DNA of 64,000 nucleotides from Eledone cirrhosa (lineage: Eukaryota): assembly GCA_964016885.1 (NCBI GenBank), contig OZ024746.1, forward strand, positions 91,946,001-92,010,000, in the 5' to 3' direction. Below the pieces are notes generated by a model. That model did no database searches and was not told the origin of the DNA. It saw only the letters and a list, made by a program, of their open reading frames with translations. Position numbers and translations under genes: made by a program. Each line of letters begins with the position of its first letter. Position 1 is the first letter of the stretch. Positions 1 to 64,000 of this stretch are shown in pieces.

Positions 1-1067
1 AACATTTAGTAGGAAGCATTTGATATCGATAACACTGGCTTCATTGAAAATTAATACAGAAAAATGTGAGCTAAAAAAATTCTTAATGCCTTCATGAATA
101 CTTCAGAAATAATTCTTAAATCACATGAAAATATCTACAGGGGATATTTATTGTAGTTTTGCACCTTCGTGCCGTCTGGGGAGATTGTGCCCCACGATAA
201 TTCGGAAAACTGGTTCTTCTAATAGACTGATTTCTATGTAGAAAAGGAAATATATAATTAAATTGAAGCCTAAACTGACACAATACTACTTTCACATCAA
301 CTAGATCTTCCTTACCGTTCCTCCTAATTTTGTTTTTACTTTTCTTTTTCATTTTTATAACATCTTCATTTTCTCTTTTAATCTAAACATTTCTCTGTTT
401 TATTGTCTTATTTCCTAATAAACTCCAATTAATATTTTAAAAATCGGTAAATACAAGAATAAGGAGGACACGAAAATATAAGAAATGCTGGTGAAATTAA
501 GGCTGGTGAAACAGTGTATTGTGGCTGCTGGAGGGGGATCCATTAGCATTGAAGTTGTTGCTTTCGGGTGAAAGGGATAATATGTGCTACTGTATCAAAT
601 ATCTACGCTTCAATAAAGGAAGTAGTGTGTGTAAAATGATACAGAATAGAAATTTATGGGTGGTAATTTCTGTTTGCTCTTTAGAGAAGTATTGCGATGG
701 TTCTATCGCTTCAACAAACATTGTTTCTTCCGGCTGAAGGAGAGAACTTACTTGGATGGAACATTCTTTTCCAACGGAATGATAATTCAGGAAGTTAATC
801 TCGGATTCAGCATTTGAGAATCTCAGAAGCAAATTTAGCTACATTGTTTACGGCAAATTTGTTCTCTTTCCTAGCCTAATCGACATATGAAACACTATAT
901 AAATATTTCTTGTTCATTTTAGTTTTCTCGTTTTTTTTTCTTTTTTATATTTAAATCCCTACATCACATTTTTACTTTCGTAAATGCTTCTTATCTTAAT
1001 AATCCCTCAGCGCCCTCATCTTTACATAGTAATCACTAAAGTTCAATCCCCTCTTAAGACTAAACTT

Positions 1068-1230
<163 letters not shown>

Positions 1231-1320
1231 ACGTATGCAAAAGGCAAACAGAAATAACAAACGACTCAGTTCAATAAAGAAATATATTAGTTTTACGTTT
1301 GATATAGTAGGAAAATAGTC

Positions 1321-1360
1321 TGTCTTAACGTTTCGGACATTAGTCGTTCATCAGAACATA
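1321..1360 (-). ncRNA. Minimal type I hammerhead ribozyme motif (Penelope pLTR-like), slightly degenerate
   Basis: Minus strand reads TGTT-CTGATGA-A-cGAC-taat-GTCc-GAAA-CGTT-AA-GACA: conserved core, short stem II, palindromic AACGTT helix III. Confidence 0.55.
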
Positions 1361-1469
1361 GAATGAAGAATTAAAGAAGAAATAGAAATATTAAGACGGG
1401 CAGGGCGGAAAACATATTTTTAGAGAAAAATAACAGGTCCATTGATGTTGCCATTTCTTGAAAAACTGT

Positions 1470-1690
1470 TGATGTCTCAGGAAAGAATCACTGAATAGAT
1501 TTTACAGACAAAATCAATCGGCAGGAGACCCGGAGGGTAGACCCCGAGCAAGATAGTTGGATAATATCTATGAGCTTGGCAGGTCATTCTTGGGGATCCA
1601 GCCGGATCGATTGAAGACGGTTGCATCTGACACGCTGGACAGAGTGTTTGAGGACTCGGTTCTCATGATCCTTCTAGGAATAAGTGCATG
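1470..1690 (+). mobile_element. 3' end fragment of an RTE-clade LINE
   Basis: Homologous by eye to the minus-strand copies at 21525-21935, 38430-38975 and 62640-62780. Confidence 0.7.
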
Positions 1691-1840
<150 letters not shown>

Positions 1841-2389
1841 AACAAATTACTTTGCTTTTCTTCTTAAACTCTTTTTTTAAATAAGACATTGAAGGTGATG
1901 TGAAAAATATTGAACTTCTGGTGAACTTTTTGGGGTGGAATTTTACTGGGGCGGATATTTCTATTGCCTACTCCAAGCCTATCTGTACAAAAATGGTGGT
2001 TCTAGCGTTTTGTGTTTTCCATTGAAAGGCTTAACTTCTGTTTCTTTAATGTTAACCTCCTTAAATGAGTTGCTTTCTCTTCTATATTCCTTTCCATCTA
2101 CCAGCAATCTATATCCGTTTTAGAGCAGGAAAGGGTTTGATGTCAGCATCACAAACTAATGAAACGCGACAAGCATTAAAAAAGTTAGCCAGAAATATAT
2201 TTATAATGTGAGTACAAAAAACAAAATAATGTTAGTCGATGACTTATTTTTTAATGTTATTTTAGCAACTACGGGAGACAACTTCAAACATGTTCTGATC
2301 ATATTATGACCTCATCAATGAAGCTTAAACTTCATTGTTCTTGCTGGAGTAGTAATTAATCAATAAGTATCTAAACATTATTGTACACA

Positions 2390-2555
2390 GTTACGCCCCT
2401 TTATGATCTGAGTTCAAATCCTGCCGAGGTTAACTTTGCTTTTCATCCTTATGGGGTCGATAAAATAAAGTACCAGTCTCGCACTGAAGTCGATTTAATC
2501 GACTTTCCCCTCTGCCCCAATTTATGGTCTTGTGCCTATATAAGAAACCATTATT
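2390..2555 (+). mobile_element. tRNA-derived SINE, family A (Meta-domain-like core), 5'-truncated
   Basis: B box GAGTTCAAATCC followed by CTTTTCATCCTTATGGGGTCGATAAAATAAAGTACCAG, shared with many copies in the window. Confidence 0.85.
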
Positions 2556-2719
2556 CTACACAGTATTGTACATAAAAGCGTAAACTTGTTTAGAGTGATA
2601 AACTACGTTGATTACTCTGCGACCGCTACTCGCACGAGCTTTGATCGAACAGTTCTATGATCAAAGACGTTTCAATCATACCCATCACATCTATTTGTTT
2701 TAGAAAGACATGTCACCAT

Positions 2720-3766
2720 CTTTAGATCATTTAATTGACTAGTGATACCGATTAAAAATTCCAAACGGCATAAATATTTTTGGTTCTCTAATCCATTATA
2801 AGAATACCTTTACCATTCTTGAAAACTTCCAGCTCATCTTCCGTTTCTTAACAAACCTCACAGTAGTACAATATATTGCCATAATCAACTTCGGGATCCT
2901 TCAAAATCCCTTTAAATTCCCTGTTGACCAATCCCTTATTTTATAAAGTTAATACACTTTCGTCTCATTGTACATTTTTACAAAATGAAAGCACGTTTTG
3001 TTGGTAAAGAAGCAATGGTAGACTATTCAGGTATTAGAACCCAGTTGGCAGATTTTCAATTCTTTCTTGATGAAAGAAACAAATATTTTTTGAGAATTTA
3101 TTATAGATAGAGCACCATCCGAAACTACACCACAAAGGTGCAGAGTAAATCAAATCTCTTCTTGTTTATTTAACTTAAGAAATATTCACATCTGATAGTC
3201 CCATCTATCAATTTTAAAACAAGTAAACTTTACAGTTATCCCCCTTACCAATATAATCAACAGTGCTGTAATTACCATTTCTCTTGTCCCATCTACAGCT
3301 ATTGGATACGAATACAACAAATTCCTATGTTGGTTATTTTCAGTACTATTAGTCATATTAGAAATTGGTCAGGCATTGTTCTTTCTAATAAACTAATATT
3401 CTCAAAGATTCTGATAGTTTTTCAGGCAGCAGCAACTGAAATAATCTTTAACGAATTTGCCTTCACAGTATAATTTAATTTTTTTAATTAACACACACAA
3501 TCTATAAGTTGCTTGCGTTCCGGAAGTAATTTCATTTAATGTTTCATGGAAATAAACTGTTCTTTTCAGAAAGATGTTTTTTAAATGCTAGCTTGCCTAA
3601 ACACTTCATTTGCTTAGTCAAATAGCAGTGTTTAAGTTTGTAATTTTTTATAAACTGTTAATAACTAAAAATCACTTTCCATTTACTTCTATGAAAAAAA
3701 AAATCTATTTGTTCATTTGAATAAAATCATTATTGCCGGTAACTTTCTTTTATTGGAAACAGCCAT
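2720..3766 (-). pseudogene. Decayed hAT-superfamily transposase (Charlie/SPIN/GTF2IRD2-like)
   Basis: Manual minus-strand translation gives colinear motifs: MAVSNKRK..FFFIEVNGK, QATYRLCVLI..EGKFVKD, IAVDGTRE..LIILVRGI (cf. DESTD), GVVSDGALSI (cf. TDGAPSM), IVYHCFF (cf. HCIIHQ), KGLVNREFKGILKDPEVDYGNILYYCEV. Many stops and frameshifts. Confidence 0.85.
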
Positions 3767-4593
3767 TACAAAAATGATTACTTTTATATAATTTACATTA
3801 GTTTAAAGATATTTAATAAACATAAGTAAATAAACCACTAAATTTTAATTGTTTGTTACAAATGCCTTATGGTATTTAGTTAAGTCCATTTACGTTCCAA
3901 GTCCAAATGTCAGTGGGGTCAAATTTGCCTTTCATCCTTTTGTGATTGTTGTTGTTTATAGCCAAGTCTATGATCTAACAGAATTATGTTCAAAGGCGTT
4001 GCAGCCGTAACTCGTAGTTTGAGGGAATTTGGATGCTATTTCTAGCAAGTTCGAGCCCTCATATAGAACATTTCTTAAAATAAGTACCATCCACATAACG
4101 AGGTCGGTAAAATTAACTGCTGCCATTCCTCGTCAAAATATGTGACCATGTCCCAATGTCAGAAATCATTGATATATATCGTAAACATTTCGTCAAAACT
4201 ATACAAATATGATCGCCATAACAACTAGTATTACAACCACAGGATTATGAGAGGAGCGTCTACGTGGATATTCGACTTCCTAAAAATAGCAGCCAAATCT
4301 CTCTCAAACCACACACACTATATATATATCAACATGATCATCATGGCAACTACTATTATGAGACGAAATTCGACGTGGTTAATCCACCTGCTTGAAATAA
4401 TATCCCAATTTACCTCAAACCACTCATTTACCACTCTATAAACATACAAGCTCGATTGTCCTACGTAGAATTCCAGAAAAAACGACAACATTGCAAAGTC
4501 TGCAATTATCTTTGATCGTATATCTGTCTTGTCTCTCAGAGTTAATCAGAGACTGAATGACACCACCACCACCAACACTACCACCACCACCTT

Positions 4594-4742
4594 GTACAAC
4601 AGAACACTCTAACGACAGCCAAGTCTCGTACAACAGAGCACGCTATTTAACTACAGCCAAGTCTCGTTCAACAGAACACTCTATCTAACTACAGCCAAGT
4701 CTCGTACAACAGAACACTCTAACTACAGCTAAGTCTCGTACA
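4594..4742. repeat. Four-copy 34/38-bp tandem repeat
   Basis: Unit GTACAACAGAACACTCTA(TCTA)ACTACAGCCAAGTCTC. Confidence 0.9.
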
Positions 4743-4903
4743 TATATATATATAATATTGCCAGAAATAATTACAGAGCACACTCACTGTTTGGTTGGTT
4801 TTCGCTTCTGTATCTTTTATATCTCCATAGTTAATTTATTTGGCAATCAACGTTTAGCATTGATTGACCAACGGTTAAAAATACAGATATGAATATATAT
4901 AGT

Positions 4904-4949
4904 CTATCAAAGTTCTTTCGTTGCACATCTGCAACATCATCAGTGGTAC
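4904..4949 (-). ncRNA. Minimal hammerhead ribozyme motif within a pLTR-like element (about 4755-4960)
   Basis: Minus: gtacca-CTGATGA-T-GTTGCA-gatg-TGCAAC-GAAA-GAAC-T-T-tgatag; perfect 6-bp stem II, partly decayed stem I; flanks resemble the 53703-53850 element. Confidence 0.65.
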
Positions 4950-6732
4950 TATTATGTTTCCTCCTGTTGTAGTGTATATCTACGCCATTTCACTCCATAT
5001 GCTACATGGCTTTCACTCCACATGCTACGTAAAGTATTGGCAAAAGTGTTAGTGTATTTAAAGGGAGTGATCTGTGTAATACTGATCTTTGACAAATATT
5101 AAAACCCTATTAAAATATTTGACAATTCATATTATGAGGTATACCTCTGTGATCATGTAGTTCCCAGCCACCATAGTGTTTTCACCCATGATAATCAGAG
5201 ACAGATCTGATACATCTGACGATAGCTTATCTGATTTTAATATAAAGTGCTCCTAGTTCAGGACCCCTCCCCCCTTCATGTGGTGCCCATGGCACGTGCC
5301 ATGCTCTAGATACGTCTCTGCTCACAAGCTATTAGAGTGTAGTCTTTCAATTTAACCAATCATACATTTCACCTCTGAGGTAAAACTATGGAGCCTCTAG
5401 TGGTCGTCAAACCTGCTAGAAATATCAGCTAAACCTCATTGAAATAACTCCCAACTATCTTTAAGAGAAATGAAATGGCATATTAGATAAGGTAGTTCTA
5501 GATACACCATGTTTGAAAATAAAGCTCCTGTTACTCTTTATCTACTTAATTATGATTTCACTGAGGTTACACAACGACACAAACAACGGTAGATGAACAT
5601 TATCTAATTGAGGTGACATGCGGTTGAAATAATGGAGAAATAATATGGTGCTATCAAGAACAAGTCATTAATATATTCTTTGACTGTAAATTGTCTGTAG
5701 ACGTTAGGATATCATTTTAATATTTATCTTTTATTTGGGGCATTTAGAATATTAAACTAATTATGTGTTCGTTATGAGAAAGTCGTTCTTTTTATCTTCC
5801 TTGTAACAAGTTCTAAGTAAATTTTCCATGATACCAGTTCGTCTCAAGTAGCATGCTCTACGTTTAACATTTGAAGACGATGTCGGAAGACTAAATGATT
5901 CTGTGAGTATTTATTTGAGCATCATGAAAGAATCTCATTTACAATTTATCGCAGACATATGAAATGTTGAAAATGTGATTATTCTAACTTATCAGAATAT
6001 TGCAATACACAACCAAAACTTTGAATTGTATCTAAAGCCCCAACAAGAATATAATTATTTTGAGAGCAAAGGAAATTAATTATTAAATCCAACCAATGGA
6101 ATTAAATCAAAATATTAGCTAGTGGTAACAATTCAGTTTACAAAAGATGATAATTACACAGACAACTTTGCTTTATTCAGTCTTTTAATGGAAACATGCG
6201 AATTTAATTAAAAAGTGAGAAACGCTGTCAATTCTAGATGTTTGGTGAAATAATTGTTAACTTTGATGATACCCGCAGAAATAAACTATCAAATGCTGAT
6301 AGTAATTAATAACCCGAAATATTTATCAATTTGGCTATTGTAGGATTTTTCCAGCTTGAAGCAAAATTCTGAAATATCGAACCATATTTCAAATTGTTGC
6401 CAATTCTTTGTTTGTTTTGGGTTTTGGTTTTTAATTATCTTAATTAAAAGTTAATGAAATATTAATTTTTCTCACGCGTGTGAAATAAAGAGAAACATCA
6501 AATATCTGTATATTATTCTATTTCACAATTCTTACCGTTATCCATCAATTGGATACTTTCATTAATCAAGTTCATGACATTTTAATAAGATTTCTTCCAC
6601 TATCGTGGTGTCACGAGTTGTGTACTGCCTGTAGAGGTTTTACACGTGACTGTGAATTATTCTCAAAGAACACATATGTACATAATTGAAACTGTACATA
6701 CACATGCAGACACGCACACATACACACACATG

Positions 6733-6779
<47 letters not shown>

Positions 6780-6790
6780 TACATTATAAT

Positions 6791-6834
6791 TTGATTTACA
6801 ATTGTTTCTTCCTCGTGGGGCTCATCCGAATCAA
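6791..6834 (-). ncRNA. Degenerate hammerhead motif next to (TA)n
   Basis: Minus: TTGATT-CGGATGA-gcccc-acga-ggaa-GAAA-CAATTG-T-A-AATCAA; perfect 6-bp stem I, palindromic helix III, one core substitution. Confidence 0.5.
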
Positions 6835-7057
6835 TCATTTTATAAATAAATACATCAAAGATCATCGTTTCGAACGTATAAAAGTCCATAGATTTTGGTT
6901 ACATTTTACAAAACTGCATGAGTATATATATATATATATATATAAACATATAAACACACACAAACGTTTGTCTGTCTGTATGTGTCTGTATATATGTGTA
7001 TGTCTATATGTGTATGTATGTATATATGTATGTGTGTGTATGTATGTATACATGTGT

Positions 7058-7134
<77 letters not shown>

Positions 7135-7193
7135 CGTATGTTAGGAGAGAACAAGCTGAAACCGCAATGCAAGCGGTCGGGGTTCTAACTCTT

Positions 7194-7253
<60 letters not shown>

Positions 7254-7276
7254 TGATTGTAAAGCGAACCTCTTAA

Positions 7277-7318
<42 letters not shown>

Positions 7319-7330
7319 ACACACGCACAT

Positions 7331-7590
7331 CAGTGGCGAAGGGTAACCTGGAAAGCAGGGCATGCAGTCCAATCGCCGAAAGTGGGGCTGTGCAGCCTTA
7401 CCCCCCCCCCTCAATTCCCTCTAAATTCCCTCTAAATAACCCTCCCGGTCAAAGTTATCTAATGTGTGTGTGTGTGTTATCTTTTTATGTGTCTATACGT
7501 TTTAGTAAGCAGCCAAAATTCTGCTTGCTTCAACGGACGCAATTGATCAACTCAAGATTCTATAACGCATGCACGGACCCTTCGCCCCTG
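7331..7590. mobile_element. hAT-like MITE inserted in a (CA)n tract
   Basis: 14-bp TIRs CAGTGGCGAAGGGT / ACCCTTCGCCCCTG (1 mismatch); imperfect 8-bp flanks ACGCACAT/ACACACAC. Confidence 0.7.
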
Positions 7591-7624
7591 ACACACACAC
7601 ATTTATACATAAATAACTATATGC

Positions 7625-7657
<33 letters not shown>

Positions 7658-8337
7658 CAAATATAAATTAGCGAGAATAGTATTTCGGCTTAGGAATTAA
7701 CGAAAAACAACTTCCGAGATGTGTGGCAAGCGCTCAATGATTCAGATGAACCAGAGCTACAACATACGTTAAAGGCCAAACACACTGAGACGATATTTTT
7801 CAATATTCTTTTAAATATTTTTTTTTTTATATTTTCTCAAGATTAATAACCGCTAACTGATTCTGGCTAAATGTATCTTAAACATCCATACTTATTTTGA
7901 CTAAATAGTCTCACACTAACGAATAAATAAATAAAACCGGAGTTTTTTTCTTTATCTTCCCTTTTCAATCATATAAATATAAATATTCTTACTTAACTCA
8001 GTTAATTTAATTTAATTTAATTTAATTTAATTTTAAATCATTCTCAATTTTAAATACATATTTATTTACATAAAATACAAAACCAATATCCCTCATAACT
8101 CATTAGAACAACTATCTATAACATGATATACCCATCTATTTATTTATTTATTTATTTATTTATCTACTTATAACAGAAGAAAAATATTATATTATAAACA
8201 AATTTTAAACAACTAATAATCGTAAAATATCCCTTTAATATATATATTTACATATATACATAGATAATTGTTCGAATATATTTCCCACAAATTAACGTTA
8301 TATGAGTTTTTTTACTCATCTTCGCTTTTTTCCTTCT

Positions 8338-8411
<74 letters not shown>

Positions 8412-8587
8412 ATTTTGTCCTTCTCTTGTCTCTTCTCTCTCCCCATAGTCGTTTAAATAAACAGTTGTTTTTCAATTATTTACATATTCATTTGCATATT
8501 CACCCATAAGTTTGAAAAATCCCTAATACATTTCCACTATCCAGAGAATATCCAACTGATAAGGTATGATTTTCCTGGGTATGTCTC

Positions 8588-8807
8588 TATTTATAAAACA
8601 AACTTTGTATTTTATCTGAAGAAAGCGTATCAAAGTGTTTTGGTACCCTTGAAATATATATAATAAAATAAATATGGTTTTATAAATATAGTTTCCATTT
8701 ATTTAATATCATTGAATATTTACTCCAGGAACTTGTTGAGTGCTCTAAATCAGTTATAAGCATTTATATTTGTCGGATTTCCAACAAATTAAATACCCCT
8801 CCTACTT
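8588..8807 (+). mobile_element. About 220-bp hammerhead-bearing short element ending at (TA)n, copy 1
   Basis: Aligns over its whole length with the reverse complement of 53360-53578. Confidence 0.85.
8608..8670 (+). ncRNA. Complete type I hammerhead ribozyme motif
   Basis: TATTTTAT-CTGAAGA-AAGcGTATCAAA-gtgt-TTTGGTACcCTT-GAAA-TATATA-T-A^ATAAAATA; 8-bp stem I, long stem II, palindromic helix III, AUA cleavage triplet. Confidence 0.8.
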
Positions 8808-8851
8808 ATATATATATATAAACAGACATCTGCACACACAAACATACATAG

Positions 8852-8942
<91 letters not shown>

Positions 8943-9569
8943 TATACACGTGTGTGTGTGTGAGCGTGAGTCGCTTAAAATACTGTAGTATTTAAAATAT
9001 TCAAACATTAATTGATTTTTCATTGAATAATTATAAATAAATATATGGTAATAGTTACTATAAAAGAAACAGCGTCTTTGAAATGGTTGCATCTTGTTGG
9101 TTTTCAAATAATCTACAGCAGATGTTTTATCTTTTGTTGTCATTTCGGACAGTTATCGTAAACTTCAGACGTTATTACAACAAAGTTAAAACACTGAAAA
9201 TCTGGAACATTCTTTTCTGATAAAATCCTTTGATCTCACATTTGTGCCACTATAATCTTTACTGCTTACTTATGTGTTGAGTCATTATATTTTCATTACA
9301 TATTATCAACTTCTACTTTATCTCTGGTAGTAATTCCAATTTTTCTTTATCTTAGTATTCGTTACTGCCGCTGCTTATTTATTACAAAGCTCATTAACTT
9401 TCCTATTTTAACCCTTTCGTTTAGTATATTTTTAACGAAAGACACTGCCATGGTTTCCAAACCGTAATTGTCAAAGAGAATCAATGACAAAATCTGTGAG
9501 GATGTTAAACCTTTTGAACAGTAAGTGTAATCCATCTGAATGTGTGAACAGTCACCTCTCCTGTTCATT

Positions 9570-9920
9570 ATTTTTTTATGAACAGGACTGACATGCGCAA
9601 CCGGGTTGGAAGTGGTATCATGATTGGCAAGTGTAGAATCAGTCGGCTGGAATTTGCAGACGACATGGTGTTACTTAACTCGACAAAGATTCGTCCTCTC
9701 AAGGAAGCCTGCGCAGTGCAATCTACATGTGAATAGAGTTCCACTGAAGCTGGTAGAGACGTTCAAGTATCTCTGTGTCATGTTCACGAGTGATGGAAGG
9801 CAAAAGCTGAATTACATGCAAGAATTACAGGAGCTGGTATACTAATGTGCCAGTTTCAGCATTCGGTAATCAGAAGAAGGGAGGTAAGTTTAAAAGCCAA
9901 ACTTGCTATCGTTAATTTCG
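9570..9920 (+). mobile_element. RTE-like reverse transcriptase fragment
   Basis: Translates to ..GIMIGKCRISRLEFADDMVLL.. and VETFKYL. Confidence 0.7.
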
Positions 9921-9929
9921 TTCATAACT

Positions 9930-10360
9930 TGTCCGTCTAGTAATTCAATTCCTTCCATCTCATCATCCCTACCTCACTTCAGTAGTAGCACCCAACACTT
10001 ATTTATGCCAAATTCCATTCCTATGTCCGTACTGAATGTATGAACTGTCTGTACAAGGGAATCAATCTGTTCACAGGATTTCCCATAAAGCTTTAGGTCA
10101 TCCATGAACAGCAAGTGGTTTATCTTAAACTCACATCCCCACTTGTACCCAGCCTTTGACCTTCTCAACACTAATGAAAGTGGAATCATACACAGTACAA
10201 ACAGCAAAGGTGAAAGACTCTCCCTGAAATATTCCTCTCTTAATCTTCACAACTCCCAATGTTTGTCTGCATGATGTCAGCTCAGTCTTCCAACCTCACC
10301 AGAATACTGCTCACCAGAAACTGTCTAACGTTAGCTGCAATATCAAACATTTCCAAACAA
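9930..10360 (-). mobile_element. R4-clade LINE reverse transcriptase fragment
   Basis: ORF 9974-10207: LFVLCMIPLSLVL..INHLLFMDDLKLYGK..DIGMEFGINKC. Confidence 0.85.
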
Positions 10361-10375
10361 TAATAACAACAACAA

Positions 10376-10420
<45 letters not shown>

Positions 10421-10421
<1 letters not shown>

Positions 10422-11262
10422 TGCATTTATCTTGCTTTATGTTTATACGAGTTATCACCAAGTCACAACCAGTGACCTCAAGAGACAACAAGGTCCGCCA
10501 TGTTCAAGAAAGAACACACATATTCACACATGCATCCTTAGTGTTTAGACTTGTGATGTACTTATATTGACAGGATCTTCCTTAGTATATGGGCAGTTCC
10601 CATTAGTACTATCTTTTGTATTTCTCCTATACGCGGGTTTCCTGGGATTTGCGATAAGTAATCATTAGACCCCTTAGGTATCATTCCCAGAGCGCCTACA
10701 ACCACTGGTATTGTTTTAGTTCTCAATTTCCACATTTTTCCAATTTCTATCTCCAGGTCTTTATACTTGCTCAATTTTTCAAATGTTTTTATAGATACAT
10801 TCTTGTCTATTGGAACAGACATATCAATTAGCAGGCATACCCTCCTTTGAAAGTCCTTCAATATTATATCAGGTCTATTTGCATCTATTTTTCGGTCTGT
10901 TTGGATGCTAAAGTTCCACAAGATTGAGATGTGATCTTTTTCAAGTATGGGAGGTGGTTGATGCTCCCACCAATTCTTTTGATGGGGCAGGTCAAAATGC
11001 TTACACATTATCCAATGTATGTATTGTGCAGCTCTGTCATGCCTGTTTAGGTATTCGGTTGGAGCTATAGGACTGCACATTGAAATTATATGGTCAATGG
11101 TCTCTGGTTGTTTTTTGCATACACGGCATAATGGGCTGCACCCATTTTTTATTATGTTGGCTTGGTAATTTTTTGTTGGCAGACACTGATCTTGTGCTGA
11201 TATAATCAGTCCTTCAGTCTCCGATTTCAGTCCAGAGGATGCCAACCACTGATGGGTTAAAG

Positions 11263-11265
<3 letters not shown>
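10421..11265 (-). mobile_element. 5'-truncated R4/Dong-like LINE (family A) with an open CCHC + RLE endonuclease frame and 3' UTR
   Basis: ORF 10562-11245: CRVC..ETIDHIISMC, RHD, NRPDII..IDMSVP..EKLSKYKDL; (TAA)n on both sides. Confidence 0.92.
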
Positions 11266-11355
<90 letters not shown>

Positions 11356-11356
<1 letters not shown>

Positions 11357-11678
11357 CTTGAATCTCAGTCATTGATGTTGGTTAACTGGAAAGTCCGTTG
11401 GATTGAATATCAAGCCACTACCTGCAGCCTCAGATATTCAAGACGTATCGGAGGGTTCTTGCCGTTCCAAGCAAGCATGCCTTTTGAAGCGTTCCAAAAA
11501 GCGTGAAGGGGCCGATTTTCTTTAACCATCCCTGGAAACCTTTGGAGATAGTCCCCAGTGCGCCTATGACAATCGGGATCACTTTGACTTCATGGCAGTT
11601 CCAAATCCTTTTCACCTCCCACTTTAGGTCCTGGTATCGGTTAATTTTCTCCCTCTCCTTCTCTTGCACTCTCGTGCA

Positions 11679-11679
<1 letters not shown>
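11356..11679 (-). mobile_element. Short 5'-truncated R4/Dong-like LINE (family B)
   Basis: ORF 11430-11669: EREKINRYQDLKWE..IPIVIGALG; 3' UTR shared with 11738-12309; (TAA)n flanks. Confidence 0.9.
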
Positions 11680-11726
<47 letters not shown>

Positions 11727-11737
11727 GTTGTTGTTGT

Positions 11738-12309
11738 TCTTTGAGTCTCAGTCATTGATGTTATTTAACTGGAAAGTTTGTTGAAATGAATATCAAGCCG
11801 CTACCTGCAGCCTCAGAGATTCAGGCCGTATCGGAGGGTTCTTGTTGTTCCCAGCAAGCATGCCTTTTGAAGTGTTCTAAAAAGCGGGGCTGGACTAATC
11901 TTCTTTAACCATCCTTGGAAACTCTTTGAGATAGTACCTAGTGCACCTATGACAATCGGGACGACCTTGATTGCATGGCAGTTCCAAATCCTTTTTAACT
12001 CCCACTTTAAATCCTGGTATCGGTTAATTTTCTTCCTCTCCCTTTCTTGCACTCTCGTGTCAAATAGGCAGGTTACATCTACAATCAGGCACCATCTTTT
12101 TTCCTTGTCCAAAATCACCAGGTCAGGCCTATTGTGTTCTAATTTCTTGTCTGTCTGTATCCTAAAATCCCACAACACCTTCACCTGATCGTTTTCTATC
12201 ACCGACTCTGGCTTATGCTCATACCACTTCTCAGAATGTGGTAAATTGTTTAGTTTGCATAGATGCCAGTGGATCACCCTGCCTATCACATCATGTCTCC
12301 AGCCTTTAT
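11738..12309 (-). mobile_element. 5'-truncated R4/Dong-like LINE (family B variant), RLE domain
   Basis: RHDVIGRVIHW..HNRPDLVILDK..IVDVTC..KINRYQDL; (TAA)n flanks. Confidence 0.92.
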
Positions 12310-12340
12310 AGTTATTATTATTATTATTGTTATTATTATT

Positions 12341-13396
12341 TTCTTTCATCATTGTTTCTGAGATATATGCCGAGTGTCTTCCTGACACCTAGGGAAAATA
12401 AATTCACAATGTGCATTGGTAAGCCAGTTAATACAGAACATTGATTGTAATTTAAAAAAAAAAACAAAAAAAACAGAAAAAAATAGTATACATATATACA
12501 CATGTGCATATGCATATGTAAATAATACAAGGAGGGTTATCAATCTTACAGAGATAGTGCTCTTCTCAATACGTGTGCAGTACCAGTCATAACAATTTTT
12601 TGCACCTCGTGCAGAGAGGGTAAACCAGGAACCATTCGCAAATATTGTTCTGTTCCTTTCTTGATCATTCCCAGTCCTCCCACAATCACTGGTATTGTAA
12701 CGGCCTTGAGGTGCCACATTTTCTCAATTTCAATAAGCAGATCTTTATATTTTCGTAGCCTGTCAAATTCTTTTGCCGTGATATTGTGATCACATGGGAT
12801 GCTCATATCTATCAACAAACAGACCTTGTTATGTTGATCTTTTATAATGATGTCAGGTCTATTTCCTTTTATGGTCCTGTCAGTATGTACAGGAAAGTCC
12901 CAGAGAATTGTTACTTTTTCTCCTTCAGCTACAGCCTCAGGGTGATGGTTGTACCACTTGTCTTCAGCTTTGATTTTGTAATGCCGACATATTACCCAGT
13001 GTAGATATTGACCAACTCTGTCATGTCTATATTTGTATTCTACTGGTGCTAAAACTTTACATCCAGAGACTAAGTGATCCACTGTTTCAACCCCAGCATT
13101 GCAGAATCGGCACTTTGGGTTTATTCCGTTTCTCATCACATTGACCTGGCAATTACGAGTCAATAAGCTTTGGTCTTGGGCAGCTAAGATGAAGCCTTCA
13201 CTCTCCGCCTTTAGCCCTGAACTACGTAGCCACTGATGGGTGTGCTTTTGGTCAACTTCAGCTTGTTTTCTACGGGCCACATATTTGCCATGCAGAGGTT
13301 TCTGCTCCCAATTTGATGCTAATTGTCCTTGCCCTTTTGCTTTTGCCAGGGATTTTATGTGCCTAGCAGCATCAATTGCAGCAGTTTCTTTAGTCT
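12341..13396 (-). mobile_element. 5'-truncated R4/Dong-like LINE (family C) with an open CCHC + RLE frame
   Basis: ORF 12546-13280, open upstream to about 13396 (WEQKPLHGKY): CRFC..ETVDHLVSGC, RHD, NRPDII..IDMSIP. Confidence 0.92.
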
Positions 13397-13460
13397 GTCA
13401 AAATGCTTACACATTATCCAATGTATGTATTGTGCAGCTCTGTCATCTCTGTCATGCCTG

Positions 13461-13526
<66 letters not shown>

Positions 13527-13964
13527 GATTAATTGATTGTTTGTTCAAACGAACGGATGTCTATGTCAGAGCTTTGTGAAAATGTAATTTTTTAACCGGA
13601 TTAACTCATGATAAAATAACTGCTGCTGTTTGTTCCAGTATTACTAACAAAAAGGCTTTCGGGTTGTTTGAGAGTCCATTACCTGGAGTGAAAGAAAGAT
13701 TTATCTTTAGATATTTTTAATTGCCTATAATTATTTGTATTGTTATTGTTGTTTAAAAATGGCATCGGGAGTTGCAGTAAGAAGTGTTTGCTACAGTACC
13801 GCCAGAAATAGTCTCAATAACCCAAACAAATGCGACTCCCAATTATTTTCAAATTCGAAAATAGATTTAAACAGACGACAATGAATAACCAAGCAATAGA
13901 GAACTTTACCAGAATGGAGGTCAACGAAAGGAGCAACGTTTGATAACATTTTAAAGGAACACAA

Positions 13965-15672
13965 ACAGCAACAATACTACCACCACCACCACCACAACAA
14001 CAACTACCACCTCAACAACTACCACAATAACAACTATCACCACAACACTACCATCACAACAGCACCAACAATACTACCACCATACCAACAATACTGCCAC
14101 CACAACAACAATACTACCACCACAACAACAACCATACTACCACCACAATACTACCACCACAAAAGCAACAATACTACCACCACAATAGCACCAACAATAC
14201 TACCACCACCACAATACTACCACCACAACAGCAACAATACTACCACCACAACAACAACAATACTACCACCACAATAACAACAATACTACCACCACAACAA
14301 CAACAATACTACCACCACAATAACAACAATACTACCACCACAACAACAACAATACTACCACCACAATAACAACAATACTACCACCACAATAACAACAATA
14401 CTACCACCACAATAACAACAATACTACCACCACAACAACAACAATACTACCACCACAATAACAACAATACTACCACCACCACAACAACAATACTACCACC
14501 ACAATAACAACAATACTACCACCACAACAACAACAATACTACCACCACAAAAGCAACAATACTACCACCACAACAGCACCAACGATACTACCACCACCAC
14601 AATACTACCACCACAACAGCAACAATACTACCACCACAATAACAACAATACTACCACCACAACAACAACAATACTACCACCACAATAACAACAATACTAC
14701 CACCACAACAACAACAATACTACCACCACAATAACAACAATACTACCACCACAACAACAACAATACTACCACCACAATAACAACAATACTACCACCACAA
14801 CAACAACGATACTACCACCACAATAACAACAATACTACCACCACAACAACAACAATACTACCACCACAATAACAACAATACTACCACCACAACAACAACA
14901 ATACTACCACCACAAAAGCAACAATACTACCACCACAACAGCACCAACGATACTACCACCACCACAACAACAATACTACCACTACAATACTACCACCACA
15001 ACAGCAACAATACTACCACCACAACAATAACAATACTTCCACGACCACAACAACAATACTACCACCACAATACTACCACCACAACAACAACAATACTACC
15101 ACCACAACACCAACAATACTACCACCACAACAGTAACGATACTACCACCACCACAACAACAATACTACCACCACCACAACAACCATACTACCACCACAAC
15201 AACTACCACCACAACAACAACCATACTACCACCACAACATACTACCACCACAACAACTACCACCACCATACTACCAACACAACAACTACCACCACCATAC
15301 TACCACCATAACAACAACAATACTATCACCACAACAACAACCATACTACCACCACAACAACAACAACCATACTACCACCACAACAACTACCTCCACAACA
15401 ACTACCATCACCTTACTACCTCCACAACAACTACCACCACAACAACTACCACCACCACAACAACTACCACCACCTTACTACCTCCACAACAACAACTACC
15501 ACCACAACAACTACCACCACCATACTACCTCCACAACAACAACTACCACCACCATACTACCTCCACAACAACAACTACCACCGCAACAACTACCACCACC
15601 ATACTACCTCCACAACAACAACTACCACCACCATACTACCTCCACAACAACAACTACCACCTCCACAAGAAC
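13965..15672. repeat. C/A-rich minisatellite with a 23-bp core unit, degenerating at both ends
   Basis: Unit ACTACCACCACAA(C/T)AACAACAAT. Confidence 0.9.
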
Positions 15673-16495
15673 TACACACACACACACATATATACACAGA
15701 TACACACGCACAGATATAAGCAGATACACACACACAGATATATACACAGATATACACACACAGATATACACAGATATACACACACAGATATATACACAGA
15801 TACACACACACACAGATATAAGCAGATACACACACACAGATATATACACAGATACACACACAGAGATATAAGCAGATACACACACAGATATAAGCAGATA
15901 TACACACACAGATATATACAGGTACACACACACATATATACACAGATACACACGCACAGATATAAGCAGATACACACACACAGATATATACACAGATACA
16001 CACACACATATATATACAGATACACACACACAGATATAAGCAGATACACGCACACAGATATAAGCAGATATACACACACAGGTATACACAGATACACACA
16101 TACAGATATATACACAGATACACACACACAGATATATACAGATACACACACACAGATATATACACAGATACACACACACATATATAAACAGATATACACA
16201 CAGATACACACACACAGATATAAGCAGATATAGACACAGATATATACAGATATACACACACACAGATATAAGCAGATATACACACACAGATATAAGCAGA
16301 TATACACACACAGATATATACAGATATACACACACAGGTATACACACACACAGATACACACACACACAGATACACACACACACACACACACACACACAGA
16401 TACACACACACACACAGATATACACACACACAGTTACATACACACACATAGATACACAGATACACGCACACACACAAATACACACACACACAGAT
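15673..16495. repeat. Cryptic (CA)n-GATA(TA) compound repeat
   Basis: Recurrent CAGATA separated by variable CA/TA runs. Confidence 0.9.
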
Positions 16496-16635
16496 TCAAC
16501 ATCAAGTGGCTAGACAGAAGTCCTGACATGGATGTCCCTGTCAAAGTCCATTAAGTCTGTAGTAACATCTTCTCAACTGCTCTGAAGAGGACATACTGTC
16601 TGCATGAAACAGCAGGATCCTGAATTCTGTCTATT

Positions 16636-16815
16636 CTGATTGGCAGTATCGGTAGAGGGTTGGACATGCTTTCTAGCATAGAGTTACGTCCCTTTACGAT
16701 CTGAGTTCAAATCCCGCCGAGGTTAACTTTGCCTTTCATCCTTACGGGGTCGATAAAATAAAGTACCAGTAATACACTGGGTAATTGCTGGCTTTGTGCC
16801 AAATGGAGAAACAAG
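16636..16815 (+). mobile_element. SINE family A
   Basis: A-box-like TGGCAGTATCGG, B box GAGTTCAAATCC, shared core and 3' end. Confidence 0.9.
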
Positions 16816-16817
16816 AA

Positions 16818-18262
16818 TTACACAGAGTAGTTCTGACTTTATACTAACCTAGTAATAGTATTACATAGAGAAGTTCTGTCTTTATTCTAACCTAGTAATA
16901 GTATTACACAGAGAAGTTCTGTCTTTATTCTAACCTGGTAATAGTATTACACAGAGTAGTTTTGTCTTTATTCTAACCTAGTAATAGTATTACACAGAGA
17001 AGTTCTGTCTTTATTCTAACCTAGTAATAGTATTACACAAAGTAGTTCTGTCTTTATTCTAACCTAGTAATAGTATTACACAGAGAAGTTCAGTTTTTAT
17101 ACTAACCTAGTAATAGTATTACACAGAGTAGTTCTGTCTTTATTCTAACCTAGTAATAGTATTACACAGAGTAGTTCTGTCTTTATTCTAACCTAGTAAT
17201 AGTATTACACAGAGAAGTTCTGTCTTTATTCTAACCTAGTAATAGTATTACACAGAGAAGTTCTGTCTTTATTCTAACCTAGTAATAGTATTACACAGAG
17301 TAGTTCTGTCTTTATTCTAACCTAGTAATAGTATTACACAGAGAAGTTCTGTCTTTATTCTAACCTAGTAATAGTATTATACAGAGAAGTTGTCTTTATT
17401 CTAACCTAGTAATAGTATTACACAGAGTAGTTCTGTCTTTATTCTAACCTAGTAATAGTATTACACAGAGTAGTTCTGTCTTTATTCTAACCTAGTAATA
17501 GTATTACACAGAGTAGTTCTGTCTTTATTCTAACCTAGTAATAGTATTACACAGAGAAGTTCTGTCTTTATTCTAACCTAGTAATAGTATTACACAGAGT
17601 AGTTCTGTCTTTATTCTAACCTAGTAATAGTATTACACAGAGAAGTTCTGTCTTTATTCTAACCTAGTAATAGTATTACACAGAGAAGTTGTCTTTATTC
17701 TAACCTAGTAATAGTATTACACAGAGTAGTTCTGTCTTTATTCTAACCTAGTAATAGTATTACACAGAGTAGTTCTGTCTTTATTCTAACCTAGTAATAG
17801 TATTACACAGAGTAGTTCTGTCTTTATTCTAACCTAGTAATAGTATTACACAGAGTAGTTCTGTCTTTATTCTAACCTAGTAATAGTATTACACAGAGAA
17901 GTTCTGTCTTCATTCTAACCTAGTAATAGTATTACACGAGAAGTTCTGTCTTTATTCTAACCTAGTAATAGTATTACACAGAGTAGTTCTGTCTTTATTC
18001 TAACCTAGTAATAGTATTACACAAAGTAGTTCTGTCTTTATTCTAACCTAGTAATAGTATTACACAGAGTAGTTCTGTCTTTATTCTAACCTAGTAATAG
18101 TATTACACAGAGTAGTTCTGTCTTTATTCTAACCTAGTAATAGTATTACACAGAGTAGTTCTGTCTTTATTCTAACCTAGTAATAGTATTACACAGAGTA
18201 GTTCTGTCTTTATTCTAACCTAGTAATGACACAGGTTAGTTGTGTCTTTATTTTAACCTAGC
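16818..18262. repeat. 43-bp minisatellite, about 33 copies
   Basis: Unit TACACAGAG(T/A)AGTTCTGTCTTTATTCTAACCTAGTAATAGTAT. Confidence 0.97.
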
Positions 18263-18398
18263 AACAACGAAATATATATTGGTGATGGAGATGAGGAATT
18301 TTCCTCACAAATCATTACATTCCAAAACCATTTTCCTCTTTTGTTTTGATTTTCTTTTGTTTAATATATAATTGATTTTGTTTTCTTTCTTGTTTCTT

Positions 18399-18484
<86 letters not shown>

Positions 18485-18549
18485 ATATATATATATATAT
18501 GTATATAACATTACAAATGTTCTAAAGATAAAATTAAAATTGAAGTCTT

Positions 18550-18655
<106 letters not shown>

Positions 18656-18794
18656 ATTCACTTTCAGCTTTCAATCTCAATTATTATGTAAGGAAAGAAA
18701 AAAATATTTAATTTAAAATCTCCGAAGAAGATTTTAAAAAGATTCAATAAGATAGAGGTAAAGAAAGGGAGATAAGTATGGCACATTGTGTGTG

Positions 18795-20910
18795 TGTGTG
18801 AGAGTTAGAGAGAGTGAGAGAGAGTGTGTGTTGGGATGTGGGAGAGTGGTAGAGAGTATGTGTGTGTATGTGGGAGAGTGGTAGAGAGAGTGTGTGTATG
18901 TGTGAGAGTGGCAGAGAGAGTGTGTGTTGGGATATGGGAGAGTGGTAGAGAGAGTGTGTGTATGTGTGAGAGTGGTAGAGAGAGTGTGTGTTGGGATGTG
19001 GGAGAGTGGTAGAGAGTGTGTGTGTGTATGTGGGAGAGTGGTAGAGAGAGTGTGTGTTGGGATGTGGGAGAGTGGCAGAGAGAGTGTGTGTTGGGATGTG
19101 GGAGAGTGGTAGAGAGAGTGTGTGTATGTTGGAGAGTAGTAGAGAGAGTGTGTGTTGGGATGTGGGAGAGTGGTAGAGAGAGTGTGTGTTGGGATGTGGG
19201 AGAGTGGCAGAGAGTGTGTGTGTTGGGATGTGGGAGAGTGGTAGAGAGAGTGTGTGTTGGGATGTGGGAGAGTGGTAGAGAGTGTGTGTGTTGGGATGTG
19301 GGAGAGTGGTAGAGAGAGTGTGTGTTGGGATGTGGGAGAGTGGCAGAGAGAGTGTGTATTGGGATGTGGGAGAGTGGTAGAGAGAGTGTGTGTTGGGATG
19401 TGGGAGAGTGGTAGAGAGAGTGTGTGTATGTGGGAGAGTGGTAGAGAGAGTGTGTGTTGGGATGTGGGAGAGTGGTAGAGAGAGTGTGTGTTGGGATGTG
19501 GGAGAGTGGTAGAGAGAGTGTGTGTTGGGATGTGGGAGAGTGGCAGAGAGAGTGTGTGTTGGGATGTGGGAGAGTGGTAGAGAGAGTGTGTGTTGGGGTG
19601 TGGGAGAGTGGTAGTGAGAGTGTGTGTGTATGTGGGAGAGTGGTAGAGAGAGTGTGTGTGTATGTGGGAGAGTGGTAGAGAGAGTGTGTGTTGGGATGTG
19701 GGAGAGTAGTAGAGAGAGTGTGTGTTGGGATGTGGGAGAGTAGTAGAGAGAGTGTGTGTTGGGATGTGGGAGAGTGGTAGAGAGAGTGTGTGTTGGGATA
19801 TGGGAGAGTGGTAGAGTGAGTGTGTGTTGGGATCTGGGAGAGTGGTAGAAAGAGTGTGTGTATGTGGGAGAGTGGTAGAGAGAGTGTGTGTGTATGTGGG
19901 AGAGTGGTAGAGAGAGTGTGTGTTGGGATGTGGGAGAGTGGTAGAGAGAGTGTGTGTATGTTGGAGAGTAGTAGAGAGAGTGTGTGTATGTGGGAGAGTG
20001 GTAGAGAGAGTGTGTGTTGGGATGTGGGAGAGTGGCAGAGAGAGTGTGTGTTGGGATGTGGGAGAGTGGTAGAGAGAGTGTGTGTATGTGTGAGAGTGGC
20101 AGAGAGAATGTGTGTTGGGATGTGGGAGAGTGGTAGAGAGAGTGTGTGTTAGGATGTGGGAGAGTGGCAGAGAGAGTGTGTGTATGTTGGAGAGTAGTAA
20201 AGAGAGTGTGTGTTGGGATGTGGGAGAGTGGTAGAGAGAGTGTGTGTATGTTGGAGAGTAGTAGAGAGAGTGTGTGTTGGGATGTGGGAGAGTGGTAGAG
20301 AGAGTGTGTGTTGGGATGTGGGAGAGTGGTAGAGAGAGTGTGTGTTGGGATGTGGGAGAGTGGTAGAGAGAGTGTGTGTTGGGATGTGGGAGAGTGGTAG
20401 AGAGAGTGTGTGTATGTGGGAGAGTGGTAGAGAGAGTGTGTGTGTATGTGGGAGAGTGGTAGAGAGAGTGTGTGTTGGGATGTGGGAGAGTGGTAGAGAG
20501 AGTGTGTGTATGTTGGAGAGTAGTAGAGAGAGTGTGTGTTGGGATGTGGGAGAGTGGTAGAGAGAGTGTGTGTATGTGGGAGAGTGGTAGAGAGAGTGTG
20601 TGTTGGGATGTGGGAGAGTGGTAGAGAGAGTGTGTGTATGTGGGAGAGTTGTAGAGAGTGTGTGTGTGTATGTGGGAGAGTGGTAGAGAGAGTGTGCGTT
20701 GGGATGTGGGAGAGTGGTAGAGAGAGTGTGTGTGTGTATGTAGGAGAGTGGTAGAGAGAGTGTGTGTGTATGTAGGAGAGTGGTAGAGAGAGTGTGTGTG
20801 TATGTGGGAGAGTGGTAGAGAGAGTGTGTGTGTATGTGGGAGAGTGGTAGAGAGAGTGTGTGTGTATGTGGGAGAGTGGTAGAGAGAGTGTGTGTATGTA
20901 GGAGAGTGGT
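18795..20910. repeat. G-rich 30-34-bp minisatellite
   Basis: Unit GATGTGGGAGAGTGGTAGAGAGAGTGTGTGTTGG and shorter TATGTGGG variants. Confidence 0.95.
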
Positions 20911-21524
20911 ACGTTCTTCAACCTCTAGGACTGAGAAACGTAAAGTGACGTCACTTTATGAGGAAGCGTAGGGACCTAACTTTGTGTCTCCACTTGAATC
21001 CAAACTGAATCTCCCTGCGCGGATGTTCACCTATTTTACGTCCGTCTCAAAGATACAGAGAGTCTCTCACAAACAATCATAACACATCTCCCACAGTACC
21101 GCAACCTGGCGAAAGACCCTCGAACTCTGATGTCACGTTACTGACCCCCTCACTTCCGGCAAGACCTACCTTGCACTCCCGCCACCCCAACACCACAGAT
21201 CTCTTTCCCAAATTTAGTGAAAAACACTCCTGTCAACGAACACTTAGAAAATTCTGTAAACAGTGAAATCAAAGATAGAGACGCTGCTGTCTTTTAACAC
21301 AAAATGTATTCAGGCATCGCGCCAGGAGTTGAACCTCTCAATTGGTCTTTCTACGATCTACGAATCTTTGAAGAGGTTTTTTTTTTATACATGAAACTAA
21401 TAGTATCACGGGCTGGACATTGCATTGTGAGCGAGGGGACATGATGTTGTGGGAAATTGTCGCAGAAACGTCACTTTTGGGAGTCAACTGAAGCCAATCA
21501 GAAAGACCATAGGACTCGGATTAC

Positions 21525-21935
21525 CTTCTTCTTTTTCTCTCACTTATTCCTGAGAGGGTCATGGGAGCAGAGTCCTCAAACACGGGTCCTGTCAGAAGCA
21601 ACCGTCTCCAACTGATCCGGCTGGATCTCCAAGCGTGACCAACCAAGCTCATGGATGTTATCCAACTATCTTACTCGGGGTCTACCCCTGGCTCTCCCGT
21701 CGGTTGGTTTTGCCCATAAAATCTGTCCAGTGATTCTTTCCTGAGACATTCTAACCTCATGCCCATAGTATCAGAGCTGTGATCTCTCAATTTGGAGAAG
21801 TAGCGGCTCTACATTGAGTGACTCTCTTATCTCCGAGCTACAAACTCTATCGAATAACGTTACTCCAAAGACCCTTTCGAAGAACCCCATTTCGGCCGCT
21901 TGTATTTGTGATCATATTCTTTCAGTCATTACCTA
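21525..21935 (-). mobile_element. RTE LINE 3' fragment, (AAG)n-tailed family
   Basis: Homologous to 38640-38975; remnant (TTC)n tail on the + strand. Confidence 0.8.
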
Positions 21936-22114
21936 AAATTAGAGATATTTATCGATAAGTACATTTTACAAGCTGTATTGTCAGGTTTTTTAGCAAAATC
22001 GTTAGAATGTCGGATTATTTGGTCCGGTTCCCTGCGCTCGAAGTTCAAATCCTGCCGAGGTCTTCTTTCGAAGTCAAAAAATAATGTGCCCCTCCAGTAC
22101 TGAGGTCGATTCTT

Positions 22115-22183
<69 letters not shown>

Positions 22184-22389
22184 ATATATCCCTATCCCTC
22201 ACTCACTCCCCCTCTCTCCCGCTCTCTCTTTCTCCCCCTCGTCTCTATCTATATATTTCTGGAAGAAATCCGCTGTGTTCCACCTGGACAGAGATGAACC
22301 CTGTTAGGTGTATACAAATGTCCTAAACATTTCAAGATGGCACCCGTACGACTACATCAGGAGTTAAGGGTCGTTTACCTTCTTTCCTT

Positions 22390-22660
22390 TATATAATGAG
22401 ACCTACTAGCCGTTCACGCCATTTATACATATCTTTCAGTAAATGCTCTTTGATCTTTTTACCAAACATTTCTTGGCTTAAGCCAATATAGCCCAACTGA
22501 ACATTGAAACCGGCTGACACTACCGCGGCTCTTGTTCGGTGCTCATATAATAGAAAGCTGGCCTGAACAGCCTTATGGTCAATGTTGAAAGTAAACACAT
22601 TAAACGGAGAGAAATAGTTGTTTGCTAAAAGCTCTTCCGGAACACTAGTCTTAGACTCAA
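22390..22660 (-). pseudogene. Possible Penelope-like GIY-YIG endonuclease remnant
   Basis: ORF contains VV..GYIGLSQEMFGKKIKEHL, resembling YIGxTxxxLxxRIKEH. Confidence 0.45.
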
Positions 22661-22682
22661 TTGGAAATAAATGTACGATTGA

Positions 22683-22745
<63 letters not shown>

Positions 22746-22984
22746 CGTGTATGTGTGTGTGTGTGTGTGTGTGTGAATGTGTGTGTGTATGTGTGTGTGT
22801 GTGTGTGTGTGAATGTGTGTGTGTATGTGTGTATACATCTATATCTATGTATGTGTATATGTATATATATAACAAGAAAAATATATAATGGTGGACTACT
22901 AGAGAGGTAATTTGAAGAAATGAATAAATATATATATATATATATTTGTTCAATGAAAAAGAGTTAGTTGATTTAGAATCAGCT

Positions 22985-23086
<102 letters not shown>

Positions 23087-23559
23087 TTCTTCTTCTTCTT
23101 CGAATCTTCATCCCTGCCGAAGGGACGTTTGAGAAATGTAATGTATTTACGCCATTTTCTTTTCTCTGTTTATGTTTTACACGGTCCATTTACTTAGAAT
23201 CCAAGCTTTCAATTTTATTCGTTAACTCTGTCAGACCCTCAAAAACAATCTTCTTGTATTTAAACTCTGATTACTGTTATACGTTCATTTATAGGTTTAG
23301 ATTTTAAAAGATAACCTTCTCGTTAACTTCCCCATACCCGCCCCCACTTGCCACCATTATTAGATGGTCCAATCATAATTCAGCGGCTTATACGTCTCTC
23401 TTACCAATCTCTTACACAAAACCACCGCCTCGGCTATTCACTCCTTAAGTTTAAACCTGGTTGCCTTTTATATGCTAGATGGACTGTGGGATTCTGGAGA
23501 GAGTACGAAGAATCTGGATACTCAAATGACAATGTCAAAGATAAAGATAAATTCACCTC

Positions 23560-26500
23560 ATGTGGCCGGACGAAAATGCAAGGATTCCTCTTTATTTCAG
23601 ACGCGGATGGCAAACATAACCCCATCTCCCTCACCCCTCCCTACACCTTCCACCCATCAAACGAAATCCAAAACTTCAGAGTTGGTACCATGAATGTAGG
23701 CACTTTAAAAGGTCGTTCAAATGAGGTTGTAGAGATGCTTGAACGTAAGGAAGTTGATGCTTGTTACGTCCAAGAGACTAGGTGGAGGGGTGGGTCTGCT
23801 AGATTCATTGTGGGTAAAAAACGATGCTATAAACTGTTCTGGGTGGGAAATGAAAATGGGCTGGGTGGTGTAGGAATTATGTTAGTAGAAAAATGGGTAG
23901 ATAAGGTAATTGACGTAAATAGAGTGAACGACAGAATAATCAAAATAAGACTTGTCCTAAATAGAACTACTGTGACAATAATATCCGCTTACGCACCCCA
24001 ATCTGGACTGCCTGGCGTTATAAAAGACAGATTCGCTAATGCTCACTACCTTCCAACAAACCGACAGTGACTACATAATTATTGCTGGCGACCTAAATAG
24101 TCATGTTGGACAACATTGTGACGGCTATGACGGAATCCATAGAGGCTTCGGGTTTAATACCAGAAATGAGGAAGGCTTCAGAATTCTTGAATTCTGTGAC
24201 GCAAATAACCTAACAATCTGCAACACAAACTTAAAAAAACGAGACAATCACTTGATCATCCATAGATCAGGGGAACACGCCAGTCAGATAGATTATATCC
24301 TTACCAGAAGACGTGACAAAGTGTCGGTTGTAAATACTAACCCCCCCCCCCCCTCGCGAAGAATGCACCTCCCAACATAGCCTCATAGTTGCTGACCTCA
24401 TACTCAGGATGAGACGTACTCGACAACAGAGGAGGACCACCCTGAGAAGAAGAATATGGAAGTTAAAGACCCCACACCCAGTAACAAATTTAAAAGCATA
24501 TTACTTGATGCTTTTGACAGTAAGGAAGAGCAATTAGAGACGTACAGTATAGAGGAACAGTGGGAATTACTGAAGTTAACCTGCTGAAGGCGACAGATGA
24601 AATCTGTGGCTGGAGCAGACCTATAGGTAGGAGGAGAGTAACATGGTTGTGGAACAGTAAGGTGGAGGAGTCAGTCAAGGCCAAAAAGCAAGCTTGGAAA
24701 GAATGGCGAGATAGGGGAAGTGGAGAACACAATCAAGTGGCTAGGAGGGAAGCTAGGAGACAAGTGTACCTTGCAAGAGGGGAAGCAGAGGAAAGAAAGT
24801 TCAAGCATGTTCTACAATGTGAGGACCAAAAACGTGAGGTGTTCAGGATTGCTAGACAATGTGTCAAGGAAAAACCGTGATATTGTCGGGGAGAAGTGTG
24901 TCCGTAATGATGATGGTATACTTGCCATCACTGATACTGATAAGAAGGTAGCTTGGAAGTGTCACTACGAGAGGCTACTAAATGAGGAGAATAAGTGGGA
25001 AAAAGATAGTCTGCCCCAAATCGATCCAATAGAGGGACCAGCGGTGCAAGTTAAAGGTAGTATAATATGTAAGGCAATAAGATATGAAGACAGGCAAAGC
25101 AGCTGGGCCTTCGGAGATAGTTGCTGAAATGCTGAAAGCATCTGGAATGGTGGGACACACTATGGTTCCCTGGATAGTAAACCAAGTCATACAGAATGGG
25201 GTCATGCCAAATGACTGGTGTAGCAGCATCATCATTAACTGCTACAAGGGTAAAGGAGATGCCCTAGATAGGGGAAACTATAGAGGCATTAAATTAATTA
25301 ACCAGGTCATGAAGGTCACAGAAAAAGTTATAGCGCAACTAATCAGAGAGCGAATTGATCTAGATGAAATGCAGTTTGGGTTTGTGTCAGGTAAAAGTAC
25401 CACGGATGCTCTCTTCTTTGTACGGCAACTACAGCAAGTACCTAGCTAAAAGTAAACCCCTATACTTAGCTTTTGTTGACTTGGAGAAAGCCTTTGAGTC
25501 CCCCACTCCATTATCTGGTGGGCTCTTAGAAAACTGGGTGTAGATGAATGGCTTGTGAGAGCTATACAAGCCATGTATAAAGAAACAGTCAGCAAGGTTA
25601 GAATTAACAACGAATATAGTGAAGAATTTAGCGTAAAAGTTGGTGTTCATCAGGGCTCTGTGCTTAGCTCCTTCCTATTTATTATTGCCCTTCAGGCTAT
25701 AACAGAAGAGTTCAAGACCGGCTGCCCATGGGAACTTCTATACGCAGATGATAAACGCGCATAACTGAATCAATGGCTAACTAGAGAAGAAATTCCAAAC
25801 TTGGAAGCATGGCCTAGAATCAAAAGGCCTTAAAATTAACTTGTCTAAGACTAAAGTTCTAGTGTGTAGGAAGGAAAATAGGGCACTGGTCCCATCTGGG
25901 AAATGGCCATGCTCAGTCTGTAGGAAAGGAGTAGGCAGAAACTCCATTTTATGTCCCAAATGCAAAGTATGGGTACATAAAAGATGTAGTGGGATCACAG
26001 GTAAACTAACTAAGAACATAGATTTTATATGTGGCCGGTGCTCAGTTGCAATAAGTAGTAGCAAGTCCCCACAGGATACTAGCACCTTCCATTGCCCAGA
26101 TGGTTCTATAGAAATAATGGACACCTTCCGTTACCTGGGTGACAAAATCAGTAGTGGTGGAGGGTGCTCCGAAAGTACTGTAGCTAGAGTCAGAACGGAT
26201 GGAAAAAGTTCAGAGAGCTTATACCACTATTGGCCGCTAAAGGTTCCTCCCTAAAAATGAAAGGCAGACTGTATGATGCCTGCATACGAACAGCAATGTT
26301 ACATGGCAGTGAGACATGGGCATTGTGTGCAGAGGATCTGCGCAGACTGGAGAGGAACGAAGCTTACATGCTCCGTCGGATGTGTAATAGTAATATACGT
26401 GAACAGCAAAGCATAAATGAACTAAGTGAGAAATTAGGAAATAGAGGGATCAGATGCTGTTTACTCGAGAGAAGACTACGTTGGTATGGTCACGTGATGC

Positions 26501-27066
26501 TCATGAAAGACGACAGCTGTATAAAAAAAGTACAGAGCGATCAAAATAGATGGAAGCTATGGAGTAGGCAGACCCAGAAAAACCTGGGACGATTTGATAA
26601 ATTCCGACCTTACACACTTACACCTCTCCAAGACAATGTCACTGGACCGAGATCTTTGGCGCTACGCAGTAATACAGAAAACCCGCCTTGCCTAAGTACA
26701 AAGCGAAACCTACAGTCAGTAGGCACCTCCTAACCAAAAATATACCCCATCCCACTACCCCTACTCCACCCCATCTACACCACCCCTTTCTCTGTAAAGT
26801 TATGTTGGTACCACAACATGAATAAATGAGGTCGTGTAGGTGTCACGACAAAAAAAAACACAGTCCACGCTGTAATGTGGCCGTGTAGGTAACACGGTAA
26901 AAACCTCCCAGTCCACACTGTAAACGTGGTTGGTGTTAGGAAGGGCATCCAGCCGTAGAAAACCCGCCAGACAGTCCTATACGAGCAAGACAACCAATCT
27001 TGGCTCACGTGGGACAATTCCCGTCTAAACCCATGCTAGCGTGGAAGATAGACGTTAAACGACGAC

Positions 27067-27108
<42 letters not shown>
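23560..27108 (+). mobile_element. Near full-length, frameshifted RTE-clade LINE (APE endonuclease, RT, PHD-like insert, 3' UTR, (GAT)n tail)
   Basis: GTMNVGTL..VQETRW..SAYAPQ, AGDLN, QIDYIL, NYRGIKL, QFGF, GVHQGSVLS, LLYADD, FRYLG, RRLRWYGHV spread across successive frames; tail 27061-27108. Confidence 0.95.
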
Positions 27109-27500
27109 ATACATAGAGAGGTGGGGACTCTGGGTTAAAGAGGTGTGGAATAAGTAGAATCTTTTGGGGATGAAGACTAAAAGTCATGGACGAAAGAGCA
27201 GATAAGCTTAAAAGCGAAAAAAGCAAAGTGTTTAGTGAAGCAGAATTATATTAAAAACAGCCTGTTTGGTCAATGGACTGAAGAGTTAAAATATTTCCTT
27301 TCGATGCGTTGGGGAAGGGAGATTATCCAGTAATATTTTACCTATCTCGTGAGGGAATGACGTAGGACGATAGAAAATTATATTATTTACTTATCGTCAC
27401 GTGTGCTACTATAGTTTGCATTGCGGTAGAAATATATACTTTACAGATGGAAATATTACAACCCTGATTATTATATTTGTATATATCTATAGCCAGAGGA

Positions 27501-27685
<185 letters not shown>

Positions 27686-27877
27686 TATATATATATATTA
27701 AAATAATAGATTAAAGTTTAAGCAATGAATCGCTGCTTTCACTCCTAACGGGATCTTCTGAAACTCAGAAATATTTGCTCTACGGTTCTTATATATTTGA
27801 TATATATTTATCCTTATCGAGCCTTCTTTGGATTTTAGACTTCACATTTATTATTATTACTATATATATATATATAT

Positions 27878-28010
<133 letters not shown>

Positions 28011-28019
28011 TGGCTTCTA

Positions 28020-28063
28020 CAGGACTAGAACTGCTTCATTCGGAAGAAATCATCAGGAGCCTG
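28020..28063 (-). ncRNA. Degenerate hammerhead motif next to (GA)n
   Basis: Minus: CAGGctc-CTGATGA-t-TTC-ttcc-GAA-t-GAAG-cagttc-tagtCCTG; GAAA mutated to GAAG. Confidence 0.4.
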
Positions 28064-28390
28064 ATGGTTGGTGTGGTTACCCCCGATTGAACCCGGGATA
28101 AACATATATATATATATGATGGACTCTCCCGTCGTATCTGATGTATTAGTGTCCAACAAAAGTTGATGTGAGAAAGTGAACTGATGTTGAACTACCCACA
28201 CAAAGTTTTAAGTGGTGAAGGTTTGTGTAGGACCAACCACACTTTTTGGAACTGACGACATATATCTTCGGTGTAAATGTTTGCCACGGAAAATACAAAG
28301 ACAACCCTCAGCTTTTTATGCCTCGGAGTTTAACCTTGGTCGTTGACTCTGCTAAGTTCCTCCGCCCTTTGTGGGATCTTGTATTTCATC

Positions 28391-28457
28391 TTGAGATGGA
28401 GGGTCTGTGGTTTTTCTCACATCTGATGTGAGAAAAACCATAAACCCTCCATCTCAA
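28391..28457. repeat. 67-bp near-perfect palindrome (33-bp arms, 2 mismatches)
   Basis: TTGAGATGGAGGGTCTGTGGTTTTTCTCACATC-T-GATGTGAGAAAAACCATAAACCCTCCATCTCAA. Confidence 0.95.
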
Positions 28458-28461
28458 CTCT

Positions 28462-28499
28462 ACTTTTGAAAAGCAGAAGAACTGTGAAACCGGTAAAGG
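28462..28499 (+). ncRNA. Degenerate hammerhead motif followed by AATAAA
   Basis: aCTT-TTGAAAA-GCAG-aagaa-CTGT-GAAA-CCGG-T-A-AAGg; two transitions in the CTGAAGA box. Confidence 0.45.
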
Positions 28500-28626
28500 A
28501 ACCAAATAAATATATATATTTAAAAAAAAAAGACTCCCATTGCATTTTCGATTTAATCTTTTTTCCTTATACTTTCAGTCGTGTAGGACACCTCGGTTAT
28601 TTTTCATTTTGTAAAAAACACCTCAC

Positions 28627-28783
<157 letters not shown>

Positions 28784-28953
28784 GATCGATTGACTTTCGT
28801 CAAATCGGACCGAGGAAACAATGTTTACGTCGGTCTTTCCAGTTGCTAATACTATCTATCGGTCTCAACTCCAGGTAGAAGGAGCAGCATGAAATAAAGT
28901 GCCTTGCTCAAGGACATAACGCATCGCCCGGTCCAGGAATCGAACTCACAACC

Positions 28954-28989
<36 letters not shown>

Positions 28990-29032
28990 AAAGAAACCAA
29001 AGAACGCTTACATACTCAAACAGTCTTTATTT

Positions 29033-29078
29033 ACTTACAATGTTTCATCCTCACCTTTTGGCAGGAATCATCAGAGCC
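29033..29078 (-). ncRNA. Hammerhead motif followed by AATAAA, at the 3' end of an AT-rich element abutting (TA)n
   Basis: Minus: gGCT-CTGATGA-tTCCTGCC-aaaa-GGTgAGGAt-GAAA-CATTG-T-A-AGT. Confidence 0.6.
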
Positions 29079-29911
29079 TAATAAATACAGTGTTGAGCAT
29101 AAGCTCCACAAAACCTAGTCACACGAACAATCAGAATAAAGATAGGGAGATTGGAGATGGCGAACAAAGAGGTACATGCTGGGGTTGTTAAGCACCGCAG
29201 CTAAATGCCAGGGCATAAGCGGATGCAACAAGATGCAGATATAACAGATGGCACACAAAAACAAAGAATGCAAAAGCAAAAAAATGCAAAAGCATAAAAA
29301 ATACAGACAATGGTTAAAACATAATATAAATTATAATAAAGTAATAAAAAATATAAAAATGATAAAAATAATAAAATAAAATAAAGTAAAATAATTAAAA
29401 AATAAAGAAAAAATAATAAAATAATAATAATAAAATAATAAAAGATAATAATATAATAAAATAATATAATATAATAAAATTAGAAATTAAAAAAATTAAA
29501 AAGATTTAAAAAATTATTTTAAAAATTATAAAATTAAAAAAGTAAATAAATTTTTTTTTTTTTTTAAATTAAAAAAAATTCTTAGAAGAAATTCTTTTAA
29601 AAAAGAAATAAATGCAGAAAGAAGAAAAAAGTTATAAGCACATAGAGAAGCCGAAAGAGTACAAGCGCTGGTCCCTAGTAACACGAGTGAGTAGGATCTC
29701 AGTAACTTATATATAAGCGTTAAGAGGTTTTTTTGGTACATCCCGGAAGACCTCAGTAATCCGAACCCCCATCATGATATACATATACAAGGTATACTGG
29801 TAGGTACCGAACTAGGTAGCCAATGGGTGCTCACAAGCAAGCCTTACACAAGCAATAACCATAATTTACTTGTGTAAGGCTTGCTGGAAGTGGTATCATG
29901 ACTGGTGGATG

Positions 29912-30220
<309 letters not shown>

Positions 30221-30318
30221 TTTTAGCAAACAACTATTTCTCAAAAGTCCCGACTGCACAGTTTCGTTGATTGCAATGCAACCAAAGTTCAACCAAAGTG
30301 CAATCAAAGTGCAACTAC

Positions 30319-32177
30319 AGGGAGGACTGTAGTGTGACAGAAGAATGGGGAGGACTGTAGTGTGACAGAAGAATGGGGAGGACTGTAGTGTGACAGAAGA
30401 ATGGGGAGGACTGTAGTGTGACAGAAGAATGGGGAGGACTGTAGTGTGACAGAAGAATGGGGAGGACTGTAGTGTGACAGAAGAATGGGGAGGACTGTAG
30501 TGTGACAGAAGAATGGGGAGGACTGTAGTGTCACAGAAGAATGGGGAGGACTGTAGTGTGACAGAAGGATGGGGAGGACTGTAGTGTCACAGAAGAATGG
30601 GGAGGACTGTAGTGTGACAGAAGAATGGGGAGGACTGTAGTGTGACAGAAGAATGGGGAGGACTGTAGTGTGACAGAAGAATGGGGAGGACTGTAGTGTG
30701 ACAGAAGGATGGGGAGGACTGTAGTGTCACAGAAGGATGGGGAGGACTGTAGTGTCACAGAAGAATGGGGAGGACTGTAGTGTCACAGAAGAATGGGGAG
30801 GACTGTAGTGTCACAGAAGGATGGGGAGGACTGTAGTGTCACAGAAGAATGGGGAGGACTGTAGTGTGACAGAAGAATGGGGAGGACTGTAGTGTGACAG
30901 AAGAATGGGGAGGACTGTAGTGTCACAGAAGGATGGGGAGGACTGTAGTGTGACAGAAGGATGGGGAGGACTGTAGTGTGACAGAAGGATGGGGAGGACT
31001 GTAGTGTCACAGAAGGATGGGGAGGACTGTAGTGTCACAGAAGAATGGGGAGGACTGTAGTGTCACAGAAGGATGGGGAGGACTGTAGTGTGACAGAAGG
31101 ATGGGGAGGACTGTAGTGTGACAGAAGAATAGGGAGGACTGTAGTGTCACAGAAGGATGGGGAGGACTGTAGTGTGACAGAAGAATGGGGAGGACTGTAG
31201 TGTGACAGAAGAATGGGGAGGACTGTAGTGTGACAGAAGGATGGGGAGGACTGTAGTGTGACAGAAGAATAGGGAGGACTGTAGTGTCACAGAAGGATGG
31301 GGAGGACTGTAGTGTGACAGAAGAATGGGGAGGACTGTAGTGTGACAGAAGAATGGGGAGGACTGTAGTGTGACAGAAGGATGGGGAGGACTGTAGTGTG
31401 ACAGAAGGATGGGGAGGACTGTAGTGTGACAGAAGAATGGGGAGGACTGTAGTGTGACAGAAGAATGGGGAGGACTGTAGTGTCACAGAAGGATGGGGAG
31501 GACTGTAGTGTCACAGAAGAATGGGGAGGACTGTAGTGTGACAGAAGAATGGGGAGGACTGTAGTGTCACAGAAGGATGGGGAGGACTGTAGTGTCACAG
31601 AAGGATGGGGAGGACTGTAGTGTCACAGAAGAATGGGGAGGACTGTAGTGTCACAGAAGAATGGGGAGGACTGTAGTGTGACAGAAGAATGGGGAGGACT
31701 GTAGTGTCACAGAAGGATGGGGAGGACTGTAGTGTCACAGAAGAATGGGGAGGACTGTAGTGTCACAGAAGAATGGGGAGGACTGTAGTGTCACAGAAGG
31801 ATGGGGAGGACTGTAGTGTCACAGAAGAATGGGGAGGACTGTAGTGTGACAGAAGAATGGGGAGGACTGTAGTGTGACAGAAGAATGGGGAGGACTGTAG
31901 TGTCACAGAAGGATGGGGAGGACTGTAGTGTGACAGAAGGATGGGGAGGACTGTAGTGTCACAGAAGAATGGGGAGGACTGTAGTGTGACAGAAGAATGG
32001 GGAGGACTGTAGTGTGACAGAAGAATGGGGAGGACTGTAGTGTGACAGAAGAATGGGGAGGACTGTAGTGTCACAGAAGGATGGGGGGGGGGACTGTAGT
32101 GTGACAGAAGGATGGGGAGGACTGTAGTGTGACAGAAGAATGGGGAGGACTGTAGTGTGACAGAAGAATGGGGAGGA
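30319..32177. repeat. 28-bp minisatellite, about 66 copies
   Basis: Unit GGAGGACTGTAGTGT(G/C)ACAGAAG(A/G)ATGG. Confidence 0.98.
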
Positions 32178-32757
32178 ATTACAAAGGCAATAAATCATTT
32201 AGAAAAATTGACATTAGCCGTCATGTTAAATAATTCACTAAATACTGCAGACTTGTTTATATTTAAGAATGATTCCTAATTTAAACAAAAGGCCAATAAT
32301 TTGGGGATTAAATCACCCCCAGTGCATTACTGGGGCTTTATTTATTGACCCCGTAAAGATGAAAGGCAAAGCTAACCTGGGTGGTATTTGAACTCAAAAC
32401 GTAACGGGACTTGAGTTTATATCTTATAATAAACATGTTTTTCAAGAAGAAGTAGGAATACTACTTTAACATTTTATGTTATACCATAATTTTTATTGAA
32501 CATACATATTGTGGATTGATTTGGACCTTAAAATCTTCCATTTTGAAATGAATCCCCCACCCCTACTGAAGGAGGAGACAATAAAAGAAGTTTTATTCCA
32601 CCATTTCTTTCTTCTATAAAAAAGAAAAAGAAAACTTCTCACTTTGTATTTCTTTCATAACGATTAAACATCGTTTTTCTCCATCATATTGCTTCGAATT
32701 CACATGATTAACACCCATACACACACACACAAACACACACACACACAAACACACACA

Positions 32758-32848
<91 letters not shown>

Positions 32849-33289
32849 GCATACATACCCATATATATATGTGTGTGTGTGACAACATGAATGTGTGTGT
32901 TTATGTGTGAGAGTGTATATGTATGTGTGTATGTATGTATATATATTTGTGTCACTGTGTGTGTGTGTGTGAAGGAGAGTGTATGTATGTAAGTATATAT
33001 ATATATGTATGTATGTATATGTGTATATATGTATGTATATATGTATGTATATATGTGTGTAAGTATATATGTATGTAAATATGTATGTATGTATGTCAGT
33101 ATCTATATATGCATGTATATCAGTATGTATTTATGTATGCATATATGTATATATGTATGTGTATATATATATGTACGTATGTATGTCAGTTTGTATATAT
33201 TTATATATGTGTATGTGTGTGTGTGTGTGTGCGTGTACGTATGTATTTGTGTATTTGTGTATGTATATATATATATATATATATATATG

Positions 33290-33322
<33 letters not shown>

Positions 33323-33399
33323 ATATATATATATATATATATGTTATATATATATATATATATATATATGTTATATATATATATATATATATATATATG

Positions 33400-33528
<129 letters not shown>

Positions 33529-33886
33529 AGTATGTACGTATGTAGTTGTGTTTACTCTGACAGCATTTTTCCTATGTTGAATAATAGCTTAATATTTCAT
33601 GTGTTCCTTGTTGACGGCCAGTTTCTCTTCTATAATTGTTTTCTTGCTTTAATTGAAATATACACCTCAATATCATCTTTATCTTACTTGTCAATAGATA
33701 TAATCGAACATGACAACAGATTGATTGATTAAGACTTGCTATCGAGTAGAATCGTCCATCAAGTGGACACATGGTTAGGACTGATTTCACTCTTAAACAG
33801 CTTCTTGTGTTCATCGGGAATCTTGAGGGCAGGAAATTTGCTTCCAACGGCACAGTTATTAAATATTTACTTACATACATACATAC

Positions 33887-33939
<53 letters not shown>

Positions 33940-33987
33940 CATACAAACATATAGGCATACATACAAACATACAAACATACATACAGA

Positions 33988-34502
33988 CATGGTGGCTGCC
34001 AACTCGTTTTCGAGTACGGCCACTACTTTATATCCATGTAGGAGAACCCCTAGCGATGCGCTGAACGAGTGACTTTTTAGTCCAGCCAACGACTTGAAAA
34101 CTCTGGTACAAACACTACACTTGTGACAATTATTGACACATAGTGCTGGGCCCATGATACCATGTGACGACATGTACAGAGAGATCTCCAGATATAAAGC
34201 AATGCCTGTGCCGTGAAGCTTTTATAGTGAGCAAAGGCACTGCACAAAGCCAGTCCCACTCTCTTAACCAAGATGATATTTACCAAAAAGAAGAACAAGT
34301 CAACATCATTGGATACCATCAGAGTTGCAGGTGTTATATCAGAGTTTTCCTTCTCCTAGAATTCTGCCTTGACAAAGGCTAATGGGTCATCTCTCCCGGT
34401 GATTTTGGATGGCCATTGACTCTTAAGAGCTCCTTTGCCCTTTGACAGGTTTTGTTTTTAGTCCTGCAGGATGTCCAAAGTCACCCTCCTCACCAAGAAA
34501 CC

Positions 34503-34503
<1 letters not shown>
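33988..34503 (-). mobile_element. RTE-derived short element (5' UTR-like part joined to a 3' end with a C2H2 finger), (TATG)n tail
   Basis: [17 protein letters not shown]; 33988-34280 is a close inverted copy of 50127-50417; 34340-34500 resembles 40650-40845. Confidence 0.75.
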
Positions 34504-34533
<30 letters not shown>

Positions 34534-34599
34534 CATACATACATACATACATACATACATACATACATACATACAAAGAAATAGAAGTAAACAAAATAA

Positions 34600-34785
34600 G
34601 AAAAAAGAGGAGGCAGGTCGTAGATCAGTGTGACCTTTCTGGCAAATGTAAGGTTTGTCGCTTGCAGTTCATGTTGATCCCAAAACTCCTGTGGCCTCTA
34701 GTGATATACGATATCAGCTCTAGTACAGTGGAGGCCAAAATCAACAAACACATAAAGAAGTGGCTTGGTGTCCCACCAGCTATAT
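34600..34785 (+). mobile_element. HERO/R2-group LINE fragment (RT thumb region)
   Basis: VDQCDLSGKCKVCRLQFMLIPKLLWPLVIYDI..INKHIKKWLGVP. Confidence 0.65.
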
Positions 34786-35345
34786 AACCAGCATACAACC
34801 AACATATGTCACTGCATCTCAGTCACATCAGCCCCGGTAATATCGTAGCTATACAACCAACATATGTCACTGCATCTCAGTCACATCAGCCCCGGTAATA
34901 TCGTAGCTATACAACCAACATATGTCACTGCATCTCAGTCACATCAGCCCCGGTAATATCGTAGCTATACAACCAACATATGATATGTCACTGCATCTCA
35001 GTCACATCAGTCCCGGTAATATCGTAGCTATACAACCAACATATGTCACTGCATCTCAGTCACATCAGCCCCGGTAATATCGTAGCTATATAACCAGCAT
35101 ATGTCACTGCATCTCAGTCACATCAACCCCGGTAATATCGTAGCTATATAACCAGTATATGTCACTCACCTCAGTCACATCAGCCCCGGTAATATCGTAG
35201 CTATATAACCAGCATATGTCACTGCATCTCAGTCACATCAGTCCCGGTAATATCGTAGCTATATAACCAGCATATGTCACTTCACCTCAGTCACATCAGC
35301 CCCGGTAATATCGTAGCTATATAACCAGCATATGTCACTCACCTC
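34786..35345. repeat. 58-bp minisatellite, about 9-10 copies
   Basis: Unit ATATGTCACTGCATCTCAGTCACATCAGCCCCGGTAATATCGTAGCTATA(C/T)AACCA(A/G)C. Confidence 0.95.
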
Positions 35346-36799
35346 ATTTCTCACATAAACACACGGCCTCATATTTGAAGGATGAATATAATCGATTAAA
35401 TACTTGCCTAGTACTAATTTTATCGAACCCGGAATGGTGAAAGCAAAAGTTAATCTCTGTAGAATCAGGAAACAAAACAAAGGGCCGCAACTATATCAAA
35501 ACATACTATCTGACACTCTTCCTAATTGCCAAGATATGTTCTGATACACTTCTCACTTCTCAAGTTCAACTGTGATTTGTTACACCAATAACTTGCCAGA
35601 CATTTCTTTCTACAATTGAAAATATTTGTCAGATTCCATTCTTTCTTCCCAATCTAAGTTTTCTGGGTTTTTTTTCTTTTTCTATTAAACTGAATTTACA
35701 TGATAAATTCCTTAAATAAATTAAAGCCTGTTTTAAACCGAAAAATGACAACTCCTAACTAGCTCTGACCAATTATAGCCCCAGTGTACTCCCATCCCGC
35801 CTCTGCTGATATACTCCCCACCAACTTAACCCTTTTAATACCTAACCACCTGAAATTACTCTTGGTTATTTCATACAAAACTGTTTATTTTGATGTGTTC
35901 ATCTAAAAACATTCCATTTGTTATGTTTCAAACATCAGCTTAATAATGAAACAGTTAGTTATATTATTAAATCCCTCCAAATTCGCGGGGATTATAGTGA
36001 ATCACACCACCACCAGCTGACCAGAAAATATTACAATGAGAAGAGGCAGACTTTAAAAACAATTCTGTACACTATATTTCATGATAAGGATAATCGAAAA
36101 AAATATATATGAATGTATATCTACAGTGTATTATCTTTATCAGATTACGAATATATTCCACAGCTGAATGACATTATAAACACAATAGACAAGATATTGT
36201 TTGTTCTGTGGCTCAGTGAACAAAAACAATAGCTACTGTTGTAGAAGTTGTTCATCAGGCATTGTAATGGGCAGTAATAAAGAACATGGACATTCTATAA
36301 CCAGATTTTATCTTTAATCACAGGAACATTTGGCTTCGTGACAAAACGTCTAAAATCCAACTCTTGTAAACTAGGAACCGAATTGATAGATTTCTACAGT
36401 CAGAACAGTGGGACAGTTAAACTATTCGGAAGTTTTCAGAAGTTCAAATTCTAATTTATTCTAATTGTTTTGTCTAGCCTGCCGGAAACAGCTTTGCTCG
36501 CATTTACTGACCGACACATTACTAAAACATTGAAATAAATATTAAAAAAAACAAAAAACTGAATACGTCTGTGTTATGTAGACAAAACACTTATGTGTGG
36601 GTCTGTGTGGTGTACCAGCTATCAATCAAAATATTTGGCCCCGGGAGGGTGCAGGTGCAAGAGCAATTTCCTTGCAACAACGGTGTGTGAAGCAATTAAT
36701 ATTACTTTGTAATCTGTACACACACATATATATATATAGTGAACTAACTGTATATATATATATATATATATATAAATGTAATCTGAGTTTTTCGAATAT

Positions 36800-36995
36800 T
36801 AATAATTGTACCTACTTTTGGTACAAGGCCAGCAATTACCCAGTGCATTACTGGTACTTTATTTTATCGACCCCGTAAGGATGAAAGGCAAAGTTAACCT
36901 CGGCGGAATTTGAACTCAGAATGGCAAGGGCCGTAACTCTATGCGTCAAAGCATGGCGTCGGACCCTCTACCAATACTGCCAATCCACCGCCCAA
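36800..36995 (-). mobile_element. SINE family A, full length
   Basis: Reverse complement of the 41380-41560 type, including the GGGCGGTGGATTGGCAG head. Confidence 0.9.
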
Positions 36996-37075
36996 ATATA
37001 ATAATTTCAGCTTACAGTTTGTCAACGTGACATGGAGGTTTAGCTATGATCCTTTAATATTTTGTAATATGCACC

Positions 37076-37310
37076 TCTTCATCTTTAAATCTATTTACAG
37101 TATATACTTGTATATAAGTCTATCTCAAGCTCTCCATCTTTAAATCTATTTACTGTATATACTTGTATATAAGTCTATCTCGACCTCTCCATCTTTAAAT
37201 CTATTTACTGTATATACTTGTATATAAGTCTATCTCAAGCTCTCCATCTTTAAATCTATATACCGTATATACTTGTATATAAGTCTACCTCAATATATGA
37301 CGACCCCTGT
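37076..37310. repeat. Four-copy 55-bp tandem containing a pogo/Tigger-like terminus
   Basis: Unit TCTCCATCTTTAAATCTATTTACTGTATATACTTGTATATAAGTCTATCTCAAGC; last copy reads TA-CCGTATATACTTGTATATAAGTC. Confidence 0.8.
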
Positions 37311-37794
37311 TTCATGAGAACTAGGCAACATTTTTAACCACGTTCTAAGCCGGGGCATGTAACACATTATATTTTGAAATTCTCATGAAGTTTTAATATT
37401 TTGACATCTAAAATATTCCAAGTGTCGTTTAGAATATATTTTTGGTTTTCCAACTCAATTATGGAACTATCTTTTTACCAATTTTCGGCCGTTTTGAAGG
37501 CTTTATTCATTCAAAATTTATCAAAACAATAAAAAATAGAAATTCACCACCAAATCCAAAATATTCTAGCATCTAATTCACGTAGAATTTTGAACTTGGT
37601 AAAAATTGGCGAAATATTAACCTCGAATATAAGTCGGCACCATTTTACTATCGAATAGAATGTTTACAATATTTGAATTATTCTAGAACAAATATGAGAT
37701 ATAACCACTAGAGAGATATATAATGGTTTGATAAACCTATAGGCGGTGCCCTAGTACAGCTACTGTCTGATTATTGAAATTAGTATTATAGAAA

Positions 37795-37828
<34 letters not shown>

Positions 37829-38016
37829 TTGTGAGCGTGTGTGTTAGTGTGTGTGTCAGTGTGTGTGTGTGTGTTACATACATACATGTGTATGTGTATA
37901 TGCACTTTATTACGGATTTAAGATATTATTCAAAATATATAAAAAAAAGCGTTGTCTACATTTCCTGAAAATGAAGATAATTGGATGAATACAGTGTATA
38001 TATATATATGTATATA

Positions 38017-38130
<114 letters not shown>

Positions 38131-38429
38131 TATTTTTAATATTCTAAATTTGCTGTAAAGCTCAGTTATAAAATATATATGCGAGGGTGGGTGAGGGGGG
38201 GAATATTTCTAAAGCTACTATAAAACTCACTTATATAACTCTGTAGAGTGATTTCACATGACATGTCACAGAAACAATAAGATTTATGTATACAAGAATA
38301 ACGAATGTTTTTAAGTTGAGATATTTAGAGAGTTTAAGATATTTGTCGATAAATATTCAGATTTTAAGTGTTAGTTCTAATGATGGTAGCTGAAAGTTAA
38401 ATGTAGACTACATTTCCTCCACCTCCACC

Positions 38430-38975
38430 TTCTTCTTCTTCTTCTTCTTCTTCTTCTTCTTCTTCTCCCCTCCTCTTCCTCTTTCTTCTTCTTCTTCTTC
38501 TTCTTCTTCTTCTTCTTCTTCTTCTTCTTCTTCTTCTTCTTCTTCTTCTTCTCCCCTCCTCTTCCTCTTTCTTCTTCTTCTTCTTCTTCTTCTTCTTCTT
38601 CTTCTTCCTCTTCTCCTCCTCCCCCTCCTCTTGCTCCTACTTTTTCTTATTATTCCTGAGAGGGTCATGGGGGAAGAGTCCTCAAACACTCCTCCCAGCG
38701 GGTCCTGTCAGAAGCAACTATCTTCACTGATCCGGCTGGATCTCCAAATGAGACCAGCCAAGCTCATGGATGTCATCCAAACATCTTGCCCAGGGTCTAC
38801 CCCTGGGTCTCCTGCCGGCTGGTTTTGTCCGTAAAATTTGTCCAGTGATTCTTTCCTGAGACATTCTAACCACATCCCTATAATATCAGAGCTGTGAACC
38901 CTCAATTCGGAGAAGTAACAGCTCTACATGGAGTGACTTTCTGATCTCCAAGCTACACACTCTATCGAGTAAAGT
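38430..38975 (-). mobile_element. RTE LINE 3' fragment with an expanded (AAG)n tail
   Basis: (TTC)n at 38430-38640 followed by sequence homologous to 21540-21860. Confidence 0.85.
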
Positions 38976-39580
38976 TTTTCCGATAAGGTAAAAATAGGGT
39001 TTAGATTGGGTTGTATAAGTGAGCATTTTCCGGCACTTACCGTATTCTTCCGTGTATTGCGTGTATTCGTGAATAATGTCTGGAAACATTGTGTTGTGGT
39101 GTATACGACGCACTCCCAATACAAATAAAGAAAAAGTGAAAAAACTCCGTGGTATACACAGAATAATACAGTATTCGTCTAAACAGGGATTTCTGACCCT
39201 TTCACTCCTAACATTTTACTATATCATCGGTTTGACCCATGATTTGTCAATGGGTAGATAGAAACTGTTTGAAATCACGTCGTATAGATTGTATCTGTAG
39301 TACTAAGGCCTGGCCTTGTCGTACGGAGTCTTTAAAAATAATTGGTACAGAGATTCAGAATGTTCGATTTTATTTTAATTATATTTTTTAAACAATATAA
39401 AAATTACGTTTAAAATTTTTTTAAATAATTGTACAGAAACTCAATTGAATACTTTATAATGGCGGTGCCCCAAAATGGCCTTAGCCTATTGGCTGGGACA
39501 TATATCAGTGTAATGAAATTACATGGCTAAACAATGTAGTTACATGGCTGAATAACACAAATAGTTTCCATTGTTATAGG

Positions 39581-39896
39581 CAGGGCATCCAAGAGAAAGT
39601 TTGCAAGGCGATACAAGACCCCTTTGGGGCCAGAAGCAAAATGGATGTTGCATGGTTGCTGTGGGGCCTTCTTAGCTGTTGGGCCCCGGAAAAAAGTACC
39701 GGCTGGGCCCCGGAACAAAGTACCAGCTGGGTCCCGGAACAAAGTACCAGCTGGGCCCCGGAACAAAGTATCAGCTGGGCCCCGGAACAAAGTATCAGCT
39801 GGGCCCCGGAACAAAGTACCAGCTGGGCCCCGGAAAAAAGTACCGGTTGGGCCCCGGAACAAAGTACCGGCTTGACCCCACTTCTCATAGGCCCTG
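39581..39896. mobile_element. hAT-like MITE containing about eight 24-bp tandem units
   Basis: Ends CAGGGCATCCAAGAGAA / TTCTCATAGGCCCTG; unit GCTGGGCCCCGGAACAAAGTACCA at 39680-39870. Confidence 0.6.
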
Positions 39897-40139
39897 GCTA
39901 CAAACCTATCAGAGAGCAGCCGATAGTTGGACAGTTTTCTCTCTTTAGCAGGCAGAAGAACATGGGCTGGTGGCCGAATATAACAGGTTGCCACATGAGT
40001 AGGTGTCACAGCATCTGGCGTCCCAGATGAGGAGAGCATTTAGTAATGTATTGTAACAGTTTGGGAAAATTTTAAATGCTTTTACAACATCTGTATTGAA
40101 GGAGATCTGTCACCAACTACAGATGTAGAAATGAAATCT

Positions 40140-40860
40140 ATATATACATGATGGAGGAAAACTCTGCTAAAAGTATTGCAATCGCTTGTCAGGTTCATAT
40201 GTGTGATGTTCGGATATGGTTTTTCAAGCCTGCTAGAGACTTGCACTCCTTCGCACATTGACAACTATGGATCTCCCTGACCTCAGGTCTTGCATCTGCT
40301 TTGCTGTGAACCTTCACAATATCGTGGAGATCATAGTTCACTGGTTCTCTCTAAACATGGCTGCGACTGAGGCCCTTGAGACCAGATTTGCTCATACATA
40401 CATACATGATGGCTGCAAACTCTGCTAAGAGTACTGCAATTGCTTGGAGGATTATAGAGATCGGTGCACCTTTAGGCTACGGCCAGTCACACAAACCTGT
40501 AACATATCCTGAACAAGCAATGCATGTGCTTTGAAGGTTTTTTTAAGTGGGGAAAGGTCTTGCACTCGACCAATCCCACTCTCTGAGCATCGAAAACACT
40601 ACCCGAAAAGGAGAACTGGTCAACATCGTCGCATGCTTCCGAAGCCACAGGTTTTTTTTCCGAGTTTCCCTCTGCTAGAAAGGTGTTGTGACAACAACTG
40701 GGGGCCTTTCACTCCCAGGTGAATAAAAGTACTATTTGGATGGCCGTTGACTCTGCTGAGTTCCTCCGCCCTTGTATTTCATCCGGCAGGGTCTTGTATT
40801 TCATCCGGCAGGGTGTCCAACTATCACCCTCCTCACCAAGCAAGCTTGGTGAGGAATGTG
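40140..40860 (-). mobile_element. Two RTE-type 3' ends plus a 5' UTR-like segment with a 12-bp-arm hairpin
   Basis: Repeated CATGATGG..AAACTCTGCTAA.AGTA.TGCAAT ends near 40148 and 40404; TCCTCACCAAGC-AA-GCTTGGTGAGGA at 40830-40855. Confidence 0.6.
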
Positions 40861-41189
40861 GCGAGAATGGTTCGTGTGAATGGGCCTACTCTGACCATGC
40901 GCCTATAGGCTAGCTAACTTGAGGAGAGGGGTGCTCTCCCTGGGTGCCCTAGAAGCGCAGGGTGGTTCAGGATTGGTGGGGTACTCGAGTCACCCAGGGT
41001 CGTCCATCCCCTACCGGGGAATTTATTTTGTTATATTTATGCATAGTTTATTTTATATTTTTATATCTTCATTGTTAAATTAGTCTTGCCATTGTGCACT
41101 TTTACTCGACCTTATTGTAAACCCCCACTGTCCCTGTCTTTGTATTGTCCCCTACATGTCGGCCCTTGTGGCTAATAAATGAAATCATT

Positions 41190-41580
41190 ATTGTGGATTG
41201 GCAGTATCGGTAGAGGGTCGGACGCCATGCTTTCCAGCATAGTTACGTCCCTTTATGATCTGAGTTCAAATCCCGCCGAGGTTGACTTTGCCTTTCATCC
41301 TTACGGGGTCGATAAAATAAAGTACCAGTAATGCACTGGGTAATTGCTGGCCTTGTGCCTAAAGTAGAAACAATTATTATGCAGTATCGGTAGAGAGTCG
41401 GACGCCATGCTTTGATGCATAGAGTTACGGCCCTTGCCATTCTGAGTTCAAATCCCGCCGAGGTTAACTTTGCCTTTCATCCTTACGGGGTCGATAAAAT
41501 AAAGTACCAGTAATGCACTGAATAATTGCTGGCCTTGTGCCAAAAAGTAGAAACAATTATTATTATTATTATTGTTACTA
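41190..41580 (+). mobile_element. Head-to-tail SINE family A dimer with (ATT)n tail
   Basis: Two copies (41190-41378, 41380-41560) with different diagnostic bases upstream of the B box. Confidence 0.9.
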
Positions 41581-41689
41581 TTATTATTACTTTTTTTTTT
41601 TTTTTTTTTTTCCCCCAATTCAATGATGTTCCAGAACAATATAAAAGCGATAATTGGCAATTTAGGTTCTGGAACAAAAAAGATAATTG

Positions 41690-42520
41690 GCAATAAGGGC
41701 AGGGGTCCCAGGTTATCACAGCCTGGGCCCGCTCGTCATCGTGCCATTGTAATAGAGCCAAACAAGGCATTTAGTCTTGGCTGCTGGAACGTACGGACGC
41801 TGCTTGACAGGGATTCCTTGGAGCGTCCTGAACGAAGGACTGCTCTTGTTGCAAAGGAGCGTCGACGTTATGATCTTGACATCGTAGCTTTATCTGAGAC
41901 GAGGTTATCTGGAGATGGTCATCTTACAGAATTTTATGGCGAATATACATTCTTCTGGAAAGGAAGAGATGAAGGAACCAGAAGAGAGGCTGGGGTAGCA
42001 TTTGCTGTTAAGACTGTTCTTGTGAATAAATTAGAAGAATTCCCAGTAGGGATTAGTGAGCGTCTTATGTCCATGAGAATTCCGCTGGACAAAGGAAGAT
42101 ATGCGACCCTGATGAGTGTGTATGCTGCAACTATGAATTCTGTCGATAAAGAAAAAGTGTCCTTTTACCATGCCTTGAAAGGTGTTTTAAGAAATATCCC
42201 TCAGGCAGACAAAGTCATCGTGCTTGGTGACTTTAATGCTAGAGTGGGTAGGGATTTTAACACATGGAATGTAATCGGAAAGCATGGGGTTCGAAAGTGT
42301 AACAACAATGGTATGCTCCTGCTGCAGATGTGTAAGGAGCTGGATCTGTGTGTTACCAACAGCATGTTCCAACAAAAGAACAAATTCAAGACCACGTGGA
42401 TGCATCCTGCATCTAAGGAATGGCATCGTTTGGACTACGTCCTAGTCAGGATGCGTGACAGACAGGATGTGCAGTGTGTTCGTGCTCTTCGTGGAGCTGA
42501 GTGCTGGACGGACCACCGCC
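41690..42520 (+). mobile_element. RTE-BovB-like APE endonuclease domain, open frame
   Basis: GCWNVRTLLD..RPERRTALVA..DIVALSETRL..LGDFNARVG..TTWMHP..LDYVLV..CWTDHRL. Confidence 0.92.
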
Positions 42521-42755
42521 TTTGTCCTCTCACTAAACCCACTACCATACCTGCTCACAAAACAAAGTGGTCATGGAGGTGGGTCCAGAAATATCTCCCA
42601 TCTTTTCTTTGTTGATGACCTGAAATTGTATGGGCCAAATATCAACTATATTAAAAAACAATTGGGCCTCATTACACAATTTTCTGCAGACATCAGAATG
42701 AATTTGATGAGTCCAAATGTGCATATTTGACAGTAAAACGTGGGAGGGTTGTGCC
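42521..42755 (+). mobile_element. R4-clade RT fragment joined directly to the RTE endonuclease
   Basis: FVLSLNPL..ISHLFFVDDLKLYG..QFSADIRM..KCAYLTVKRG. Confidence 0.8.
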
Positions 42756-42759
42756 CTAC

Positions 42760-43128
42760 TCTGAAATCGCCCGGTATTCGCGGGGATTACGTTCCTATAG
42801 CACCCGCGAAGAGTTAGTGAAAACCGCGAATGTTGGACGTAGTCCATAAAAATGACTAAAAACGTCAAACTATAACGTAAAATATAATTAAAAAAAGAAA
42901 TAGGGTCTTATGCGAAGGGGCGTCCAATAGACCGGCAAATACGGCATATTGCTATTAATAATTTAGCGTTAAAAATATATGTATTGCCTCGAAAAAAGCC
43001 ATAACAAAAATTGCGGAAGATATTTACGATTCCGCGAATATGCGGTGGTTTCCACGAACAATTATTAGTTAGGTTCTAAGGAAAATTCAGTGAATAACCG
43101 GGACTGCGAATGTCGGGTGTACACTGTA
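42760..43128. mobile_element. pogo/Tigger-like MITE
   Basis: Left CCCGGTATTCGCGGGGATTACGTTCC, right GCGAATGTCGGGTGTACACTG-TA; internal CCGCGAA repeats. Confidence 0.6.
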
Positions 43129-44355
43129 TTTTGTTCATCAATACAATCAAAGGAATCAAACGCATCGTCCCTTTCCCTTGGTCATGTGTTCTCAACCAAG
43201 ATGCATCAATCTTCTACATGACATTCACTCATTTAAACTATGAAAATAAAAAAAAATTATTTTTGGTTGAGAAAAAATAATGGAATAATAAATAAATAAA
43301 TAAAAAATAAAGAAAGTATTTTAAAAAATCGGAAAAGGAAGGGAAAGACAAGGGCTCTAGTGTCAGAGAAGAATAGGGCGCGGTGGTGCTGGAATTCTCG
43401 TTACTTCAACCAGTGTTGTTTTAGGCTATGTTCGCTCTCATTTCAAATCATTGTACAGAAAAAATAAAAGTTTTTTTAAGTCAATAATTATTTTATTGAA
43501 GGAAAAGAACTGGCACAGCAATAACCGCAACATAATATTATATGTGGCCTTAAAATATTTAGGACACGGATTAAACTTATCTATTGTAAGTAGGTTGGAA
43601 GTGGAATCCAAATTTACTGTCTGATGTCTGCTATGCAAGCTAAGACACTCCTTTTTTCTGGTCTCAATTTCAACGTAGATAAATGTGGAAAACAAAAAAA
43701 GATGCAGTGCATTTCCTCTTGTGCAGAAGTACTAATTCATTGTTACAGAATTGTTGTTCATTAGTAAAATGTTCAACCATAATTAGATTGACAACACTCC
43801 TATCATAAACTGTATTGTGATATATATGTCATGATACCGGAAGCTAAGCTGTAACTCAAAATATCTTAATTTGTGATTGTAAAGAATTGATAAGAACCTA
43901 GTGATAATTTGTTTCGAATATCGGTTGAGACAATTCTATTATATGGCTCCCTTTATTCTCAAACATTTCCAGCAGCCCTGCAGAGAATATTGTCTCCTAC
44001 GAAGAATTGTCTTAGTATGTTACATGAATAAACGGCAAATTGGTAGAGTCATTAGAAGGTCGTATAGAATGCTTTGTGGTATACGTTTCGGCTCTCTGTT
44101 CAAATCCCACCAAGGTCAAAGTCAACTTTGCCTTTCATCGTTTCGAGGTCAATAAAAAATTCACCAGTCAAGTACTGGGGTTTATTCTTCCTCTATATCT
44201 CTTTCTCACTTCTCTCTCACTTTCAATCTTTCTCTCTGGAAGAAATCTGCTGTACTCAGGCCTGGAGAGGATTGGACTCCGCCAGGCTTAAAAGTGACCA
44301 AGAAACGTTGTATGTAACTTAAGTACCTGTATATGTCACTGTTGTAACTAATTAT

Positions 44356-44357
<2 letters not shown>

Positions 44358-44425
<68 letters not shown>
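44358..44425. repeat. (GATA)n microsatellite
   Basis: Direct reading. Confidence 0.97.
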
Positions 44426-44426
<1 letters not shown>

Positions 44427-44578
44427 TACACGGGTGTGTATGATTGTGTATAGAAGATTATATTAATAAAAGGAATTCCAACTTTGTCTGATTTACTCGT
44501 TTTATTTACAATCCTTTAAAATTTATAATGGTATTATAATGAAATAGTATGATAGAATATTAAATGTTAAGTGTTAAT

Positions 44579-44617
44579 TGAACAAGTACTTTCATGCTTT
44601 CACAATCTTCAGGGTCA
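44579..44617 (-). ncRNA. Minimal hammerhead ribozyme motif
   Basis: Minus: TGACC-CTGAAGA-t-TGT-gaaa-GCA-t-GAAA-GTAC-T-T-GTTCA; palindromic AAGTACTT helix III, stem I 4/5 paired. Confidence 0.65.
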
Positions 44618-45070
44618 TAATGTATGGTGACAGTCAAGTTTGCAATGTTCAACTGTAATGAGATAGGTAAATTTTGTACCTTATATACAGTGAAAAGTGG
44701 CTCCAGAATGCTAAATCTTGCAAACTGTATTTCGACCAATCGGTGTGTAGTTTCACTGAATTACTAAAGCTGATTGGTTTAGGCGTTACGGTTGGTTGAG
44801 CATGTCTAACGACCACTAATTGATCCTATCCAAAGCTATGGTACATGATATTTGGCAAAAAAAAAAAATAATAAATGAAAGAACGCAGTGGGATCGAACT
44901 TGGGGATTGCGAAGAAGATTTCTTAACCATTCGGCCATGCTGGGCTCACATTATAGCAGATTGCACTCTTGGATAAATTCAGTGAAAGAACGATTTAAGA
45001 CAACAACTGCCATCAAACTTAACATAATTCCACACGATTTATTTTTTATGTATTTTGATGGACAGATTCT

Positions 45071-45247
45071 ATATCTTAACGAGAAGAAGAAGAAGAAGAA
45101 GAAGAAGAAGAAGAAGAAGAAGAAGAAGAAGAAGAAGAAGAAGAAGAAGAAGAAGAAGAAGAAGAAGAAGAAGAAGAAGAAGAAGAAGAAGAAGAAGAAG
45201 AAGAAGAAGAAGAAGAAGAAGAAGAAGAAGAAGAAGAAGAAGAAGAA

Positions 45248-45282
<35 letters not shown>

Positions 45283-45405
45283 AGAAGAAGAAGAAGAAGA
45301 AGAAGAAGAAGAAGAAGAAGAAGAAGAAGAAGAAGAAGAAGAAGAAGAAGAAGAAGAAGAAGAAGAAGAAGAAGAAGAAGAAGAAGAAGAAGAATATCTT
45401 AACGA
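45071..45405 (+). repeat. (AAG)n-(ACG)n-(AAG)n tract flanked by a 12-bp direct repeat
   Basis: ATATCTTAACGA at 45071-45082 and 45394-45405. Confidence 0.95.
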
Positions 45406-46269
45406 TATGAGTGTTGTGTTCTTCTAGAGTGGTTGAATGAAGAAGATAAATGAAAGATATCTACTACCTTTCCAGTATAAAACAACTACAACTCTCAGTA
45501 TTGCCACCTCAATGTTTCTCAAGCCCAGACAGAAATATTTACTCGATATAAAGATGGTATTTATTCCATTGACGTTTATTTTATGTGCCCCCCTCCACCC
45601 GCTATGTTTCAGCACACAGCCACAGACACGGTCTCACACATACATATACATGCACTTACATCTGCTATATAAATGGCAATTTCTGTCTGTGTATCTGTGT
45701 ATAACCAGTTGGCGTCTAAACCAGAGATGTGATCCTGATGAAACTTTACACACGTGTGTAGCTAATATTTAGAAACAGGACTGGCTAATTGGATTTCAAT
45801 AAAAATCAATAATGGAACATCTGGGGACATCTTTACAATGTTGGAGGAAACAGAAGTCGTTTCAGTGAGAGAGGGGGAAGAGGAGATACTACTCCTCTAT
45901 GTTAAACCCTCCCTCCCACTACTCCCATTCCTCCTCCCACAACTCAGTCCTCCAAAACGAGGCAACAACTTATTAGACATATACATAAAGAAATTTCAAT
46001 CAAAGCAGACGATAATGCGCGTTCTTGATTGTTCTCCATTCTGTAGAGAAAGAGAGAGAGGGTATGAGAAATAAAAAGAAAGAGAGGGGTTAAGAAAGAA
46101 AGAAAGAGAGTGAGGGGGATTTAGGGAAGGGAGAACATGATAGCAGCGTTCGATAACTTTAACTTTTATTTATTTATTCTTTACGCACTGTTTAACTCTC
46201 CCCCTTCCTCAACCTTACGTCTATTTCTCTCTCTCTCTTTCACACAAGACGTACTGTGTGTGTGGGGGG

Positions 46270-46660
46270 GAGGGGGTGTATGTGTGTGTGTGTGTGTATG
46301 TCCGTACCCACATAACCTCTACAGTTTGCAACCGATTTTCTTCAAATTTGGAACAAACATGCGTTATGTTCCCAGAAGTGTTGTCGACTCATAAAACTTT
46401 CAAGTTTTTGTCTAATGGATTCAAGTTTTTGTCTAGGTGAATCACGTCACATGCTCATGGGCACTTTCATTTTTCCAGATATTGATTATAGGGCCCGCCA
46501 GGGGAAGATAACTCCCTTTAACCGCTTCCTTGGAGTCGACTAAAGCACTGCAGTGCAATGAAACAAAACATCATAACTTCTGGAGTTCGCAACCGATTTT
46601 CACCAAACTTGACACATGGGCTATGTATGTTCTACAGATGAATTTGAACACTCAGAATTG
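46270..46660 (+). mobile_element. Possible non-autonomous Helentron/DINE-1-like element
   Basis: (GT)n followed by two CATAAC..GCAACCGATTTTC..CAAA(T/C)TTG blocks. Confidence 0.45.
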
Positions 46661-47432
46661 GCACATGTTGAGTAGGGGTCCCTGCGGGCAGGAACCCCTT
46701 TTGGGCAATTACTGGTGCTTTATCTTATCGACTACGTAAGGATGAAAGGCAAGGTTAACCTCCGCGATATTTGAGCTGAGACCGTAGAGGGTCATAACTC
46801 TATGCCGCAAAGTATGATGTCTGACGCTCTACCGATACTGCTAATCCACCAGTGCTGGATAAAAATAATGTTCGGTAGACCATCTGGAGAAGCCGAATTG
46901 TTGCTATGAAACCAACACACTACATAGTCGTCAAACCCATCGAAACATTTGTAATGGAAAAATTACCGAATGAATTGTTGTAAAAACCCATTTTATTCAT
47001 GACTCTCTTGCTGTAAGAGGCACCGCACGTTTTCCTTGACCTCACATAAAATTCTATGTGAACTTGTAGCTTACTTGCTACAAAATTATTGTTTCTACTT
47101 TTGGCACAAGGCCAGCAATTACTCAGTACATTACTGGTACTTTATTTTATCGACCCCGTATGGATGAAAGGCAAAGTTAACCTCGGCGGGATTTGCTATA
47201 AAATAATGTGCCGTCTCTTGTCTCTTATTCTTCTGGATAGCGTTTGGCTTATGTCAGACACTGTGAACCTTGGGTGGGCCAGCAATACCGTTGGCAGGGG
47301 TCGAAACTGTCAAAGTCCACCTCAACAGCCTGGAGTTCTGTAGCCTTCGTTTGTATTTTAATTTTTTTAAATAATTTTTTAAGGCTTCCTCTTAAAAAAT
47401 TGTTTTTCGTTCGTTTTCTTGTCCTCTCTTTA

Positions 47433-47537
<105 letters not shown>

Positions 47538-47704
47538 GTGCGTGCGTGCATGCATGTATGTATATACGTATGTATGTGCGTGTATGTGTGTGTGTATAAA
47601 AGATATAAATATATAAAAACCTACGCACACACATACATGTATATCCGGTTGAGTATTTCCTCTTAATGTAATTGTCCAAATTTCTACTGTTGGATATCCC
47701 AATT

Positions 47705-49056
47705 TATATCATATCATTTGTATATCATATCATTTCTATATCATATCATGTGTACATCATATCATTTGTACATCATATCATGTGTACATCATATCATTTG
47801 TACATCATATCATTTGTACATCATATCATGTGTACATCATATCATTTGTACATCATATCATTTGTACATCATATCATTTGTACATCATATCATTTGTACA
47901 TCATATCATGTGTACATCATATCATTTGTACATCATATCATTTGTACATTATATCATTTGTACATCATATCATTTGTACATCATATCATTTGTACCTCAT
48001 ATCATTTGTACATCATATCATTTGTACATCATATCATTTCTACATCATATCATTTCTACATCATATCATTTGTACATCATATCATTTGTACATCATATCA
48101 TTTGTACATCATATCATTTGTACATCATATCATTTGTACCTCATATCATTTGTACATCATATCATTTGTACCTCATATCATTTGTACATCATATCATTTG
48201 TACATCATATCATTTGTACATCATATCATTTGTACCTCATATCATTTGTACATCATATCATTTCTACATCATATCATTTGTACATCATATCATTTGTATC
48301 TCATATCATTTGTACATCATATCATTTGTACATCATATCATTTCTACATCATATCATTTCTACATCATATCATTTCTACATCATATCATTTGTACATCAT
48401 ATCATTTGTACATCATATCATTTGTACATCATATCATTTGTACATTATATCATTTGTACATCATATCATTTGTACATCATATCATTTGTATCTCATATTA
48501 TTTGTACATCATATCATTTGTACATCATATCATTTGTATCTCATATCATTTGTACATCATATCATTTGTACATCATATCATTTGTACATCATATCATTTG
48601 TACATCATATCATTTGTATCTCATATCATTTGTACATCATATCATTTGTATCTCATATTATTTGTACATCATATCATTTGTACATCATATCATTTGTACA
48701 TCATATCATTTGTACATCATATCATTTGTACATCATATGATTTGTACATTATATCATTTGTACATCATATCATTTGTACATCATATCATTTGTACATCAT
48801 ATCATTTGTACATCATATCATTTGTACATCATATCATTTGTACATCATATCATTTGTACATCATATCATTTGTACATCATATCATTTGTACCTCATATCA
48901 TTTGTACATCATATCATTTCTACATCATATCATTTCTACATCATATCATTTCTACATCATATCATTTCTACATCATATCATTTGTACATCATATCATTTG
49001 TACATCATATCATTTGTACATCATATCATTTGTACATCATATCATTTGTACATTAT
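47705..49056. repeat. 16-bp minisatellite, about 84 copies
   Basis: Unit TACATCATATCATTTG; explains the stop-free ORFs in three frames. Confidence 0.98.
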
Positions 49057-49228
49057 ACTAAAAAAGAATGTATCTATTCACACAGATATAACAGAAAAAT
49101 ACTACACCAACGAAATACTCCTTAATTATAGAATTGTTGAATATGTTAATAAAGATATAAAACAATAGCCAAAATGTGTCGACCGTAACTGATAGTTAAA
49201 ATATCTTATAAAAACAACAAAATGAGCA

Positions 49229-49345
49229 ACTTACTCATTAACACCGAACCACAAACAACAAACAACAAAATCTATTTCACGCGCCAAATGAAATCTAGAA
49301 ATTTCATTTTTACATTGGTCAACATGGCGGACAATCTATGGTCAA
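49229..49345 (-). promoter_or_regulatory. Candidate promoter / non-coding first exon
   Basis: Minus strand: YY1-like CCGCCATGTT, CCAAT, E2F-like TTTGGCGCG, then a GA|GTAAGT donor at 49234. Confidence 0.35.
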
Positions 49346-49479
49346 TTGACCAGAGATTTATAAGACGCCATCGCAACACTCCACAGTTGATAATAATACA
49401 ATTCTGTATAGAATCCCACATAAAACGATGGAATTAAATATTACATTATATTAAAATGTAAACCAACGATGAACCTATA

Positions 49480-49670
49480 TTAATAATTGTTTCTACTTTT
49501 GGCACAAGGCCAGCAATTACCCACTACATTACTGGTACTTTATTTTATCAACCCCGTAAGGATGAAAGGCAAAGTTAACCTCGACGGGATTTGAACTCAG
49601 ATCGTAAAAGGACGTAACTATGCTAGAAAGCATGGCGTCCGACCCTCTAGCGATACTGCCAATTCACCAA
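49480..49670 (-). mobile_element. SINE family A
   Basis: Reverse complement of the 41190-type copy. Further diverged or partial copies lie near 3.9, 22.0, 32.3, 35.4, 44.1, 46.7, 47.1, 56.9, 59.0 and 60.6 kb. Confidence 0.9.
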
Positions 49671-50023
49671 AGATGCCAAGCTTTAATAATTGAATTCTGT
49701 TAAATCTACTATAGGTAACATTAATAGCAACACCATTATACTTCATGACTACAGAACATATAAATATTACATCATCACCGCCATGATTCTCACCCTCAAG
49801 ATAAAGATACAAAGGCCTGGCAATGTTAACAGACATATGGATTTAAGAACGCTATTGTTCCATACCAAACATAAAGAATTACTAAGAAAATATGAAAAAT
49901 CTTTACCAAGAAAAACTATCAATTATGCCAAAAATTTCAATATATACCCCGACAGTGTATATTAAGAGCTGATATAGGGATTTGTCTGTATTTTCACTGC
50001 CTGTCTAGGTCAGATTTTGAATT

Positions 50024-50093
<70 letters not shown>

Positions 50094-50126
50094 CATATAT
50101 ATATGTGTATGTATGTATGTATGTAA

Positions 50127-50417
50127 ATATCATCTTGGTTAAGACAGTGGGACTGGCTTTGTGCAGTGCCTTTTGCTCACTATAATAGCTTCACGGCACA
50201 GGCATTGCTTTATATCTGAGATCTCTCTGCACTCGTCGTCACATGGTACCATGGGCCCAGCACTATGTTTCAATAATTGTCATAAGTGTAGTGTTTGTAC
50301 CAGAGTTTTCAAGTCACTGGCTGGACTAAAAAGTCACTCGTTCAGCGCATCAGTAAGGGTTCTCCTACATGGATATAAAGTAGTGGCCGTACTCGAAAAC
50401 GAGTTGGCAGCCACCAT
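50127..50417 (+). mobile_element. RTE 3' end with C2H2 finger and (TATG)n tail
   Basis: Close inverted copy of 33988-34280. Confidence 0.85.
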
Positions 50418-50488
50418 GTATGTATGTATGTATGTATGTATGTATGTATGTATGTATGTATGTATGTATGTATGTATGTATGTATGTA

Positions 50489-50554
<66 letters not shown>

Positions 50555-50607
50555 CATACATATATATATATACGTACACACACGTACACACGTATACATA
50601 CATACAT

Positions 50608-51995
50608 ACATGCCTGTAAAGCGGGGGGAAAACAACAACCCATTCTAGCCACAGTCATCAATGGCCTAACTGTTTTACCAACATCTGATGAGGACTGCTA
50701 CAGATACCTGGGATAGATGAGAAAATATTCTATAATGGCATTTGTAATAAAGAACGCGTAACCAGGGAATACTACACCCGATTAAGAAAGATTTGGTCTT
50801 TGGAACTCTCTGCGCACAATAAAACAGTGGCTCACAACGTGTTTGCTGTGCCTGTCTTAACACCAACGTTTGGAATACTCGGTTGGACGATAGACGAAAT
50901 CCGAGCAATTGATGTTAGAACTCGAAAAATACTGAACACCGGGAACTTCCACATCAACAATAGACCGCCTCTACTTGAAACGTAAGCAGGGAGGCAGAGG
51001 CCTAACATCAGTCCAGACAACATTTGAATGTCGCATCATATCCCTCTATCGAGCATTCTATCTGCATGAGACGGATAAGATCATGAGAGTTGGGAAAGAA
51101 CCCCTCGAGAGATATTCCCTGTGTGATAATCAAAACTCAGCAGTAGCGCAGTGAATCCATGGATGAAAAACTACATGCTTTTCAGCATAAAATCATGCAT
51201 GGATATGTTTCCAGGAAGCTCCAGAGTGAGAGTAGTATAGATAAGGGAAGTAGTCTATCTTGGACCAACAACCGCTATATTGGCTCCCACTTTGAAGGAT
51301 ACGATTTTGCAATCCAAGAACAGGAAATCAACATAAAATACCTGATTCACAAAAGAGATTGGGATGCAATCAAAACACCTAGATGTGACCACAAGTGAAG
51401 ACTCTGCAGAATTAACATCGAAGATGTCACCAATGTCATAAGCAGCAGTCCACAGATGTCTTCACGGTACTATCTACCTATGAGGCATGATGTAGTGGCC
51501 AAAACACTGTACAATGCAATCCGTAGAAAAGTTAGCCCCGATAATAAACACATTAAAAGCTACAGCAATGCGGAAGACATACATATACATAATATGAAAG
51601 AGTACTGGTGGAATGTTCCAGCCAAAACCCCAATAAAATGCAGTCATAACAGACCAGATATTATGATATGGGACAGGGAGAAGAAGGCAAGCACAGTATT
51701 GGAAATTAGCTGCCCAGCAGATGCCAATATAATATCAAAGATTAGCGAAAAGGAGAATATTTATGCAGAACTAATGAGAAATCTGCAGATACTCCACCCT
51801 GATTATACCTTCAGATTTATACCTGTGATTATTGGGGAACTGGGATATGTTAGTAACTGCCTCAGTACAAATCTTGAGAAGCTGGGCTTCACAGAAACAG
51901 AAAGAACACAACTAGTTAGGAAATTACGAGTACAGTCCATTAATGGAACAGTAAAAATATGTAATACCAAAAATGTTGCATCTAATAACCGCATA
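50608..51995 (+). mobile_element. 5'-truncated, decayed R4-clade LINE (RT C-terminus to RLE) between (CATA)-type repeats
   Basis: CYRYLGIDE, ELSAHNK..FAVPVL, MHGY, IQEQEI, RHDVVAK, HNRPDIMIWD..LEISCP..KENIY..IPVIIG. Confidence 0.9.
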
Positions 51996-52169
51996 TACAC
52001 ATATACAGATACAAAGCATATACACATGCTCACATACAACTCAAAACATACACATCCACACATACAATAACATCCATACCTGCACACACATGCATGCAGA
52101 CATGCAGACATATCTACCTAGTTGATGTTGTGTAAATTCCAATGTGAGAGTCTTGTAACTATGTTAGAA

Positions 52170-52225
<56 letters not shown>

Positions 52226-52334
52226 TCTCTCTCTCTCTCTCTCACTCTCTCTCTCTCTCTCTCTCTTGGCAAACATTTGTAAAATTACAAAACCAGAAGA
52301 ACATACATACACACACATACATAATATATACATG

Positions 52335-52865
52335 CACAGCACAGCATGGCACGGCACGGCACATTACAGCACGACATAGCACAGCACAGCACGGCACTCA
52401 CGGGACAGCACAGTACATCACGGCACAGCACAGCACGGCACTCACGGGACAGCACAGTACATCACGGGACGGCACGACACGGTACGTTACAGCACAGCAC
52501 AGCACAGCAGGGCACGGCACGGCACAAACAGCATAGTACAGCATGGCACAGCACGGCACAGCACAGTACAGCACGGCATAGCACAACACAGCACAGCACG
52601 GCACAGGGCGGCACAACACAGTACAGCACGGCACGGCACAGCACGGCACGGCACGGCAGAGTACAGCACATAACGGCACAGCACGGCACGGCACGGCACG
52701 GCATGGCACGGCACGGCCCGGCACGGCACGGGACGGCACGGCACGGCGCGGCAGAGTACAGCACATAACGGCACAGCACGGCACAGCACAGCACAGCACG
52801 ACACGGCACGGCAGAGTACAGCACATAACGGCACAGCACGGCACGGCACGGCGCGGCACTGCACG
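52335..52865. repeat. (GCACG/GCACA)n pentanucleotide repeat
   Basis: Direct reading. Confidence 0.93.
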
Positions 52866-53198
52866 TCATAGTTTAGTTTAGTTTAGTTTGAACCAAAGAA
52901 CTTCCTTTGAAACATGTCGCATGTTTTTATTTTAAAAAAAGAATTTCACCAACGATTCCGTCTCATATCTTATCAAAGAAATTTGGGAATTTGAGATTTC
53001 AGTGAAATTCTATTCAGCAGCGAAACGGATTTGTTAAATGGTTCGTGTTAGAGGTTTTCCAGATTTGTCTGTGGTGGTGTTAATATTTAATGTTGTTACA
53101 GAAATATGGTTGATATGTGCTTCATGTGTTCCAAACGGAATTGTGTTTCAGCAAACATAACGTCTCTTCTCATGTTCACGAAACACTACCCGGAAAGA

Positions 53199-53223
53199 AT
53201 TGATAAGCGTCTTCTATCTCGAA

Positions 53224-53301
<78 letters not shown>

Positions 53302-53322
53302 TTCGAGATAGAAGACGCTTAT

Positions 53323-53326
<4 letters not shown>
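53199..53326. repeat. 128-bp palindrome: perfect 28-bp unique arms around (TA)n
   Basis: ATTGATAAGCGTCTTCTATCTCGAAATG-(TA)n-CATTTCGAGATAGAAGACGCTTATCAAT. Confidence 0.97.
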
Positions 53327-53359
<33 letters not shown>

Positions 53360-53363
<4 letters not shown>

Positions 53364-53578
53364 CAGAAGTTATATTTAATTTGTTGGGATTCAACAAACT
53401 TAAAAGTTTATAACTGATATAAAGCACTCAACAGTTTACTGGAGTAAATATTCAATATATTAATAAATGGAAACTATATTTATAAAACTATAATTATTTT
53501 ATTATATATATTTCAAGGGCAACCAAGGCAATCTTGGTGCGCTTTCATCAGATAAAATACAAAATTTGTTTTATAAAT
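53360..53578 (-). mobile_element. About 220-bp hammerhead-bearing short element between TA-rich tracts, copy 2
   Basis: Homologous to 8588-8807. Confidence 0.85.
53495..53559 (-). ncRNA. Complete type I hammerhead ribozyme motif
   Basis: Minus: TATTTTAT-CTGATGA-AAGcGCACCAAG-attgc-CTTGGtTGCcCTT-GAAA-TATATA-T-A^ATAAAATA. Confidence 0.8.
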
Positions 53579-53607
53579 ATATATACATATATATCCTATT
53601 ATATATA

Positions 53608-53669
53608 TTGCATAACAAATTCAAAAACGAAGTATATATATATACGTCGTTTTTTAATTTGTTATGCAA
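53608..53669. repeat. 62-bp palindrome centred on a short (TA)n, 2 mismatches
   Basis: TTGCATAACAAATTCAAAAACGAAG-(TA)n-CGTCGTTTTTTAATTTGTTATGCAA. Confidence 0.9.
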
Positions 53670-53702
53670 GATTTCTTAACTGAAAACGTGTGTTGAAACA
53701 GA

Positions 53703-53971
53703 TATTGTTATACTTTGGGAGGGTTATGTTGCTAATAAAAACACACGCACCTGTTCAATAATCGGATGGTTGTTTATATATTGTCAAAGCTCTTTCGTCA
53801 CACATTATGTGACCTCCTCAGTGACTGATCTCTTATTTTGTGTCTCTCCTTTGATATAAACAACCATCCGGTTATTGAACCAACCAACCGGAAATTTATA
53901 ATAAATTGAAGTGAAACCAACAGGTGCATGTGCTTTTATTGGCAGCATGACTCTCCCAAAGTATAACAATA
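53703..53971. mobile_element. Foldback element (about 53-bp and 27-bp inverted arms) enclosing a hammerhead
   Basis: TATTGTTATACTTTGGGAG..GCACCTGTT / AACAGGTGC..CTCCCAAAGTATAACAATA and GTTCAATAATCGGATGGTTGTTTATAT / ATATAAACAACCATCCGGTTATTGAAC. Confidence 0.8.
53783..53825 (-). ncRNA. Minimal type I hammerhead ribozyme motif
   Basis: Minus: GTCA-CTGAGGA-G-GTCACA-taatg-TGTGAC-GAAA-GAGC-T-T-TGAC; perfect stems I and II. Confidence 0.75.
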
Positions 53972-54129
53972 CATACACACACACACACATATATATATTT
54001 ACAAACAAATGATTTTAGATATAAAGTGGTGTGAATGTGTGTGTGTGGCTTGTGTTGTTCGGAAGTATTTCCGTACAACAGAATATATTACATTCACTAA
54101 TCTTCCACTAATGTCTGCAATCAGAATTA

Positions 54130-54460
54130 GTGAAGGCATATGGCTTAGTGTTTAGGGTGTTTAGCTCACTATCTTAATGCTGTGAGTTCGATTTCCGCTA
54201 GTACATTGTTTCCTTAGGCAAGATACGCCATTTTACGTTGCTCCAGTCCACCCCGTTAACAAAATTGACTTGTACCTATAATTCAAAGGCCAGCTTTTTC
54301 GCACAATGTGTAACGCTAAAACACTGAGAATAAATTGCTGTAAAGATACATATTTCTGTGGAATGTTCAGTCACTTGTCCGTTAATTTCACGAGCAAGTT
54401 GTTCAGTAAATGAGACACCTTGAACACACCTAGTCGGAACCGTCGGATGTCCAACGCCAT
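54130..54460 (+). mobile_element. tRNA-derived SINE, family B (Deu/Nin-like core)
   Basis: TGGCTTAGTG A box, GAGTTCGATT B box, GTTGCTCCAGTCCAC core; relatives at 60835-61120 (+), 56340-56670 (-) and 28820-28955 (-). Confidence 0.7.
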
Positions 54461-54524
54461 TATTAGACAGCAGATACGGATGGTTTAAGATCCTCCTATA
54501 TCAGGGGTCGATGGGTGTGCGGGG

Positions 54525-54897
54525 CGACATTGCCTGCTGTGTTTCGTATGCAGGCCACATTGCTATGTATTGTCTCATCTGCAGGCCACATTGCTATGCT
54601 GTGTCTCGTATGCAGGCCACATTGCTATGCTGTGTCTCGTCTGCAGGCCACATTGCTATGCTGTGTCTCGTCTGCAGGCCACATTGCTATGTATTGTCTC
54701 ATTGGCAGGCCACATTGCTATGCTGTGTCTCGTCTGCAGGCCACATTGCTATGCTGTGTCTCGTCTGCAGGCCACATTGCTATGTTGTGTCTCGTCTGCA
54801 GGCCACATTGCTATGCAGGGTCTCATCGGGGGCCACATAGCTATGCAGTGTCTCATCGGGGGCCACATTGCTATGCCGTGTTTCATCGGCGGGCCAT
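54525..54897. repeat. 31-bp minisatellite, about 12 copies, just after a CAGGGGT hAT-like start (54503)
   Basis: Unit GCAGGCCACATTGCTATGCTGTGTCTCGTCT. Confidence 0.92.
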
Positions 54898-55745
54898 GAT
54901 ATCAAATAAGGAATGACAACATATGTAAAACCGAAAACAGTAATATGATTAAAATAATGGTATTTTTAATAAACTGTGACAAAACTCCGACACCTGGCGG
55001 TGTATTTAGATCAGGGATGCTATTTGTTCGATGAAAAACTTTACTTCTAATAATACTGAACACTTTTAACATAGAAAAATAAATAAACATTGATTATTAT
55101 CAAATAGTCACAGATGTTTTACTACCAGACAGAAAACTCAAATGGAAGATTTTGAGGATGAAATGAAATAACTATATGCCAGACACACTGACTTGTTTTA
55201 GGTAAGTCTAGGTCATTCTACATCCCTGCCATACACATACTATGTATGTATATACACTTACACACACAGCTACACACACACACTTACTCACACAGTCCCC
55301 TAGACCTCGATGCCTGACTATTCTGTCTGAGATTGTTTGTTACTGTCACGTTAAAATATTCAGCTGAGTCTTGTGGCCAGACATCTTCTCTAGTTGGTAT
55401 TATAATCCAAAATAATTCAGAGCATTTATTCAGGGATCACTTAGCCTAAGATTGAAACCTGTTGGCAGGCAGGACAAAAATCCTTGGCCGGATGTGGTCG
55501 ACCCTTGGTCTAACACACAACGAATGTTATATTTTTGGACGTGAATATCTCCATATGTTGCTAGATATGGCCAAAAGTGGGTTACTTCAAACAGTTCAGG
55601 TATGTCGTCTGCTCAATAAGAACAATAATGTCATATTATAGGATTTACTAACAACTACTTTATTTCCAAACTTTCTCTCTCTCTCTCTTCTCTTTTCTCT
55701 CTCTACCCTCTCCCTCTCTATCTTTGTCTCTCTCTCTCTCTCTCT

Positions 55746-55829
<84 letters not shown>

Positions 55830-57214
55830 TCTCTCTTTTTTCTCTCGGTCCGTATCTGTCTCTGTCTCTCGTCCTATTTCTTGCTCTCTCTCCCTCCCGC
55901 TTTCTCCCCCCCCCTCTCTCACACACCCTCCCCCTCTCTCATTCCTTACATGATCTGAAAAGGAAACATTAAAAGTGATTCTGTACAGAAGATATTGAAG
56001 ATATTTTTCTTCCTTTACAATTACTCAGAGTGTTTGTCTTTCTGATGGAACATTGATTAGTTTTCTCTTGTTGATATTTCTTCCCGCCAAAAGCATGTCT
56101 AGTTAATTATATATTCATCTTTTTTCAAATATAAATTGAAACCAAATAAGATGAAGTCAAATTAGATGCTATTTTATGATTTAGTCTGAGGAGTAAAGAC
56201 TTCACATCATCTATTCTAGATAATGCTTAGAGATTGTTTAGCATGGTTAATTCTATAGAGTGGGGAGAGGGATATTGGTGATTTGGGGCGGGGAGATATT
56301 GGCGACTAGATTCATTTCGAAATGAAAAAAACTGTGTGAAGTGAAATGGGCCTCCGTCGGTTTTGACGATGAGTGTTCAATCAATAGAACAGACTCCTCA
56401 TGAAATTAATAATGTAAATAATTGAGTATTCCACAGACACTTGTATCTTTAACGTAATTCTCAGGGAGATTTAACTTGACAGTGTGTAGCAAGGCTGGCC
56501 CTTTTTTAGGTTCAATCCATTCAACGGGTTCCCAAACACTATCCAGTTTCACTCAGAAGGCACAGGTTGACCCGAGGTTAGGATAAATGTCACTCGCTCA
56601 AGGTGCCACGCAATAGGACCGAACCTGGGACTTTACGACTGCGAAACGAACATCTTAACCATTTGGCTATACTACGTCCATAAGCGAACAAAATATAATT
56701 CGGGTAAAGTGCTTATTGTCGAGGTTAGGGGACACAAGTGTGTGAGGTGTGTTTAGATAGAGACTATGTATGTAAGTTCAGAACTTTTGTAACGGTAGAG
56801 AAGATAGAGTTAAGGAACTATGTTTGGAGGTGAACATGGAGTTGACAGATGTTCTCAGCAGGACTTTTTATAGCCGGATTATCCCAGAAAGAATGTCCTG
56901 TGGTATTCTCTCAGCTCTCTCAGCTCTCTGAGTTCAAATTCTATCGAAGTCAACTTAGCTTTTCGTCATTTCAAGATCAATAAAACATACCAGTCCAGTA
57001 CTTGGGTGGATTCTTCCTCTATGGAATGTTATAATTCCAAGAAATTAGAACCAGAGTTTCAACTAAAATCACAGATACAGTCACAATATACTCTTCTTTT
57101 GTGAGCAAAAAATCGCTAGAATTAATTACATTACGTTATCGTTTATTTTCTTTTATCGATTGGTAAAAATCAAACTGATCCTATTTTTTCAGTATGGATT
57201 AACAGACAATCACA

Positions 57215-57447
57215 GATTAAAGAAGGCCATGATAGGTTAAAGAAGGCAATGATGGGTTAAAGAAGGCAATGATGGGTTAAAGAAGGGTATGACGGGTTAA
57301 AGAAGGCTATGGCGGGTTAAAGAAGGCGATGGTGGGTTAAAGAAGGCGATGGTGGGTTAAAGAAGGCTATGATGGGTTAAAGAAGGCTATGGCGGGTTAA
57401 AGAAGGCTATGATGAGTTAAAGAAGGCTATGACGGGTTAAAGAAGGT
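57215..57447. repeat. 20-bp minisatellite, about 11 copies
   Basis: Unit GGTTAAAGAAGGCTATGATG. Confidence 0.93.
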
Positions 57448-58894
57448 TACCAATGTCGATTAAGAAAAGTTGATTTCATTTCCTTTATTACTCAGTTACA
57501 GATCCAAATGGGTTTGAATATTTTTTCTAATCGTTATTCCCACTAAAAGCAGATTACGAAACGTATTTCACTTGTTATTTGTGAATGTTCAAGATTGTTG
57601 TTTTAAGCCAATTGCTTCCCACATGTGGCCAGCCTGCTGGAGAAAGGTTATATCTTCCTGCCAGTTGTAACTCCTGGCAAAACGTCACTACTTTTCTGGC
57701 GACAGGGGACGTGATTTGAACGCACAAAGCTAAAACAGATACCTCAAACCTTCCCGTCTGACTCGAAACTTTTTGACGATTCTGCCAAGTCACTACCCCT
57801 AGATTAGTGCTACATTTTATCGGCTCCTAAAAGATAAAAGGTAAAGTTTGAACATAAAACCACGAAATATAGAATTGGATACAGACAAGTATACACAAAA
57901 GTCACCACTTTATATTTAAGCTCTAGGGAATAGCATGTCATGTTGCTACATTTCTCGGGGTAATACAGATTCTCGATACAGTACTCTCCCCTCCCCTCCA
58001 ATTTATAGCCTTAATCCTCTGTAAGTAGAGCCAGTTCCAAGGTATTCAGCACCCTAGGTTAGCTCTAAAATACCTACCCTATTCTCCCAAATAAAACATT
58101 TTCAACTGACAGTTTAGTAAGCTGACAAATCTAATTTTGATACTTAATGCTCTGATCACACTAAGAAAATTACTATGCCTACATTTTCCACTACACAGTC
58201 CACTTTCACCGATGTCAAATCATGTGACAGGCCATAAAACCATATGGTTTTCTCCACCACTTTGGATATTTCCACAACATTGATATGCGACAAAGATGTT
58301 TAGCGATTTATTTATTGATCGCAGGAAAATAGTTTTATATTTAACATATTTGCACAAATTTATATAATACTGTGATCCTTTAAGATTCAGTAATGCACCT
58401 TTCTGCGATCCATGCCCTAGGGTGCTGCCTAAGTTGGCCTAAAGAGTAACGTCGACCTTGGCTGTAAAAAAATCAATAGATGATTAATGAAAGCAGTCCA
58501 ACTGGGAATATGAAAGCTCACTATAAATTTCAATCAGTGAGAGCTGTCGTATTAATGTCGCTCACTAAATAGAGATTCTAAAAGCAATAATAAGATTTAT
58601 GATCTCTAAATATATATTTCGTTATCATAAACTGATACACAGATGTATGTTGCCTCTTTTATCTGTTTGTTTGTTTTTGTTTTCTGTATATGATAATAAC
58701 AGCCATAGGACTAATCCATTATTATTCACAGACACACAGAAATAGTTTGAAATATATGTATATATGGACCTGCAGCCCCGAGGGAGTCGTGGGGGCACCA
58801 TATTGAAATACAGTATATCTAGGGCATTTATTTTAAAACCAGACAGAGTCCATCTCCTCTCCAGGTCTGAATACAGCAAATTTCTTCCAGAGAA

Positions 58895-58977
<83 letters not shown>

Positions 58978-60131
58978 GAATCGACCCCAGTACTAGACTG
59001 ATACTTTTCTATCAACATTGAATGGATGAAATACAAAGTTGACCTCAATGGGATTTGAACTCAGAGAGCAGGGAGTCGAAATAAATACCGCAAGGCATTC
59101 TATCCGACGTTCTAATGACTCTGTCAGTTCGCCATCTTTGTTCTATCTGACAGTAAGTTAAAAAAAAGGAAAAAATAGCGAACTAGACTAAACAAAACTT
59201 CTCGAAATAATCCAAATATAGAAAAAGATACTTAAACACTTTTGGATGACCCGAGAGCAGAGGGCGGTGACGCTTACTTGTCCTTGCCCTAACTTAAAAA
59301 AATCTCTTATACATTTTTTCTTTATTTTATTTCAACCAGTGAAATTAGGAGGAAGTTATTTCTTATATTGCTCGAGGTGTTACTTAGTATTAACATCAGA
59401 GAAAAGTAATGGTTTATATGACTTAACACGCTTCTGTCTATATTAGGCAAACACCAATCAGTGTGAGCCCCGCGAGTTGGAGTGGCTTTTCCAGCGCGTC
59501 TTACGCCTTCTCCATTCTGACCGCCGGGGCTGTGTGTGTGTGGGGGGGGGGGGAGCATCGCGTATCATTCGATATTTAATTATGATCGGTATGTGTGTGT
59601 TTATATATATATATTACTTTTATTTTCATTCAGCATCATGTCATTCTTCATTGCTTTTCACTAACTACTTTTTATCCTGTTTCAATTAATATGGCCAAGG
59701 TCAGTATAGTAAGAGTCGTGTGTTCCTTGTTGGTGAGAATAGTATCTAGCCGTAATAACAGCAAGTTGTGAACGAATTTTGAAACCTGTTCTTCCTAATT
59801 TAATTTCTTTCAAAACTCCTTTAAAGTATTTCATTACGAAAGATTGGGTAGGGTTTTTTTGTTGTTTTTTGCCCTTGATCCTGTCCTTTCTAGGTGTTTT
59901 TTTTCTTCTTTTCATTGCGTAAAGAATAAGAGGTTGAAATAATTTGAAACGGATCCATGAAATATTATTTTATCGGAAAGATGATAACCAAAATCTATCT
60001 CGATATGTTTTTATTGAGAATGCTGAGATACAAATATAGAAGAAATTACTGTAAAGCTTCTGCGTAATCTCACTCTAATCCAGAAGTTTCCATTCCCTCT
60101 TATATATAACTCTCTACGTTTACATCGCTAA

Positions 60132-60482
60132 TACGAGGGGCGGATGAAAAGTTCATAGTCTGACCAAGATACTTTCATAGAATGACCAAATGAGGTTTAT
60201 TTGTCAACATAGTCCCTGGACAGAAACAATGTAGTTATTAATAAGAACAATTGAAATTAATGCATGCAAGATTTCACAGCTCTAGTATCACTCCTTCATA
60301 GTCAGCCTATGACCAAGATACTCTCATGAAATGACCAAATGAGGTTTATTTTTCAACATAGTCCCTGGACAGAAACAATGTAGTTATTAATAAGAACAAT
60401 TGAAATTAATGCATGCAAGATTTCACAGCTCTAGCATCACTCCTTCATAGTCAGCCGATGAACTTTTCGGTCGACCCTCGTC
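60132..60482. mobile_element. mariner-like MITE with an internal 149-bp duplication
   Basis: TA-CGAGGGGCGGATGAAAAGTTCATAGTCTGAC ... GTCAGCCGATGAACTTTTCGGTCGACCCTCG; repeat units start at 60161 and 60310. Confidence 0.85.
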
Positions 60483-61157
60483 CATTAAAGCCTACCACAC
60501 TATTGATCTCTGCTTCCATTGAAATCAGTGAAACTAATAACTAATTCATGGCCGAGTACTAATTAGTGGTGTTTCGCATTATAACACCACCTCAAATTTC
60601 AAATGAAAGGGAAGATGTAATCGATTGAATCGACACTAATTCATGATTGATTCTTATTTTATCGACCCCCAACAGAAAGATTAAAGATAAAGTCAACTCG
60701 AGATGAACATGAACTCAGAAATCAGAGCTGAACTCTGAAAGGCGTTTAACTCATTCCTTTCCTATTTCTGTCACTTCACCATCGTGATACCAGTAATTAT
60801 TCAGGATAAAACCGCTACTAGAGTCTCGATATATTACTACGGCTAAAAACACTTAGCATGATGGTATTGTTGTGAGTTCGATTCCCACCAGAGAGTTGTG
60901 TCTTTGAACAAAACACTTCACGTCGCTCAAGTTCACTCCGTTGGGAACAAATAGCTAGAACCTATCATTCAAAGGGTCAGTGTCACGCTGGATCTCCCCG
61001 AGAATCACGTTAGGGTGCACATATTTATGGAATGCTCAGGCACTTGCACGTCAATCAGACGAATAGGTTATTCCTTTGTTGGAATAGTTGGGACATTTGT
61101 CATCGGAATGCCGTGACAGAGTAAAATTATCGATTATTATTTAGGCGGATTATTATT

Positions 61158-61808
61158 AAGGGCGGTGGATTGGCAGTATCGGTAGAGGGTCGGACGCTAT
61201 GCTTTGCAGCATAGTTACGTCCCTTTACGGACTGAGTTCAATCCCGCCGAGGTTAGCTTTGCCTTTCATCCTTACGGGGTCGATAAAATAAAGTACCAGT
61301 AATGCAGTGGGTAATTGCTGGCCTTGTGCCTAAAGTAGAAACAATTATTTAGTCCTAGTTTGCAGGGCCGTGGGTTGGCAGAATCGGTAGAGTATCGGAG
61401 ACTATGTTTTGTGGCATTTATACAGGATCTTTACGTCCTCAGTTCAAATCCTGCCAATGTCTACTTTGCCTTCCATCAGTCATATACAGGGGTTGATTTA
61501 ATGACCTTTCCTCTCCCCTCAAATTGTTGGCCGTGTGCCTAAATTAGAAATATTTATTTAGTCTTAGTTTAAAGGGCGGTGGATTGGCAGAATCGGTAGA
61601 GCGTCGGACATGCTTTGTGGCATATAGTTACATCCCTTTGCCTTCTGAGTTCAAATCCCACCGAGGTTAGCTTTGCCTTCCATCCTTGAGAGGTCGATAA
61701 AATAAAATACCAGCAACGCTCTGGGGCCAATTTGATCGACCCTCCCCTCCCCCACCCCTTCAAATTGTTGTACTTGTGCCTTAATCAGAAATATTATTTA
61801 GTCCTAGA
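61158..61808 (+). mobile_element. Head-to-tail trimer of SINE family A variants
   Basis: Three GGGC(G/C)GTGG heads near 61159, 61365 and 61574, each with a B box. Confidence 0.9.
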
Positions 61809-62094
61809 TTGGCCCTGCTCAAAAAATAGCGTTCCAGTCGTGACAGTATATTATGAAAGATGTTCCAGTCATGACCATCCCACCATGTTTTTTCACACAG
61901 TTTATCTGAAATCACATTATTTAATGTATTCTCCTCTTTTAAAGGAGATATTTGATTTCTATTTTTAAGAGTTCGATTACATACAGCCCCCTCCCCCACC
62001 TCCTCCTCCACCGCCACCACATCACCTTCTTCACTATTGATTTCATTTCACCTGTGTAGTAAAAAAAATGTCAGAAGGTTCATTTGGCCGGCGC

Positions 62095-62335
62095 TTATCC
62101 CGGTTTCATGGCGTGAAGTGACTGAGAGTACAAGACTCCCCACTGGAGAGGACGCCAGTCCATCGCAGGGTTAAACCTCCAGCTATTGCTGGTACTCATT
62201 TTCAGCTGAGTATACTGGAGCAAGGTGAAATGAAGTGTTTTGCTCAAGAACACAACACGCACACCAGGAATCGAACCCACGACATTATTATCGTAAATCC
62301 AACACTCTTACCACTAGGCCACGTGCCTCCACTCC
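62095..62335 (-). mobile_element. tRNA-derived SINE with a Deu/Nin-like core
   Basis: Minus: TGGCCTAGTGGT A box, GGTTCGATTCC B box, TTGCTCCAGTATACTCAGCTGAAAATGAGTACC, CCCTGCGATGGACTGGCGTCC. Confidence 0.8.
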
Positions 62336-62639
62336 TGTGTAGTAAATGGGTTATTATATTCATCTCCATCTTATCTCTATCACAGCAATCAGACATCAAT
62401 CACTAAATCTAAGAACACAGCAGCGAGTTGTTCAAATCTGATCTAAACATATTCCTTTGCCACAAATATGTGGTTCACCTACAAGCAAGAGACTTCCTGT
62501 TTAGTAAGTTATTGTTATTATTGTTAGCAGAAAAACCGACCGGTTTTCTGCTAGCATATGTAGTGTGTATATTAAATTATACGCAAATATATAAGCATAT
62601 AGATGTGATACGTAAATTGAAAAGTAAATTGACAATATC

Positions 62640-62780
62640 TTTTTCTTCTTCGTCCACTTATTTCTGAGAGGGTCTTGGGGTCAGAGTCCTCAAACCCTCC
62701 TTCCAGCAGAAGCAACTATCTCCAACTGATCCGGCTGGATCACCAAGTGAGACCAGCCAAGCTCATGGATGTTATCCTAC
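62640..62780 (-). mobile_element. RTE LINE extreme 3' end, (AAG)n family
   Basis: Homologous to 21530-21690 and 38640-38800. Confidence 0.8.
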
Positions 62781-63044
62781 CATCTTGCTCGGAGTCTACC
62801 GCAAAATCAGCCCTAGTAGACCCATAAGAGGTAGACCCACGACCATAACCTCAATGGCTAAAAAGACTCCCATAGGAAGATGGAATGGAGGGACCCAAAG
62901 CCATATGGACACCCCAAAACAGTGATCAGGTGAGAAAAATGGTTGCCAATCTGTTTATGGTATAGTGGGGGAGGAGACTCAGGAAACTCCTTGAAGAGAG
63001 GTCCATAGACCTCGTCATGTATTCTCGTTACGTAGAAGATATCA

Positions 63045-63100
<56 letters not shown>

Positions 63101-64000
63101 CCCCCACCTATAGTGCCAATAAACCTGAATTAGAAACTAACATAATGGAGGGCATCCAGCAGATAGTTAATTCCATACATCAGAGAATAACAGTAACTAT
63201 TGACTACCCTTCCAAACACCCTAACAATAGACTACCAGTATTAGACACGGACCTCTGGTTAAACACTATAAACGAGAGGGCCCAAATTCTCCACTCACAT
63301 TATGCTAAACCCATGGCTTCCAAATACCTGATACTCAGCAATGTCCAATAGTGCTAAGTTCAATATTCTGATCGCATACTTGGTAAGAGTGATGAAGAAT
63401 GTGTCCCGCATGTGCGACCCAACTGAAATGGAAAGACACATCCAACACTTCATCAATCGCATGCAGTTCTCTGGCTACAACCAAAGAGTGAGAATCAGAG
63501 CATACAAAGGAGCCACGGGGAAATATAAGACCCTTATAAAAATAAAAGGAATTTGCCCATTATTCAGAAGCAAATTATGGAATAGCTTACATAGGACTAA
63601 ACATAAGATAGGAAAAGCCAACTCATAGTACGACAACCAGAGATACCAGAGTGTCATGTTCGTGGATGCTATACCTGGAGGGAAATTAGCTAACCAATGT
63701 ATTAAGGCCCTGAGAAAGACGCACTTAAAAATTAAAGTGGTAGAAAAGCCAGGAACTACTATAAAATCACTGATCAGCAAAACATATCTCTTTAAGAAAA
63801 CACACTGTACAAATAAGAAATGTGTTATATGTAGAATGAACCCTCAAATAAATCGTAAAACTAGAAATGTAGTCTATAGCGTGAGATGTACAGAGGGTAC
63901 TTGCAGAAATAGGACAACGACATAGGAGAAAGAATAGACCAGCACGGGGGGGGGGGGGACTAAAAGGACAAAAAGACGGTTCAGTACTATACGAACACGC
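62781..64000 (+). mobile_element. Decayed Penelope-like element: RT, Cys-rich linker and start of the GIY-YIG endonuclease
   Basis: ANLFM.W..MYSRYVEDI, NSIH..ITVTIDYPSKHPNNRLPVLD, HYAKPMAS, RMQFSGY, LKIKVVEKPG, CTNKKCVIC..TRNVVYSVRC; frameshifts; (AAT)n at 63044-63097. Confidence 0.88.

Follow-up and report, generated by a model that had tools for sequence, protein, structure and literature searches.

A pile of truncated Dong-like LINE copies linked by TAA runs in the genome of Eledone cirrhosa

How did the 3' ends of several LINE families come to lie side by side on one strand of the Eledone cirrhosa genome, with little but TAA repeats between them, and does the array serve its host? The question was raised by a locus in a window of 64,000 nucleotides (the whole stretch analysed, contig OZ024746.1, positions 91,946,001 to 92,010,000; positions below are those of the window), which the original prediction read as a landing pad that renews itself with every insertion. 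In all likelihood dead copies of four Dong-like LINE families, all 5'-truncated, have piled up at this locus as one target-primed insertion after another entered a TAA run, and the pile has no function of its own.

Composition of the locus

Five TAA-type runs (10377-10421, 11264-11355, 11679-11726, 12312-12340 and 13462-13531) were delimited from the sequence and with Tandem Repeats Finder. Between them lay four minus-strand units, A, B, B' and C, each with a stop-free C-terminal frame and a 3' UTR (Table 1). The four were co-oriented, separated by (TAA)n alone and 5'-truncated as judged against longer genomic copies: B retained the 3'-terminal 320 of 3489 bases, B' 577 of 3474 and C 1057 of 4280, while A corresponded to the last 844 of the 4934 bases of a full-length genomic copy. 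The predicted layout (TAA)n-A-(TAA)n-B-(TAA)n-B'-(TAA)n-C-(TAA)n was thus correct in its runs, units, strand and truncation, but had overlooked a small internal piece of family A beyond C. Amino-acid identities were 54 % for A/C, 39 % for A/B' and 34 % for C/B', against 83 % for B/B'; with 34-54 % between families, A, B/B' and C are by sequence three families, as had been proposed.

Table 1 Features of the stack and of the adjoining family D fragment
Positions	Strand	Feature	Basis
9914..10359	-	Family D: old RT-region fragment, both ends truncated, frame broken	RVT_1 E 4e-8
10356..10421	-	Tail of unit A, (TAA)15, then short opposite-polarity run (AAC/AAT on +) next to D	
10422..11263	-	Unit A: 5'-truncated 3' end, 233-aa open frame (CCHC + RLE), 140-bp 3' UTR	sequence, alignment
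11264..11355	-	(TAA)30 spacer: B tail / A 5' flank	
11356..11678	-	Unit B (young subfamily B2): end of ORF and 3' UTR	sequence, genome matches
11679..11735	-	(CAA)3(TAA)16 spacer: B' tail / B 5' flank	
11736..12311	-	Unit B' (older subfamily B1): 165-166-aa open frame, RLE without CCHC, 3' UTR	alignment
12312..12340	-	(TAA)~10 spacer with one CAA variant: C tail / B' 5' flank	
12341..13396	-	Unit C: 283-aa open frame (CCHC + RLE), ~205-bp 3' UTR	alignment
13397..13461	-	65-bp internal family-A piece (RHD region), 9-bp tandem duplication	sequence comparison
13462..13531	-	(TAA)23: outermost 5' run	

The protein alignment of A and C contained the CCHC, RHD, RPD..D and K..KY.DL motifs. An RLE or CCHC plus RLE frame had been expected in every unit. 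A and C carried both domains and B' the RLE without CCHC, but the 81-82-aa frame of B forms the ORF's C-terminal end and lies wholly downstream of the RPD..D catalytic motif, thus B is not a whole RLE. The R4 RT fragment reported alongside was recovered, as a remnant of a fourth, older family, D; stops and frameshifts interrupt its frame, and an opposite-polarity repeat run connects it with the A tail. It was 87 % identical to a genomic D copy and at most 90 % identical to its best genome matches (best 40 of 272). The whole locus comprises six pieces from four related families (A, B/B', C and D). An Rfam search of the region yielded sub-threshold matches to AT repeats only.

The array might instead be a product of misassembly, of duplication in place or of TAA runs recombining with each other. 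B and B' register as a 383-bp tandem repeat in Tandem Repeats Finder, and a stack elsewhere (L097) with two A units of equal length suggests that units may be duplicated. Short-read contigs and RAD reads with the same species label covered both unique flanks and all units, and none of them spanned the stack. Yet the units differ in family and age, both unique flanks were at ordinary depth in run X1, and B shared 99.7 % identity with copies from other contigs against 87 % with B'. B therefore belongs to a younger subfamily and inserted separately, its origin as a tandem duplicate of B' was rejected, and an array made by duplication or misassembly is very unlikely.

Two truncation points recurred in the genome. 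B (at 11661-11691) and a copy on a different contig (L131, C7:91186088) had the same 5' truncation point with two extra bases, and five A copies had the 5' junction of unit A in common. Re-copying of truncated units was considered and set aside, as the second B copy has none of the variants of the B unit in the window and, with so many copies, several should share any given truncation point. Other features of the window were a decayed APE-type LINE (23327-26730, +), an APE endonuclease frame beginning at a (TTA)n run (41551-42612, +; E 5e-12), a distant RLE-type 3' end with 25-27 % identity to A and C (51180-52067, +), an open frame after (TAA)17 (63048-63348, +) and minisatellite arrays with units of 23, 24, 43, 34 and 28 bases (13964-16495, 16817-18261, 18810-20895 and 30320-32177), of which the array at 13964 begins 430 bases from the stack.

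Families, ages and order of insertion

Candidate relatives were abundant in the 3.0 Gb of the animal's own genome, with at least 4457 for B', at least 2162 for C, at least 1582 for A, at least 272 for D and at least 196 for B; these counts are lower bounds, and the best 40 were scored per query. Three of the seven A loci examined (L094, L095 and L096) held an intact ORF of 1216 aa with an RVT_1 match (E 1.5e-26), and its closest solved structures were R2 proteins (PDB, residues 449-1162, E 2e-26). Family A is very young, with intact copies elsewhere. For family B2 a 1078-aa frame was present in L278. The aligned motifs of family A gave the layout of an RLE-type non-LTR element, a single long ORF with RT, then CCHC, then a C-terminal RLE. 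A comparison set of 116 other copies, 29 per query after the window's own match was dropped, showed a fixed 3' end, varied 5' truncation and, in 113 copies, a simple-repeat TAA tail. The Dong/R4 clade is alike in its frequent 5' truncation and in the CCHC knuckle spacing and the single-ORF layout (RT, CCHC, C-terminal RLE) given in passages of PMC5678591. The label Dong-like rests on architecture and target rather than on an RT tree with named references. Named Dong or R4 proteins were absent among the matches listed (120 of 1131 relatives, E<=1e-30), and the Atlas matches are unnamed. Excerpts of PMC3774820 place Dong in the R4 lineage and describe a 5' ribozyme that cleaves Dong from the upstream TAA repeats; a search of L094, L278 and L108 for an HDV-like 5' ribozyme gave nothing in Rfam at E<=0.05, and the window units are without 5' ends.

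Family A also appeared under other organism labels: runs X4, X7, X8 and X9 contained it over 10434-11253, with 5-9 differences per 700-820 bases (~99 % identity), in thin coverage and without the unique flanks, and in X9 A and C occurred at very high depth with little of B. Trace host DNA, a close relative and horizontal transfer are all possible sources.

Age was measured by comparing 310 units and averaging, for each, the distances to its three closest relatives among them. On this scale A was 0.28 % old, B 0.31 %, C 3.7 %, B' 3.9 % and D 9.5 %. Focal copies had been chosen as those most similar to the units in the window, a choice that biases the ages and the intact-frame counts. The proposed age check by divergence, with a tenfold spread between A and B (~0.3 %) and B' and C (3.7-3.9 %), indicates separate insertions and excludes a single concatemeric insertion for the whole stack. 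We infer that D is the oldest piece, that C and B' followed, and that B and A are recent arrivals 3' of B'.

R2 reverse transcriptases are capable of template jumping. If the enzyme ran off one RNA onto the (UAA)n end of another, one or two such events could have linked C to B', B to A and the A piece to C as head-to-tail concatemers. This would be in keeping with the similar ages within each of the two pairs and with the junction of the A piece, where 3 bp common to both partners, and no TAA, mark the join with C. The tenfold age gap between the pairs, however, rules out one event for the whole stack, and across the genome 52 of 61 adjacent pairs differed in age by more than 0.5 points. The A piece moreover matches current young A copies except for its duplication, while C is 3.7 % old, a comparison over ~50 bases that has little power. 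Template jumping is quite improbable as the origin of the stack. With separate insertions as the preferred reading, the A piece was probably a further insertion 5' of C, whose 3' end a short-homology deletion later removed. A chimeric A/C subfamily was discarded, as the junction was found nowhere else (best 40 of 412 candidates).

Had insertions been recorded in sequence, a consistent age order would be expected along the stacks. The 61 distinct co-oriented adjacent pairs, three of them from the window and subject to the same bias towards young copies, had an older upstream unit in 19 cases, a younger one in 33 and a tie in 9 (p=0.07). Without age polarity over these pairs, the old-to-young order C, B', B, A at this locus is no rule, and piles grow on both sides. 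The view of the stack as a repeat-spacer-like record of active families did not survive this comparison. CRISPR-type arrays receive new units at one end, which creates an age order. The stack shares with them the foreign-looking pieces between repeats, but its spacers and repeats vary in length, its pieces insert themselves and are without polar age order, and no host acquisition or processing genes were seen.

TAA targeting and the frequency of stacks

The assumption that Dong-like LINEs target (TAA)n was well founded. Besides the tails, a TAA run was found at 46 of the 65 visible 5' ends in the comparison set (A 10/11, B2 13/13, B1 16/28, C 7/13), and thus at the 5' junction of 23 of 24 young-family copies with a visible 5' end. 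In R2-class target-primed reverse transcription, a nick primes copying from the 3' end of the RNA. By analogy, the RLE of a full-length copy would nick one fixed strand of (TAA)n, and reverse transcription would begin at the RNA 3' end and end early, leaving a 5'-truncated copy with TAA on both sides. Either run would be reusable, so that piles would grow both ways with all units on one strand.

The neighbourhoods of the copies agree with the claim that each independent insertion splits and renews the target, with TAA at both junctions and several families involved. A further Dong unit lay directly behind the tail in 30 of 116 copies and directly in front in 16 of 65, and all 46 of these neighbours were co-oriented, none opposite. 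Three opposite-strand adjacencies were noted: two rows trace to a single A copy with an inverted 5' part, and the other is an old C piece, inverted, on the far side of a TA run. Chains of at least three units occurred at 8 distinct sites among the comparison loci, and other stacks of four or more units were L005, L097 (rows L013 and L014 of the comparison set are this one stack), L142, L144, L279/L107/L278, a five-unit, three-family stack including near-full-length copies, and L246. A 5'-inverted family-A copy lies within the five-unit stack (L107:1039-1445). Four successive family-A units, two of them both 1040 bases long, were found at L097:4936-9632; the equal lengths reflect either a unit duplicated when TAA runs recombined or an artefact of the assembly.

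An unbiased sample was drawn from 120 evenly spaced 10-kb regions (1.2 Mb) of contigs C1-C6, with C7, C8, C28 and part of C6 outside. It contained 72 TAA runs of at least 4 repeat units and 13 Dong units in 9 clusters, making up 1.6 % of the bases, with one four-unit stack (L246) that had a short passenger element between two units. Extrapolation with Poisson limits, the unsampled contigs being assumed alike, gave ~17,000-55,000 Dong units and 60-14,000 four-unit stacks in the genome. The neighbour rate per junction was 0.26 (CI 0.19-0.35), against 0.0005 expected under uniform placement. Target-limited models that assume 70 or 30 sites in 1.2 Mb gave 0.09-0.19 without renewal (Poisson) and 0.16-0.30 with renewal, in which every insertion creates one more target, thus the observed rate fits a targeting of long TAA runs. 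A Dong 5' end followed none of the 53 TAA runs of 4-9 units and 6 of the 19 longer ones. Long Dong tails were followed by a Dong unit in 3 of 5 cases and other long runs in 3 of 14, a difference that hints at additional clustering but falls short of significance. Renewal of the target is plausible and slightly favoured, and with 13 units in 9 clusters it is inseparable from run-length effects. Stacking of Dong units is the norm in this genome. The proposed count of stacks, far above uniform chance and within simple TAA-target-limited models, describes a passive hotspot as far as this could be tested.

Other repeats share the TAA neighbourhood. A very abundant element of 190 bp (41193-41558 and 61160-61723 in the window, 188 copies in the 1.2-Mb sample) occurs in tandem between TAA runs and adjoined Dong units downstream in 16 of 116 and upstream in 17 of 65 cases; full-length A copies also contain a piece of it in their 5' region. 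At L095:1900-2480, L099, L103, L110 and L145 the TAA runs upstream of Dong copies adjoin the end of a second repeat, near which RT-like frames lie on the opposite strand.

The (TAA)n target is common to Dong of the silkworm (Bombyx mori), DongAg of the mosquito Anopheles gambiae and DongBg of the snail Biomphalaria glabrata, as stated in passages of PMC3812793, and the TAA-Dong 5' junction is given in excerpts of PMC3774820. Unlike in those hosts, four families and an estimated tens of thousands of copies share one target here, and multi-family piles form as a result. Our literature search, which had the original 1993 and 2004 Dong papers and supplements outside its scope, found no published multi-family Dong piles. 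Among coleoids, parts of PMC13282606 report 5 Dong-R4 families with 1129 recent insertions in Octopus vulgaris and its relatives, and parts of PMC8967140 Dong-R4 expansions in octopus and squid. These elements likewise comprise several recently active families, a likeness taken from their descriptions, and the passages concerned do not mention TAA targeting or stacks.

Open frames and significance of the piles

Four open frames, two of them (A and C) with CCHC and RLE motifs, and three families sampled in 3.1 kb could suggest that the stack has been co-opted as a transcribed sampler of active families, giving rise to silencing small RNAs or RT-less nucleases. The corresponding stretch was, however, intact in many other copies (A 29/29, B 22/28, B' 19/29, C 8/29), so that the joint chance of finding all four frames open was ~0.14; the comparison copies were the closest matches and may favour intact ones. 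Private changes in the window units were 12 replacement and 2 silent for B' (ratio 1.6) and 10 and 3 for C (0.91), similar to the ratios of 0.73 (B') and 0.88 (C) in the pooled other copies, while A (0/1) and B (0/0) are too young to judge selection. The open frames reflect the youth of the copies, and the changes are neutral decay, as far as testable the outcome that the original prediction had named for a passive hotspot. Purifying selection after insertion, as for a domesticated nuclease, was not found in B' and C, and the suggestion of preserved RT-less nucleases is not supported. B without the catalytic motif, B' without CCHC, units without the element 5' end, the missing age order and the frequency of similar stacks likewise speak against co-option, which we regard as highly implausible.

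It is very improbable, too, that TAA-linked stacks act as self-growing samplers of every active Dong family, with host read-through on the opposite strand yielding multi-family antisense RNA that feeds piRNA silencing. If it were true, the targeting habit of the elements would build their own traps.

Tandem arrays are known from other target-specific non-LTR elements, such as HeT-A/TART/TAHRE and SART/TRAS, and from Alu in A-rich tails. Such arrays come to be co-oriented since an insertion either spares the target or makes it anew. The stacks described here differ in that the target is a dispersed microsatellite, growth is two-sided and there is no host role like telomere upkeep. The literature search gave no useful precedent for tandem Alu. 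Tandem arrays of Utopia/U2 elements are co-oriented as well, according to a figure legend in PMC4640811.

The stack is real, explained and ordinary, and carries no sign of function. In itself it is of little importance, as it follows from the published TAA-targeting habit of Dong; greater importance would arise only if small-RNA or selection data revealed a use by the host. Such piles probably number hundreds to thousands in this genome. As a class they form a natural data set on microsatellite-targeting LINEs that multiply their own target. The nesting of units in them could order the bursts of the families, and the young intact A and B copies are usable for studying how an RLE LINE recognises TAA.
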